Shown here in pieces: positions 1 through 45,333 of a stretch of DNA of 45,333 bases. The notes beneath the pieces are model-generated. The model saw only the letters and a program-made list of their open reading frames with translations. It was not told the origin of the DNA and made no database searches. Source of the DNA: Deltaproteobacteria bacterium (GTDB lineage Bacteria > Desulfobacterota > Syntrophia > Syntrophales > Smithellaceae); contig DSAV01000102.1 of assembly GCA_011046295.1 (NCBI GenBank), positions 1 through 45,333 of the forward strand. Reading direction: 5' to 3'. Positions within the stretch are counted from its first letter, which is position 1. Every line of letters starts with the position of its first letter. The translations under genes were made by a program, and so were the position numbers.

Positions 1-209
1 CCAGCTAATTTCCACATTTCATTCAATTCTTTTCATGTTTCATTAAATGATTATTAGCAGGAAGGGGGTTATTGTGTCTTTTTCTGACCAACGGTATACT
101 TTAATATTCAATAATATCAGTATATTATAATTTATTATTATTTTCTAATCATTTTGGCATGATCTTTCCATTATCTAAGGGCAAATAGATAAGAAGGAGG
201 CAACAGATC

Positions 210-485
210 ATGAAAAAGACATTAGGAACAATGATGGTAGCGGCGGTGGTGGTTGGCTTAACCGCAACTTTTGCTTTTGCCGAATACGCGGCGACAGCAG
301 CAGGCGCTTTCCCTTACTTCCAGTTTGGTTGCCTGGTAGTTGGCGGTTTGATTGTCGTTTCTTTAAAACGTAAATTCGAGCAGATGTATACCACGGAAGC
401 GGTCGGTGTTTTCGCTCTATACACTGTTTTGATGGCTCTTTTCACCAATCCGGTGATTGAAGCGGTCAAAACAATGGTCAGCTAG
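210..485 (+). CDS. small exported or membrane protein, function unknown
   Basis: 91-aa ORF with an AAGGAGG RBS at 194-200. It has a signal-like N-terminus (MKKTLGTMMVAAVVVGLTATFAFA) followed by two hydrophobic segments. No family recognised. Confidence 0.4.
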   Translation: MKKTLGTMMVAAVVVGLTATFAFAEYAATAAGAFPYFQFGCLVVGGLIVVSLKRKFEQMYTTEAVGVFALYTVLMALFTNPVIEAVKTMVS

Positions 486-527
486 GATAAAGAAAAAGAA
501 CAAATCTGAAGAAAGGGGGAACAGGTC

Positions 528-767
528 ATGCAGGCAACGCAAAAGACACAACATGAAAAGTATGCAACTTTCGGTGGAGTACTGATGCTTTCCGCCTGGG
601 GGTTCGCGATGGTCATTGCTTCTTTCCTGTTCCTCTACGCCGGGCATTTGCTCGACGGCATCCTGGGCACGGCGCCCAACTTCATGCTGGGCTTCTTCCT
701 GCTGGCAATCTTTTTGTGCATCATGCGCTTCTACCAGGAAGCATGGAAAAAAATAAAGGATGTCTGA
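528..767 (+). CDS. AtpZ/AtpI-like small two-TM membrane protein (tentative)
   Basis: 79-aa ORF with a purine-rich RBS (aaggggga). It has two hydrophobic helices around GHLLDGILGTAPNFMLGFFLL, which resembles the G-x-llD-x-lGT-x-P-x-f core of the ATPase_gene1/AtpZ family. No atp genes are adjacent. Confidence 0.35.
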   Translation: MQATQKTQHEKYATFGGVLMLSAWGFAMVIASFLFLYAGHLLDGILGTAPNFMLGFFLLAIFLCIMRFYQEAWKKIKDV

Positions 768-886
768 TATCTCCCCCTCCTCACATAACCGCGAAAACAT
801 GATCTGAGAGTAGCCCCCCTTGAAGCAACGGCTGCAAGGAAAGGTAATAATTAAAAAAATCATTATAAACAAGAAATCAGACTATT

Positions 887-1438
887 TTAAATACTTTGAC
901 AAAACATTTTTCCAATCAGGCGAAGTAAGCTTACAAAACATGACGGGGCTTGTTCGTAGCGCGTCGGCACAAAATAAAATATCTTATTTTTCCCGTCAAA
1001 CACTTTCGAATCAATAATGATTATTCGTCGCATGTGATAAGGCGCACTTACAAATATCGCCGATTCCATATTATATTCGTCCATAGTTATGAGCGCTTCA
1101 ATCAACTAAAGATGCGTATTCTCGTATACACGCGACAGCCAATAATCACTTCTTACCTCTCGGGTCAAATTTGAAGTTGTTTTAAATTCCTGTGCCGTGT
1201 TCATATTCATAATTTTATTATAAGCAGGGATAGTCATATAGCCGGCCAGCCCTTCGTTGGTTAAACCACTTACTTCTTTTTTATGCCCGCTGAAGTCATG
1301 ACCCAGTATAAACACTATCGCTTCCGCTTTTTCAACATCGGATGAATAAAGCAAAAAGCGCGGCAAGCAAACCATGCCTGTGGCCAAAACGGCAATGGAT
1401 ATCATTAAGACAATTGCACATCTCCCCGGTTTTGTCAT
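887..1438 (-). pseudogene. DUF218 (YdcF/SanA/ElyC-like) gene interrupted by one in-frame TAG
   Basis: ORFs 1106..1477 and 887..1105 are contiguous in one frame and separated only by TAG (complement of cta at 1106-1108). The joined product reads ...RVYENTHL*LIEALITMDEYNMESAIFVSAPYHMRR..., with the DUF218-like VSAPYHMRR motif downstream of the stop. The likely start is the ATG at 1438 (MTKPGRC..., TM anchor). Confidence 0.55.
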
Positions 1439-1655
1439 GAAAACATCCTTGACATTACAAGTAATTACGTATATCAATCAAATATTATAGACGATATGTC
1501 AATATGCCGCGAATCAAATGAAATGTTTTTTCTGTCGTTTACGTATTAATTAGCAATACCGCTCTTACGAAGTCAAGTCATACAGGCAGGCGGTATTTTT
1601 TATTAAATAATTATAAAGCCGTTTTTGTTATTTTCTCAGGGGTCAAAAATAAAAT

Positions 1656-2729
1656 ATGGATAATTTCTTCATAGAAAATTCCTGTCCCGCTTTAAAAAAC
1701 AACAAGCCTGACACTTGTCTGTATACTTATATTATGGACAGCATCGACCTGGGTATTGTCATTCTAGGCGTAAAAAGGCGGGAAATTATTTTTAAAAATA
1801 AATTTGCTTCCGAGCTTTTTCAGGAAGAAGAAAACAAGCTCGGATACAAAGCTCTTATGACATTGCTTTTACCCGATTACGCCGACGTTCCGACAAAAGA
1901 TATTATCGGCAAAACCAATACACTTTGGCATAAAAGCCGTCTTCTGGGTTACACACCTTACATGATTTCGGATGATTTCATCTGGGTTATCATAAGAGAT
2001 ATAACAGAAAGAAGCCGCCTGGAATCCATTGCGGAAGCAGTCAGCTCCATGGAAAATATAAGCTACATTTTTTCCGGCATCCGCCATGAACTGGGAAATC
2101 CCATAAATTCCATAAAAATGACCCTGAGTGTCCTCAAAAGAAATCTCAGTCATTATTCGGTAAGCGCCGTGGAGAGGTTTGTGGATCGCGCGATGACGGA
2201 AATATCCCGCGTAGAGTTCCTTCTGCAGGCACTAAAAAATTTCAGTCTGTTTGAAAACCCGGATATACAGGATATTGAAATCGAAGATTTTCTGACTCGA
2301 TTCATTTCGTTGATCTCCAGCGACATGAATCAGGCAGGAATTAAAATCAGCCATGTATTAGTCCCTCCTGCGGAAAAAATCAGCGCGGATCCGCGCCTTT
2401 TGCACCAGGTTATCCTCAACCTGATAACCAATGCGACAGATGCTCTGCTGAACTGTGACAATAAACAAATAATGATCAGGGCCGAAAAGCAAGAAGGATT
2501 TGTTGCTATTGCCATTGAAGACAACGGAATGGGGATGACAGAGGAAGAACAAACTAATCTTTTCAAGCCTTTTTACACGACAAAACCTCACGGAACCGGC
2601 CTGGGTTTAATGATTGCCTTAAAAATGGTAACGCTCATGAAGGGCAATATGGAAGTTAAAAGCTATAAAGACATAGGAACAAAAGTCACCGTCTTCATTC
2701 CTGAAGGCAAGGATTATGGGCACAGTTAA
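1656..2729 (+). CDS. cytoplasmic sensor histidine kinase (PAS-like N-terminus, HisKA, HATPase_c)
   Basis: H-box FSGIRHELGNPINSI, N-box NLITNATDAL, G1 DNGMGM and G2 GTGLGL. No TM segments. The 3' end overlaps the next gene by 14 nt. Confidence 0.85.
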   Translation: MDNFFIENSCPALKNNKPDTCLYTYIMDSIDLGIVILGVKRREIIFKNKFASELFQEEENKLGYKALMTLLLPDYADVPTKDIIGKTNTLWHKSRLLGYTPYMISDDFIWVIIRDITERSRLESIAEAVSSMENISYIFSGIRHELGNPINSIKMTLSVLKRNLSHYSVSAVERFVDRAMTEISRVEFLLQALKNFSLFENPDIQDIEIEDFLTRFISLISSDMNQAGIKISHVLVPPAEKISADPRLLHQVILNLITNATDALLNCDNKQIMIRAEKQEGFVAIAIEDNGMGMTEEEQTNLFKPFYTTKPHGTGLGLMIALKMVTLMKGNMEVKSYKDIGTKVTVFIPEGKDYGHS

Positions 2730-4098
2730 AAGAAATATCCTTGTTGTCGATGACAACGATATTTTCTGCGAATCTGTTCGTGACATTCTTCGTGACGAAG
2801 GTACTGAAGTTTTTACCGCCAATACGGGAAAAGACGGCCTGAAAATCTGTCAGAATTCAAAAATTGACGTTGTTATCCTGGATCAGAAGCTTCCCGATGC
2901 CGAAGGTGTATCTCTCTGCCCTTCAATATTACAGCAAAATGACCAGGCAAAAATAATCTTTGTCACTGCTTATCCAAGTTTCAGCAACGCGGTGGAGGCA
3001 ATTAAAGTAGGCGCTCATGATTATCTTTCCAAGCCTTTTGAAATGGCCGAACTGGAACTTACCGTAAAACAAGCTTTTCGCACACAGGAACTCGAAAAAA
3101 CGGAACAAATTCTTAATTACCACGACAGCAAGGAAAGCGAAGAAATCGGTCTTATCTCCGGAGGGGGAGTATTTGAGGAAATTATAAAAATGATTGACTT
3201 GGCAGCCACAAGCGACGCGCCGGTTCTCATTACCGGCGAAACCGGTACCGGCAAAAATGTTGTCGCGCGCGCAATTCATCATAAAAGTAATTTGCCCAAA
3301 AAACTTTTTTTGACAACAAATTGCGCCGCCTTTCCGGAAAGCCTTATTGAAGCAGAATTATTTGGTTCGGAAAAAGGCGCTTTTACCGGTGCTATATCGC
3401 TGCGCCGCGGTATTTTTGAACTTGCTGACGGAGGAACTCTTGTTTTAGATGAAATCGGTTCCATGCCTATTCATTTACAATCAAAGTTATTAGGAGTACT
3501 GGAAGAAAAAAGGATTCGCCGTGTAGGCGGTGAAAATTTAAAGCCCATAAATGTCCGCGTAATTGCCATATCAAACAATGATCTGGAAGAAGCGATAAAA
3601 ACTAAACAGTTCCGTGATGATCTCTACTACCGGCTTGGCGTAATTCGCATTCATATACCGCCGCTTCGGGAAAGAAAACAGGACATCCCAAAATTATGCG
3701 AATATTTTATCGGAAAAATGACCAAAAACTCAAGTATCAGAATTCCCGAACCGGAACTCGACAGATTATTGGAATACAAGTGGCCCGGAAACGTCCGTGA
3801 GCTGAAGAACGTTATCGAAAGGGCACTGATTGTTCAACACGGAAATATTCTGAAGCCTTCTCAAATGCTGAACAGCGGCCATAGTTTTTCATCTTTTTCC
3901 ATTATAAATGATCAGGATAAGGGAGATAAAATTGAAACAATGGAGGCCGTGGAAAAGCGACACATCAAAAACGCTCTGATAAAATATCATGGCAATTACT
4001 CACAAACTGCCCGGTCTTTAGGCGTTTCTCTTTCCACCTTAAAGAGAAAAGTTAAAACCTATCAACTCGCTACTATAGGCAAAAATGATAACCCCTAG
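2716..4098 (+). CDS. sigma-54-dependent response regulator (NtrC/PilR-type enhancer-binding protein)
   Basis: REC domain (VVDDND...VILDQKLPD...SKP). AAA+ sigma-54 interaction domain with Walker A GETGTGKN, the GAFTGA loop (EKGAFTGA) and Walker B VLDEIG. C-terminal Fis-type HTH (QTARSLGVSLSTLKRK). Confidence 0.9.
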   Translation: MGTVKRNILVVDDNDIFCESVRDILRDEGTEVFTANTGKDGLKICQNSKIDVVILDQKLPDAEGVSLCPSILQQNDQAKIIFVTAYPSFSNAVEAIKVGAHDYLSKPFEMAELELTVKQAFRTQELEKTEQILNYHDSKESEEIGLISGGGVFEEIIKMIDLAATSDAPVLITGETGTGKNVVARAIHHKSNLPKKLFLTTNCAAFPESLIEAELFGSEKGAFTGAISLRRGIFELADGGTLVLDEIGSMPIHLQSKLLGVLEEKRIRRVGGENLKPINVRVIAISNNDLEEAIKTKQFRDDLYYRLGVIRIHIPPLRERKQDIPKLCEYFIGKMTKNSSIRIPEPELDRLLEYKWPGNVRELKNVIERALIVQHGNILKPSQMLNSGHSFSSFSIINDQDKGDKIETMEAVEKRHIKNALIKYHGNYSQTARSLGVSLSTLKRKVKTYQLATIGKNDNP

Positions 4099-4099
4099 G

Positions 4100-4122
4100 T
4101 CAAAATGACCTAGTCATTTTGA
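4100..4122. promoter_or_regulatory. perfect inverted repeat TCAAAATGAC-N3-GTCATTTTGA: candidate activator binding site and/or hairpin ending the kinase-activator operon
   Basis: The 10-bp arms at 4100-4109 and 4113-4122 are exact reverse complements. The repeat starts 2 nt after the activator stop codon, and its centre is about 78 bp upstream of the GG of the sigma-54 promoter. Confidence 0.4.
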
Positions 4123-4187
4123 TACTCAATTAATTGTCATCATCTTCTAAATTACGTATATCATTGATTATACAGCATTTTTATTTT

Positions 4188-4203
4188 TGGCATGACACTT
4201 GCT
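4188..4203 (+). promoter_or_regulatory. sigma-54 (-24/-12) promoter
   Basis: TGGCATgacacTTGCTt matches the TGGCAC-N5-TTGCW consensus with correct GG-N10-GC spacing. It lies 80 nt upstream of the ATG at 4284 and directly downstream of a sigma-54 activator gene. Confidence 0.65.
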
Positions 4204-4283
4204 TTTGTTTTTAATAAAAGCGTTGGTTAATTCTTTTTTATTAAAGAATAGAAAACTAAATCAAACAAAGATGGGAGATAATT

Positions 4284-5603
4284 ATGATTAGCGCGGCAAC
4301 TAATTTTGAATCCCTCAGACAAAGAACTGCTGCTTCGCCAGGTGACAATTTCCTGAAAGGAAAAACTTCACGTGTGGGCGAAGTCCTTATCGTCGATGAC
4401 GAAGAGCCCTTTGTTTTGAGCCTCGCGGACGGGTTAAGTGTTTATAAAAACTTTTTTAACTTGCGAACAGCGCCAAACGGGGCGGAAGCAGTAAAAATTT
4501 TAAAATTGTCCACGATTGACCTGGTTATCACTGATCTGAGCATGCCCAAAATGGATGGCTTTGAGCTTCTTGCCTACATGAACAGAAACTATCCTAAAAT
4601 ACCTGTTATTTTAATGACTGCTTACGGAACCCCAAAAATAGAAGAAATTGTTCAAAATATGGGGATTTTCCGTTATCTTGAAAAACCTCTCGATATTAAT
4701 TCCATCGCCGACAATATTTTCGACGCTCTGGGAATTAAAACATCACCGGCAGAAGCACTAACACAGGCATCAGACCAAAAACGTGAAGCAGGATCGACAC
4801 AACGTTTTGCTATTTCTACCGAAAAGATGATTCCAAAGCCCGATGATGATGCAGAGCCGGAAGCAGCGACAAAAACATCCGCAACTTTTGGTTCCCGTAC
4901 CAGCATATCTCTATCTGATTTGGAAAAGATAAAAGACGAAGCACGGAAAAAACAGGCAGCCAAGGGTAAGGCCATGAAGCCCTCGGCCGCGGCAGAAAAA
5001 GATGCCGCGGATGCTGCGGAAAAAAGAGCGATACTGGAAGCAAAAGCCAGGGCGGAAGCCGAAAGGATAGCTCGTGAAGAGGCAGAACGTAAGGCCCAGG
5101 AAGCCGAGGAAAAAGCAATACAGGAGGCCCGCGCCCGTGAAGAAGCGGAAAGAAAGGCCAGAGAAGCAGAAGAAAAGGTGGAAAAGGCCAGACAGGAAGC
5201 GCTCGCCCGTGAAGAAGCGATGAAAAGGGCAAGAGCGGAAGCGGAAACTCAGGAAAAAGCCAGACAGGAAGCGCTCGCCCGTGAAGAAGCCGCGCGAAAA
5301 GCCAAAGAAAAGGAAGCCGAGGAAAAGGCCAGACAGGAAGCGCTCGCCAGAGAAGAAGAAGTCAAAAAGGCAAGAGCGGAAGAAGAAGCTCAGGAAAAGG
5401 CCAGACAGGAAGCACTCGCCAGAGAAGAAGCCGCACGCAAGGCCAAGGACGAAGAAGAAGCAAAAGAAAAGGCACGGCAAGAAGCGCTCGCCCGTGAAGA
5501 AGAGCGCAATACAAGGCAACAGGCAGATGCTGAAACAAAAGAAGCGGCGCGAAAAGAGTTAAAATCAGAAACCAAAGAAAGGCTGAGTGCCTGGAAAAAA
5601 TAA
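4284..5603 (+). CDS. response-regulator receiver domain fused to a long A/E/K/R-rich repeat (coiled-coil-like) tail; FrzS-like architecture
   Basis: The REC domain has the acidic pocket VDDEE, phospho-acceptor context VITDLSMP, and LMTAYG and EKPL motifs. A low-complexity linker follows, then about 200 aa composed almost only of A, E, K, R and Q, with EKARQEALAREE recurring five times. GGGAGA RBS. Confidence 0.8.
   Translation: MISAATNFESLRQRTAASPGDNFLKGKTSRVGEVLIVDDEEPFVLSLADGLSVYKNFFNLRTAPNGAEAVKILKLSTIDLVITDLSMPKMDGFELLAYMNRNYPKIPVILMTAYGTPKIEEIVQNMGIFRYLEKPLDINSIADNIFDALGIKTSPAEALTQASDQKREAGSTQRFAISTEKMIPKPDDDAEPEAATKTSATFGSRTSISLSDLEKIKDEARKKQAAKGKAMKPSAAAEKDAADAAEKRAILEAKARAEAERIAREEAERKAQEAEEKAIQEARAREEAERKAREAEEKVEKARQEALAREEAMKRARAEAETQEKARQEALAREEAARKAKEKEAEEKARQEALAREEEVKKARAEEEAQEKARQEALAREEAARKAKDEEEAKEKARQEALAREEERNTRQQADAETKEAARKELKSETKERLSAWKK
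5181..5505 (+). repeat. five in-frame tandem DNA repeats with 69-72 nt period inside the CDS
   Basis: The unit gaaaaggccagacaggaagcgctcgcc(c/a)g(t/a)gaagaag recurs starting at 5181, 5253, 5322, 5394 and 5466, with only a few substitutions. Confidence 0.8.
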
Positions 5604-5637
5604 ATTACCTAAAATTAACTAAATAGGATGACTGCTT

Positions 5638-6006
5638 ATGAACGTTGCAAAACTAAACGAGACTGTTGAGCTGCTGAAAGAGAATTTAGGCGAAAGTCTT
5701 CTTTGTACAGCAATTGCCATGAATGTTGACGGACAGTCAATTGCCGGGTTTAATTCGACCCCAAAATTCGCCGCTTTGTGTGTCAAGATAATCAAAGTTG
5801 TCAATGACTCCGCTAAAATAGGCGGATTGCCACAAATTGGAAAATATGTTACCTTTGACCTGCAGGAAGACAGGGTTTTAGTCGTATTGCCTCTCGGTGA
5901 ATATATTTGGGGAATTCTTTTAGACAGCAACAAAACACAAATGGGGCTTTTGCTGAACATCGAAATACCCGCGGCAATCGAAGCATTCGCTGAAGCGATT
6001 TCCTAA
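5638..6006 (+). CDS. Roadblock/LC7 (MglB-like) domain protein
   Basis: 122 aa. The pattern LLCTAIAMNVDGQSIAGF...LVVLPLGEYIWGILLD...MGLL fits the alpha-beta-alpha Robl_LC7 layout. It starts 34 nt after the preceding gene on the same strand. Confidence 0.55.
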   Translation: MNVAKLNETVELLKENLGESLLCTAIAMNVDGQSIAGFNSTPKFAALCVKIIKVVNDSAKIGGLPQIGKYVTFDLQEDRVLVVLPLGEYIWGILLDSNKTQMGLLLNIEIPAAIEAFAEAIS

Positions 6007-6099
6007 GAAGATAGCGATTAAAGAATTCAGCAACACCTAATAGGTCAAGACTGTATAATTAATATAAAATTTAAAAAATAATTTCCTACGGAGAAAAAA

Positions 6100-8430
6100 A
6101 TGCGTAAACCAGGTTCATATTCTGCCGGCGCGCAAAAAGATACTCTTTCCAGCGCGCCACAAGTAGAAGAGCTTCTGAAAAATTTAGAATTTCACAAATC
6201 AATTCAAAATATCAACAACCGCATAAACAGCGCGGAAAACATAAAAGAAATAATTGTAGACATTAAAGAAGAGATAAGAAAACTTTTTAATATCGACATC
6301 CTGACAATTTACGCCTTTGACAAAGCGAAAAAAGAACTTTATACCATCCGCCAGGAAGGAGATAATGTCCAGGATATTCGCTTGCTCGTAAATAACTCCT
6401 CAGTCGCCGGTTACGCAGCAAACAACAAGCGGACAATATTGATAAACGACGTCTATGACGAACGTGAGCTGAAAAGATTCAGCGATCAATTAAAATATGA
6501 CCGCACATCGGACAGACAAAGAGGAGTATTGACCGGCCAGGTTCTGGCGATTCCCATCATGTATGACCGTAATATCATGGGAGTGCTGGAAGTGATGACC
6601 CAAAAAGGTGGAGATAAAATAGAAGACTACCGCCAGATTTTTCTTGACGAAATATGTAATGTGCTCGGAATTGCCTTTTACAATCAGGAAAAGTTCAGCA
6701 AGCAGCGCCCCCATTCCAAATTTGATTATTTGATCAGGCAGGGTCGCGTTACCCAGGCGCAAATCGATAAAGTCACGGAAGAAGCGCGTGAAAAAAAAGA
6801 ACCAATTGAAAATATCCTCATTAGTAAATACGAAATCAACAAAGAAGAAGTCGGCATGTGTCTGGCCGAATATCATAATTGCGAATTTATTACCTATAAC
6901 GATAAAATACCTATTCCCGGAGACCTGCTGAAAAATCTCAAAAGGCCTTATTTAAGGCGTGAAATATGGGTTCCGCTGGAAAGGATTGACGGAAAAATCA
7001 GAGTTCTTGTTGATGATCCGACAAATATTATCAAAAAAGATACCATCGAAAATCTCTTAAAGACCAAACAAATCAGATACGATGTTTCGTTTGCCGAAGA
7101 TATTTTGAGATACATCGACCGTTTTTTTGCGGCGCCTCAGGATAGCGCCTCCATAGATGAGATAATCGGGAAGCTGGACCAGGACGAAGAGGTTTACGAA
7201 GAAGAAGACGGCGAAGTCATCACCGAATCACATAGTGTCATCATGCAGTTGGTAAACAAACTCATTAATGAAGCTTATGCCCGCCGCGCATCCGACATAC
7301 ATATTGAGCCGAATACGGACACAAAAAATGTCGATGTCCGTTACCGCGTGGACGGAGAATGCTCGTTGTATCAAACTCTTCCCTACAGTTACCGCGCGGC
7401 AGTTGTTTCCCGCATAAAGATCATGTCCAACCTGGATATTACCGTTAAAAGATTGCCTCAGGATGGAAAAATCAAGTACCGGCGGGCGGGAAGCGAAGAG
7501 CTGGAATTGCGCGTTGCCACCATTCCAACCCAGGGAGGCGTGGAAGATATTGTCATACGTATCCTGGCCAAAGGAACAACCATGCCCCTGGATTCGATTG
7601 CCTTGTCTGAACGCAATTACAAGGAACTGTTCAAAATATTGGAACAACCATACGGAATGATTTTGTGCGTGGGGCCTACCGGCTCCGGAAAAACAACCAC
7701 CCTGCATGCCGGCCTCAAGCATATCAACACCCCGGGCCGCAAAATATGGACGGCGGAAGACCCGGTGGAAATAACCCAACATGGGCTGCGACAGGTTCAG
7801 GTGCAGCCGAAAATAGGCTTTGATTTTGCCGCAGCCATGCGTTCTTTTTTGCGCGCGGACCCGGATGTTATTATGGTTGGCGAAATGCGCGATTTTGAAA
7901 CAGCGAAAATCGGCGTGGAAGCATCGCTTACCGGCCATCTCGTTCTCAGCACACTGCACACAAACAGCGCGCCGGAAACCATTGTTCGTCTTTTGGATAT
8001 GGGCATTGATCCGTTAAATTTCGCCGACGCTTTGTTGGGCATCCTGGCACAAAGACTGGTGCGGACACTTTGCAAAAAATGCAAGGAAGCGTACAACCCA
8101 AGCAAAGAAGAATACGAGGAAATTGCCGAGATATACGGGAAAAAAGCCTTTGATAAGTTGAATATTCGTTATTCAAGCGATTTTAAGCTTTACAAACCTA
8201 AGGGCTGCGAAGCGTGCGGCAACACGGGATACATGGGCCGCATGGGTATCCATGAACTTCTTGTCGCCTCAGATAACATTAAAAGAATGATTCAAAGACA
8301 CGAAAATGCGGAAATTATTCGCGAAGCTGCTATTGAGGAAGGAATGACCACGCTTTTGCAAGATGGCCTGCAAAAAACCCTGCAAGGCCATACTGACGTA
8401 AAGCAGGTAAGACGGGTTTGCATAAAATAA
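6100..8430 (+). CDS. GAF domain - T2SSE_N domain - type II/IV secretion ATPase (PilB/GspE family)
   Basis: The N-terminal ~200 aa are GAF-like (ILTIYAFD...VAGYAANNKRTILINDVYDE...AIPIMYDRNIMGVLEVM). The middle region is GspE_N/MshEN-like (FDYLIRQGRVTQAQIDKV...). The ATPase core has Walker A GPTGSGKTTT, the Asp/His boxes (MVGEMRD, LSTLHTN) and a tetracysteine CKKC...CEAC motif. Confidence 0.85.
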   Translation: MRKPGSYSAGAQKDTLSSAPQVEELLKNLEFHKSIQNINNRINSAENIKEIIVDIKEEIRKLFNIDILTIYAFDKAKKELYTIRQEGDNVQDIRLLVNNSSVAGYAANNKRTILINDVYDERELKRFSDQLKYDRTSDRQRGVLTGQVLAIPIMYDRNIMGVLEVMTQKGGDKIEDYRQIFLDEICNVLGIAFYNQEKFSKQRPHSKFDYLIRQGRVTQAQIDKVTEEAREKKEPIENILISKYEINKEEVGMCLAEYHNCEFITYNDKIPIPGDLLKNLKRPYLRREIWVPLERIDGKIRVLVDDPTNIIKKDTIENLLKTKQIRYDVSFAEDILRYIDRFFAAPQDSASIDEIIGKLDQDEEVYEEEDGEVITESHSVIMQLVNKLINEAYARRASDIHIEPNTDTKNVDVRYRVDGECSLYQTLPYSYRAAVVSRIKIMSNLDITVKRLPQDGKIKYRRAGSEELELRVATIPTQGGVEDIVIRILAKGTTMPLDSIALSERNYKELFKILEQPYGMILCVGPTGSGKTTTLHAGLKHINTPGRKIWTAEDPVEITQHGLRQVQVQPKIGFDFAAAMRSFLRADPDVIMVGEMRDFETAKIGVEASLTGHLVLSTLHTNSAPETIVRLLDMGIDPLNFADALLGILAQRLVRTLCKKCKEAYNPSKEEYEEIAEIYGKKAFDKLNIRYSSDFKLYKPKGCEACGNTGYMGRMGIHELLVASDNIKRMIQRHENAEIIREAAIEEGMTTLLQDGLQKTLQGHTDVKQVRRVCIK

Positions 8431-8512
8431 AAGGGCATATAAAAGTATTACGTCCAAATACGCAGATATTTTCACTGCCCGGCATTTTACTTAAAACATT
8501 TGTTCGGCATCA

Positions 8513-9049
8513 CTAAAAATAATCTGCCGAGAAGACGAAAATCTTTGTTTCTTTTTCCTTCCAGGCATCCGGCGGAAGCCCTGCCTTGTAACAAGTTTCC
8601 CGTAAAAATGTTTCTCTATCCCATCCTTGTTCTATCGCTACCTGGGGCAACAATAATCCGGAGTTATAACCTCGCATAAGATATAAGCCGTGAATGCCTA
8701 CTTTAATCGCATCAATCTCTTCAATTTGTTTCAGCGGACTTAAAACAGAAATCTCAACCGTCAAATCAGGAAGTTCTTCCGGCTTCAGCGAGGGAAATCT
8801 CGGATCATGAAACGCCGCCGCCACAGCCATTTCCTGCACAGTCTCCCAAAGCGGCTTAACCGCCTTTATGTATCCGATGCACCCGCGTAAATGGCCGCTC
8901 TTTTTTATGGTAACAAAAGCGCCGCTCTTTTTATTAAGCGCCTTGGATTCCACGGTTAATTTAGGCATTTCCTTGCTGTTAACCTTGGCGGCAATTGTTT
9001 TTTTTACGATATCCAAAAGGAAGTCTTTTTCTTTCTGAGTCAATTCCAT
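8513..9049 (-). CDS. AMMECR1 domain protein (AmmeMemoRadiSam system protein A)
   Basis: GAFVTIKKSGHLRGCIGYI and HDPRFP motifs are typical of AMMECR1. 178 aa. Confidence 0.85.
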   Translation of the reverse strand: MELTQKEKDFLLDIVKKTIAAKVNSKEMPKLTVESKALNKKSGAFVTIKKSGHLRGCIGYIKAVKPLWETVQEMAVAAAFHDPRFPSLKPEELPDLTVEISVLSPLKQIEEIDAIKVGIHGLYLMRGYNSGLLLPQVAIEQGWDRETFLRETCYKAGLPPDAWKEKETKIFVFSADYF

Positions 9050-9227
9050 GTTGTCATCATCTTAAATATTTTTTTAGTGTAAAATAATTTGTTATTTATA
9101 TTAAAAAATTATCCTTAAAACAAACACGTGAACAATGCTTAATATTTAGCGGATATTATTATAACCTGAGAACTTCAAGATTAGGAAACGCGCAAATAAA
9201 AATATACACCGCCCTTCACAACATATT

Positions 9228-10055
9228 TTACAGATAATAAACAGCTGCCGCGTACCCGACAACAGAGCTTTTATCACCGCTTACATCCCCGGAATCAGCA
9301 TATTTTAATACATGTGATTTTGTCGCCCCCATCTTTTGCGCTACCATTATCGCTGTCGCCATAGGGCCTCCTCCACAGGCCTCGACCGAATTATCATTCA
9401 AACTTCTGAGCAAACCATTGGCATCGGCTTTTTCCAGGTATTTAACGGCATGATTATCTAGCCTTGCTGCTTTTCGATAATCGTGAAAATGAGATAAATC
9501 AGAACTTCCCACAATCAGAATTTTCTTTCCACGCGCGGCTTGCTTAATTGCTTCAGCAAGTTCGCGGCAGATAGTTTCGTTTTGCTCACCCATTACCAAT
9601 GGGACAAAGGAAAAATCACCCAACGCAAACTGCAAAAAGGGTAGTTGAATTTCAATGGAATGCTCCTGCAGGTGCGCGGCGGGCACATCCCGTATGGAAT
9701 CGTTCAAAGACATAATTTTATGGCAAAACTGCTCATCGACAGGAACAATACCCAAAGGAGTTTCATAACCGCCCGAGGGATAAACGGAAACACCGGGAAA
9801 AGCAACCCGGTGACTCGGACCGACGATAATTACAGTGTCATACTCCTTGCTGCTGACAAGTTTATAGGCATGCGCCGCGACTTGCCCCGAATACATATAG
9901 CCGGCATGCGGCGCGACGATACCTTTGATTTCTCCGTTCAATGGAAAATCTGCCACTGAATTAAAATATTTTTCAATATCTTTTCGTAAAGCATCCGGCT
10001 GCCCCGGATACCAGGAGCCCGCTATAACCGCTTTTCTTACTGCCTGTATCTCCAT
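9228..10055 (-). CDS. MEMO1-family protein (AmmeMemoRadiSam system protein B)
   Basis: AGSWYP...IVAPHAGYMYSG...GPSH...SSDLSH motifs of the Memo/extradiol-dioxygenase-like family. 275 aa. It starts 15 nt after the upstream fusion gene. Confidence 0.85.
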   Translation of the reverse strand: MEIQAVRKAVIAGSWYPGQPDALRKDIEKYFNSVADFPLNGEIKGIVAPHAGYMYSGQVAAHAYKLVSSKEYDTVIIVGPSHRVAFPGVSVYPSGGYETPLGIVPVDEQFCHKIMSLNDSIRDVPAAHLQEHSIEIQLPFLQFALGDFSFVPLVMGEQNETICRELAEAIKQAARGKKILIVGSSDLSHFHDYRKAARLDNHAVKYLEKADANGLLRSLNDNSVEACGGGPMATAIMVAQKMGATKSHVLKYADSGDVSGDKSSVVGYAAAVYYL

Positions 10056-10070
10056 GCCAGATCACCCTTT

Positions 10071-12419
10071 TTACCTAAAACGCCAGATTACCCCCTGGGG
10101 TGTATCCAAAACATCAACTCCCAGACTCAGAAGTTCGTGACGCAGTTTATCCGCTTCCGGCCAATTATGCCGGCTTCTTGCTTCACTTCTTTTTGCGATA
10201 AGTTCCTTTATTTTTCTGACTTCAGCGCTGGCTGCCTTTGTTTTAAAATCCATAACTCCCAAGACTTCATTGATATTTTCTAATATTTTAAGTGCCTTTT
10301 TTGCGTCTGCTTTGCCTAGCAACCCTTTTGCCAGCAGATTATTAATCTTCCCCATAAATTCGAAAATAGCAGCCAGAGCTCCGGCAATGTTTAAATCGTC
10401 GTCCATGGCCACTTCGAATCCGATTTTCAAATCGTATATCCACTGGTTAATTTCGGCAAACTCGTCTTTGCCGCTATCCACGGAGATCAGCCGGTAAATA
10501 AAAGTATTAATTTTTTTAACGGTGTTTTTCGCCGCCGCTAATGCCTCTTGTGAAAAACTAATTGGTTTACGGTAATTGACCCCCAGCAGGAAAAATCTGA
10601 TATCTGGACCACGATAGCCATTTTGCCTTAACTTGCTCAACACAACAGTATTGTCCAATGAACGCGACATTTTTTTGCCGTTAATCAATACCATCTCGGC
10701 ATTGATCCAGTAATTTGCGCCGCTGTTGCCCGTAAAAGCCTTATTAATAGCCAGAATATTTTCTCCGTGCGGAAAAGTCTCGTCAACTCCGCCTATGTTA
10801 ATATCATAAATCGGCCCCAAATATTTCTGTGTAACGGACACGCATCCCAAATGCCAGGAAGGCCTCACGCTGCCCCAGCGCGTGTTATAATATATGCCTC
10901 TTTTCAGTTCGTTTAGGTTTGACCTCTTCAACAAGGCAAAGTCGGCAGGACTGTCTTTGTCATAATCATCAAGGTCAATGGATTTTCCCTGCCTCGTTTT
11001 CGACAAATCTATATTGGAAAGAGTTCCATAATCCGGAAGCTTGGAAATATCGTAATAAACAGAGCGCAGCTTTTCATAAGCGAAATTTTTTTCGGCCAGC
11101 CTGTCGACAATTTTGAGCATTTCATCGATATTTTTCGATGCTTTAACATAAGTATTTTCCTCGCGTATATTCAAAAAAGCCACGTCTTCCAGAAACATCC
11201 GCTCATACTTATCGGAATAAGCCGTTAAGTTCATCGAAGCATTATCCGAACCCTTGATTGATTTATCCGTAATGTCGACTATGTCCACAACGTGTTTTAC
11301 CACAAAACCTTTGTATGCCAGATAGCGGCAAATCATGTCCGCCACGATAAAACGCCGGTAATTTCCGAGGTGAGGCTCATCATAAACGGTTGGGCCGCAG
11401 GTGTGCACCGTTATCTCCCCCGGCTTAACCGGCTTAAATATTGTTTTTTGACGACTAGTAATATTATAAAGGGAAAAAGAAGGAAGCTCTTCTTTAAAAG
11501 CAAAGAGCTCAGTGGTCAAATACCTTTCTCCGCTGTCAGGAAAGATGACCACTATGACTCCTTCTTGCATTTTTCTTGCTTCCTGCGCGGCAACAAACAT
11601 GGCCGCACCGGAACTCATACCCCCCAATATTCCTTCTTCACGCGCAAGCCTGCGGGCCATTTCAAATGCGTCTTCGTCCAGAATATTGACTTTTTCATCA
11701 AGCAAAGTTTTATCAAATATCCCCGGGCGATAAGATTCCTTCATATTTTTCAGCCCCTGAATCTTATGCTTTAAATAAGGTTCAACGCCGATGATTCTGA
11801 TGCCGGGGTTTAATTCTTTCAAGCGCTTGGACAGCCCCATGGCCGTCCCCGTTGTGCCCAGAGTTGCAACCACCGCGGTAACTTTACTTTTAGTTTGCTG
11901 CCATATTTCCTGGGCGGTACCGTGATAGTGAGCAGCGATATTATCCGTGTTATTGAACTGGTCAGTACCGAAGTATTTCTCCGGATTTTCACGCAATAAC
12001 TTATAAACATATTCAATAGAGCCGTCCGTACCAAGATTAGCGGGCGTAAAATGAAGCTCGGCGCCCATGGCCTTGAGAATTTTTTTTCTTTCTTCGCTGG
12101 CAGACTCCGGCATGGCCAGACTCAACCTGTATCCTTTGGCCGCGGCAATCATCGCCAGGCCTATCCCCGTATTTCCGCTGGTCGCTTCCAGAATAATTTT
12201 ATCAGGCGTGAGGTCCCCTCTTTCCTCCGCGCCTTTAATCATAAAAAGAGCCGTGCGGTCCTTAATTGAGCCTCCGGGATTCGCGCTCTCTAATTTGGCA
12301 AATATTTTTACTTTTTTATTGGGATTAAGTCTTCTGATTTCCACCAGCGGCGTGTTGCCGATGCCTTCAATGATATTTCCTAATAATTTTCGCATAAACT
12401 TGTAACTGAATCCGTACAA
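10071..12419 (-). CDS. fusion of PLP-dependent cysteine synthase (CysK/CysM-like, aa ~10-305) to a full-length cysteinyl-tRNA synthetase-like enzyme (aa ~315-782)
   Basis: The N-terminal half has GNTPLVEI, ESANPGGSIKDR (PLP lysine), SGNTG and GTTGT. The C-terminal half begins like a complete CysRS (LYNITSRQKTIFKPVKPGEITVHTCGPTVYD). It carries WHLGC, KMSRS, MDDDLN and a terminal DTPQGVIWRFR. It is a single uninterrupted 782-aa ORF. Confidence 0.85.
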   Translation of the reverse strand: MYGFSYKFMRKLLGNIIEGIGNTPLVEIRRLNPNKKVKIFAKLESANPGGSIKDRTALFMIKGAEERGDLTPDKIILEATSGNTGIGLAMIAAAKGYRLSLAMPESASEERKKILKAMGAELHFTPANLGTDGSIEYVYKLLRENPEKYFGTDQFNNTDNIAAHYHGTAQEIWQQTKSKVTAVVATLGTTGTAMGLSKRLKELNPGIRIIGVEPYLKHKIQGLKNMKESYRPGIFDKTLLDEKVNILDEDAFEMARRLAREEGILGGMSSGAAMFVAAQEARKMQEGVIVVIFPDSGERYLTTELFAFKEELPSFSLYNITSRQKTIFKPVKPGEITVHTCGPTVYDEPHLGNYRRFIVADMICRYLAYKGFVVKHVVDIVDITDKSIKGSDNASMNLTAYSDKYERMFLEDVAFLNIREENTYVKASKNIDEMLKIVDRLAEKNFAYEKLRSVYYDISKLPDYGTLSNIDLSKTRQGKSIDLDDYDKDSPADFALLKRSNLNELKRGIYYNTRWGSVRPSWHLGCVSVTQKYLGPIYDINIGGVDETFPHGENILAINKAFTGNSGANYWINAEMVLINGKKMSRSLDNTVVLSKLRQNGYRGPDIRFFLLGVNYRKPISFSQEALAAAKNTVKKINTFIYRLISVDSGKDEFAEINQWIYDLKIGFEVAMDDDLNIAGALAAIFEFMGKINNLLAKGLLGKADAKKALKILENINEVLGVMDFKTKAASAEVRKIKELIAKRSEARSRHNWPEADKLRHELLSLGVDVLDTPQGVIWRFR

Positions 12420-12470
12420 TATTTTTAATCAGGTATACGCGCATGAAAACCAGGTAATGAAAAATATGGG

Positions 12471-12914
12471 TTAACTATCCATTTTAAACGCCGGAATTTT
12501 GATAAAATGGACGCCTTCTTCCTTTAAGTTTTCTTCCTCCTGGGCAGTTGTTGTGCCTTTTATATTGCGCTTTTCTTCCTCCCCGGAATGAATCTTTAAC
12601 GCAACTTCGGCAAATTTATTACCCACGTCTTCAAAATTTTTATCTACATACTGGTGCAGTACCTGCAAGGCTTTAAGAGGAGAAATTTCTTTTTCCTGAA
12701 GCTTGCCTGCCGCGCGCGAATCCTTTCCCATGATAGTGATAGAAGAAGGAACTATATCTATATTCGAGCTGTTGCAAACCGGGCATGAAATAAGCTTTTG
12801 CGAATTTTGCGAATTCCATGCCTGCCGGTCTTTAAACCATCCTTCAAATTTATGGTTTTTTTCGCATTTTAAATCGTAGATAATCACTTTATTGATACTC
12901 CTGAAAATTAACAC
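12471..12914 (-). CDS. DUF1178 family zinc-ribbon protein
   Basis: IIYDLKCEKNHKFEGWF...CPVCNS is the DUF1178 N-terminal signature. The true start is probably the GTG at 12887 (VIIYDL...). Confidence 0.6.
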   Translation of the reverse strand: MLIFRSINKVIIYDLKCEKNHKFEGWFKDRQAWNSQNSQKLISCPVCNSSNIDIVPSSITIMGKDSRAAGKLQEKEISPLKALQVLHQYVDKNFEDVGNKFAEVALKIHSGEEEKRNIKGTTTAQEEENLKEEGVHFIKIPAFKMDS

Positions 12915-13065
12915 ACTTTAAGCTTAACACTTTGCCACCTAAAATACAATTTGCTATATTAAAAAGAAAATGTGCAAGTCGCTTGGATAATTTTCACAAA
13001 CATTAACACTCAGCAAATAAAAAAGTGGACAATTGAAAATAAATCTTATATCTTGCCTGCCGTGT

Positions 13066-13142
13066 CGGGATGTGGCCCAGCCTGGTAGGGCACTGCGTTC
13101 GGGACGCAGGAGTCGCGCGTTCAAATCGCGCCATCCCGACCA
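13066..13142 (+). tRNA. tRNA-Pro (anticodon CGG)
   Basis: 77-nt cloverleaf. Acceptor CGGGATG/CATCCCG, D-arm GCCC-AGCCTGGTA-GGGC, anticodon arm CTGCG-TTCGGGA-CGCAG (CGG at positions 34-36) and T-arm GCGCG-TTCAAAT-CGCGC. Discriminator A with encoded CCA. It closely parallels E. coli proline tRNA. Confidence 0.9.
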
Positions 13143-13176
13143 TTTCTACGCCATTATCAGCAACATCTCGTTTATT

Positions 13177-14385
13177 TCAGCCGACGACAGACGCCATTCT
13201 GAAGATGGGCAGGTACATGGCAATAATCATACTCCCAACAAGTCCGCCCAAAAAAACAATCATCAAAGGCTCCATAAGCGTCGTCATGGCGCTTACCGTG
13301 GCATCCACCTCGTCATCATAAAAATCAGCTATTTTGCTGAGCATGGCATCAAGCGCGCCCGTCGCCTCTCCCACGGCAATCATTTGCACGACCATGGGAG
13401 GAAATATGGTTGATTGTTCCAACGGCTCCGCGATGGATTGACCTTCACTGATACTCCGGCGTGTTTTCATCAGCGCATCTTCAACAACAACATTGCCGGA
13501 GGTTTTACTGACTATATTTAACCCTTCGAGTATCGGCACGCCGGAAGAGAGCATGGTAGAAAGCGTACGGGAAAATTTCGCCACCGCGACCTTCCTGAGC
13601 AGGTCTCCAAAAAGCGGAAGCTTCAACAACAGGGAATCCATCATCCAACGCCCCTTTTCTGTTTTATAGAACCTGTTGAAAGCAATGTATATCAAAAACA
13701 TAATGGCCAAAATAAACCACCAATAGCTTTGAGCGAAGTTGCTGGCCGCTATTAACACTAATGTGGGGCCGGGCAATTCGCTACCCAAGCCCTTGAACAT
13801 GTTCTCAAACACGGGAATTACTTTGATAAGCAATACGGCAACCACGCCAAGAGAAATGACCAGAACGGCCACCGGATACACCATGGCGCCCTTTACCTTG
13901 CTTTTGAGCTTCATGGCTTTTTCCATATAGCTGGATAAACGCTCCAAAACCACGTCCAAAACGCCCCCCGCTTCACCGGCGGCGATCAGGTTAACGAACA
14001 GCTCATCAAATACCTTGGGATATTTCTTCAACGCATCGGTTAAACTGGTGCCACCTTCTATATCTTCCTTCAATGCATGAATAATTTTGGCAAAAGTTTT
14101 ATTGCTTTCCTGCTGCGACAGCAGGTCCAAGCACTGAATAAGCGGAAGCCCCGCATTTATCATCGTGGAAAAAATACGGCAAAAAACAACAACATTTTTT
14201 TCTTTTACTCCAGGCGCCAAAAAAGGCAGATACTCTTCAATATCTTTGGGCTTCTTTTTGATTTCAATTGATTTAAATCCTTGACGGCGCAAAAGGCCAC
14301 GCAAGGCGAGTTCATCGGTCGCCTCCATTTCTCCTTTTTTTGTCTCGTTTTTTCTTGTTGTTCCTTCCCAGATATAAACCGGCAT
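13177..14385 (-). CDS. pilC: type IV pilus assembly platform protein PilC (GspF family)
   Basis: 402 aa with two T2SSF repeats (FCRIFSTMINAGLPLIQCL and FSRTLSTMLSSGVPILEGL), three TM segments, and AAGEAGG / AVGEATG motifs. Confidence 0.85.
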   Translation of the reverse strand: MPVYIWEGTTRKNETKKGEMEATDELALRGLLRRQGFKSIEIKKKPKDIEEYLPFLAPGVKEKNVVVFCRIFSTMINAGLPLIQCLDLLSQQESNKTFAKIIHALKEDIEGGTSLTDALKKYPKVFDELFVNLIAAGEAGGVLDVVLERLSSYMEKAMKLKSKVKGAMVYPVAVLVISLGVVAVLLIKVIPVFENMFKGLGSELPGPTLVLIAASNFAQSYWWFILAIMFLIYIAFNRFYKTEKGRWMMDSLLLKLPLFGDLLRKVAVAKFSRTLSTMLSSGVPILEGLNIVSKTSGNVVVEDALMKTRRSISEGQSIAEPLEQSTIFPPMVVQMIAVGEATGALDAMLSKIADFYDDEVDATVSAMTTLMEPLMIVFLGGLVGSMIIAMYLPIFRMASVVG

Positions 14386-14492
14386 TTTTTATATCCTTTC
14401 TTTTATTGCGACATCAAAAGTTTTTTTATTATAAGACATCTTTAATCTAAACTCAACAGGTTAAAAACTGGGTTTTAATTACTCATAATTTT

Positions 14493-15233
14493 TCATCCCG
14501 TCCTTCCCTGCTGGCAAAATATTTCATACTGAATGATTCCGGCAGCGACGGCAACATTAAAAGAATCAAATTGTCCCGTTATGGGAATCGTCACCAGAAA
14601 GTCGCATTTTTTTCTTAAAAGCGGCCTGATTCCTTTTGCCTCGCCGCCAAGTATAAGAGCCACGTGACATCGAAAATCCAGGCTTCTTAAATTTTCTCCA
14701 CCCCGCGCTTGGGCGCCGAACACCCAAAAACCCCTGCTTTTGAGGAAATCAATTACCTGAGATAAATTGGTTATTCTGCATACGGGTAATTGATTTGCGC
14801 TTCCCGCGGAAGCCTTAATAACGGCAGAGGTCACAGCAGCGGCTCTGTCCTTGGGAATAATCAGGCCATTGGCGCCGAAACAATAAGCGCTGCGGATAAT
14901 CGCTCCCAGGTTTTGTGGATCCATAACGCTGTCCAGGATGATAATAAGATTAAATTCCGATTGTTCACCGCGATTGTTAATTAATACGTCTATATCTTTA
15001 TAAAGATAGGAGTCATAAATACCGACAACGCCCTGATGATTACTATTGCCCGCAATTTTGTCCAATTCTGACCGCTGGCGTATTGAAATTGCGATTTCCT
15101 TTTGCCGGGCAATCTCAACTATTTCTTTTATTGCCGTGCCGCCTCTACCCGGTGCGACATAAATCTTTTTCAACCCAATATTTCCGTTTTCCAGAAAAAC
15201 CTTGACGGGATTAATGCCGTAAATTTTATCCAT
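14493..15233 (-). CDS. rlmB: 23S rRNA (guanosine-2'-O)-methyltransferase, RlmB/TrmH (SpoU) family
   Basis: MDKIYGINPV start, HQGV, DPQNLGAIIRSA, LILGGEAKG and SFNVAVAAGI SpoU motifs. Confidence 0.85.
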   Translation of the reverse strand: MDKIYGINPVKVFLENGNIGLKKIYVAPGRGGTAIKEIVEIARQKEIAISIRQRSELDKIAGNSNHQGVVGIYDSYLYKDIDVLINNRGEQSEFNLIIILDSVMDPQNLGAIIRSAYCFGANGLIIPKDRAAAVTSAVIKASAGSANQLPVCRITNLSQVIDFLKSRGFWVFGAQARGGENLRSLDFRCHVALILGGEAKGIRPLLRKKCDFLVTIPITGQFDSFNVAVAAGIIQYEIFCQQGRTG

Positions 15234-15267
15234 AACCTGCTTTTCCCCCGTTAGCGTCTACGGATAT

Positions 15268-16026
15268 CTATTTTACCGACAGAGCGTCTTCAATTTCCTG
15301 AATTATTTTCAGGCAAGCATTCAGCGGCTGATCCGCTTCGCGTATAGGCCTGCCGACAACAATATAATCACTGCCCGCTTTTATCGCTTCAGTGGCGCTT
15401 AAAGTTCTCTTCTGGTCATCTCTGCTTGCATCCGCCGCGACGCGAACACCTGGTGTAACAACAACAAAATCATCACCGAACGATTTACGCAGGTTGATAA
15501 TATCCACGGGAGAAGCAACAACTCCATCCGCTCCGGCTTCTTTCGCCAGTTTAGCCAGGTTAATAACCAGATCATCCACTTCACTTTTAAAGCCGATTTC
15601 ATCCAGATCTGCATCGTCCAGACTGGTGAGAACTGTAACAGCCAGAATAACCGGCTTGGATTTCTTCTGTTTTTCGGCAAAAGCGGTGGCGGCAAGAACA
15701 GCTTGCCGTATCATTTCACTGCCGCCGGACGCATGCACGTTGAGCATGTCCACGTCATACTCCATTGCAGCCTCAACCGCCCGGGCAACAGTATTGGGAA
15801 TATCATGAAATTTAAGATCCAGAAAAACCCGCTGGCCTCTTTTTTTTATTTCTTCGACAATTTTTGGTCCCGCGGAAGTAAAAAGTCCCTTGCCAATTTT
15901 AAACATACCCACATGTCCACTAAGAAGCTCCACCCAGGATAATGCTTCATCGTAACTCTTGGTGTCCAGCGCGAATATAAGTTTTTCACTGGCTTTGTTA
16001 TTCAAGATACTCTTCATCGCCGACAA
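15268..16026 (-). CDS. pyrF: orotidine 5'-phosphate decarboxylase
   Basis: [21 protein letters not shown] and VVGRPI motifs. Confidence 0.85.
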
Positions 16027-16267
16027 ACTCAGTATTATCAGGAATGGGCTTGAAATCTTCTTTCGTTCCCTTTAAATATTCCGGATGAGCGTAGACAACT
16101 TTTCCTGCGGCGATTTCACGCAACGCCTGAACAATCTCCCTGTTTTTGCTTTCTACTAATGGCTTTGCGCCCTGCAAAAGCTGACGGGCACGCCGGGAAG
16201 CCAACGGAACCAGCCCGAATCTCGTCTTGGCAACTTCCAGTGAATCTTCTATCGTAATTCTTGCCAT
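15998..16267 (-). CDS. rpoZ: DNA-directed RNA polymerase subunit omega
   Basis: [10 protein letters not shown]...[15 protein letters not shown] is the canonical RpoZ N-terminus. Confidence 0.85.
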
Positions 16268-16271
16268 CTAT

Positions 16272-16901
16272 TTAATAACCTCCATCTTTACTTAATTGGT
16301 TTTTCATAAAATTATTGATTTCCTCATTCAGAAATCTTCTTCTGCATTTTTCGGCAATATAGATTGAGCGTAGCTGCTCGACCGCTTTACCCAAGTCTTT
16401 ATTAAATATTACATAATCATACCATGAAATTTCTTTCAATTCACACTGTGCCTGCGCAAGCCTGGTTTTAATGGCTGCGCCGCTTTCGTGACCGCGCTTT
16501 CTTAATCGCCGTTCCAATTCCTTGTAAGAAGGCGGCAGCACAAAAACAAATACCCCCCCCTTAAGTTTTCGTTTGATTTTTTTTGCGCCTCGCGGCTCAA
16601 CATCAAGAAGCAAATCTTTGCCTCTTTTAATATTATTTTCCATTTCTTTATATGACGTGCCGTAAAGCTCGCCGTAGTTCTCAACCCATTCGACAAAATA
16701 ACCTTCCTTTATGTCCTTCTTGAACACCTCTCGTGATATAAAATGATAATCTCTTCCATTTATCTCTTTCGGGCGCGGCTTTCTGGAAGTATGAGAAACA
16801 GAAAATTTAATTTTCGGGCAGACCTCAAGCATTTTTTGGCAAATGCTGGTTTTTCCCGCGCCGGACGGCGCCGATACAACAATAAATAATCCCTGTTTCA
16901 T
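16272..16901 (-). CDS. gmk: guanylate kinase
   Basis: P-loop SAPSGAGKTS, TSRKPRPKEINGRDYHF and YGT motifs. Confidence 0.9.
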   Translation of the reverse strand: MKQGLFIVVSAPSGAGKTSICQKMLEVCPKIKFSVSHTSRKPRPKEINGRDYHFISREVFKKDIKEGYFVEWVENYGELYGTSYKEMENNIKRGKDLLLDVEPRGAKKIKRKLKGGVFVFVLPPSYKELERRLRKRGHESGAAIKTRLAQAQCELKEISWYDYVIFNKDLGKAVEQLRSIYIAEKCRRRFLNEEINNFMKNQLSKDGGY

Positions 16902-16905
16902 AATG

Positions 16906-17784
16906 TCACTCTATATTTTGCGCCTGTTCGCGCAGCTTGCCCATTTCGCTTTTTACTTCAATGACCTGTCGGGCGATATTTACGTCGCCGCTTTTTGAAC
17001 CGATGGTATTAATTTCCCGATTCATTTCCTGCAGAAGGAAATCAATTTTTCTTCCTTCGGCTTCCTCACTGCCTAAAAGAGCGGCAAATTGTTTCATATG
17101 GCTTTGCAGTCGTACCACTTCTTCCGTAATATCACTTCTCTCCGCCATAATTGCCACTTCCTGTACCATGCGGTTTTCATCCAGCTGAAAACCACCGGTA
17201 AGCTCCCTGACTCTTTCTGTAAGACGTTTTTGATATTCAACAACAACCTGCGGCGCTCGTGTTTTTATCTCCGCCACAATTCCTTCGATTGCCAAAAGAC
17301 GCGCGCGCATGTCTTCACACATCACGGCGCCTTCAGCCTTGCGCATATTTATCATCATCGTCAGCGCTTCAGCCAACCCCACATTAATGGCGTCAATAAA
17401 CTCCCGACTCAATTGCGATTCGTCAGGAACGCTGAAAACATCCCGGAAAGAAGCCAGGATTTCGAGCGATATTTCACCAGAAAGATTAAATTCGTTCTTT
17501 ATTCTGCTCAGCGCATCAATATAACCGCGAGCTGCTTCCGAATTGAAATTAACTTTTGAGCTACTCTTGTTTTTCTCCTCCAGTCTAATGCTGGTTTCTA
17601 TACGACCACGCCTGCATCTTTCCGATATCTTCTTTTTAAACTCCGCCTCCGCCGAAAACAAAACCGAAGGAAGGCGCAGTGACAACTCCAGAAATCTGTG
17701 ATTAACAGATTTCATTTCCACAATAATCTTTTTCTCCTGCCAGGTTGTTTCCGACTTGCCGTATCCGGTCATGCTTTTGATCAT
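16906..17784 (-). CDS. yicC: YicC/YloC family endoribonuclease
   Basis: MIKSMTGYG start, SVNHRFLE, and C-terminal QEMNREINTIGSK and KLREQAQNIE motifs. Confidence 0.85.
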   Translation of the reverse strand: MIKSMTGYGKSETTWQEKKIIVEMKSVNHRFLELSLRLPSVLFSAEAEFKKKISERCRRGRIETSIRLEEKNKSSSKVNFNSEAARGYIDALSRIKNEFNLSGEISLEILASFRDVFSVPDESQLSREFIDAINVGLAEALTMMINMRKAEGAVMCEDMRARLLAIEGIVAEIKTRAPQVVVEYQKRLTERVRELTGGFQLDENRMVQEVAIMAERSDITEEVVRLQSHMKQFAALLGSEEAEGRKIDFLLQEMNREINTIGSKSGDVNIARQVIEVKSEMGKLREQAQNIE

Positions 17785-17808
17785 TTATCACCTTTTGCGT
17801 TTCAAAAT

Positions 17809-18342
17809 TTATTGCCGCTCTTCTTTTAGCTGCAGTAAATATTTTGCCCTGATTTTGGCGAACATCATCTTTTGTCTTTCTTCAGCATAATCGGGATACG
17901 TCCAGGGCAGAGAAAAGAATTTTCCTGCCTGAAAGATTAATGTCAAATCAGCGTAAATACCATCACGCAGATAAGGCCGGTGCGCGTAACCTTTTCCCGT
18001 TGCGAGAATCAAGTGAGCCGCCGAAAGATAACCGGGGTCAATATTCACTCCGCGCTGACCCTCTACAGATGTTTTTTCTTCGATTTTATTCATCTTCAAT
18101 TTCACATCCGGAAGCTTTTCCGCATCGATCAGCATTTCCATGGTCAAGAAGCGCCGGAAAAGATTTTTCCCCATTTCCCTGCAATAATAGTCCGTATAAT
18201 CAAAAGGCATTCGCGCGCTGATATAATCCGGCATCCCGTAAATATTCGACAGCGCATCTATCGTATCGTTTATGAGCTTATGATCATTCGCCAAAATGCT
18301 GAATATTAATTTGACCGGTAAAGCCGGTATTGGTTTGCTCAT
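17809..18342 (-). CDS. DUF4416 family protein
   Basis: The pattern VKLIFSIL...GVNIDPGYL...LATGKGYAHRPYL...WTYPDY matches my memory of DUF4416. It overlaps the upstream kinase gene by 4 nt. Confidence 0.5.
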   Translation of the reverse strand: MSKPIPALPVKLIFSILANDHKLINDTIDALSNIYGMPDYISARMPFDYTDYYCREMGKNLFRRFLTMEMLIDAEKLPDVKLKMNKIEEKTSVEGQRGVNIDPGYLSAAHLILATGKGYAHRPYLRDGIYADLTLIFQAGKFFSLPWTYPDYAEERQKMMFAKIRAKYLLQLKEERQ

Positions 18343-19328
18343 AGCGCTTCTATTAATTCTTCCCGCGTCACGACAGAAGTGCCGACTTTGCCCACCACGA
18401 TACCCGCGGCCACATTAGCCAGATAAGTTGCTTCCTTGATTTTCGCGCCGGCGGCTAACGCCAGCGCCAGCACTCCGATGACCGTGTCACCCGCGCCGGT
18501 CACATCGTAAACTTCTCTTGCCCGCGCCGGAAAATATGTATGAATAATTTTACGTCCGTTTTCAAAAAGGCTCATTCCTTCTTCTCCCCGCGTGATGAGC
18601 ATCGCCTGAAAACCGTGTTTTCTTAATATGATTTCACTGAGACGTCCCAAATCGTCACCGTTATTTATCTCCATGCCGGCGGCCCGTTGGGCCTCATGGT
18701 GATTAGGTGTTATTATATGAGCTCCATCGTAGACGGAAAAATCTTTATATTTAGGATCAACGCAGATTAAGACCCGCGTATTTTTAACTATATCTCTTAT
18801 GCCTTCAATAAGAATTCTGGAAATGACACCTTTGTTATAATCAGAGACGATTATCGCCCCTATTTTGCCACGCAGGGACTCAACGTACTGTAGTATTCTT
18901 TTCGCTTGACCGGCCAAAATTGGCTTCTTGCTCTCCTTGTCAAAGCGTACCACTTGCTGCCCGTGCGCCACAATTCTTGTTTTAAGAGTAGTGGGCCTTT
19001 TCTTGTCAACGACAACACCGCTCGTTTCGATTTTCTTCGCGTTCAGTTCTCTGAGAAGATTTTTTCCAATATTATCCGCACCGATAACACCGCTCACATA
19101 GACTTTCCCGCCCATGGCGTAAATACTGTTGAGCACATTGGCGCAACCACCAAGCATAATGCCGTCGTCTTGAACATCTACCACGGGAACCGGCGCTTCA
19201 GGAGAAATGCGCGAAACCTTCCCCCAGATAAAATGATCAACCATCATATCGCCCACTACAAGGATTCCCGTTTTAGTAAAAGCGTCAATAATTCCCATCG
19301 CTCTTTTTCTTGTTGCAACTTTTGGCAC
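18339..19328 (-). CDS. D-glycero-beta-D-manno-heptose-7-phosphate kinase (RfaE domain I / HldA type, PfkB family)
   Basis: ILVVGDMMVDHFIWGKVSRISPEAPVPVV and DVTGAGDT ribokinase-family motifs. 329 aa. Confidence 0.8.
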   Translation of the reverse strand: MPKVATRKRAMGIIDAFTKTGILVVGDMMVDHFIWGKVSRISPEAPVPVVDVQDDGIMLGGCANVLNSIYAMGGKVYVSGVIGADNIGKNLLRELNAKKIETSGVVVDKKRPTTLKTRIVAHGQQVVRFDKESKKPILAGQAKRILQYVESLRGKIGAIIVSDYNKGVISRILIEGIRDIVKNTRVLICVDPKYKDFSVYDGAHIITPNHHEAQRAAGMEINNGDDLGRLSEIILRKHGFQAMLITRGEEGMSLFENGRKIIHTYFPARAREVYDVTGAGDTVIGVLALALAAGAKIKEATYLANVAAGIVVGKVGTSVVTREELIEAL

Positions 19329-19689
19329 CTGGGGAAAGACTCCTTCAATAAGTTTCCGTATATATTAAAAAAAGCGCCTTGAGCGCCTGCGGGAAAAAGC
19401 AGTGTAATCCTATTACTAAGGCTTTAATTTGTCAAACACTTTTCCTGCTGGTTTTTGACGGTTTTTATTATTGACAACGAGCCCATTTCTATTTAAGTTT
19501 GATAAAAAACTATATATCCGGTTTCCGAATATCGACGTAAAAAACAAGCCCCCAAAAAAATATATATATTTCGGATTTCCCGGTTGTCTTAAAAAAAGCT
19601 TGTTGCGCCCTAAAAAAGCCGCGATTAAACAATGATAAAAAAATTTTCAACATAATAAATTTTGCAGAAAGAATATCGGCGAAGGATTT

Positions 19690-20391
19690 ATGATATTGAA
19701 TATTGAGCAGTTTCGCAGCGGCGACAATCTGGCTTATCTGATTTTCGGACAAAAACATGCCATGGCTGTTGACGGCGTTGCCTGGCAAGAAATTCTTTCT
19801 TTTTTAAAAGAACATAAACTGACCCTTTCTCTTGTTGCCAATACGCATCAGCATTTCGACCACACCGGCGGAAATGCTCACCTGTTAAAAGCCACCGGAG
19901 CTAAGCTTTTGGAATTTAACGAACTCAGCGACAACAAGGAAATTTATATCGACAGCGAAAAAATAATTGTTTACCGGACTCCGGGGCATACAAACGACTC
20001 TGTTTGTTTCCATACCGGTAACGCCCTGTTTTCCGGGGATACGCTATTCAACGCAACCGTCGGCAATTGTTTTTCGGGAGATTTGAAAAGTTTTTATCTC
20101 TCCATTAAGCGTCTGATGGAGCTGCCGGACGATACAACAGTTTTCGCCGGACACGATTACGTGCGCGATTCGCTGGTTTTCGCCCGCCGCCTGGAGCCTG
20201 ATAATGCCGAAATCGACAGATTCCGGGATATGTATAACCCCGATTGCGTCTATTCAACCATGGCTGATGAACGCAAGGTCAATCCTTATCTGCGGTTCAA
20301 CGAAGAAACTATCATAAAACTTCTGCGGAAATTGAAACTGCCGCACGCCACTCAATGGGAACGCTGGCAATCGTTGATGTCCATAGATTAA
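19690..20391 (+). CDS. MBL-fold hydrolase, glyoxalase II (hydroxyacylglutathione hydrolase)-like
   Basis: DNLAYLI, THQHFDHTGGN, TPGHT and GHDY motifs. 233 aa. Confidence 0.7.
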   Translation: MILNIEQFRSGDNLAYLIFGQKHAMAVDGVAWQEILSFLKEHKLTLSLVANTHQHFDHTGGNAHLLKATGAKLLEFNELSDNKEIYIDSEKIIVYRTPGHTNDSVCFHTGNALFSGDTLFNATVGNCFSGDLKSFYLSIKRLMELPDDTTVFAGHDYVRDSLVFARRLEPDNAEIDRFRDMYNPDCVYSTMADERKVNPYLRFNEETIIKLLRKLKLPHATQWERWQSLMSID

Positions 20392-20449
20392 TTTACCGTA
20401 ATCCGCATAATCCCCCGTTGCCTGCTGTTTTTTAAGAAGCTTTATAAGC

Positions 20450-20479
20450 TTGACACGACAAAGATATCCCCATTATACT
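20450..20479 (+). promoter_or_regulatory. candidate sigma-70 promoter for the OYE reductase gene
   Basis: TTGACA (20450-20455), an 18-nt spacer, then TATACT (20474-20479), about 25 nt upstream of the ATG at 20505. Confidence 0.35.
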
Positions 20480-20504
20480 CATCTGCAAGTGGTCGGGATA
20501 AATA

Positions 20505-21602
20505 ATGAAAGCAAGCGCGCTTCTTAAACCAATTAAATTGGGAAAATATGAGCTGCCGAACCGGACTTTTATGGCACCGCTGACACGCTGCCGCGCGGAC
20601 AACCCCCAAAACGCGGCAACCAGCCTTATGGCCGAATATTACGCCCAGCGCGCATCCGCCGGCCTTATCATCTCGGAAGGCACCTCAATATCCGCGCGGG
20701 CTGTCGGCTGCATTAATGTTCCCGGAATTTACACGCAGGAACAAATTGACGGCTGGAAGCTGGTCACTGATGCCGTTCATCAGAAAAACGGTCGCATCTT
20801 CTGTCAGCTGTGGCATGCCGGCCGCGTGTCGCATCCTGATTTTCACGAAGGAAACCTGCCCCTGGCTCCTTCGGCAATAAACCCTCACGATCATGTTTTT
20901 ACGGCAGAAGGGTTTAAAGAAACAGTGATCCCGCTGGCTATGAGCAGGAACGAAATTCATGATACAACTATCGACTTCAGCAAAGCAGCCAAAAACGCCA
21001 TTGACGCCGGCTTCGACGGCGTGGAAATTCATTGCGCCAACGGTTATCTTTTCCATCAATTTTTCACTAACTGCTCCAATACGCGTACCGACGAATACGG
21101 GGGTTCACACGAAAACAAAGCGCGTTTTTTCTTCGAAACACTCACGGCCGTCGGTTCAACCATTGGTTTCGACAGAGTCGGTGTCCGTCTGAATCCCTCT
21201 TTCCACGGCTTTTTCGGTATTACCATAGACAGGGAAACCATCCCCACATTTGAATACATCGCTAAACGCCTGAATGGTTATTCCAATCTGGCTTACGCTC
21301 ATTTTACGGAACCTTACTGGGCGGTGGATGGCGTACCCCACGCACCGAAGGAAATAACCAAACACTTCAGCGCTATTTACCAGGGAACCATGGTTACCAA
21401 TTGCGGATTCAACAGCGAACGGGGGCATCGTATCATTGTGGAAGGCTATGCCGATGCCGTTGCTTTCGGTAAACCTTATATTTCCAATCCTGATCTTGTG
21501 GAACGCATAGCGAAAAACGCCCAATGGCAGCCCTGGGATGAAACAACATTTTACACGCCCGGCCCGCAGGGATACACGGATTATAAAAGACTGGCCGGTT
21601 AA
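20505..21602 (+). CDS. alkene reductase / NADH:flavin oxidoreductase, Old Yellow Enzyme family (NemA-like)
   Basis: LPNRTFMAPLTRCRA, QLWHAGR, GFDGVEIHCANGYL and NTRTDEYGGS motifs. Confidence 0.85.
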   Translation: MKASALLKPIKLGKYELPNRTFMAPLTRCRADNPQNAATSLMAEYYAQRASAGLIISEGTSISARAVGCINVPGIYTQEQIDGWKLVTDAVHQKNGRIFCQLWHAGRVSHPDFHEGNLPLAPSAINPHDHVFTAEGFKETVIPLAMSRNEIHDTTIDFSKAAKNAIDAGFDGVEIHCANGYLFHQFFTNCSNTRTDEYGGSHENKARFFFETLTAVGSTIGFDRVGVRLNPSFHGFFGITIDRETIPTFEYIAKRLNGYSNLAYAHFTEPYWAVDGVPHAPKEITKHFSAIYQGTMVTNCGFNSERGHRIIVEGYADAVAFGKPYISNPDLVERIAKNAQWQPWDETTFYTPGPQGYTDYKRLAG

Positions 21603-21653
21603 TAATCGGCAATAACAAGAAAAACAAAATATCTGATATTAAGGAGAATTATT

Positions 21654-22112
21654 ATGACTAGAATTAGTGTCGGAGATAAATTTGCTGATTTTTCATTAAA
21701 AAACCAGAAAGATGCCGCAATAGATACTGCGTCATTGAACGGAAAAAAATTACTGCTTTCTTTTCACCCGCTGGCCTGGACGGATATTTGCTCCCGGCAA
21801 ATGCAGTCGCTGGAGGAAAATTTCGACACGTTCCAAAGTTTAAATACTGTCGCGCTGGGTCTTTCGGTCGATTCCGTGCCCTGCAAAAAAGCATGGGCGG
21901 ACTCTCTTAGTATTGTCAAAACCGACCTGCTTGCTGATTTCTGGCCGCATGGAGGACTTGCTTTAAAACTGGGTATTTTTATCGACAGATTCGGATTTTC
22001 CTAACGCGCCAGTATCATTATCGATGAAAATAGAGAGGTTATTTTTATCAAAATTTATCCGCTGAAAGAACTGCCGGACATTTCAGAAATAACTGATTTT
22101 TTGAAAAAATAA
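21654..22112 (+). pseudogene. AhpC/TSA-family peroxiredoxin interrupted by one in-frame TAA
   Basis: The 116-aa ORF (FHPLAWTDICSRQ catalytic Cys context) ends at TAA 22002-22004. The same frame continues RASIIIDENREVIFIKIYPL...FLKK to TAA at 22110-22112. The junction GFS-stop-RASIIID sits where family members have E-R-A-x-F-I-I-D, so a single GAA to TAA change would explain it. Confidence 0.6.
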
Positions 22113-22241
22113 AAACCATTTTTGCCGTCTTGCCGGTTTTTTCTCTTTTTATCCGCAAACACAAGCGGATGCATAAATAAACGGTATTGACTTCAACATA
22201 ATTATCAAGTAAAAAATTTTACCCCTTAGGGAGGAAATTTT

Positions 22242-22994
22242 ATGATTCGTTCAGCGCTTTTAGTCACTTTAGGCGTGGCCATAACAGCTTTTATGTCCTT
22301 TTGGGCGGTAATTTTTTCGATTTTCCCCAATTCCGACAACAGAGTCCACAAAATCGCCAATATCTGGGGAAAAATATTATTGTTAATCTGCAACACAAAA
22401 GTAGAAGTAATCGGTAAAGAAAACTTCAAGTCCAAAAACCCGCATGTTTTAATGGCCAACCATCAAAGCGATTTTGACATACTTATTTCTTTGGCTTACA
22501 TACCAGGCCAGTTTCGCTGGTTAGCAAAAAAAGAGCTATTTAATATACCCGTATTCGGCGCGGCCATGAAGGGCGCCGGATATATTCCCATTGACCGCCA
22601 AAACAAAGAAGAAGCGATGCAAAGCTTGGATGAAGCAGCGCTGCGCATCCGTAACGGAAAATCCGTAATGACTTTTCCCGAAGGCACCAGAAGCCGCGAG
22701 GGAGAAATAAAAGCCTTTAAACAGGGAATTTTTTATCTGGCCATCAAATCCGGCGTGCCCATTATTCCCGTTACCATTATCGGCAGCGGACAGATTATGC
22801 CGAAAAGGTCACTCCGGGTAAGACCGGGGAAAATCAAGCTGATTATCGACAAGCCGATAGAAGTCAAGGACTACCATATCGAAAGCAGACAGGAACTTAT
22901 CGAAAAAGTCAGAAATACAATTATCAACAATTATGACGAATGGCGGGACGCTGATACCGCCGGCATTAAAGATACGGAGAAAGAGACCCCTTGA
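22242..22994 (+). CDS. plsC: 1-acyl-sn-glycerol-3-phosphate acyltransferase
   Basis: N-terminal TM segment, NHQSDFD (HX4D) and FPEGTRS motifs. Confidence 0.85.
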   Translation: MIRSALLVTLGVAITAFMSFWAVIFSIFPNSDNRVHKIANIWGKILLLICNTKVEVIGKENFKSKNPHVLMANHQSDFDILISLAYIPGQFRWLAKKELFNIPVFGAAMKGAGYIPIDRQNKEEAMQSLDEAALRIRNGKSVMTFPEGTRSREGEIKAFKQGIFYLAIKSGVPIIPVTIIGSGQIMPKRSLRVRPGKIKLIIDKPIEVKDYHIESRQELIEKVRNTIINNYDEWRDADTAGIKDTEKETP

Positions 22995-23812
22995 ATTTTT
23001 CGACCGCGGTACTTTTGGGAATTGTCCAGGGGTTAACCGAATTATTTCCGGTAAGCAGTTCGGGACATATGGTTATCCTGCGAAGTTTTTTCCCCAGCTT
23101 TCAGCAACCGGGCGTGGCGTTTGATGTGGTAGTGCATGTGGGCACACTTGTGGCCATCGTTGTGTATTTCCGCACCGAAATCTGGAATATCACGAAATCC
23201 CTTCTGCCTCAAAATATCAAGGATTCACATTCAGAAAACAATTTCAGCACGTCACGAAAACTTCTGCTGCTCATCATTATCGGCACAATACCGGCCGCTT
23301 TCTTCGGGCTTCTCTTTCAGGAAAAGCTTCATGTAATATTTAACTTCGCCCGCGCCGCGGCATTTTTTCTTATTATTACCGGATTTCTTCTTTTTATCTC
23401 CGACAAGGTGAAAAACACACCCCGGCAAGAAGCGGACATGAATTTTTTCGACGCTATATTAATCGGGCTTGCCCAGAGCTTTGCCCTCTTGCCAGGCATC
23501 TCCCGTTCCGGCGCCACGATAACGATGGGAATATTCCGCGGTATAAACAGGACGGCGGCTGCGCGTTTTTCCTTTTTGCTATCGCTGCCGGCAATTTGCG
23601 GCTCTGTTATTCTGGAGCTGCCTTACCTGAAACAAGTACCATCCGGGGAAATACTTGCCTATTTTGCCGGTTTTTTATGCGCCGCTTTGGCGGGATTAGC
23701 TTCCCTTAATTTTTTTTTCCTGATTATACGCCAGGCGCGCCTGAAATATTTTTCCTATTATTGCTGGACATTTGCTTTGTTTACCCTACTTGTCAAATCC
23801 TCTTTTTTCTGA
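22991..23812 (+). CDS. uppP: undecaprenyl-diphosphate phosphatase
   Basis: LLGIVQGLTELFPVSSSGH and PGISRSGATI motifs. Multi-TM. TTG start overlapping the plsC stop. Confidence 0.85.
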   Translation: MNFSTAVLLGIVQGLTELFPVSSSGHMVILRSFFPSFQQPGVAFDVVVHVGTLVAIVVYFRTEIWNITKSLLPQNIKDSHSENNFSTSRKLLLLIIIGTIPAAFFGLLFQEKLHVIFNFARAAAFFLIITGFLLFISDKVKNTPRQEADMNFFDAILIGLAQSFALLPGISRSGATITMGIFRGINRTAAARFSFLLSLPAICGSVILELPYLKQVPSGEILAYFAGFLCAALAGLASLNFFFLIIRQARLKYFSYYCWTFALFTLLVKSSFF

Positions 23813-23853
23813 AATAATTGCCGTGATTAAATAAAATTTAATGCACGGATAAA

Positions 23854-26103
23854 ATGGAAGAAAAAATAAAAACCAAAAAAAGAAATCAGGAAATCAAGGG
23901 GCTGATTTTTCTCGCCCTGGCAATAATTTTTCTGCTTTGCCTGGTTTCCTATCATCCCGAAGACCCATCGTTCACGCGCTTTGTTCCCGAAGATACTCCC
24001 ACTCAAAACTTCATGGGTTATATCGGCTCCTATACCGCCGATTCGTTAATACGCCTTCTGGGCTTCGGCTCGTTTTTGTTGCCGTTGCTTTTTTTGCTGT
24101 TTTCTTTAAAATACTTTTTAAGGCCTGCCTTTATTGTAAAAAAAGGGCGTGTTTTGAGCTTTGTTGTTTTTGTTCTTACGGTCGCCGGTCTCCTTTCGCT
24201 CATTTTCAACAGCGGCGTGACTATCCGCGGCGAACCATTGCAGGCGGGCGGACTTATCGGTTCATCAATTGTAAAAATCCTTCTGTATTTTTTCAACATT
24301 GTCGGCACCTATGTTGTCCTCATTGTTCTTTTCCTGATTACACTAATTTTGCTTGTTGAATTTTCACTTGTCTCCTTAACCGAGCGTTTTTTCCAGTCAT
24401 CGCTTAATATTTTTTCTCTGATTAAGGAACAGATTGCAGCGTTTTTCAGTTTTCTTTTCCGCCACCTGAAGAAAGAAAGAAAGGCGCCGGCGGTCATCGA
24501 AAAACCTGTGATGGCGGGGAAAAAACCCAGGCCGAGAAAAATCGAACAGGCTCATTTTGATTTCACAAGAACTCTGAGCGACAGCAAATATGAACTTCCC
24601 CCCATTACTCTGCTGGAAGAGTCACAGCATAAAGACACACGCGTAAAAAGGGACAACCTGATTACCAATTCGCGTATCCTGGAAAAAAAGCTTGCTGATT
24701 TTGGCGTCATGGCGCGCGTTACGGAAGTTATCCCCGGCCCGGTGATTACCATGTACGAAGTCGAGCCGGCGCCGGGCGTTAAAATAAATCGTATCACCAA
24801 TCTGGCTGATGACCTGGCGCTGGCGCTGATGGCGCCCAGCATCCGCATCATCGCGCCTATTCCGGGAAAATCGGTAATTGGGATTGAAATTCCCAATCTC
24901 AAACGCGAGCATGTTTTTCTCAAAGACGTTTTGGATAACGATGACTTTCAGGAATCACCATCCAAGCTGCCTATCGCTTTGGGCGTAAATTTTGTGGGAG
25001 CGCCGGTTATCGCCGATTTAGCCAGAATGCCGCATCTTTTGATTGCCGGCACCACCGGCTCCGGCAAAAGCGTCGCGCTCAACGCGATGATTTGCAGCAT
25101 TTTATTTAGAGCCCGTCCGGATGACGTCAAATTCCTGATGATTGACCCGAAGAGGCTGGAGCTTTCTTCCTATGGCGGCATTCCTCATCTGATTCATCCT
25201 GTTGTGGTCGATCCTAAAAAGGCATCTCAGGTCTTGCGCTGGACGGTGGAAGAAGTGGAAAGACGCTACAGGGTGATAAGCGACGTGGGCGCGAAAAGCA
25301 TTGATTTTTATAACGCGCTGCTGGCCAAGGGGTCCAAAAGCAAGGCCTTTCAGCAGGCAATGGAACAGCAGCAAGAGGAAGCGTGGCATAATCCTGAATT
25401 GGCAAATCCCGCCACCGGCACTCCTGGCGAAAACAGAAACGAGATAAATCACGCTAAGCTTCCTTATATTGTTGTCATTATTGATGAACTGGCGGATCTG
25501 ATGATGGTGGCCCCGCGTGACGTGGAAGAATCTCTGACCAGGCTGGCGCAGATGGCGCGCGCAGCGGGCATCCACTTGATTATCGCCACGCAGCGGCCTT
25601 CAGTTGATGTCATCACCGGATTGATTAAAGCGAATTTCCCCACGCGCATTTCCTTTCAGGTATCTTCCAAGATAGATTCGCGCACGATTATTGACCAGCA
25701 GGGCGCGGAACAGCTCCTCGGCGCGGGGGATATGTTGTTTATTCCGCCCGGCACATTCAAGCTCTCTCGCATCCACGGCGCCTATGTTTCGGACAAGGAA
25801 ATTTCGCGTATTGTCGATTTCATCAAAATGCAGGCGCAGCCTTCTTACGATTCAACCATTGAAGAGTTTCAGGTCGCCGCTACACAGGCTCAGCATGAGG
25901 ATGACGATGATTCAAAATATGACGAGGCGGTGGCTCTAGTTAGTGAGCTGGGGCAGGCGTCCATTTCCCTGGTTCAGCGCTACATGAAAATCGGTTACAA
26001 TCGCGCGGCGCGCATTATCGAACAGATGGAGCGCGAAGGCATTGTGGGCCCCTCTGACGGCGCCAAACCAAGAAAAGTTCTTGTCCGGAAGCTTCCCCGT
26101 TGA
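23854..26103 (+). CDS. ftsK: DNA translocase FtsK
   Basis: Four to five N-terminal TM helices, a linker, a motor domain with Walker A GTTGSGKS, DELADLMM and IATQRPSVDVITG, and a C-terminal gamma wHTH (SISLVQRYMKIGYNRAARIIEQME). Confidence 0.9.
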   Translation: MEEKIKTKKRNQEIKGLIFLALAIIFLLCLVSYHPEDPSFTRFVPEDTPTQNFMGYIGSYTADSLIRLLGFGSFLLPLLFLLFSLKYFLRPAFIVKKGRVLSFVVFVLTVAGLLSLIFNSGVTIRGEPLQAGGLIGSSIVKILLYFFNIVGTYVVLIVLFLITLILLVEFSLVSLTERFFQSSLNIFSLIKEQIAAFFSFLFRHLKKERKAPAVIEKPVMAGKKPRPRKIEQAHFDFTRTLSDSKYELPPITLLEESQHKDTRVKRDNLITNSRILEKKLADFGVMARVTEVIPGPVITMYEVEPAPGVKINRITNLADDLALALMAPSIRIIAPIPGKSVIGIEIPNLKREHVFLKDVLDNDDFQESPSKLPIALGVNFVGAPVIADLARMPHLLIAGTTGSGKSVALNAMICSILFRARPDDVKFLMIDPKRLELSSYGGIPHLIHPVVVDPKKASQVLRWTVEEVERRYRVISDVGAKSIDFYNALLAKGSKSKAFQQAMEQQQEEAWHNPELANPATGTPGENRNEINHAKLPYIVVIIDELADLMMVAPRDVEESLTRLAQMARAAGIHLIIATQRPSVDVITGLIKANFPTRISFQVSSKIDSRTIIDQQGAEQLLGAGDMLFIPPGTFKLSRIHGAYVSDKEISRIVDFIKMQAQPSYDSTIEEFQVAATQAQHEDDDDSKYDEAVALVSELGQASISLVQRYMKIGYNRAARIIEQMEREGIVGPSDGAKPRKVLVRKLPR

Positions 26104-27449
26104 AAAAAGAAAAATCACAAAGTGTACATTTTATCAGCCTGGGCTGTCCGAAAAATCTTATCGATTCGGAAGTCATGGCGGGGCTCCTCAATAAATCCGG
26201 CAGGCCCTCAACTCAGACATCTGAGAACGCTGATATCGTCATTGTCAACACCTGCGGCTTTATCGATGCCGCCAAAGAAGAATCATTGCAAGAAATTCTG
26301 ACGCTGGCCGAAGAAAAGAAAAAAGGCGGCCGGCAATTTAAGATCGTTGTCGCCGGATGTTTGGCGCAGCGCTACGGCAGAGAACTTCTTGCCGAAATTC
26401 CTGAAGTCGATTTGTTTATCGGCACGGGAGAAGTCGGCAATATCGCGCGGCATGTTAACACTTTGGAAAAAGCAAGCTTTCGCCGCGCTAGTATCATCAG
26501 CAAACCTCAATTTCTGATGAATTATCAACACCATAGAATAATGCCCGCAAAAACAGCCTTTGCTTATTTAAAAATATCAGATGGTTGCTCCAATTGCTGC
26601 TCCTACTGCGCGATACCGGCAATCCGCGGCAGGGCGCGCAGCCGGATGCCGAAAGATATTCTGCGCGAGGCGGAAAATTTGGCGGCGCAAGGCTTTAAGG
26701 AAATAATTATCACCGGCCAGGATACCACCGCCTACGGAAAAGATTTAAAAAGCCGCCCGCGCTTATCCGGTTTATTGAAAGATATGGCGCAAATTAAGGG
26801 CATCAAGTGGATTCGTTTGCTTTACGCTCATCCGGCGCATGTCACCGAAGAGTTGCTCACAACTATGGCTGATACCAGAAAAATCTGCCCCTACATCGAT
26901 TTGCCGATTCAGCATATCGATGATGATATTTTAAAATCAATGAATCGCAGAGTGACTTCAACAAAAATCAAAACAGTAATTGCTCAGGCCAGGCAGATTA
27001 TTCCTAATCTGGCGTTAAGGACCTCTTTGATTGTCGGCTTTCCCGGTGAAACACAAAAGCGTTTTGAAAGATTATTGGATTTTGTTCACAAAACAAAATT
27101 TGATCATCTGGGTGTTTTTACCTATTCGCGCGAAGAAGGCACAACCGCGGCAAAAATAAAATCACAGATATCCAAAAAAGAAAAAGGGCGCCGGCGCGAT
27201 TTAATCATGAGCGAGCAGGCTGTTATTTCACACTCTATCAATCAAGGCTTTATTGGCTCTGTGCAGGAAGTGCTGATTGAAGAAAAAAGCGATAGGCCTG
27301 ATTTTGATTTTGCAGGCAGATGCCGCCGTCAGGCGCCGGATATTGACGGAATTACTTACCTTAAAGGCGCAAACGCGAAAATCGGTTCTATCGTAAAATG
27401 CAAAGTCATTGCCGCTGATGATTATGATCTTTTTGGCAATATTATATAG
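26100..27449 (+). CDS. rimO: ribosomal protein S12 methylthiotransferase RimO
   Basis: UPF0004 N-terminus (ISLGCPKN...NTCGF), radical SAM CSNCCSYC and a C-terminal TRAM domain. TTG start overlapping the ftsK stop. Confidence 0.9.
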   Translation: MKKEKSQSVHFISLGCPKNLIDSEVMAGLLNKSGRPSTQTSENADIVIVNTCGFIDAAKEESLQEILTLAEEKKKGGRQFKIVVAGCLAQRYGRELLAEIPEVDLFIGTGEVGNIARHVNTLEKASFRRASIISKPQFLMNYQHHRIMPAKTAFAYLKISDGCSNCCSYCAIPAIRGRARSRMPKDILREAENLAAQGFKEIIITGQDTTAYGKDLKSRPRLSGLLKDMAQIKGIKWIRLLYAHPAHVTEELLTTMADTRKICPYIDLPIQHIDDDILKSMNRRVTSTKIKTVIAQARQIIPNLALRTSLIVGFPGETQKRFERLLDFVHKTKFDHLGVFTYSREEGTTAAKIKSQISKKEKGRRRDLIMSEQAVISHSINQGFIGSVQEVLIEEKSDRPDFDFAGRCRRQAPDIDGITYLKGANAKIGSIVKCKVIAADDYDLFGNII

Positions 27450-27532
27450 TCAAAAACAGGTTTGACAATTAAGCTATTATTAAAATATAGTTTCAGCATG
27501 ATTATTGACGACCTCGCAACAATACGTCACCT

Positions 27533-27600
27533 TGTCATACCGGCGAAAGCCGGTATCCAGTTCTTATAACTCTGGATTCCGGATCTAGTCCGGAATGACA
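27533..27600. other. 68-nt element forming a perfectly paired four-helix cloverleaf or cruciform (REP/MITE-like structured element or small RNA)
   Basis: All pairs are Watson-Crick. P1 is 27533-38 with 27595-600 (TGTCAT/ATGACA). H1 is 27539-44 with 27549-54, with a GAAA loop. H2 is 27556-60 with 27572-76, with an 11-nt loop. H3 is 27578-83 with 27589-94, with a 5-nt loop. It is intergenic between rimO and the polyprenyl synthase gene. Confidence 0.5.
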
Positions 27601-28596
27601 AAAAAGAAAGTATATTCAAGCATGCAGATTCAGGAAGTTTTTTCGGCATATAAAAAAGACCTGCAAGAGGTGGAAAAATACCTTAGCCGATATATAACTT
27701 CCGATGTTAAACTTATTCCCGAGGTTTCACGCCATCTGATTGGGAGCGGCGGCAAAAGATTCCGTCCGTTACTGTTATTAATCAGCGCGGCGCTTTGCGG
27801 CTACAAAAGGAAAAGCCGCTTCCCCATGGCCGCGGTGATGGAATTTATCCATACCGCCACACTGCTGCACGATGATGTCATTGACCAGGCAATTATGCGT
27901 CGTGGCAAGACTTCCGCCAACAACATCTGGGGCAACGCGGCCAGCGTCCTGGTGGGAGATTTTCTTTATTCCAAGTCATTCACCCTGATGACGGAAATCG
28001 GCAATATGCAGATATTGAAAATGATGTCAGATGTGACCAATGTCATGTCGGAGGGTGAAGTTTTCCAGCTCATGAAATGCGGCGATGTTAATCTTACCGA
28101 AGAAGAATATTTGACAATTATTCATAAAAAAACGGCGGTATTGATTTCCGCCGCCTGTTCATCCGGCGCCATTCTGGCAGGGGCATCTCAGGATAAAGTT
28201 GCCTCGCTGGCGCATTTCGGCCACAATATCGGCATGGCTTTTCAAATAACGGATGACACGCTGGATTACATGGCCAAAGAAAAAGATTTCGGCAAATCCA
28301 TCGGCAAGGATCTGGAAGAAGGCAAAATGACCCTGCCGCTGATTTACGCGTTGAAAAAAGCAAAACCTGCGGAGAGAAAGCTAATTAAAGAAAAAGTATC
28401 GCGCAAGAAACTTTCTCAAAAATGCCTGAAAGAAATTCTGATCTTTATACAAGAACACGGCGGTATCGACTACGCCCTTAAATGCGCCCAAAAATTCATC
28501 ACTGACGCCAAAGCAATGCTGGAAATCTTTCCGGAAAGCACTCAAAAAAAGCAACTCCACGCGGTAGCGGATTATATTCTTTCACGAAAAATATAG
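27595..28596 (+). CDS. trans-polyprenyl diphosphate synthase (IspB / hepta- to octaprenyl type)
   Basis: First DDxxD (LLHDDVIDQAIMRRG) and second DDxxD (FQITDDTLD), plus GKDLEEGKMTLP. The ATG at 27595 lies inside the cloverleaf element, so the true start may be the ATG at 27622 (MQIQEVF...). Confidence 0.85.
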   Translation: MTKKKVYSSMQIQEVFSAYKKDLQEVEKYLSRYITSDVKLIPEVSRHLIGSGGKRFRPLLLLISAALCGYKRKSRFPMAAVMEFIHTATLLHDDVIDQAIMRRGKTSANNIWGNAASVLVGDFLYSKSFTLMTEIGNMQILKMMSDVTNVMSEGEVFQLMKCGDVNLTEEEYLTIIHKKTAVLISAACSSGAILAGASQDKVASLAHFGHNIGMAFQITDDTLDYMAKEKDFGKSIGKDLEEGKMTLPLIYALKKAKPAERKLIKEKVSRKKLSQKCLKEILIFIQEHGGIDYALKCAQKFITDAKAMLEIFPESTQKKQLHAVADYILSRKI

Positions 28597-28727
28597 CACC
28601 ATTCCCCTTATAAATTATTACCTTAGAACTAGTAATTTAAGGCAAGATAACGAAAGGCATTGAGCCATTATGCCGTTGACAATGTACCCCATATGTGCTA
28701 CAGAACCAAGAATGGAGGAATAAAAAC

Positions 28728-29003
28728 ATGGCTAAAACAAATACTAAAATAAAAAGCGCTATGGTCCGCGCCCGCATAGAGCCGGCTTTAAAAACAAAAG
28801 CAGAAAAATATTTTGATATGCTGGGGCTATCAACAACTCAGGCAATTACTTTGTTCTTCAAGCAAGTTGAACTTCATCGCGGGTTGCCTTTTGAAGTAAA
28901 TATTCCCAATGCCGAAACTTTAGCGGCCATGAAAGAAATAGAAAACGGAGGCGGCAAGAAATTCAAAAATGCAGATGAGTTATTCGACCACCTGGGCATT
29001 TGA
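28728..29003 (+). CDS. dinJ: type II antitoxin, RelB/DinJ family
   Basis: MAKTNTKIKSAMVRARIEPALKTKAEKYFDMLGLSTTQAITLFFKQV is the DinJ-type ribbon-helix-helix N-terminus. GGAGGA RBS at 28714-28719. Its stop overlaps the toxin start (ATGA). Confidence 0.75.
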   Translation: MAKTNTKIKSAMVRARIEPALKTKAEKYFDMLGLSTTQAITLFFKQVELHRGLPFEVNIPNAETLAAMKEIENGGGKKFKNADELFDHLGI

Positions 29004-29278
29004 TGATGAAAAAAATTCATATCAGCACCGCATTTGAAAAAGATGTTGCAAGATTGGTTAAAAGAAACAAGGATATGGAAAAGCTCAAATCCGCAATTCG
29101 TTCTTTAGCGCGGGGAGAAAAGCTTGATCTAATATATCGAGATCATAAATTGACAGGAAACTATTATGGCTGTAGAGATTGTCATATAGAATCAGACTGG
29201 CTGTTGATTTACAAATACAATGAAGACACGTTATTTTTAGTACGAACCGGAACACATTCAGATTTATTTAAAAAGTAA
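29003..29278 (+). CDS. yafQ: type II toxin, YafQ/RelE-family mRNA interferase
   Basis: HKLTGNYYGCRDCHIESDWLLIYKYNEDTLFLVRTGTHSDLF matches the YafQ pattern (H-x-L-x-G...ECHI-x-PDWLLIY...L-x-RTGSHS-x-LF). About 91 aa. Confidence 0.8.
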   Translation: MMKKIHISTAFEKDVARLVKRNKDMEKLKSAIRSLARGEKLDLIYRDHKLTGNYYGCRDCHIESDWLLIYKYNEDTLFLVRTGTHSDLFKK

Positions 29279-29320
29279 CGCGTAAACACTTTCACAAAAA
29301 TAACTAAAAGATATTTTAAA

Positions 29321-29461
29321 CACGGCGGTATTGATTACGTCCTTAAATGCGCGGAAAAATATATCGCTGACTCCAAAGCAATGCTACGCATCTTCCCTGA
29401 AAGCAAAGAAAAGAATCAGCTTTTAGCAATTGCAGATTATATTATTTCAAGAAGCACATAG
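29321..29461 (+). pseudogene. orphan 3'-terminal fragment (46 codons plus stop) of a second, diverged polyprenyl synthase gene
   Basis: It translates to HGGIDYVLKCAEKYIADSKAMLRIFPESKEKNQLLAIADYIISRST*. This is colinear with the last 46 codons of the intact gene (HGGIDYALKCAQKFITDAKAMLEIFPESTQKKQLHAVADYILSRKI*, 28456-28596). By hand alignment it is about three quarters identical in nucleotides and 32/46 in amino acids. There is no upstream coding continuation. Confidence 0.7.
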
Positions 29462-29619
29462 CATAGGAGAAAGTACGTTACTTTCACCTACTAATAAATG
29501 ACTTAAAAATGTCCTGACATTATTAATTACAACCCAAAAGACTCAACGAAAAAATCAGCCAGAGCAAGGCGCTAGCTTTACTGACGACTGTATTGGTTTT
29601 GCTCGAAGTGTTTTATTCT

Positions 29620-30573
29620 TCAGTATTCAATAAAGTAAATTCTGATATCTTGTTTCGGAACAAAATTAGTTAAGCTTGCTTCAAATCGTGAAGATGTCTT
29701 TTTTGTTAACTTTGGATAGCAGGTGCTAATATGTTTTCCATCATCTTTACTTTCGATAACCAAACGAAATGACCTGATAGGTTTTTTCCAATTATTTGCC
29801 GTAACAAGAATGTAATCCACATAAGTATAGTTACTAATATTAGGTCGTTTTTTTAACCATAGGTCAGCCTTTCCATCAATACAAGCATTTTGGGGAATTT
29901 CATTTTTTGATGAAAATAAAGCATAGCCCATGTAAGGTCTATACGAATGTCGAACTGTAACGGTTCCTTTGGCCGGAAATGTTTGAGTCCAATAATATTT
30001 CCTAGATACTTTCCAGTTTGGCCAGAGAAAATTATTGTCATTTATCACAAGATTGTTTTTGATCAGCAATTGCTGCTGAACTTTACTTAGTTTCTTAAAA
30101 AATAATTCCGGTATTTGCCCTTTATCTCTTTTCGGGTTGTAACGCGTAAATTCAGCAATTTTCCCGAAATCTTTGATTGATATTCCCATGTTTTCAAGCA
30201 ATATTGTGTGATCAATTTTATTAACAAATGCCCTGATCTCTTCTTTATGCTTTATTCTTTTGCCATTTATTTCGACTATAAAATCGTCATACATCGGTTC
30301 CACAGTCATGTCCGATAAATCAAATTTATAATCTGGGATGGGGAACACAATCTCCGTAATTATATCGTTGTTTGAGTGATTCTTGAATATATAGCTGACC
30401 TCAATCTTGTTTTCACTTATGTAAAGGTCTTCTTTCTCAATCGAAATATTTTTTTCCTCTTTCAAATATATACCTGTAGCCGCTATTCCTGCTGCCGAAT
30501 CATTGGCAAAAGAAATAGGGCTAAAGCATAAAATGACGAGGATGGCTATTGCTTGAATTAATATTTTAATCAT
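29620..30573 (-). CDS. secreted DUF4424-like protein
   Basis: Signal peptide ending SFA-NDSAAGIAATGIYLK, then EDLYIS...IEVSYIFKNHSNNDIITEIVFPIPD. This matches my memory of the DUF4424 N-terminus (ANDSSA..GGL....EDLFIS....V.Y.F.N......VAFPMPD). The gene is visibly AT-rich. Confidence 0.5.
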   Translation of the reverse strand: MIKILIQAIAILVILCFSPISFANDSAAGIAATGIYLKEEKNISIEKEDLYISENKIEVSYIFKNHSNNDIITEIVFPIPDYKFDLSDMTVEPMYDDFIVEINGKRIKHKEEIRAFVNKIDHTILLENMGISIKDFGKIAEFTRYNPKRDKGQIPELFFKKLSKVQQQLLIKNNLVINDNNFLWPNWKVSRKYYWTQTFPAKGTVTVRHSYRPYMGYALFSSKNEIPQNACIDGKADLWLKKRPNISNYTYVDYILVTANNWKKPIRSFRLVIESKDDGKHISTCYPKLTKKTSSRFEASLTNFVPKQDIRIYFIEY

Positions 30574-30676
30574 TCTTGTTCTCCACTGAACACCATTATC
30601 TTTTTTTATAAATTTCTAGCCGATCAATTAGTATACCAACTTGGTATTTGCCGAAATTCTGATATTCACTACTTCA

Positions 30677-31135
30677 TTAATCCCAGTAAAAGCGAAGACT
30701 GGTTTGCGTTTGTCCCTTAACAATATTCGCGGTGCTTTGTTTTTCTCTGCCGGATAGAGACGCGCTAACCGTGTATTTTCCCGTTGGCAAATCCGCATAA
30801 AACCAGGGACCTTCCGAAACGGCGTCAAGAACCTTTTTGCCGCTGTTATCATAAATTTTTACACGGACATCGGAAAGATATTCCCTGCTTTTAACCGCGA
30901 AGACAAGTTTCAGGCTATAGTTTTTGCCAATGCCGGTCAGCCTTTCGCGCTCATCCAAACCAATACCGCCGCTTATGTATGAAATGCCCTTGTATTCACC
31001 TTTACCCCCGGACGGGGCGCTGCTATCTTTCGTTGTCTGGTTTGTCGCGCAGCCGGAAACCAAAAGAATGACGCAAAACAATATGTTAATATAATTTCTT
31101 ATTTGCCCCCCTGTGAACACGAAATTATATACCAC
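30677..31135 (-). CDS. lipoprotein with a carboxypeptidase-regulatory-like beta-sandwich C-terminus (tentative)
   Basis: Lipobox LLVSGC, a YISGGIGLDERE motif, and LPTGKYTVSASL typical of CarboxypepD_reg-like folds. GTG start. Confidence 0.45.
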   Translation of the reverse strand: MVYNFVFTGGQIRNYINILFCVILLVSGCATNQTTKDSSAPSGGKGEYKGISYISGGIGLDERERLTGIGKNYSLKLVFAVKSREYLSDVRVKIYDNSGKKVLDAVSEGPWFYADLPTGKYTVSASLSGREKQSTANIVKGQTQTSLRFYWD

Positions 31136-31179
31136 TAAAAAACACCGGCTAAACCATGCGGCAATACATCTTTGCGTCT

Positions 31180-31737
31180 TTATCGCAATTCCTTTAAAAC
31201 ATGCTCCAGCCTGTCTATTATTTCCGGCTCAGCAACGGCAGTGGAAAATTCCTTAAGCCATTTACGGATATAATCTAAATCAACATCGGGTATTTTCAGC
31301 AATACGCCACGAACATCTTCAATGTCACGCGGACGGCCGGCAACGATTTTATGAATAATAAGATCTTCAGGCGCGGCAAAATTCACGTCATAATCAAGTA
31401 TCCGAACTTTTCTGGAGTTTGCTATCGCCTGTCTTTCGTAAGGCGAAAAAGAAAAAATAAAGTCGATTCTTATTCCCGTCTCTTCTTCAAGAACGGGCAA
31501 TACCATCGTTTCTCGCGCGAATTTTTTTGCATCGTCGGGCAATATTTTCAGTTTAAGATCAGCGGCAAGAGCGGTTATTATATCGAGTTTATCGATATCA
31601 ACTCCCAGTGTTATATCAATATCGCGGGTCAGGCGTGGTTCGCCATAGAGCAAAACAGCCTGTCCGCCGATAAGCATGTAAGGAATATCGCGGCGTTCGA
31701 GCTGCGCGCCTATGGATGAGATGATTTTTTCGAACAT
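31180..31737 (-). CDS. minimal nucleotidyltransferase-fold protein (MNT / DUF2204 / DUF6036-like)
   Basis: IGGQAVLLYGEPRLTRDIDI fits the pol-beta NTase signature G-[GS]-x9-13-D-x-D. A third acidic position lies in IRIDFIF, and there is a C-terminal GRPRDIEDV motif. Confidence 0.5.
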   Translation of the reverse strand: MFEKIISSIGAQLERRDIPYMLIGGQAVLLYGEPRLTRDIDITLGVDIDKLDIITALAADLKLKILPDDAKKFARETMVLPVLEEETGIRIDFIFSFSPYERQAIANSRKVRILDYDVNFAAPEDLIIHKIVAGRPRDIEDVRGVLLKIPDVDLDYIRKWLKEFSTAVAEPEIIDRLEHVLKELR

Positions 31738-31976
31738 GAATTAATCACCCGGGCGATGTTTATATCAACTTCTATCCCCGCCAACGGATCCTGGAAAGGC
31801 ACTACTCCCAACGTAATCGCTTCCTGCCACATTGCGGAAAAAATATTGAACGCTTTTGGCGGCGCAAGCTGCCCTTCCCGGCGGACCAATGAATCCTCAA
31901 AGTCTTTTAGTATACGACTGTTTTTTATCATCATCTTTCCTGATATTATAAGTTTTATAAAATAATCCGTTGTCAA
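31710..31976 (-). CDS. small protein translationally coupled to the nucleotidyltransferase, function unknown
   Basis: 88-aa ORF (possibly starting at an internal MMIKNS). It overlaps the downstream NTase gene by 28 nt. No Rx4-6H HEPN motif seen. Confidence 0.35.
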   Translation of the reverse strand: MTTDYFIKLIISGKMMIKNSRILKDFEDSLVRREGQLAPPKAFNIFSAMWQEAITLGVVPFQDPLAGIEVDINIARVINSCSKKSSHP

Positions 31977-32005
31977 TTACAAGCTGTATGGTTGCGTCAT
32001 CTTGT

Positions 32006-33610
32006 TTAGATAATAATTCGCGGCGTGTAATATTGATCGGCAATATTACCCTCCCGCTCATCTTTCAGCGCCTGCGGCAGGTATTCCATGATATCACGCG
32101 CCGTTATTCCGTCCATTCCTTTTTTAGCCGCGGCTAAATCGCCCGCCAGGCCGTGAAGAAAGACACCTTTACGTGTCGCCTCTGGCGGCTTTAATCCCAG
32201 GCCGTACATCGCCGCGATACAGCCGGTGAGCACATCACCTGCGCCGGCTGTCGCCATGCCCGCGTTGCCGGTTAAATTAACAAAAACATGGCCATCCGGA
32301 TAGCCAATCAAAGAATGCGCGCCCTTCAAAACGATAATGCTGTTTAGATTTCTTGCCGCCTCCCGCAAAACGGCGATTTTGTTTTTATCAATTTCGGCTT
32401 TTGATTTGCCGGTAAGCCGTGCCATTTCTCCCGGATGCGGCGTTAGGATGGTCGCGGCTTTTCTGTTTTGCAAAATGCCGGTATTTTCCGCAATCGCGGT
32501 AAGCCCGTCGCCGTCGATGAGCATTGGTTTTTTGATTTCCGCACTCAATTCTTTAACTAGTTGTTTTGTTTCCTCATCAAGCGAAAGCCCCGGGCCAATC
32601 ACCACCATGTCCACTTTTGCCGCTGCTTCCAGCAGTTTCTTTTTGTTTTTGAGCGCAATGCTCTTTGCGGCGGTTTCTTCCTGCGGCAGGTAAACAATTT
32701 CTCTGCCTTTAACCGCGAGTTTGCCGATCATGGATTTTGGCGCGGCAAGCCTCGCGTAGCCGCCGCCGGATTTCATAAAAGACAAGGCCGCAAAATAAGG
32801 CGCGCCGTAATAACTTGCCGCCCCCGCGATAAACAAAACATCGCCTACTGAGCCCTTGTGCGCCTGAGCAGAACGGTGGGGCAGAGGAACATAATCATTG
32901 GTGGCAATTTTAAGATCTTTATTTTCCGTAAGTGAAAGCGGAAAGGAAATATGCGCGACAAAAAGATTACCGCATTGTTCAAAACCGGGATAAAGCATAT
33001 TGCCGATTTTAGGCAGACCAAAAGTTACGGTGTAATCAGCTTTTATTGCCGCGCCCAGAATCTCACCGGTATCACCATTGACACCGGAAGGAATATCTAA
33101 GGACAGAACTTTCTTTTTGTTTTTCCTGTTGCTATTATTGACGAGCGCGATTACTTCCGCGGCCAACCCTGCCACTGGACGGTCCAGCCCCGTACCGAAA
33201 ATCGCGTCAATAATCAAATCACAGTGCGCTACATCTTTTTTAGCCTGAGCCGCGCTTTGAAGCCGCGATACTTCTACCGGCAGTTTTTCGATGATCGCCA
33301 TGTTAGTTCGGGCTACCCCTTTAAATTTTGCTTTGTCTCCCAGCAAAAATACTTTTACCCGGCCGCCGCCGGAGTGAAGCAGGCGCGCCACGGCAAGTCC
33401 GTCGCCGCCGTTATTGCCCGTACCGCAGAAGATAACAAATTTTTTGCCGCCAATGCCGGTTTCACTTTGTATTAAAGACACCGACGCCAGCGCGGCATTT
33501 TCCATGAGTATTTCTTCAGCAATACCCAAAGTTTCTATGCAGTGACGATCCATGAAACGCATTTCTTCGACGCTGGCTAACTTCATGTCTATCTCCCTTA
33601 AAGTAAACAA
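32006..33610 (-). CDS. nnr: bifunctional NAD(P)H-hydrate epimerase / ADP-dependent dehydratase (YjeF, Nnr)
   Basis: N-terminal YjeF_N (CGTGNNGGDG) and a C-terminal carbohydrate-kinase domain (GPGL, GAGDVLTG). The likely start is MKLASVEEM, 8 codons in. Confidence 0.85.
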   Translation of the reverse strand: MFTLREIDMKLASVEEMRFMDRHCIETLGIAEEILMENAALASVSLIQSETGIGGKKFVIFCGTGNNGGDGLAVARLLHSGGGRVKVFLLGDKAKFKGVARTNMAIIEKLPVEVSRLQSAAQAKKDVAHCDLIIDAIFGTGLDRPVAGLAAEVIALVNNSNRKNKKKVLSLDIPSGVNGDTGEILGAAIKADYTVTFGLPKIGNMLYPGFEQCGNLFVAHISFPLSLTENKDLKIATNDYVPLPHRSAQAHKGSVGDVLFIAGAASYYGAPYFAALSFMKSGGGYARLAAPKSMIGKLAVKGREIVYLPQEETAAKSIALKNKKKLLEAAAKVDMVVIGPGLSLDEETKQLVKELSAEIKKPMLIDGDGLTAIAENTGILQNRKAATILTPHPGEMARLTGKSKAEIDKNKIAVLREAARNLNSIIVLKGAHSLIGYPDGHVFVNLTGNAGMATAGAGDVLTGCIAAMYGLGLKPPEATRKGVFLHGLAGDLAAAKKGMDGITARDIMEYLPQALKDEREGNIADQYYTPRIII

Positions 33611-33692
33611 TTTTGCGCGATAATCTGATTTATAGTAATATTACCTTTAGTTAACGCATTTGCCAACAATATTTTTCAGGAAGGATTAATTA

Positions 33693-34538
33693 ATGCAGAC
33701 ACTGAGCGATGCCATCAAAAAACGCGTATCCTGCCGGACATATTCGGACAAGCCGATAGAAGAAAAAATCCTCCAGCAGCTTGAGTCAATAATCAGCGCT
33801 GTGCACGAAGGGCCTTTCGGCAACAAAACGAAATTCAAACTGATTAGCATGGAAACTATCAGCCCCGACCAATGGAAGAAAATGGGCACGTACGGCACAA
33901 TCAGGGGAGCGAGTAATTTTCTGGCGGGAATAGTAAGCCCCGGCCCGCGGGCGATGGAAGATTACGGCTATTGCATGGAGACAGTAATTCTTAAGGCGAC
34001 AGCGCTGGGACTGGTAACCTGCTGGCTGGGCGGCACATTTCAGGCGAGCTCTTTTGCCCGGGCGGCAGGATTACAAAAAGGCGAATTGATGCCCGCGGTA
34101 ACGCCTGTAGGATATCCGGCCTCGCAAAAATCGCTGACGGAAAAAATAATGCGGCGCTTTGCCGGCTCCGATCATAGAAAACCCTGGCGTAATATTTTCT
34201 TTATTGATGATTTTTCTCATCCCCTGCCCGAAAATTCCGCTGGCAGATACCGTGAAGCGCTGGAGAATCTGCGCATCGCGCCTTCTGCTTCCAACAAACA
34301 GCCCTGGCGGATTTTATATGACGCGAAAGAGAATAATTTTCATTTTTTTGTCGAGCGTTCGCGCCAATACAAGATGCTGGGGATAGCTCATCTACAGGAT
34401 ATTGATCTGGGAATAGCGATGAGCCACTTTGAAATTACTGCTCGCGAACTGACGCTCCCGGGCAGATGGAAAATTATACCCGACGCCCCAAAAGAAAAAA
34501 ATCTGGAATACATTGTCAGCTGGCAATCCAAATATTAA
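33693..34538 (+). CDS. nitroreductase family protein
   Basis: RVSCRTYSDKPI start motif, APSASNKQPWR and a nitroreductase-fold length of 281 aa. Confidence 0.65.
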   Translation: MQTLSDAIKKRVSCRTYSDKPIEEKILQQLESIISAVHEGPFGNKTKFKLISMETISPDQWKKMGTYGTIRGASNFLAGIVSPGPRAMEDYGYCMETVILKATALGLVTCWLGGTFQASSFARAAGLQKGELMPAVTPVGYPASQKSLTEKIMRRFAGSDHRKPWRNIFFIDDFSHPLPENSAGRYREALENLRIAPSASNKQPWRILYDAKENNFHFFVERSRQYKMLGIAHLQDIDLGIAMSHFEITARELTLPGRWKIIPDAPKEKNLEYIVSWQSKY

Positions 34539-34546
34539 ATTTTAAT

Positions 34547-35575
34547 TTAATCAATTCTGAGAACTTTGGCGCCCTTGATTTTGCCATCTTTGAGTTCCGT
34601 CAGCGCGCGGTTGGCATCCTCCAGTGGATATTCTTCCACTTCCGGAATTATCGGAATTTTAGCGGCAAACTTTAAAAATTCATCAATGTCGCGGCGTGCC
34701 ACGTTGGCGATGCTTTTAATTTCTTTTTCTTCCCAAAGATGTTTGGCGTAATCAAGCTTCAGAAGATAATCTTTGTCCGCCTCCTCTTTGCGGATGGCGT
34801 TGATAACCAGCCTTCCCACCGGCACCAGATTTTTGAGCGCTTCAACCACCGGCTTCCAGGCGGGCGTGGTGTCGATTATCGCCTGCAATTTCTCCGGCGG
34901 CTCATCGGCCGTATCTCCCGCCCAGGCCGCGCCCAACTCGAGGGAAAAATTTCTTTCGCGCTCGGCACGGGCAAAAACAAATATTTTGCTTTGGGGATAA
35001 AGAAATTGAGATAATTTCAAGACCAGGTGGGCCGAAGCGCCGAATCCCGTTAGCCCCAGGTTCTGACCGTCTGACAACTTGGCTAACCTGAGCGAGCGGT
35101 AACCAATCGCGCCAGCACACAAAAGAGGCGCGGCCTGAGCGTCACTAAATATTTCCGGTATGGAAAAAGCAAAATTTTGGTTGATTTTGATATACTCGGC
35201 ATAGCCGCCGTGGGTATCACGTCCGGTCGCCTGAAAATCCGCGCAGAGATTTTCGTCGCCGGTAAGGCATCGCGGACATTTCCCGCAGGCGCTGTAAATC
35301 CAGCCGATGCCGACGCGATCATTTATTTTGAATTTATTTGCCTGCGCGCCGCGCCGGGCTACCTTGCCGACAACTTGATGCCCCAAAATCATGGGAAAAC
35401 TAGGCGGCGGTGTCCTGCCTTCGATTTCATCAAGCTCTGTGTGACAAACACCACAGGCGGAAATCTTAATCAATACTTCCTCGCCACCGATTGCCGGAAG
35501 ATCCATATCAGCCAGTTTCAGCGGCCGGCGGTTTTCTCTTAAGCTGCCGGTTTTCTCTAAAATATAAGCTTTCAT
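34547..35575 (-). CDS. zinc-dependent alcohol dehydrogenase family oxidoreductase
   Basis: CGVCHTELDE, GHQVVG, a structural zinc CGKCPRCLTGDENLC and a GFGASAH Rossmann motif. Confidence 0.8.
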   Translation of the reverse strand: MKAYILEKTGSLRENRRPLKLADMDLPAIGGEEVLIKISACGVCHTELDEIEGRTPPPSFPMILGHQVVGKVARRGAQANKFKINDRVGIGWIYSACGKCPRCLTGDENLCADFQATGRDTHGGYAEYIKINQNFAFSIPEIFSDAQAAPLLCAGAIGYRSLRLAKLSDGQNLGLTGFGASAHLVLKLSQFLYPQSKIFVFARAERERNFSLELGAAWAGDTADEPPEKLQAIIDTTPAWKPVVEALKNLVPVGRLVINAIRKEEADKDYLLKLDYAKHLWEEKEIKSIANVARRDIDEFLKFAAKIPIIPEVEEYPLEDANRALTELKDGKIKGAKVLRID

Positions 35576-35600
35576 TCGCAGCGCTTGAAAAAAGCAATCG

Positions 35601-37001
35601 TCAATCCTGTATTTTCAGCGCCGCGGGCATTTCCAGGGGAATATCCACGGGCTGAACATATTTTTTGACCGTCTCCTGCATGCCGCCAATGTTCAATTTC
35701 TCAAACAGGAAAGAAAACTGCTTTTCGAGTTGAGCGCCCAGTTTGTCGCGCGTTTTCGCGGGCAGGTGCCAAAGCTCCAGCTTGAAAGGTCCAAAGCCTT
35801 TTTTGCGTGTTTTATAAATGAACTGTTCCTCCGTGTCTTTTTCCTTCCACTCATTCTTAAAATTGGTTTTGAGGTACTGATATATTTTTTCCCTCAGGTC
35901 GGCGGGAAATGTCGCGCTATCGTAAATGATATTCTGGAAACCTGTAGCCAGATGAATTTCAGCTGTACCCACAGCCGGAAATTTGTCGAAAGCCTCGTCA
36001 GGTAAAGTTGATGCCCCGTGCTGAACGGCTCCGGCCATGCCATACTTCGATCGTGCTACCTCGGATAATTCTTTTAAAACATCAAAATCTATTTTGACTT
36101 CCGCCACAGTTCCATCCGCCATCGGAACTCCGCCATGTGTCGTTCCGGTCTGCACGCTTATTTTGCTGATTCCCTCAAGGGACGGCCCGTTTTTTTTGAG
36201 CTCCTCTTGGTAACCTTCCATAAACGCATGAAGTTCTTCCACGGTACTGTTTTTACCGCCCACTTCACCTATCTCGCCGCCCACGGAAATTGTGACACCC
36301 TCCGGTTCCAAATCCCTAATCATGGTGGTCAGCTCAGCCGCCAGCACGTAGTTTTTCTTCTGCTGTTGTTTAACAGTGTTTTTCGTTAAATCCACCAGTG
36401 TGGATGTATCGATATCGATATTATAAAATCCCGCGTCAATCGCCTCCCAAATCAGATTCTTCACCGTCTGTGTTTCTGTTGCGGCATCGGCGGCGAATTT
36501 CTTTGCGTTAATCTGAAAATGATCGCCCTGGATAAAAATCGGCCCCCGATAACCGGTTTTAATCGCCGCGGCTTTCACGGCGCAGGCATATTCAACGGGT
36601 CTTTGCATCGTATAATCAATTTCCGAGCGGGCAATTTCAAAGATAACAGGCCCCGCCTTCGCTTTCATGGCGGCGCGAAATATTGCCTGTGCCGCATCAT
36701 AGGTGAGCATCCGGATATTAACTGCCGGCACGGTAAAGCCCGTAATTTCACTACGCCCCATCGCCTCATAAAGAGGCTGTATGGAAGAAGAGTAAATCCC
36801 CAGCGTACGCGCCGTATTGCGAATGAGCCAGCACGCCGCTTCCTGTGTTGATTTATCAGCACTGAACACGGCTGTGTAAATTAAGTCGTCAATCAGCTTG
36901 CCCCTTAGCTTTGGTTCGTCGAGTATGCTGATATCGCGGCCATCCAGCTTTATAATCGGCGCGCATTTTTTCTTCAACTGCCCCATATTCTCAAAAATCA
37001 T
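35601..37001 (-). CDS. class II fructose-bisphosphate aldolase (long form)
   Basis: VPAVNIR, IQGDHF, HGAS and QTGTTHGG motifs spaced as in class II FBA/tagatose-bisphosphate aldolases. 466 aa. Confidence 0.7.
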   Translation of the reverse strand: MIFENMGQLKKKCAPIIKLDGRDISILDEPKLRGKLIDDLIYTAVFSADKSTQEAACWLIRNTARTLGIYSSSIQPLYEAMGRSEITGFTVPAVNIRMLTYDAAQAIFRAAMKAKAGPVIFEIARSEIDYTMQRPVEYACAVKAAAIKTGYRGPIFIQGDHFQINAKKFAADAATETQTVKNLIWEAIDAGFYNIDIDTSTLVDLTKNTVKQQQKKNYVLAAELTTMIRDLEPEGVTISVGGEIGEVGGKNSTVEELHAFMEGYQEELKKNGPSLEGISKISVQTGTTHGGVPMADGTVAEVKIDFDVLKELSEVARSKYGMAGAVQHGASTLPDEAFDKFPAVGTAEIHLATGFQNIIYDSATFPADLREKIYQYLKTNFKNEWKEKDTEEQFIYKTRKKGFGPFKLELWHLPAKTRDKLGAQLEKQFSFLFEKLNIGGMQETVKKYVQPVDIPLEMPAALKIQD

Positions 37002-37032
37002 AAACGCTCCTTTATAAACATTCTAATAATAA

Positions 37033-37905
37033 CTAATTCATGATTCTTTGGACCGCCTTAATTTTGGCGTGCAAATTAATCAAATAAGCCTCCTGCGGCT
37101 GCTTGTCGCCGTCAATAGGGTCGTATTCATCCCGTTTGATGATGGAAGCTATTGTGTCATAATCATCGCCGTGATTTCTTAGCAGTTTTTCAATTGCTTC
37201 ACGAAACCTCTTCGTGTGTTCTATCGCGCGGGGCATATAGTTTCTGGCGTCATCTCCTGTATAATAATAACCGTGCGCCAGCACCAGTATTTCCACATCA
37301 TAGGCCGCAAGTTTTTTAAGCGAGTCCAGATACACATGATAATCCGTCAAAAATTCACTGAAAATATAATCGCCCAACCCCGGCACCCCTACTGATTCCG
37401 AAGGAATCAATATCTTATACTCGGGAATGTAAAAACTCAGCATATCCCGGGTGTGTCCGGGGGTTTTTATTATTTCCACATGGAGGTTTTGCGCCACCTC
37501 TACTATCTCGCCGTCTTCCAGCACCCGGTCAACTAAAAAAGGCTCAAAGTGAACTTTGCCGTCCGAATCGAATGCATTGAGCCTTTTTATCAGCTTAATT
37601 GCGGAAGGCTTCTTTATAATATCGCTCGCCTCTGCCGAAGCGGCAATTTTCAGGCCAGGCATGAATCTTTTGAGCAACCCGGCCGCGCCGCAGTGATCAA
37701 AATGCACGTGAGTTAAAAACAGGTATTCCGGTCTCCTTTCCCCCATCAGCCGGAGACTTTCGCGCCAATAATGCTCGCCAAAAATATATACGCCCGCGTC
37801 AAAAATTATTGGGTGCTTGCCATCCAGCAAATATGACGGAACGGCAGACGGCCCCAAACAATAAAAACTCTCCTTGATTTTAGCCGGTTTACTTTCATGT
37901 ATCAT
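37033..37905 (-). CDS. MBL-fold metallo-hydrolase
   Basis: LTHVHFDHCGA, TPGHT and AHG motifs. Confidence 0.7.
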   Translation of the reverse strand: MIHESKPAKIKESFYCLGPSAVPSYLLDGKHPIIFDAGVYIFGEHYWRESLRLMGERRPEYLFLTHVHFDHCGAAGLLKRFMPGLKIAASAEASDIIKKPSAIKLIKRLNAFDSDGKVHFEPFLVDRVLEDGEIVEVAQNLHVEIIKTPGHTRDMLSFYIPEYKILIPSESVGVPGLGDYIFSEFLTDYHVYLDSLKKLAAYDVEILVLAHGYYYTGDDARNYMPRAIEHTKRFREAIEKLLRNHGDDYDTIASIIKRDEYDPIDGDKQPQEAYLINLHAKIKAVQRIMN

Positions 37906-37962
37906 CGCTAACAGTCCTGCTTCTACAATTTGCCGCCGCTCTTATCTCGCGCCGTGGAAAAA

Positions 37963-38898
37963 TCAGACCAGAAATTGTTTCGCCAATTCTACTTCCGCGC
38001 GACTGCCGATGTAAACAGGAGAACAATGATTAATATTTTCCACCTTTAGGGAAAGAATATCATCCTTGCCGTCCGTGGCCATGCCGCCGGCCTGTTCCAT
38101 AATAAAAGCCATGGGCTGCAATTCGAACAAAAGCCTTAATTTCCCGCGCGGAGATTTGAGCAGGGCCGGATAGGTAAACAAGCCTCCTCGCTTTATCAGC
38201 ACCTGATTAATATCAGGCACAAACCCTCCGCTGTAACGCAACTTGTATCCTTCTTTTTCCAGATGCTCGACAAATTTCTGATGCCCAGGCAACCAATCGC
38301 GGCGCAATCCGCCGGGAGAAAAGATGGACCCTTTTTCCTTCATCACAATATTTTCCTGCGCCAGCACATATTCGCCTTCGCGGTTTAGCACGAATTCATG
38401 CGCCCCCTTGCCCGCGGAATAAATCATCGTGATAAGCGGCCCGTAAGTAATATAAAGCGCCGCCGCCATCGTATTGCGTCCCTTGTCCAGTATGGCTTCT
38501 TTGTGAATTCCGATAATCGTTCCGATAGCCAGGTTTGTTTCCACCAGAGATGAGCCATCCAACGGATCGGCGGCAACAATATACTTTCCCCTGCCGGAAC
38601 CTGTTTTGACTATTTCCCTGAGCTCTTCCGAGGCGTATTCTCGCACGAACCCGGAATACTGAAGCTGATTTTTCATGATTTCATCGGCAGCCCTATCCAG
38701 GGAAAGCTGATCTTCTCCGTAGATGTTTTTGAAACCGGCCAGCTTGCGGTTGGCTTCATGTATTTTGGCGGAGATGTATTTTCCCACCACCGCAATCTGC
38801 CAGATAAGTCTTCGTAATTCCTCTTCCACACCGGCCATCCACATGTGACGCCGCAAATCAACGATGTTTTTCGTGTAATCGTTAATCCCTTCTCCCAT
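37963..38898 (-). CDS. fbp: class 1 fructose-1,6-bisphosphatase
   Basis: DPLDGSS, RYSGGFVPD, and GGLFTYP motifs of FBPase class 1. Confidence 0.85.
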   Translation of the reverse strand: MGEGINDYTKNIVDLRRHMWMAGVEEELRRLIWQIAVVGKYISAKIHEANRKLAGFKNIYGEDQLSLDRAADEIMKNQLQYSGFVREYASEELREIVKTGSGRGKYIVAADPLDGSSLVETNLAIGTIIGIHKEAILDKGRNTMAAALYITYGPLITMIYSAGKGAHEFVLNREGEYVLAQENIVMKEKGSIFSPGGLRRDWLPGHQKFVEHLEKEGYKLRYSGGFVPDINQVLIKRGGLFTYPALLKSPRGKLRLLFELQPMAFIMEQAGGMATDGKDDILSLKVENINHCSPVYIGSRAEVELAKQFLV

Positions 38899-39269
38899 AT
38901 TTTCCTCCGCAACCGATTAATTATGAAAACTATCGACCGAAACCTGATATTTTTTTGTTCACTTTTTTACCGCATTGTTGAATAACATTCTTTGCGATTA
39001 CATGCAAATATTAAGGCAACGTTCATATCTTCCCTTTTTTGCTATATTTTATAAGTATTTAATTTTATATCAGATAACGGCACAAGACATTGTGAGATGT
39101 ACTTAAATGGCCAAAGCTCAAGCTCATCTGCACCTCGCGGCGCCATTTTTACAAAAGCGCGACGGCGGCTTTTAGCGTTGACTTCGGCAGTTCATTGAGT
39201 TAATAAAGTTCACCTTTTTCGCTTTTTGCGCGGGTTTTTATTATTTCTTTAAAATTTAACCAGGAGGTT

Positions 39270-40340
39270 GTGGTGAGTTCTTCAAAAAAATATAAAATTG
39301 CCGTTATTCCCGGAGACGGAACAGGCCCGGAAGTTATCAGCGAGGGAATTAAAGTCCTTAAGGCCGTCGCCGCGAATGAATCCATCAAGTACGATCTGGT
39401 CAATTACGACCTGGGCGGAGAACGCTATAAAAAAACCGGCGAGGTTCTGCCGGATTCCGTTTTGGAAGAACTCAAAAAATTCGATACTATTTACCTGGGA
39501 GCAATCGGCCACCCCGACGTAAAGCCCGGCATTCTGGAAAAAGGACTGCTGCTGCGCCTGCGCTTCGAGCTTGACCAGTATATTAATTTGCGGCCGGTAA
39601 AACTTTACCCCAATGTCCCCTGCCCGCTCAAAGACAAGGGCCCCAAAGATATTGATTTTGTCGTCGTGCGCGAAAACACGGAAGGACTCTACACCGGCGC
39701 CGGCGGGGTGTTGAAAAAGGGAACTCCTGATGAGGTCGCCACGCAGGAATCAATCAATACCCGAAAGGGAGTGGAGCGTTGCCTGCGCTACGCTTTCAAA
39801 TACGCGCAGAAACGAAATAAAGAGAAAAAACTCACGCTGTGCGGCAAAACTAATGTCTTAACTTACGGCTTTGACCTGTGGGAACGCACCTTTTATGAAG
39901 TGGCCGAAGATTATCCCGATATCAAAACAGATTACGCGCACGTGGATGCCACCTGCATGTGGATGGTAAAAAATCCGGAATGGTTCGATGTTATCGTAAC
40001 CGACAATATGTTCGGCGATATCATCACCGATTTGGGCGCCATGATTCAGGGCGGCATGGGAATCGCGGCGGGCGGCAATATCAACCCGGAAGGCGTCTCC
40101 ATGTTCGAACCGATCGGCGGCTCCGCTCCAAAATATACCGGACAAAATGTGATTAATCCGCTGGCAACCATCTGCGCCGGCGGCATGATGCTGGAAACAC
40201 TAGGGGAAGACAAGGCAGGAAAAAGAGTGGAAAACGCGGTAATAAAGCTTCTGGAAAGCGGAAAACTAAAAAGTCTTGATGCCGGCAAAATGGGTATGAC
40301 AACAAGTCAAATCGGCGACTGGCTGGCTGAAAATATTTAA
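39270..40340 (+). CDS. leuB: 3-isopropylmalate dehydrogenase-type beta-decarboxylating dehydrogenase (LeuB / tartrate DH family)
   Basis: [33 protein letters not shown] and GSAP motifs. AGGAGG RBS with a GTG start. Confidence 0.75.
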
Positions 40341-40346
40341 CCTCTA

Positions 40347-41711
40347 TCAATCGCCTGCCTGATATTTCTGCAGTTTGCTGCGCAGTGTTTTGCGGGTAAT
40401 TCCCAGACGGCGCGCGGCTTCGCTTTTGTTGCCGCCGCAGGTATTGAGCGCGTCCAGAATGCTTTTTTTCTCCATATCTTCCAGCGACATATTTTGCTCC
40501 TCTTTACTTTCTTCAGGAGCATCGGAAGAAATGTTGTCTTCCATAATCAGCGATATCTCTTCAGCATCAACAAAATCCGACCGCGATAAAACCACTGCCC
40601 TTTCCACAGCGTTCATTAACTCCCGGATATTCCCCGGCCAAGCATAGGCGAGAATCTTTTCCATAGCCCGCGGCGTGAATCCACGGATTTCTTTTTTATT
40701 GCGCGCGGCAAACGATTCCAGAAAATGCTGCGCCAGTAGCGGGATATCTTCTTTTCTTTGACGCAGCGGGGGCACATGCAGGAAAACAACATTGAGCCGG
40801 TAAAACAAATCTTCCCGGAAGTTTCCTTTTTGAATTTCTTCTTTTAAATCTTTATTGGAAGCGGCAATTAAGCGCACATCAATTTTAATCACTTCCGCCC
40901 CGCCCACGCGGGTTACTTCCCTTTCCTGCAAAACGCGCAAGAGCTTCACCTGCATCGCCTTGGACATTTCGCTTACTTCATCGAGAAATAAACTGCCGCC
41001 CTGCGCCTGAATAAATTTGCCTTCACGCCTTCGCTCCGCTCCGGTGAACGCGCCTTTTTCATGGCCGAAAAGTTCGGATTCCAGCAGTGTTTCCGTCAGC
41101 GCCGCGCAGTTAATTTTTACAAACGGCGCTTCTTTGCGCTCGCTATTGAAATGAATGGCGTTGGCAATCATTTCCTTGCCCGTGCCCGATTCTCCGGAGA
41201 TCAAAACCGTGGCTTCCGTGGGGGACACCTGCGCAACAGTTTCCAGAAGCTTGGCCATCTCTTTGCTTTGGCCGATGAGGTTTTGCCGGTCGAACTGCTC
41301 TCCCAACCGGTTTTTTAAATATTCGTTTTCTTTTTTAAGGCGGTTGTGTTCGGTGGCGCGATCAATTGTGATTTTCAGCTCATCAAAATCCAGCGGCTTG
41401 GTCAGATAATCATAAGCGCCTTTTTTGAGAGCGCTTACCGCCGTTTCCACCGAGGCATAGGCTGTCATAATAATTACCGGAATTCCCGGATTGATTGTTT
41501 TTATTTGTTGCATCGCTTCAATTCCGGAAACATTGAGCATGCGAATATCCATCAAAATCAGGTCAAAAAATTTTTGTTTTACCTTTTCGATTGCCACGGA
41601 TCCGTCGTTAGCGTCAGATACTTTATAGCCCCAACCACCCATCAGCTTTTTGAGCATTGTCCGGTGGGGCAAATCATCATCCACAACCAAGATAGTCTGT
41701 TCAGCCTTCAT
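40347..41711 (-). CDS. sigma-54-dependent response regulator (ZraR/AtoC/NtrC family)
   Basis: REC (VVDDD...ILMDIRM), AAA+ with GESGTGKE, EKGAFTGA and FLDEV, and a C-terminal HTH (EAARRLGITRKTLRSK). Confidence 0.9.
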   Translation of the reverse strand: MKAEQTILVVDDDLPHRTMLKKLMGGWGYKVSDANDGSVAIEKVKQKFFDLILMDIRMLNVSGIEAMQQIKTINPGIPVIIMTAYASVETAVSALKKGAYDYLTKPLDFDELKITIDRATEHNRLKKENEYLKNRLGEQFDRQNLIGQSKEMAKLLETVAQVSPTEATVLISGESGTGKEMIANAIHFNSERKEAPFVKINCAALTETLLESELFGHEKGAFTGAERRREGKFIQAQGGSLFLDEVSEMSKAMQVKLLRVLQEREVTRVGGAEVIKIDVRLIAASNKDLKEEIQKGNFREDLFYRLNVVFLHVPPLRQRKEDIPLLAQHFLESFAARNKKEIRGFTPRAMEKILAYAWPGNIRELMNAVERAVVLSRSDFVDAEEISLIMEDNISSDAPEESKEEQNMSLEDMEKKSILDALNTCGGNKSEAARRLGITRKTLRSKLQKYQAGD

Positions 41712-41738
41712 CCATGCACTCCTTAATTATACTTTTAC

Positions 41739-43445
41739 TTAACGCGGAAAATATAAAGATACTTTTGTCCCTTTTCCTCTGGCGCTTTCGACAGATATTT
41801 TTCCGCCATGAGCTTCCATTATTTTTTGGACTACTGCCAGCCCTAAACCGGTTCCCGCCGGCTTGGACGTAAAATAAGGATCGTAAATCCGTGGCAGGTC
41901 ATTCTCTCCTATCCCTTTTCCCGTATCTTTGACCACTACCTGAACACTTTCTTTTTCCTCAATAATATCTATATCGAGACTGCCGCCTTTTTTCATCGCC
42001 ATCAAAGCGTTTAAAAAAATGTTGAGCAGAACCTGCTTTACTTTGTCCGGATCAGCTTCAACAAACGGTTCATTTTTTCCCACATTAATATTTACAGTAA
42101 CATTATTATTGCTAACTTCAGGTTCAACTAATTTTACCGTATGCTCAACAAAAGAAGAAAGACGGGCGCTTTCTTTTTTTAGATCCATTGGCCGGGCAAA
42201 TTCAATGAGCTGTGTAATGACGCGGTTTAATCTTTCCACCTCGTCAATGATAATATCCGCCGTTTTTTTATCTTCGCTGTCGGATTGCAATCTCTCTTTC
42301 AAATAAACGGCAAAGCCCTTGATGGAACTGAGCGGATTTCTGATTTCATGCGCCACGCCGGCGGCCAGGGAACTGATGGATGTCAGGTGGCGGCTTCTGG
42401 CCACCTCTTTTTCCAACTCGCGGATTTGAGTCACGTCACGTATCAGCAACATTTTTCCGCTGGAGATATCATCATCGACAAGTACCGCGCCAAGAACTTC
42501 CCATTTTTTCTTTTCGCCGTCGAAAGCGGTTATTTCAATATCCTGCTCCACAAGGCCGCCCTTTGCGGGCAGCCCTGCAAGGAGATTCTGCAGGGGTTCG
42601 GGTAAATTTTCCGTATATTTTGCCTCTGACAAATCAGGGCAGGACACTTCCAGAATTTCCTGCGCTTTTTCATTGCAGCTGATTATTTTGCCACCGCCAT
42701 CGAACGCAACAAGCCCGACGGGCATATTTTTTATCAGCGTTTCCGAAAAAACCTTCATGCGCGAAAGAGTAGAGCTGGTTAAGCGATAAGCCTGAACCAA
42801 AAAAAGAGAAATAATGGCCAAAGAACCAACGAGCAAAAGAACAATTATTCTTATAATTGTATTGCGTGTATCAACGGCAGTCGCTTTTTCAATCTTACCC
42901 ATGTTAAAGCCCACATAAATCACGAATTCCCCTTGAACTTTTTCTGGCCCATTAGGATGTTCCTGATAATCAAGATACAGGGGGAACAAACCCCGGTACA
43001 CTTCAAAAGTGTCAGCGCCCTGTGGATTGGCTGTTTGACGCCACTTGGTTTCCCTACTTTGCGCGATTTGAGCCGTATCCAGATCCAAACCGTATTTCTG
43101 GGAAATCATGGACGGATCGCTATCCGCGATAATACTGCCTTCGTTATCAGTCACAATTATATAGTCAATGTCCGGCTGTTGAGCTATTGCTATAAGTAAT
43201 TTTTGCATGTTAAAGATGCGATTTTTTTCATCCGCCGCGTCACTCATTCCCGCTTCAAAAGAGCGAATTAAGGTCGCGCCTTTTTCCACAAAAATTTCCA
43301 CCGCTTTTTTTTCTTGCCGCTGGAACTGCGCCATCGCCATCATGGCGAAAATAACAGCTATAACCGCAACGGCGCTGATGGCCGCCCACAGAGAAATATC
43401 AAAACGGATTTTTCGTCTTCCTTTATTCATTATTGACGACACCAT
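41739..43445 (-). CDS. membrane sensor histidine kinase (ZraS/AtoS-like)
   Basis: Two TM helices flank a ~170-aa periplasmic domain. A PAS domain follows, then H-box AAGVAHEIRNPLSSI, N-box NIFLNALMAM, DTGKGI and GTGLGLAV. Confidence 0.85.
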   Translation of the reverse strand: MVSSIMNKGRRKIRFDISLWAAISAVAVIAVIFAMMAMAQFQRQEKKAVEIFVEKGATLIRSFEAGMSDAADEKNRIFNMQKLLIAIAQQPDIDYIIVTDNEGSIIADSDPSMISQKYGLDLDTAQIAQSRETKWRQTANPQGADTFEVYRGLFPLYLDYQEHPNGPEKVQGEFVIYVGFNMGKIEKATAVDTRNTIIRIIVLLLVGSLAIISLFLVQAYRLTSSTLSRMKVFSETLIKNMPVGLVAFDGGGKIISCNEKAQEILEVSCPDLSEAKYTENLPEPLQNLLAGLPAKGGLVEQDIEITAFDGEKKKWEVLGAVLVDDDISSGKMLLIRDVTQIRELEKEVARSRHLTSISSLAAGVAHEIRNPLSSIKGFAVYLKERLQSDSEDKKTADIIIDEVERLNRVITQLIEFARPMDLKKESARLSSFVEHTVKLVEPEVSNNNVTVNINVGKNEPFVEADPDKVKQVLLNIFLNALMAMKKGGSLDIDIIEEKESVQVVVKDTGKGIGENDLPRIYDPYFTSKPAGTGLGLAVVQKIMEAHGGKISVESARGKGTKVSLYFPR

Positions 43446-43588
43446 TTAATTCTCCGGATAAATATTACCCACACGGATATTTATGCTGGGTACATATTAT
43501 CCATATATCGGCTGCTAATGCAAATGATTTATTGTCTGCATCATAATTTCTTCCGTTATTACAGAAACTTAAAAAGTAACAACGCCGA

Positions 43589-43604
43589 TGGCACAACCCT
43601 TGCT
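43589..43604 (+). promoter_or_regulatory. sigma-54 (-24/-12) promoter for the Spy/ZraP-like gene
   Basis: TGGCACaacccTTGCTt is an exact match to TGGCAC-N5-TTGCW. It lies 48 nt upstream of the ATG at 43652 and is divergent from the kinase-activator operon. Confidence 0.7.
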
Positions 43605-43648
43605 TTATATCAGGCCAAATAAATGAAATTACCTCATAAAGGAGATTA

Positions 43649-44167
43649 GTGATGAAAAAATTAATGTTAACATTGGCAGCATCCGGGCTCGTCGTGCTTT
43701 TAGCGATGCCCTCTTTTGCTATTGGCCCGCGCGAGGGCAGGGGTCCGCAAGCGAAATACGGAAACACCGATTATTCCGACCGCGGATATCATCGTGATAA
43801 AGCGCTTACAAGATTGAATCTGACCGATGAGCAGAAAACCAAAATTGAAGCTCTCAGGTTAGCTCATGACAAAAATGTCCGTCCGATCAGAGAGGAAATG
43901 TTTGATAAATCCGTGGAACTGCGCAGGCTGTGGTTACAGCCCGACCCGGACAAAAACAAAATAAATGCCAAGCAAAAAGAAGTAAGGGCACTGCGCAACA
44001 AATTGGAAGATAAACGAACAGATTTTCGTCTGGAAGTTAATAAAGTGCTGACACCCGAGCAGAAAGAAACACTGGCCACCTATGGCTGGGGCAGAAAACC
44101 CGGGTACGGTCCGCGCGGCGGCAAAAGAGGACCCGGCAGCGGTTACGGTCCGGGAATATGCTACTAA
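43649..44167 (+). CDS. periplasmic Spy/CpxP/ZraP-family chaperone-like protein
   Basis: Signal peptide (LAMPSFA), LTDEQKTKIEAL and LTPEQKE LTxxQ repeats, and a Gly-rich tail. The likely start is the ATG at 43652, after GGAG. Confidence 0.65.
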   Translation: MMKKLMLTLAASGLVVLLAMPSFAIGPREGRGPQAKYGNTDYSDRGYHRDKALTRLNLTDEQKTKIEALRLAHDKNVRPIREEMFDKSVELRRLWLQPDPDKNKINAKQKEVRALRNKLEDKRTDFRLEVNKVLTPEQKETLATYGWGRKPGYGPRGGKRGPGSGYGPGICY

Positions 44168-44201
44168 AACCTTCTGACCAGTATTACCTCCTTTCCGAAA
44201 A

Positions 44202-44231
44202 ACGGGAGAGAATAAACTCTCCCGTTTTTTT
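44202..44231 (+). terminator. rho-independent terminator (potentially bidirectional)
   Basis: ACGGGAGAG-AATAAA-CTCTCCCGT is a perfect 9-bp stem followed by a T7 run. It is preceded by AAAAA, 34 nt after the Spy-like stop. Confidence 0.75.
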
Positions 44232-44264
44232 ACATTAAAGCAAAAATAGTTTATAATACTCGTC

Positions 44265-44939
44265 ATGGGGAAAAAATTTGCGGCGATAAATTACTGGAAA
44301 TATCCTTTGCGGACTTTAACCCGTCTCGCGGCAATTATATTTTATTCTCTGGCCGTTTTTTTTATTTTCACGGGCTGTCAGACAACGCCTGTCGCTCATG
44401 TGACAGAAACTCTTCCCGAAGACAAGTCCCAAAAAGCTGAAATTCTTGTCGCCTACGCCACCCGCGCCGGTTCGACCATCGAAGTCGCTCAGGCGATAGG
44501 GGAAAAACTGGCAGCGGTTGGAGCCGCTGTTGATGTAAAACCCGTAAAAAACATCGACAACCTGGACGGTTACCGGGCAGTTGTTCTGGGAAGCGCCATC
44601 CGCCGTGGCGCTGTATTGCCGGAGACGGCAAAGTTCGTCAAAAAACACAAAGAAGAACTGAACAAAATGCCGGTTGCTTATTTTATCGTTTGCATGATTA
44701 CCAGGGAAGACACGGAAAAAAACCGCGCGAGAGCCTTCTCCTACCTTGAACCTTTGGTTGCGCAGGTTCCCCCGCGTGATACAGGGATTTTCACCGGAAA
44801 ACTTGATTACTCCACATTGAACTTCATTGAATTATTAATCATAAAATATTTCATCGGCACGCCGGAGGGCGACCTGCGCGATTGGAAAATAATTAATGAT
44901 TGGGCGGAGCGCCTGAGTCGCAAATTACGTGTATTTTAA
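44265..44939 (+). CDS. flavodoxin-like domain protein with a lipoprotein signal
   Basis: Lipobox FTGC, then ILVAYATRAGSTIEVAQAIGEKL...VVLGSAIRRG, typical of Flavodoxin_5/HemG-like domains. Confidence 0.55.
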   Translation: MGKKFAAINYWKYPLRTLTRLAAIIFYSLAVFFIFTGCQTTPVAHVTETLPEDKSQKAEILVAYATRAGSTIEVAQAIGEKLAAVGAAVDVKPVKNIDNLDGYRAVVLGSAIRRGAVLPETAKFVKKHKEELNKMPVAYFIVCMITREDTEKNRARAFSYLEPLVAQVPPRDTGIFTGKLDYSTLNFIELLIIKYFIGTPEGDLRDWKIINDWAERLSRKLRVF

Positions 44940-45054
44940 AAGATGTTAGGATTATTTGAACAAACGATGCTGATAAATGTAATAAGCCTTACCAAAAATG
45001 CCCTCATTCATTGCTGATTGCTGCTTGGTAAAAAATAAAATACTATTTATTTGC

Positions 45055-45285
45055 TTATGCCAATCCGCATGTTAGGGAAATAATCATTGTTAGTCCTATA
45101 TTAAATGATACCAACAGCCAAACAAGGATTACTTTAATCCAATTATTTGTTTTATCTTTAAAGTCCTCTTCCGGTGGCGCAAAAATAATGTTCATAAAAA
45201 TAATGAACCCAATCCATGCCAGCCCTAGTGAAAAAAATAAAGATAGAAGCGATGGTTCTGCACCCCATTTAGGAAACCGTTTCAT
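45055..45285 (-). CDS. small hydrophobic protein, function unknown
   Basis: 76-aa ORF with three predicted TM stretches. No family recognised. AT-rich. Confidence 0.3.
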   Translation of the reverse strand: MKRFPKWGAEPSLLSLFFSLGLAWIGFIIFMNIIFAPPEEDFKDKTNNWIKVILVWLLVSFNIGLTMIISLTCGLA

Positions 45286-45333
45286 AGTCAGTGCACAGTG
45301 AGATGACCGACCTGTTCTTTAGTAAACGTAAGC

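What the first reader, a model, noticed from the sequence alone, without database searches (positions are those of the whole stretch)
1656..8430. Sigma-54-wired REC-coiled-coil / Roadblock / GAF-PilB module behind a PilS/PilR-like pair (best candidate for an undescribed motor-control system)
Seen directly: a soluble histidine kinase overlaps an NtrC-type activator by 14 nt. Right after the activator stop there is a perfect 10-bp-arm palindrome, and about 78 bp further a TGGCAT-N5-TTGCT sigma-54 promoter. Three same-strand genes follow with 34- and 93-nt gaps: a receiver domain with a ~200-aa charged repeat tail, a 122-aa Roadblock/LC7-like protein, and a 776-aa GAF + T2SSE_N + secretion ATPase.

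Established knowledge: PilS/PilR pairs normally drive a sigma-54 pilin promoter in Pseudomonas, Geobacter and Myxococcus. Myxococcus FrzS (REC plus coiled coil) and MglB (Roadblock GAP of MglA) set type IV pilus polarity.

Inference: here the usual pilin slot is occupied by a FrzS-like, an MglB-like and a sensor-fused PilB-like gene. No Ras-like GTPase, pilin, PilT or PilMNOPQ gene is present anywhere in the window. This looks like a self-contained, transcriptionally gated control unit for a pilus or secretion extension ATPase, and I do not recognise it as a described system.
Basis: partly seen in the sequence, partly recalled or inferred. Interest (0 to 1): 0.72.

Follow-up and report, generated by a model that had tools for sequence, protein, structure and literature searches.

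The report
Signal-gated Roadblock and pilus-ATPase operon
In one family of uncultured syntrophic bacteria (Smithellaceae), a widespread but unannotated signalling cassette (kinase, sigma-54 activator, receiver protein, divergent Roadblock protein) has gained its own sensor-fused copy of the type IV pilus assembly ATPase, which gives the first genomic hint of what that cassette controls.

Summary
The sigma-54 promoter is real by phylogenetic footprinting: it is kept in all 15 aligned Smithellaceae loci and in 17 of 22 distant loci.

The 122-aa protein hits no Pfam, NCBIfam or PDB sequence model. A confident AlphaFold model (pLDDT 96) still matches Roadblock/MglB structures (TM 0.82-0.84). It belongs to a large unannotated family of 404 representative clusters. 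In most other lineages this domain is the C-terminus of REC-PATAN-linker-Roadblock proteins. Those genes sit behind a kinase/sigma-54-activator pair and a sigma-54 promoter in at least eight lineages, with no ATPase nearby.

Only in Smithellaceae is the arrangement different:
- the PATAN domain is replaced by a repeat-expanded Glu/Lys/Arg/Ala helix;
- the Roadblock domain is a separate gene;
- a diverged duplicate of the Syntrophales GAF-PilB ATPase is co-transcribed.

The FrzS-like, PilS/PilR-like and "self-contained" labels do not hold. A PilC-like gene lies 4.7 kb downstream. No MglA gene lies within 10 kb in any orthologous locus.

Verdict: a new variant of known PATAN/Roadblock pilus-polarity regulators. 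Its function is inferred, not shown. Interest is moderate.

The parts
1656..2729 (+). Soluble histidine kinase: sub-threshold PAS-like N-terminus (aa 23-69), H-box HELGNP at aa 144-149, HATPase_c
   Evidence: Pfam HisKA 31.4 bits and HATPase_c 81.7 bits. PAS_8 scores 18.7 bits, below its 21.8 cut-off. No transmembrane-grade hydrophobic segment. Kinases in module loci of other lineages score better (phmmer E 1e-58 to 1e-78) than the window's own second kinase (2e-24).
2716..4098 (+). NtrC-family sigma-54 enhancer-binding response regulator (REC, AAA+ with GAFTGA at aa 221-226, HTH_8); overlaps the kinase gene by 14 nt
   Evidence: Pfam Sigma54_activat 212 bits, Response_reg 99.5, HTH_8 43.1. 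Best NCBIfam hit is AtoC at 394 bits, below its 714 cut-off. Motif positions.
4100..4122 (.). Conserved dyad TCAAAATGAC-cta-GTCATTTTGA, centred about 78 bp upstream of the -24 element. Candidate activator binding site. An overlapping alternative hairpin (4095-4113) plus a T-rich tail could instead end the activator transcript.
   Evidence: Sequence. Unique in the window. One of only two conserved islands in the intergenic alignment of 15 orthologous loci. Terminator-like alternative pairing.
4188..4203 (+). Sigma-54 promoter, -24 TGGCAT / -12 TTGCT, 80 nt upstream of the receiver gene's start codon
   Evidence: One of two exact matches in the window, 0.17 expected. A site scoring >=10/12 is present in the window and in 15 of 16 Smithellaceae-type loci scanned (16 of 17 sequences) against a background of 0.012 per 300 nt; the exception, L001, is a distant locus whose site was found after the search region was corrected. 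The GG and GC cores are invariant in the alignment. A comparable site occurs in 17 of 22 activator-linked loci from other lineages.
4284..5603 (+). Response regulator: canonical receiver (aa 34-144; VDDE 37-40, ITDLSMP 82-88, LMTAYG 110-115, LEKP 132-135), conserved ATFGSRTS motif (aa 200-207), Glu/Ala/Lys/Arg repeat helix, conserved C-terminal LSAWKK
   Evidence: Pfam Response_reg 84.7 bits and nothing else. Motifs. Tail comparison across 12 orthologues, 439-540 aa long. The receiver matches receivers of REC-PATAN-Roadblock proteins (E 1e-36 to 8e-48) far better than it matches the activators' receivers (about 1e-8).
5098..5503 (+). Tandem DNA repeats (72-nt unit, 5.6 copies; also periods of 141 and 213 nt) that encode the variable-length charged helix
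   Evidence: Tandem Repeats Finder. Repeat number differs between orthologues.
5638..6006 (+). 122-aa divergent Roadblock/LC7-fold protein with no database family
   Evidence: AlphaFold2 pLDDT 96.4, topology a-b-b-a-b-b-b-a. Foldseek matches Asgard Roadblock3 (9jue) and M. xanthus MglB (6hjm, 6h5b, 6izw) at TM 0.82-0.84 and rmsd 1.8-1.9. hhalign against canonical Roadblock C-termini: 59% probability, E 9e-5 over 116 columns. 404 representative relatives.
6100..8430 (+). GAF (aa 46-192) + MshEN (aa 270-345) + T2SSE ATPase (aa 376-772): a PilB-type extension ATPase with Walker A GPTGSGKT (525), DPDVIMVGEMRD (587), TGH (611) and a CKKC...CEAC zinc motif
   Evidence: Pfam. NCBIfam PilB 493 bits (cut-off 675) and GspE 482 bits (cut-off 630). 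Residues 209-770 align with full-length M. xanthus PilB 3jc8 residues 7-557. Motifs. Operon-type orthologues at 71-100% identity occur only in the Smithellaceae group.
13177..14385 (-). PilC/GspF-type platform protein (T2SSF). Possible membrane partner of the ATPase. Linked by regional synteny, not in the operon.
   Evidence: Pfam T2SSF 226.8 bits, two repeats. Found at the same relative position in L004-L007, L009-L013 and L017, but absent from the L002 lineage.

Best explanation
This is a two-tier control unit for an accessory type IV pilus (or related filament) extension ATPase.

Tier 1, transcription. A cytoplasmic PAS-like histidine kinase phosphorylates the NtrC-type activator. The activator probably binds the conserved dyad about 100 bp upstream and opens the sigma-54 promoter at 4188-4203. 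The result is one transcript that encodes the receiver-helix protein, the Roadblock protein and the GAF-PilB ATPase.

Tier 2, protein level. The receiver protein is a second, non-DNA-binding response regulator, probably fed by the same kinase. Together with the Roadblock dimer it acts as an adaptor that recruits, positions or licenses the co-expressed PilB paralogue at the pilus platform (PilC-like gene nearby). The ATPase's own diverged GAF domain adds a small-molecule input.

Evolution. The receiver and Roadblock genes derive from a widespread single protein, REC-PATAN-linker-Roadblock, which always sits behind such a kinase/activator pair. In Smithellaceae the PATAN domain was lost, a repeat-expanded ER/K-type helix took its place, the Roadblock domain became a separate gene, and a pilB duplicate was captured.

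Shown here: the anatomy, the fold, the conservation of promoter and dyad, the synteny and the family relationships. Inferred: co-transcription, phosphotransfer, all protein-protein contacts, and the pilus as target.
For: - Domain content and intact catalytic or signalling motifs in all five proteins.
- The sigma-54 element is conserved in every Smithellaceae-type locus and in 17 of 22 distant activator-linked loci, against a background of 0.012 per 300 nt. It also coincides with the only other activator-adjacent promoter in the window.
- Between the three genes there is no terminator and no conserved promoter, only conserved ribosome-binding sites and start codons.
- The five-gene order is kept in 13 of 13 GTDB species genomes of the clade and in independent metagenome contigs.
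- Roadblock fold at pLDDT 96.4 and TM 0.82-0.84 to MglB.
- Of the 93 longer relatives among the best 150 hits, 63 carry DUF4388/PATAN and 33 also a receiver domain N-terminal to this domain.
- The window's receiver is closest to the receivers of those fused proteins.
- In L032, canonical Pfam Robl_LC7 domains occupy the same post-PATAN slot.
- The ATPase aligns end to end with solved PilB structures. It is a clade-specific duplicate whose GAF region has diverged most (39% identity, against 77-79% in the ATPase domain).
- Published precedents: PATAN domains of cyanobacterial regulators bind the PilB1 N-terminus and PilC (bioRxiv 10.1101/2021.06.11.447907). The charged helical tail of M. xanthus RomR (receiver + linker + tail) binds the Roadblock dimer MglC (PMC10329633).
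Against:
- The ATPase linkage exists in one family-level clade only. In 37 loci from other lineages the cassette has no T2SSE, T2SSF or other recurrent neighbour, so the ancestral output may not be a pilus motor.
- The PATAN domain, the only part with a published PilB/PilC contact, is exactly what the window's protein lacks.
- The dyad overlaps a terminator-like hairpin with some compensatory changes between orthologues. Its role as an activator site is therefore unproven.
- The ATPase scores almost equally well as GspE. No pilin, PilT or PilMNOPQ gene is nearby.
Confidence: 0.5

Rival explanations
1. The Roadblock protein is an MglB-type regulator (GAP or platform) of an MglA-like small GTPase encoded elsewhere in the genome. 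The operon would then be the inducible arm of a GTPase-based polarity switch that sorts the PilB paralogue to one pole, as MglA/SgmX does in Myxococcus.
For: - The best structural matches are MglB, both alone and in complex with MglA.
- MglA-like genes carrying the YTVPGQ signature lie within 10 kb of family members in L001, L029, L053, L032 and L039. In L032 and L039 the GTPase gene is directly upstream of a PATAN-Roadblock gene of this family.
- Earlier surveys found MglA/MglB homologues near PATAN genes (PMC4316618).
- Geobacter annotation already uses the name 'PATAN domain GTPase-activating protein' (PMC11934962).
Against: - No MglA-like gene is in the 45-kb window or within +-10 kb in any Smithellaceae-type locus.
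- The five GTPase-linked loci represent only two independent arrangements among 37 distant loci.
- A profile search for MglA returned no Smithellaceae-named protein among its best 120. That result is uninformative rather than negative.
Confidence: 0.2
2. The receiver and Roadblock proteins act back on their own two-component system, as a phosphate sink and a kinase-binding modulator in the manner of the Streptomyces conservon (kinase CvnA bound by Roadblock CvnB). The pilB duplicate would be a passenger gene that merely shares the promoter.
For: - In most lineages the cassette is only kinase, activator and REC-PATAN-Roadblock, with no recurrent effector gene among 97 neighbours.
- A kinase-Roadblock partnership has a precedent in the conservon (PMC4316618).
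- A sigma-54-induced extra receiver fed by the same kinase is a classic feedback design (inference).
Against: - The ATPase gene has stayed fixed in this position across at least 13 species while its GAF domain diverged. That argues for selection on the linkage.
- PATAN and Roadblock regulators with known functions act on motility machinery rather than on kinases.
Confidence: 0.15
3. The ATPase powers a type II secretion or other non-pilus filament system rather than a type IV pilus. The unit would then gate secretion.
For: - NCBIfam GspE scores 482 bits against 493 for PilB, both below their cut-offs.
- GspE structures are among the best PDB matches.
- Public annotation calls it 'GspE/PulE family protein'.
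- No pilin gene lies nearby.
Against: - Full-length alignment, including the N-terminal MshEN region, is with PilB/PilF (residues 209-770), whereas the GspE matches cover only the ATPase half.
- Neither the window nor the orthologous loci contain gspC, gspD, gspG or other gsp genes.
Confidence: 0.1

Closest known systems
RomR / MglC / MglB polarity module of Myxococcus xanthus
   Same: A response-regulator receiver with a long non-globular linker and a charged alpha-helical tail (RomR) works with a small homodimeric Roadblock protein (MglC, MglB). The module controls where PilB-driven pili form (PMC10329633). The window's 122-aa protein superposes on MglB at TM 0.82-0.84.
   Different: - No detectable sequence relationship: 17-20% identity in the structural alignments, and no Pfam Robl_LC7 hit.
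- No MglA, RomX or RomY gene nearby.
- The genes here form a sigma-54 operon with a dedicated kinase and activator and with the ATPase itself, which is not the Myxococcus arrangement.
- The tail is Glu/Lys/Arg/Ala repeats rather than Pro-rich plus Glu-rich.
PATAN-domain (DUF4388) regulators, including cyanobacterial PatA-type PixG/PixE/LsiR and the Geobacter 'PATAN domain GTPase-activating protein'
   Same: The window's receiver and Roadblock genes are the split, PATAN-less descendants of REC-PATAN-Roadblock proteins. PATAN domains bind the PilB1 N-terminus and PilC. MglA/MglB homologues are known to neighbour PATAN genes.
   Different: - The PATAN domain itself is absent from the window protein.
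- Domain order in relatives is REC-PATAN-Roadblock, not PATAN-REC.
- The Roadblock branch is one that Pfam does not recognise.
- Control is by a sigma-54 two-component pair rather than a chemotaxis-like system.
FrzS (Myxococcus pseudo-receiver + coiled coil)
   Same: N-terminal receiver fold followed by a long helical C-terminal region. A functional link to PilB recruitment is documented for FrzS.
   Different: - The receiver here keeps all phospho-acceptor residues.
- It matches FleR, Spo0F and NtrC, not FrzS.
- The tail composition does not fit a heptad coiled coil.
PilS/PilR and other NtrC-type two-component systems
   Same: A kinase plus a REC-AAA+-HTH_8 activator with GAFTGA drives a -24/-12 promoter immediately downstream.
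   Different: - The kinase is soluble with a PAS-like N-terminus, not the six-helix membrane sensor PilS.
- The promoter serves a response-regulator gene, not a pilin.
- No equivalog cut-off is reached.
c-di-GMP-gated MshE/PilB/PilF ATPases
   Same: MshEN domain + T2SSE ATPase with a tetracysteine motif. The N-terminus serves as a regulatory input.
   Different: - Neither the strict nor the relaxed 24-residue c-di-GMP motif is present in this protein or in any of its 120 closest homologues.
- An extra N-terminal GAF domain is present instead.
Streptomyces conservon (CvnA kinase, CvnB Roadblock, CvnC, CvnD GTPase)
   Same: A histidine kinase is genetically coupled to a Roadblock-fold protein.
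   Different: There is no GTPase and no CvnC here. A sigma-54 activator and a receiver protein take their place.

Membership tests
Roadblock/LC7 superfamily | alpha-beta-beta-alpha-beta-beta-beta(-alpha) fold superposable on solved Roadblock/MglB/LAMTOR structures | tested here: met
   AlphaFold2 pLDDT 96.4, pTM 0.88. Foldseek top 50 hits are all Roadblock, MglB, Ragulator or Rag C-terminal domains, TM up to 0.84, rmsd 1.8-1.9.
Roadblock/LC7 superfamily | Match to Pfam Robl_LC7 (PF03259) at its gathering score | tested here: not met
   No hit even at E<=10. None of the 93 longer relatives hits it at E<=0.01. Profile search of PDB sequences found no Roadblock entry.
Roadblock/LC7 superfamily | Profile-profile similarity to canonical Roadblock domains | tested here: inconclusive
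   hhalign of A3 against five canonical post-PATAN Roadblock C-termini: 59% probability, E 9e-5, in register over 116 columns.
MglB (GAP of MglA) | A cognate MglA-family GTPase encoded next to it or in the same locus | tested here: not met
   No MglA-like ORF in the window or within +-10 kb in the Smithellaceae-type loci. One is present near some distant family members. The genome-wide question was left unresolved.
MglB (GAP of MglA) | Stimulates GTP hydrolysis by MglA; forms a homodimer | not testable with these tools
   Needs biochemistry or a multimer prediction.
FrzS | Pseudo-receiver lacking the phospho-acceptor pocket | tested here: not met
   VDDE, ITDLSMP, LMTAYG and LEKP are all present. 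Nearest PDB receivers are FleR, Spo0F and NtrC; FrzS is not among the 32 hits at E<=1e-8.
FrzS | C-terminal heptad coiled coil | tested here: inconclusive
   The repeat region is 28% Glu, 26% Lys+Arg, 29% Ala and 6.7% bulky hydrophobic residues, with 0.31 i/i+4 opposite-charge pairs per residue. This favours an ER/K single helix. No structure prediction was run.
PilS/PilR | NtrC-type activator (REC, AAA+ with GAFTGA, Fis-type HTH) | tested here: met
PilS/PilR | Multi-pass membrane sensor kinase and a pilin gene as the promoter's target | tested here: not met
   No hydrophobic segment of transmembrane grade. The first gene downstream of the promoter is a response regulator. There is no pilin motif in the window.
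Type IV pilus assembly ATPase PilB | T2SSE ATPase with Walker A and B, Asp and His boxes, a tetracysteine motif and an N-terminal MshEN/GSPII domain | tested here: met
Type IV pilus assembly ATPase PilB | NCBIfam equivalog score (TIGR02538, cut-off 675.65) | tested here: not met
   493.1 bits; GspE scores 482.4 against a cut-off of 630.25.
MshEN c-di-GMP receptors | Tandem 24-residue motif RLGxx(L/V/I)(L/V/I)xxG(L/V/I)(L/V/I)xxxxLxxxLxxQ | tested here: not met
   No match to the strict or relaxed pattern in the protein or in its 120 closest homologues (pattern from PMC5013675). The NCBIfam c-di-GMP motif model scores 19.1 against a cut-off of 38.
PATAN (DUF4388) regulators | Presence of a PATAN domain | tested here: not met
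   No PF14332 hit in the window protein and no phmmer match to a PATAN probe. 63 of 93 longer relatives of the Roadblock domain do have it.
Sigma-54-dependent promoter | GG-N10-GC with TGGCAC-N5-TTGCW context, downstream of an activator gene, conserved in orthologues | tested here: met
   Use by RpoN has not been tested experimentally.

The most novel reading that the evidence does not exclude
The divergent Roadblock dimer and the phosphorylatable receiver-ER/K-helix protein regulate a PilB-type ATPase directly, with no small GTPase involved. This would be a GTPase-independent use of the Roadblock platform in bacteria. By extension, the widespread REC-PATAN-Roadblock cassettes under sigma-54 control in Aminicenantes, Desulfobacterota, Clostridia, WOR-3 and other lineages would be an unrecognised class of inducible pilus-motor regulators.
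Probability: 0.25. Interest if true: 0.7.

Novelty: new variant of a known kind. Interest (0 to 1): 0.5.

Why it matters
Roadblock/MglB and PATAN proteins are the core of the best-understood bacterial polarity and pilus-targeting circuits. They are known mechanistically only from Myxococcus and a few cyanobacteria.

This locus shows three things:
1. A large Roadblock branch (404 representative clusters) is invisible to current domain models.
2. That branch is almost always the output end of a REC-PATAN protein wired to a kinase/sigma-54-activator pair.
3. In one clade the cassette is physically joined to a dedicated PilB paralogue.

The third point gives a concrete, testable hypothesis for the cassette's target. 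An inducible second extension ATPase could therefore bear on how such cells switch surface or partner contact on and off.

Tried and rejected
- **Sequence searches for the 122-aa protein.** Pfam at E<=10, NCBIfam, and PDB phmmer and profile searches returned nothing meaningful. The only hits were spurious matches to designed repeat proteins.
- **First structure prediction.** An alignment of close relatives gave pLDDT 47.7, which was unusable. It worked only after the exhaustive representative search supplied diverse homologues.
- **Genome scan.** A narrower 11-sequence alignment worked.
- **Neighbour survey.** An unbiased Pfam survey of 97 neighbouring genes in distant loci found no recurrent partner. 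The commonest families had 4-6 members, all explained by lineage synteny.
- **MglA in Smithellaceae.** A profile search for MglA was uninformative: the best 120 hits were dominated by 330-aa Aminicenantes-type proteins.
- **Internal promoter.** The window's Robl-pilB spacer contains TGTATAAT, which I considered as an internal promoter. I rejected it because it is not conserved in 13 orthologous spacers.
- **c-di-GMP gating through MshEN.** Rejected; the motif is absent.
- **FrzS and PilS/PilR membership.** Rejected.
- **Dyad: terminator or activator site?** I could not decide.
- **Rfam.** No RNA family in the leader or elsewhere in 1-14500, apart from one tRNA.

Full report
**1. Observation**

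All five ORFs exist as described.
- The kinase (1656-2729) overlaps the activator (2716-4098) by 14 nt.
- Receiver + tail (4284-5603), the 122-aa gene (5638-6006) and the 776-aa ATPase (6100-8430) follow on the same strand, with 34- and 93-nt gaps.

Pfam confirms the domains: HisKA/HATPase_c; Response_reg/Sigma54_activat/HTH_8; Response_reg alone; and GAF/MshEN/T2SSE.

The palindrome TCAAAATGAC-cta-GTCATTTTGA lies at 4100-4122 and TGGCATgacacTTGCT at 4188-4203.
- The dyad is unique in the window even with three mismatches allowed (0.07 expected).
- The exact sigma-54 pattern occurs twice in 45 kb on both strands (0.17 expected). The other copy lies upstream of a ZraP-like gene that is divergent from the window's second kinase/activator pair. 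That copy serves as an internal positive control.

**2. The 122-aa protein**

It has no Pfam, NCBIfam or PDB sequence match.

A word-indexed search found only close relatives, 68-100% identical, plus one at 48%. A structure predicted from that shallow alignment was useless (pLDDT 47.7).

The exhaustive HMMER search of 1.84 billion representatives found 404 relatives at E<=1e-3. With 58 diverse stand-alone members as the alignment, AlphaFold2 gave pLDDT 96.4 and the topology a-b-b-a-b-b-b-a. Foldseek against the PDB returned only Roadblock-fold proteins:
- Asgard Roadblock3 and M. xanthus MglB at TM 0.82-0.84, rmsd 1.8-1.9, 17-20% identity;
- then Ragulator and Rag C-terminal domains.

A profile-profile comparison with canonical Roadblock C-termini from related loci gave a modest in-register match (59% probability, E 9e-5). 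The family is a divergent branch that current models miss.

**3. What the family looks like elsewhere**

Of the best 150 representatives, 57 are stand-alone proteins of about 122 aa. The other 93 are longer and carry the domain at the C-terminus. Of those 93, 63 contain DUF4388/PATAN and 33 also an N-terminal receiver. The usual architecture is REC-PATAN-variable linker-Roadblock. Linkers range from short, to acidic, to Glu/Lys-rich.

A scan of one genome per GTDB species returned 49 loci. My own ORF calling with phmmer probes shows two patterns.

(a) All 13 Smithellaceae/Syntrophaceae genomes, and the metagenome contigs, repeat the window's order: kinase, activator, receiver-tail, Roadblock, GAF-PilB.

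(b) In 22 of the 37 other loci a kinase and a sigma-54 activator flank a REC-PATAN-Roadblock gene. An extra stand-alone Roadblock or a PATAN-Roadblock paralogue is often present. These loci come from Aminicenantes, Desulfuromonadaceae, Desulfobacteraceae, Chrysiogenales, Clostridia-labelled MAGs, WOR-3, other Syntrophales and Deferrimicrobium. The flanking pair is either co-directional or divergent. None of the 37 has a T2SSE gene within 10 kb. A Pfam survey of 97 of their neighbours found no recurrent partner.

The window's receiver domain matches the receivers of the fused proteins at E 1e-36 to 8e-48, but matches activator receivers only at about 1e-8. The sequences are visibly collinear. 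The window's two small genes are therefore a split derivative of the fused protein that has lost PATAN.

**4. Sigma-54 wiring**

A -24/-12 element scoring at least 10 of 12 lies upstream of the receiver gene in every Smithellaceae-type locus. After the search region was corrected for over-extended ORFs, one also appears in 17 of 22 distant activator-linked loci. Background is 0.012 such sites per 300 nt.

In an alignment of 15 orthologous intergenic regions, only two islands are conserved: the dyad immediately after the activator's stop codon, and the TGGCAY-N5-TTGC element.

The dyad region can also fold as CTAGGTCA-aaa-TGACCTAG followed by a T-rich run. Some orthologues show compensatory changes (GGTCA/TGACC, GCTCA/TGAGC, GTTCA/TGAAC). 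A weak terminator for the activator gene therefore cannot be excluded. I favour an activator binding site, because both half-sites are conserved in sequence and the centre lies about 100 bp upstream of the predicted start. This is inference.

Downstream, there is no terminator between the three genes. The Roadblock-ATPase spacer keeps only the ribosome-binding site and the start codon. Co-transcription is the simplest reading.

**5. The receiver-tail protein**

The receiver has the full acidic pocket, the phospho-acceptor Asp, and the Thr and Lys. Its nearest solved relatives are FleR, Spo0F and NtrC receivers; FrzS is not among them.

The tail contains three elements:
- a conserved ATFGSRTS...DLEK.REEAR segment;
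- a block of roughly 24-residue Glu/Ala/Lys/Arg repeats, encoded by 72-nt tandem repeats, whose number varies between orthologues (proteins of 439-540 aa);
- a conserved C-terminal KQKLSAWKK.

With 6.7% bulky hydrophobic residues and dense i/i+4 opposite charges, the repeat block looks like an ER/K single alpha-helix, a spacer of adjustable length, rather than a coiled coil (inference).

The closest functional precedent is RomR. That protein is a receiver plus linker plus charged helical tail, and its tail binds the Roadblock dimer MglC (PMC10329633).

**6. The ATPase**

Residues 209-770 align with full-length M. xanthus PilB, Thermus PilF and Geobacter PilB. GspE matches cover only the ATPase half. 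Walker A and B, the His box and the tetracysteine motif are intact. NCBIfam scores for PilB (493) and GspE (482) are both below their cut-offs.

Homologues fall into two tiers.
- Proteins at 71-100% identity occur only in the Smithellaceae operon.
- A Syntrophales-wide GAF-MshEN-T2SSE group sits at about 63% identity and includes Syntrophus aciditrophicus. There the gene is an orphan among housekeeping genes. In L002, L013 and L014 this second copy lies next to glyS, just upstream of the module.

Between the two copies, the GAF region is 39% identical and the ATPase region 77-79%. The operon copy is thus a clade-specific duplicate with a re-tuned sensor domain.

None of the 120 closest homologues has the strict or relaxed MshEN c-di-GMP motif. 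c-di-GMP gating is therefore unlikely.

A PilC/GspF-type gene (13177-14385, - strand) is kept at the same relative position in most orthologous loci, but not in the L002 lineage. The rest of the window is housekeeping, and it contains no pilin motif.

**7. The small GTPase question**

No MglA-like ORF occurs in the window or within 10 kb in any Smithellaceae-type locus. MglA-family genes (YTVPGQ, NKRDL) do lie near family members in two arrangements:
- In L032 and L039, a 207-aa GTPase gene sits directly upstream of a PATAN-Roadblock gene of this family. It is flanked by REC-PATAN-Robl_LC7 and PATAN-Robl_LC7 proteins that do reach the Pfam cut-off.
- In L001, L029 and L053, a 345-360-aa GTPase and a Mg-chelatase-like gene sit upstream of the kinase.

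This agrees with earlier reports of MglA/MglB near PATAN genes (PMC4316618). A GTPase-dependent mechanism therefore stays open. My attempt to find a Smithellaceae MglA was uninformative.

**8. Interpretation**

The best-supported model is a two-tier control unit.
- The kinase/activator pair switches on a sigma-54 operon.
- The operon's products are a second phosphorylatable receiver with a ruler-like helix, a Roadblock dimer and a dedicated GAF-PilB. The first two act as adaptor or licensing factors for the third at a PilC-containing platform.

The evidence for a pilus-motor target is indirect. It rests on fixed operon linkage in one clade, on published contacts between PATAN domains and PilB/PilC, and on the RomR/MglC/MglB precedent.

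The rivals are set out with their tests in the Rival explanations section:
- an MglB-type role with a distant MglA;
- feedback on the two-component system, in the manner of the conservon;
- a secretion target rather than a pilus.

**9. Novelty**

Each part belongs to a known kind. PATAN-MglB-like fusions are already annotated in Geobacter. The recent review of PilB cofactors mentions neither Roadblock, PATAN nor GAF.

Three things appear to be undescribed in the literature I searched:
- the Pfam-invisible Roadblock branch;
- its near-obligate coupling to a kinase/sigma-54-activator pair across lineages;
- the Smithellaceae variant with a split Roadblock, an ER/K tail and a captured GAF-PilB.

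I rate it a new variant of a known kind, with interest 0.5.

Noticed in passing
window 40347-44167: A second sigma-54 two-component unit: kinase (41739-43445, -; sCache/PAS) and activator (40347-41711, -) lie divergent from a Metal_resist/LTXXQ (ZraP/CpxP-like) gene (43649-44167, +). That gene is preceded by the window's only other exact sigma-54 promoter match (43589-43604). This is the classic zraP-zraSR layout.
   Followed up: partly
window 6100-8430; proteins P0209-P0328: All 120 closest GAF-MshEN-T2SSE homologues, found throughout Syntrophales and including Syntrophus aciditrophicus, lack even the relaxed MshEN c-di-GMP-binding motif. The first motif reads K/R-F/Y-D where RLG is expected. 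The GAF domain may have replaced c-di-GMP sensing in this whole PilB lineage.
   Followed up: partly
L032 6840-10372 and L039 329-1821: A compact cluster encodes REC-PATAN-Robl_LC7, PATAN-Robl_LC7, an MglA-like GTPase (207 aa) and a PATAN-Roadblock protein of the window's family. That makes three Roadblock paralogues around one GTPase in an uncultured Thermodesulfobacteriota MAG.
   Followed up: partly
L001 222-1304, L029 3438-4475, L053 5251-6294: MglA-family GTPases with an unannotated C-terminal extension of about 150 aa (345-360 aa in total). Each is followed by a Mg-chelatase/ComM-like gene and then the kinase-activator-REC-PATAN-Roadblock cassette. Relatives of 326-360 aa dominated the best 120 hits of the MglA profile search, and the few that carried an organism name were from Aminicenantes or Chrysiogenales.
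   Followed up: no
window 10071-12419 (-): A 782-aa ORF whose orthologue in L004 combines a PALP (cysteine synthase-like) domain with cysteinyl-tRNA synthetase domains. It sits next to AMMECR1 (8513-9049) and Memo (9228-10055) genes.
   Followed up: no
window 210-485 (+): A 91-aa hydrophobic protein with a signal-peptide-like N-terminus and no family assignment. It keeps the same position upstream of the module in L002, L004 and L005.
   Followed up: no
protein P0204 (380 aa): One relative carries the Roadblock-like domain at its N-terminus, followed by an Ala/Pro linker and a further C-terminal region. This reverses the usual order. One of the 93 longer relatives hit dCache_1; the tool output does not say which one, so I cannot confirm that it is P0204.
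   Followed up: no
L010 10465-12802 and 17715-18869: In this long-read MAG the GAF-PilB and T2SSF genes are broken into several ORFs. These are probably frameshift errors of the assembly rather than pseudogenes.
   Followed up: no
window 13066-13139 (+): A tRNA gene (Rfam, 62 bits) lies just downstream of the PilC-like gene (13177-14385, - strand), between it and the next gene on that side.
   Followed up: no

Follow-up and report, generated by a model that had tools for sequence, protein, structure and literature searches.

Why would a bacterium carry a cysteine synthase and a cysteinyl-tRNA synthetase (CysRS) in one polypeptide, and is the CysRS half still a CysRS? We asked this of a gene in a 45,333-nucleotide stretch of DNA from a deltaproteobacterium of the Smithellaceae (the window). 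The original prediction, made from the DNA letters and their translations, had read one ORF as a complete CysK/CysM-type enzyme joined to a full-length but motif-atypical CysRS. It proposed that either cysteine is channelled from synthesis directly to tRNA charging or the CysRS half is a paralogue repurposed for another role.

The fusion gene and its cysteine synthase half

The ORF lies at 10071..12419 on the minus strand and its frame is continuous across both halves. Read from a TTG it encodes 782 aa, as had been predicted; this reading is real, but gene callers and all homologues agree on a likely start at the ATG at 12395, which gives 774 aa. Pfam and NCBIfam agree that a complete CysK/CysM-type enzyme and a full-length CysRS-type module lie within it, and the junction, which had been placed at about 11470-11505, corresponds to a short linker whose frame is unbroken in all homologues. 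The features used below are listed here; the predicted position of HLGN was confirmed when checked on the DNA, and those of SIKDR, FPHGENI, KMSRS and DTPQGVIWRFR were verified there as well.

10071..12395, minus: fusion CDS, 774 aa plus a TAA stop (maximal ORF reaches the TTG at 12419)
Pfam domains in 782-aa numbering: PALP, aa 18-295; tRNA-synt_1e, 328-631; DALR_2, 668-722; CysS_C, 738-780
11535..12368, minus: CysM-type PLP cysteine synthase domain (PALP; Pfam, NCBIfam, 2BHS alignment)
12255-12269, minus: PLP-lysine motif SIKDR, verified on the DNA
12165-12182, minus: Asn loop TSGNTG, catalytic motif of the CysM half
11844-11858, minus: Gly loop GTTGT, catalytic motif of the CysM half
11742-11759, minus: lid loop QGLKNM of the CysM half
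11607-11618, minus: MSSG, catalytic motif of the CysM half
11472-11498, minus: junction linker FKEELPSFS, verified on the DNA
10527..11438, minus: CysRS-type class I catalytic domain (Pfam tRNA-synt_1e, 253 bits)
11388-11402, minus: TCGPT with the C28 equivalent, catalytic domain
11361-11372, minus: HLGN at the HIGH position, verified on the DNA
11277-11279, minus: Val at the T68 position, catalytic domain
10851..11135, minus: CP (insertion) domain with the lineage markers (alignment comparisons, structure prediction)
11040-11081, minus: CP marker AYEKLRSVYYDISK, lineage signature
10923-10988, minus: CP marker GKSIDLDDYDKDSPADFALLKR, lineage signature
10947-10994, minus: residues 468-483 of the CP domain, conserved, low pLDDT
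10887-10910, minus: ELKRGIYY, containing the 4-residue CP insertion, lineage marker
10842-10856, minus: WHLGC with W205, H206 and C209, catalytic domain
10755-10775, minus: FPHGENI, zinc-site segment, verified on the DNA
10659-10673, minus: KMSRS at the KMSKS position, verified on the DNA
10254..10418, minus: DALR_2 helical domain (Pfam)
10080..10208, minus: CysS_C anticodon-binding domain (Pfam), signature residues R736, D749, R752, G759 and D764
10074-10106, minus: C-terminal tail DTPQGVIWRFR, verified on the DNA

The PALP plus tRNA-synt_1e architecture, which the original prediction had proposed to look for as a check, is shared by at least 120 protein clusters at 90% identity among the matches listed. 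These were drawn from JGI, ENA, NCBI and Logan assemblies, and their members have 770-783 aa and the same five Pfam domains. With a GTDB scan of the CysRS half, which was seeded with window-specific 8-mers and so sampled the clade narrowly, we found the fusion in 8 GTDB species of the clade to which the window protein belongs (the window clade) and in 11 more distant ones. Synteny of the fusion locus is identical on independent contigs, and both halves of the gene are under purifying selection. Since the same architecture recurs in more than 100 clusters of independent assemblies, the fusion is not an artefact. A natural split version exists at locus L007, where the CysM-type and CysRS-like genes are separate and 4 nt apart, yet the chance that separate cysM and cysS genes were merged here by a frameshift, missed stop or misassembly is negligible, given the continuous frame at the junction, the uniformly fused clusters and GTDB species, and the selection on both halves. 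The fusion gene is real and is conserved in Syntrophaceae/Smithella-type anaerobes.

We found that the PLP-lysine, Asn loop, Gly loop and SSG motif of the N-terminal half all align to E. coli CysM (2BHS, 5e-74), and the CysM catalytic motifs are invariant in every fusion clade. The half passed the NCBIfam cysKM subfamily model (363 bits, cutoff 344) and scored below the cutoffs of both the cysM equivalog (368 versus 394 bits) and the cysK equivalog (319 versus 351 bits). By its motifs, the N-terminal half is a PLP-dependent cysteine synthase of the CysM type with its catalytic apparatus complete.

Motifs and ancestry of the CysRS-like half

The C-terminal half contains the complete set of CysRS domains by Pfam, namely the catalytic fold with its CP domain, DALR_2 and the CysS_C anticodon-binding domain, and the CysS_C signature residues are present in all fusion clades. 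It scored 357 bits (357.4) against the NCBIfam cysS model TIGR00435, whose cutoff is 340, and matched model positions 2-464 of 466. Ordinary CysRS copies scored 517-551 bits on this model. Passing it is not discriminating, because the form at locus L026, which has neither the HIGH histidine nor KMSKS, scores 369 bits.

When aligned to E. coli CysRS (1LI5), the half shows H40N, H235G, E238I and K269R in E. coli numbering and retains C28, C209 and H234. HLGN had been taken for a deviation from HIGH, but Asn occupies the fourth position in 61 of 81 stand-alone CysRS and 3 of the 81 have exactly HLGN, so the sequence qualifies as a HIGH-type signature. The true anomalies are T68V, H235G/C, E238I/V and K269R, each present in 0-3 of the 81, and the first three occur in none of the 81 ordinary CysRS. 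KMSRS was correctly singled out as a deviation: it is invariant in the window clade and shared by 2 of 81 stand-alone representatives, one of which (P0142) is a split-operon relative of the fusions. The 1LI5 alignment also bore out the suspected loss of the Glu238 zinc ligand. Position 238 is Glu in 80 of 81 ordinary CysRS and Ile or Val in the window clade, where three of the four zinc ligands (C28, C209, H234) are kept. FPHGENI is therefore atypical at position 238, while its Gly is only subclade-specific, most relatives having Cys there (FPHCENI/V). MshC carries Ser at the Glu238 position, so a Cys/Cys/His triad suffices for a Zn-cysteine site. T68V, H235G/C and E238I/V could abolish or change cysteine activation.

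Position 68 had been overlooked in the original prediction. It is Thr in 81 of 81 ordinary CysRS and invariantly Val in the window clade; we take this Thr to contact the alpha-amino group of the substrate in CysRS.

We defined a universal CysRS core as the 69 columns that are at least 90% identical in 59 CysRS. The window clade retains 78% of this core (range 75-80%), compared with 98% in ordinary CysRS, 87% in L021-type paralogues and 99% in the ordinary copy of L021. The window CysRS half is 30% identical to L021c, an ordinary deltaproteobacterial CysRS. In view of the 78% against 87% in a proven paralogue and the 30% identity, simple channelling into the cell's own CysRS, the first of the two original proposals, is possible but less likely. 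Within the clade, HLGN, KMSRS, C28, C209, H234 and W205 are invariant in at least 17 members at 66-80% identity, and dN/dS of the CysRS half is about 0.08-0.12. Retained catalysis in the window clade is plausible, and tRNA binding by the window protein is likewise plausible given the kept DALR_2 and CysS_C domains and conserved residues.

Several markers distinguish the fused modules from ordinary CysRS. A 4-aa CP insertion is found in every fusion group and is absent from the 59 ordinary CysRS. The CP signatures AYEK[LH]xSVY[FY]DISK and DLDDYxKDxPxDF[AT]L[LF]KR, and the derived residues W to L/F in FALWK, G to V, S to A and Q241 to I/M, are likewise found in 0 of 59. The window clade has all of these markers, as do the KMSRS-type, partly decayed and dead groups. 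A midpoint-rooted NJ tree is prone to long-branch effects, so the lineage assignment rests on the shared insertion and the derived residues. By these sequence characters, the C-terminal half is a member of an old, separate paralogous CysRS-like lineage and not an ordinary CysRS.

This lineage is large, spans several Desulfobacterota classes and includes the cultured Desulfovibrio ferrophilus and Maridesulfovibrio hydrothermalis (complete genomes). It occurs almost only fused to, or operon-adjacent to, a CysM type in Desulfobacterota; the module is fused to CysM in the window and at loci L001-L029, except for the split L007. An independent CysK-CysRS fusion (P0124), with fully canonical motifs, is found in Nanoarchaeota. 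The lineage coexists with ordinary CysRS in one relative, L021: a single 11.9-kb contig encodes both the fusion, whose motifs are intact (HLGL/FPHNENE/KMSRS) and which scores 423 bits on TIGR00435, and, at 9273-10892, a canonical CysRS with HIGH/FPHHENE/KMSKS and 551 bits.

Across the lineage some members have intact catalytic motifs and others have lost them entirely. Other fusions have no HIGH or no KMSKS, and Desulfovibrionales forms have lost HIGH, KMSKS, C28 and C209; these dead forms stay full length in many cultured Desulfovibrionales, and an ordinary CysRS must coexist in the genomes that encode such forms. What stays constant is the CysM catalytic motifs, the remodelled CP domain and the anticodon-binding domain. 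On this pattern the aminoacylation motifs are dispensable in the lineage and have been repeatedly lost. Since the loss has occurred in many sister clades, the lineage-defining function would need no aminoacylation, and the window clade could be heading the same way. The second original proposal, a repurposed CysRS paralogue, stood insofar as the lineage is distinct, coexists with ordinary CysRS in L021 and has dead motifs in Desulfovibrionales; the MshC precedent offered with it is a poor fit, as discussed below, and nothing observed spoke for or against the persulfide-synthase precedent.

Possible coupling of cysteine synthesis to tRNA-Cys

Taken at the level of sequence, the CysRS-like half probably couples cysteine synthesis to tRNA-Cys. 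The form of coupling that we favour, with a probability of roughly 0.4, is a make-and-charge module that works beside a housekeeping CysRS. The N-terminal half would make cysteine, which would be captured in cis by the CysRS-like module, activated and then transferred to tRNA-Cys. Such a dedicated route would tie cysteine synthesis to tRNA-Cys, and a housekeeping CysRS from another gene of the same genome would work alongside the fusion. Because the window clade shows HLGN, KMSRS and the Cys/Cys/His triad without variation and under purifying selection, and MshC has the same triad, the window module is predicted to bind ATP, cysteine (via zinc) and tRNA-Cys. For this reading we infer catalytic competence, channelling and a second cysS in the window genome. 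The AlphaFold model of the fusion protein has well folded domains and a pTM of only 0.64, which leaves a fixed channel from one active site to the other unsupported by the prediction. Two conserved loops, the CysM lid at aa 215-225 and the CP signature, have low pLDDT in this model. Against the make-and-charge reading stand the cysteine-site substitutions, the motif loss in many sister clades, and the lack of a second cysS, a conserved operon partner or a tRNA-Cys gene in the stretches covered.

The surroundings of the fusion gene are conserved and of housekeeping character (gmk, rpoZ, pyrF and glyQS lie close by), and no second cysS turned up anywhere in the 45-kb window, nor in the 10 kb around any window-clade locus. 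Both observations are consistent with the loss of ordinary cysS from the clade, in which case the fused module alone would charge tRNA-Cys and would be fed fresh cysteine. The presence of all domains, the invariant HIGH-type, KMSKS-type and zinc-triad motifs, the curated cysS cutoff that was passed and the purifying selection on the CysRS half also argue for this, and the canonical motifs of the Nanoarchaeota protein show that a bifunctional CysK-CysRS can arise. However, the lineage coexists with ordinary CysRS in L021, and necessarily does so where the motifs are dead. In addition, less of the core is kept than in the proven L021-type paralogues, T68 and E238 are lost, and the TIGR00435 cutoff is also reached by the dead-motif L026. 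We consider it unlikely that the fusion is the sole housekeeping CysRS.

It is also unlikely that the module is a non-catalytic sensor or regulator, which would bind tRNA-Cys and/or cysteine and gate the fused synthase with no aminoacylation, by a logic like that of HisZ-HisG or of GCN2 with its HisRS-like domain. Across the whole lineage, it is the CP and anticodon-binding domains and the CysM motifs that are conserved, and not the catalytic motifs; full-length dead forms persist in many cultured Desulfovibrionales, and cysteine-site positions of the window clade carry the unusual changes T68V and E238I/V. The conserved low-pLDDT loops resemble interaction elements, and HisZ (PMC9437257) is an established case of an aaRS paralogue controlling how its own amino acid is made. 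Against this, the window clade shows no variation at all in HLGN, KMSRS or the zinc triad, whereas these decayed in sister clades that have clearly lost catalysis; the contrast speaks for a module that still performs ATP- and zinc-dependent chemistry.

A related proposal, which we rate as rather improbable, is that the module is mainly a tRNA-Cys-binding device. It would be either a sensor of uncharged tRNA-Cys or cysteine that switches the synthase, or a presenter of tRNA-bound substrate to the PLP domain. The sensor would amount to a single-polypeptide, HisZ/GCN2-like feedback circuit for cysteine, turning the cysteine synthase on and off. The presenter would give bacteria a tRNA-dependent way to cysteine, by analogy with SepCysS. 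On both versions the window clade, with its ATP and zinc motifs still in place, would stand at an intermediate stage.

A ligase of the MshC kind, which would activate cysteine and attach it to something other than tRNA, for instance a carrier protein or a small-molecule thiol precursor, is very unlikely: MshC does such chemistry with the same Cys/Cys/His triad and no Glu238, and the split pair at L007 is followed by a ThiF/E1-like gene, but the anticodon-binding domain and DALR_2, both absent from MshC, are kept in all clades, the MshC model TIGR03447 gives 162 bits against a cutoff of 485, ThiF is absent beside every other locus examined, and no biosynthetic partner genes are conserved nearby. 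No neighbour recurs across the fusion clades as an operon partner, and the neighbourhood of the Maridesulfovibrio fusion gave no informative context.

Comparison with known systems

Paralogues of aminoacyl-tRNA synthetases with new roles are an active field, and a 2022 review lists only two for CysRS, MshC and CysRS* (PMC9437257). The CysM-associated lineage is a possible third CysRS paralogue family, and its members, joined to an unchanging CysM partner, form a natural gradient in which the catalytic motifs go from intact to dead. In the literature found there was no paper on a CysK/CysM-CysRS fusion; Aravind-lab matches concern other systems. NCBI names the members either 'cysteine--tRNA ligase' or 'cysteine synthase', as set by a score cutoff that dead-motif forms can pass. 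CysRS copy-number inference from genomes, or marker sets that use TIGR00435, which we take to be a GTDB marker, can be misled.

The N-terminal half most resembles CysM (O-acetylserine sulfhydrylase B; E. coli 2BHS, Salmonella 2JC3), its best solved match, with which it shares all PLP and substrate-loop motifs, and it passes the cysKM cutoff. It differs in falling under the cysM equivalog cutoff, in its lineage-invariant QGLKNM lid loop and in its fusion to a CysRS-like module. The C-terminal half shares with canonical CysRS (TIGR00435; E. coli 1LI5/1U0B) the Rossmann core, CP, DALR_2 and CysS_C domains, HLGN, C28, C209, H234, W205 and a score above the cutoff. It differs in being fused to CysM, in its own CP signatures and 4-aa CP insertion, in T68V, H235G/C, E238I/V and K269R, and in its 78% core and about 30% identity.

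MshC (mycothiol cysteine ligase; 3C8Z, 8HFM) is likewise a CysRS paralogue with a Cys/Cys/His zinc site and no Glu at 238. In contrast to the window protein it has no anticodon-binding domain, keeps KMSKS, is actinobacterial and is unfused to a cysteine synthase. Presumably it also retains Thr at the T68 position.

CysRS* of Desulfobacterales is a second deltaproteobacterial CysRS copy beside the ordinary one; it has no anticodon-binding domain and is linked to selC* tRNA-Cys and selB* genes (Mukai et al., NAR; PMC5389517). The window protein differs in its anticodon-binding domain and its CysM fusion. We detected no tRNA-Cys or selC*-like gene near any fusion locus and no selB near the window fusion gene; the sole tRNA in the window is a tRNA-Pro. 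A selC*-dedicated CysRS* was rejected as its identity, on the anticodon-binding domain and on the lack of tRNA-Cys near any fusion.

SepRS/SepCysS couples cysteine formation to tRNA-Cys through a PLP enzyme (PMC5424206). The folds and families are unrelated to those of the fusion, SepRS being class II and SepCysS a fold-type I PLP enzyme. The literature found reports no SepRS link for the window lineage, and nothing observed points to a tRNA-bound substrate for the CysM half like that of SepCysS.

In HisZ-HisG, a HisRS paralogue is physically coupled to an enzyme of histidine biosynthesis (PMC9437257). As a subunit HisZ is separate and has no catalytic motifs, whereas the window clade keeps its ATP and zinc motifs, and the window coupling is a covalent fusion at the last pathway step, whereas HisG catalyses the first. 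The likeness lies in the coupling, which is made here by fusion, and the dead-motif Desulfovibrionales relatives fit the comparison well.

The fusion gene and the motifs of its CysRS-like half

The window gene is best read as a fusion between a CysM-type cysteine synthase and a CysRS-derived module from a distinct paralogue lineage. The original prediction of a single real ORF joining a cysteine synthase and a CysRS was borne out by the reading frame and the Pfam domains, and its coordinates were all exact on the DNA.

Features of the fusion (amino acid positions in 782-aa numbering)
10071..12419, minus strand: fusion ORF, maximal frame from TTG, 782 aa
11472-11498, minus strand: linker FKEELPSFS
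11361-11372, minus strand: HLGN
10755-10775, minus strand: FPHGENI
10659-10673, minus strand: KMSRS
aa 18-295: PALP (Pfam)
aa 328-631: tRNA-synt_1e (Pfam)
aa 668-722: DALR_2 (Pfam)
aa 738-780: CysS_C (Pfam)

The start codon chosen by gene callers and shared by every homologue is the ATG at 12395, for a 774-aa product. The fusion scored 363 bits with the NCBIfam cysKM subfamily (cutoff 344) and 357 bits with the cysS equivalog TIGR00435 (cutoff 340; model positions 2-464 of 466), and fell narrowly short with the cysM equivalog (368 bits, cutoff 394).

When aligned to E. coli CysRS (1LI5) the window's CysRS half carries H40N, T68V, H235G, E238I and K269R, and retains C28, C209, H234, W205 and H206. 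The Glu238 zinc ligand is thus lost, as predicted. We then compared the window clade with 81 stand-alone full-length CysRS representatives.

Motif positions in stand-alone CysRS and in the window clade
HIGH fourth residue: Asn 61/81, His 15/81, exact HLGN 3/81; window clade Asn
T68: Thr 81/81; window clade Val
H235: His 79/81; window clade Gly or Cys
E238: Glu 80/81; window clade Ile or Val
KMSKS: KMSRS 2/81 (one is P0142, a split-operon relative of the fusions); window clade KMSRS

Since most stand-alone enzymes have Asn at the fourth HIGH position, HLGN is ordinary and not the deviant signature it had been taken for; KMSRS and FPHGENI are indeed uncommon. Within the window clade HLGN, KMSRS, C28, C209, H234 and the Val at T68 are invariant, while position 235 is mostly Cys, with Gly in the subclade to which the window protein belongs, and position 238 is Ile or Val.

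A paralogous lineage with graded decay

Searching 1.84 billion representatives exhaustively, together with a second protein search and a GTDB scan, revealed further CysM-CysRS-like fusions in Desulfobacterales, Desulfobulbia, Thermodesulfobacteriaceae, Desulfovibrionales and unclassified deltaproteobacterial MAGs. The CysM motifs S[IV]KDR, [TS]SGNTG and QGLKN[ML] are invariant across the family, and the CysRS motifs form a graded series from near-canonical to dead.

CysRS motifs across the fusion family (L, genomic loci; P, protein cluster representatives)
Near-canonical, P0121/L009, L019-L022, L029, L010: HLG[NL], NITD, WHIEC, FPH[HNS]ENE, KMSRS
Partly decayed, L023: KMSNK
Partly decayed, L026/L027: DLGH with K[LM]GP
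Partly decayed, L025: DLSM with KMAPG
Partly decayed, L024: DPGH, LHLQC, LSEED
Partly decayed, L028: TSGPT, SLGE, WHIQS
Dead, cultured Desulfovibrionales (D. ferrophilus, Desulfocurvus, Maridesulfovibrio, Desulfobaculum, Desulfoplanes): C28, HIGH, C209 and KMSKS all gone

The dead-group proteins, named only "cysteine synthase", form a large family of ~760-800 aa (P0125, P0295-P0413) in which the CysM half is intact and the CysRS-like half is full-length, keeping the CP (insertion) and anticodon-binding domains despite the motif losses; one lies in Maridesulfovibrio hydrothermalis (FO203522.1; L005, 10001-12295). Because their catalytic motifs are gone, a separate CysRS is logically required there. 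A split form in L007 (4209-7293) has PALP (305 aa) and a KMSRS-type CysRS (468 aa) as separate genes 4 nt apart. Stand-alone CysRS-like proteins of 460-506 aa (P0144, P0146, P0152) have KMSKS degenerated to KLSSD, KMARS and KITAE, and decaying CysRS paralogues therefore occur unfused as well. P0124, a 768-aa CysK-CysRS fusion from a Nanoarchaeota MAG, has fully canonical CysRS motifs (TIGR00435, 517 bits) and is a candidate for genuine bifunctionality in a small genome. A midpoint-rooted NJ tree, which was not relied on for deeper branching, places it within ordinary CysRS, and it is therefore an independent fusion event.

All fusion groups share a 4-residue CP-domain insertion, the signatures AYEK[LH]xSVY[FY]DISK and G[KR][ST][IV]DLDDYxKDxPxDF[AT]L[LF]KR, and the derived residues W to L/F in FALWK, G to V, S to A after C209 and Q241 to I/M. 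Each of these markers was found in 0/59 ordinary CysRS, and by this sequence comparison all fusion groups, including the window clade, belong to one paralogous lineage. Direct evidence comes from L021, an 11.9-kb contig that carries two genes 6.6 kb apart.

The two CysRS-related genes of L021
229-2628: fusion; HLGL, FPHNENE, KMSRS; TIGR00435 423 bits, tRNA-synt_1e 320 bits
9273-10892: canonical stand-alone CysRS; HIGH, NFTD, WHIEC, FPHHENE, KMSKS; TIGR00435 551 bits, tRNA-synt_1e 451 bits

The fused module is thus a paralogue in this organism. Of the predicted "repurposed CysRS paralogue", the paralogy stood on the shared markers and on L021, and the new role itself is a proposal.

The L026 fusion (8930-11398) lacks a functional HIGH or KMSKS, yet passes the TIGR00435 cutoff with 369 bits, above the window fusion. 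Passing this cutoff, or the name "cysteine--tRNA ligase", is therefore no evidence of function. HIGH and/or KMSKS are likewise destroyed in L023-L025, L027 and L028, and such automatic names are unreliable across the family.

Possible roles of the fused module

Conservation between the window clade and the dead forms is highest in the CP domain (46/66 consensus positions agree, versus 17/47 and 23/58 in the two Rossmann halves), and the anticodon-binding domain keeps its conserved residues in every fusion group. Judged by these patterns, the lineage's conserved role most plausibly involves both domains, via tRNA-Cys binding.

For the window clade we favor, at a probability of about 0.4, a module that would still activate cysteine and load it onto tRNA-Cys, coupled in cis to synthesis, with a housekeeping CysRS encoded elsewhere in the genome. 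MshC (3C8Z/8HFM; GWHVEC...FPHHEYS...KMSKS) has Ser at the Glu238 position and so resembles the window clade in having a zinc site without Glu238; the retained Cys/Cys/His triad therefore suffices for a Zn-cysteine site. HLGN, KMSRS and the triad never vary within the window clade but have decayed in sister clades, a contrast that favors continued ATP- and zinc-dependent chemistry. The effect of T68V and K269R on cysteine activation is uncertain, the roles of these residues being those we assume from the E. coli structure.

The same retained motifs would suit a sole housekeeping CysRS, which we consider unlikely. Of the 69 columns with ≥90% identity among ordinary CysRS, the window clade retains 78%, as does the partly decayed group, compared with 99% for the second copy in L021, 87% for KMSRS-type fusions and 53% for the dead group. 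Identity to the L021 ordinary CysRS is 30% for the window's CysRS half, 38% for the L021 fusion and 35-36% for L026/L027. A non-catalytic sensor like HisZ or GCN2 is equally doubtful for the window clade; such a role would fit the dead forms, and the invariant motifs speak against it. An MshC-like ligase, despite the shared zinc-site feature, is very improbable.

That two separate genes were joined by a missed stop or frameshift is ruled out for practical purposes: a search of 5.8 billion proteins found >120 clusters (69-80% identity, 770-783 aa, identical five domains) from JGI, ENA, NCBI and Logan assemblies, many labelled Smithella, Smithellaceae or Syntrophaceae, and independent contigs share the order YicC, Gmk, RpoZ, PyrF, SpoU, PilC, tRNA-Pro, DUF1178, fusion, Memo, AMMECR1. 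Purifying selection acts on each half (dN/dS ~0.03-0.06 for CysM, ~0.08-0.12 for CysRS), with protein-level change ~2x faster in the CysRS half (59-76% identity versus 80-90%).

AlphaFold predicted well-folded domains (mean pLDDT 83, pTM 0.64). The only low-confidence stretches, the CysM lid loop (aa 215-225; 11721-11753) and the CP signature (aa 468-483; 10947-10994), are among the family's most conserved, the former invariant and the latter lineage-specific. This suggests that they are candidate interaction elements that may order upon partner binding.

Genomic context and known systems

No sulfur-metabolism genes, tRNA-Cys or SepRS were found in the 45,333-nt window, and no recurrent neighbour gene across fusion clades in the loci compared; a ThiF/E1-like gene follows the split pair in L007 and is adjacent in no other locus. 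The neighbours of the window fusion (8513-10055, 12471-13142) are conserved throughout its clade, with DUF1178 and tRNA-Pro(CGG) upstream, and downstream a Memo-like gene, which is separated by 15 nt and probably shares a transcript with the fusion, and AMMECR1. At 6100-8430 lies a PilB/T2SSE-type secretion ATPase with an N-terminal GAF domain besides MshEN, conserved in L001 and L008. In L023 (6407-8472) and the syntenic loci L026 and L027, the fusion is immediately preceded by genes for a 4Fe-4S protein and an NrfD-like polysulfide-reductase membrane subunit, which might connect it to sulfur supply. In L010 the fusion P0280 has a HAD-family hydrolase (2698-3387; PF12710, a Pfam family that includes phosphoserine-phosphatase-like enzymes) 35 nt upstream.

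No published description of a CysK/CysM-CysRS fusion was found in the literature searched; most subscription journals lay outside its coverage, and an earlier description is possible. In a 2022 review, CysRS* and MshC are the only paralogues of CysRS named (PMC9437257). We rate the fusion as joining a known theme, that of aaRS paralogues coupled to the metabolism of their cognate amino acid.
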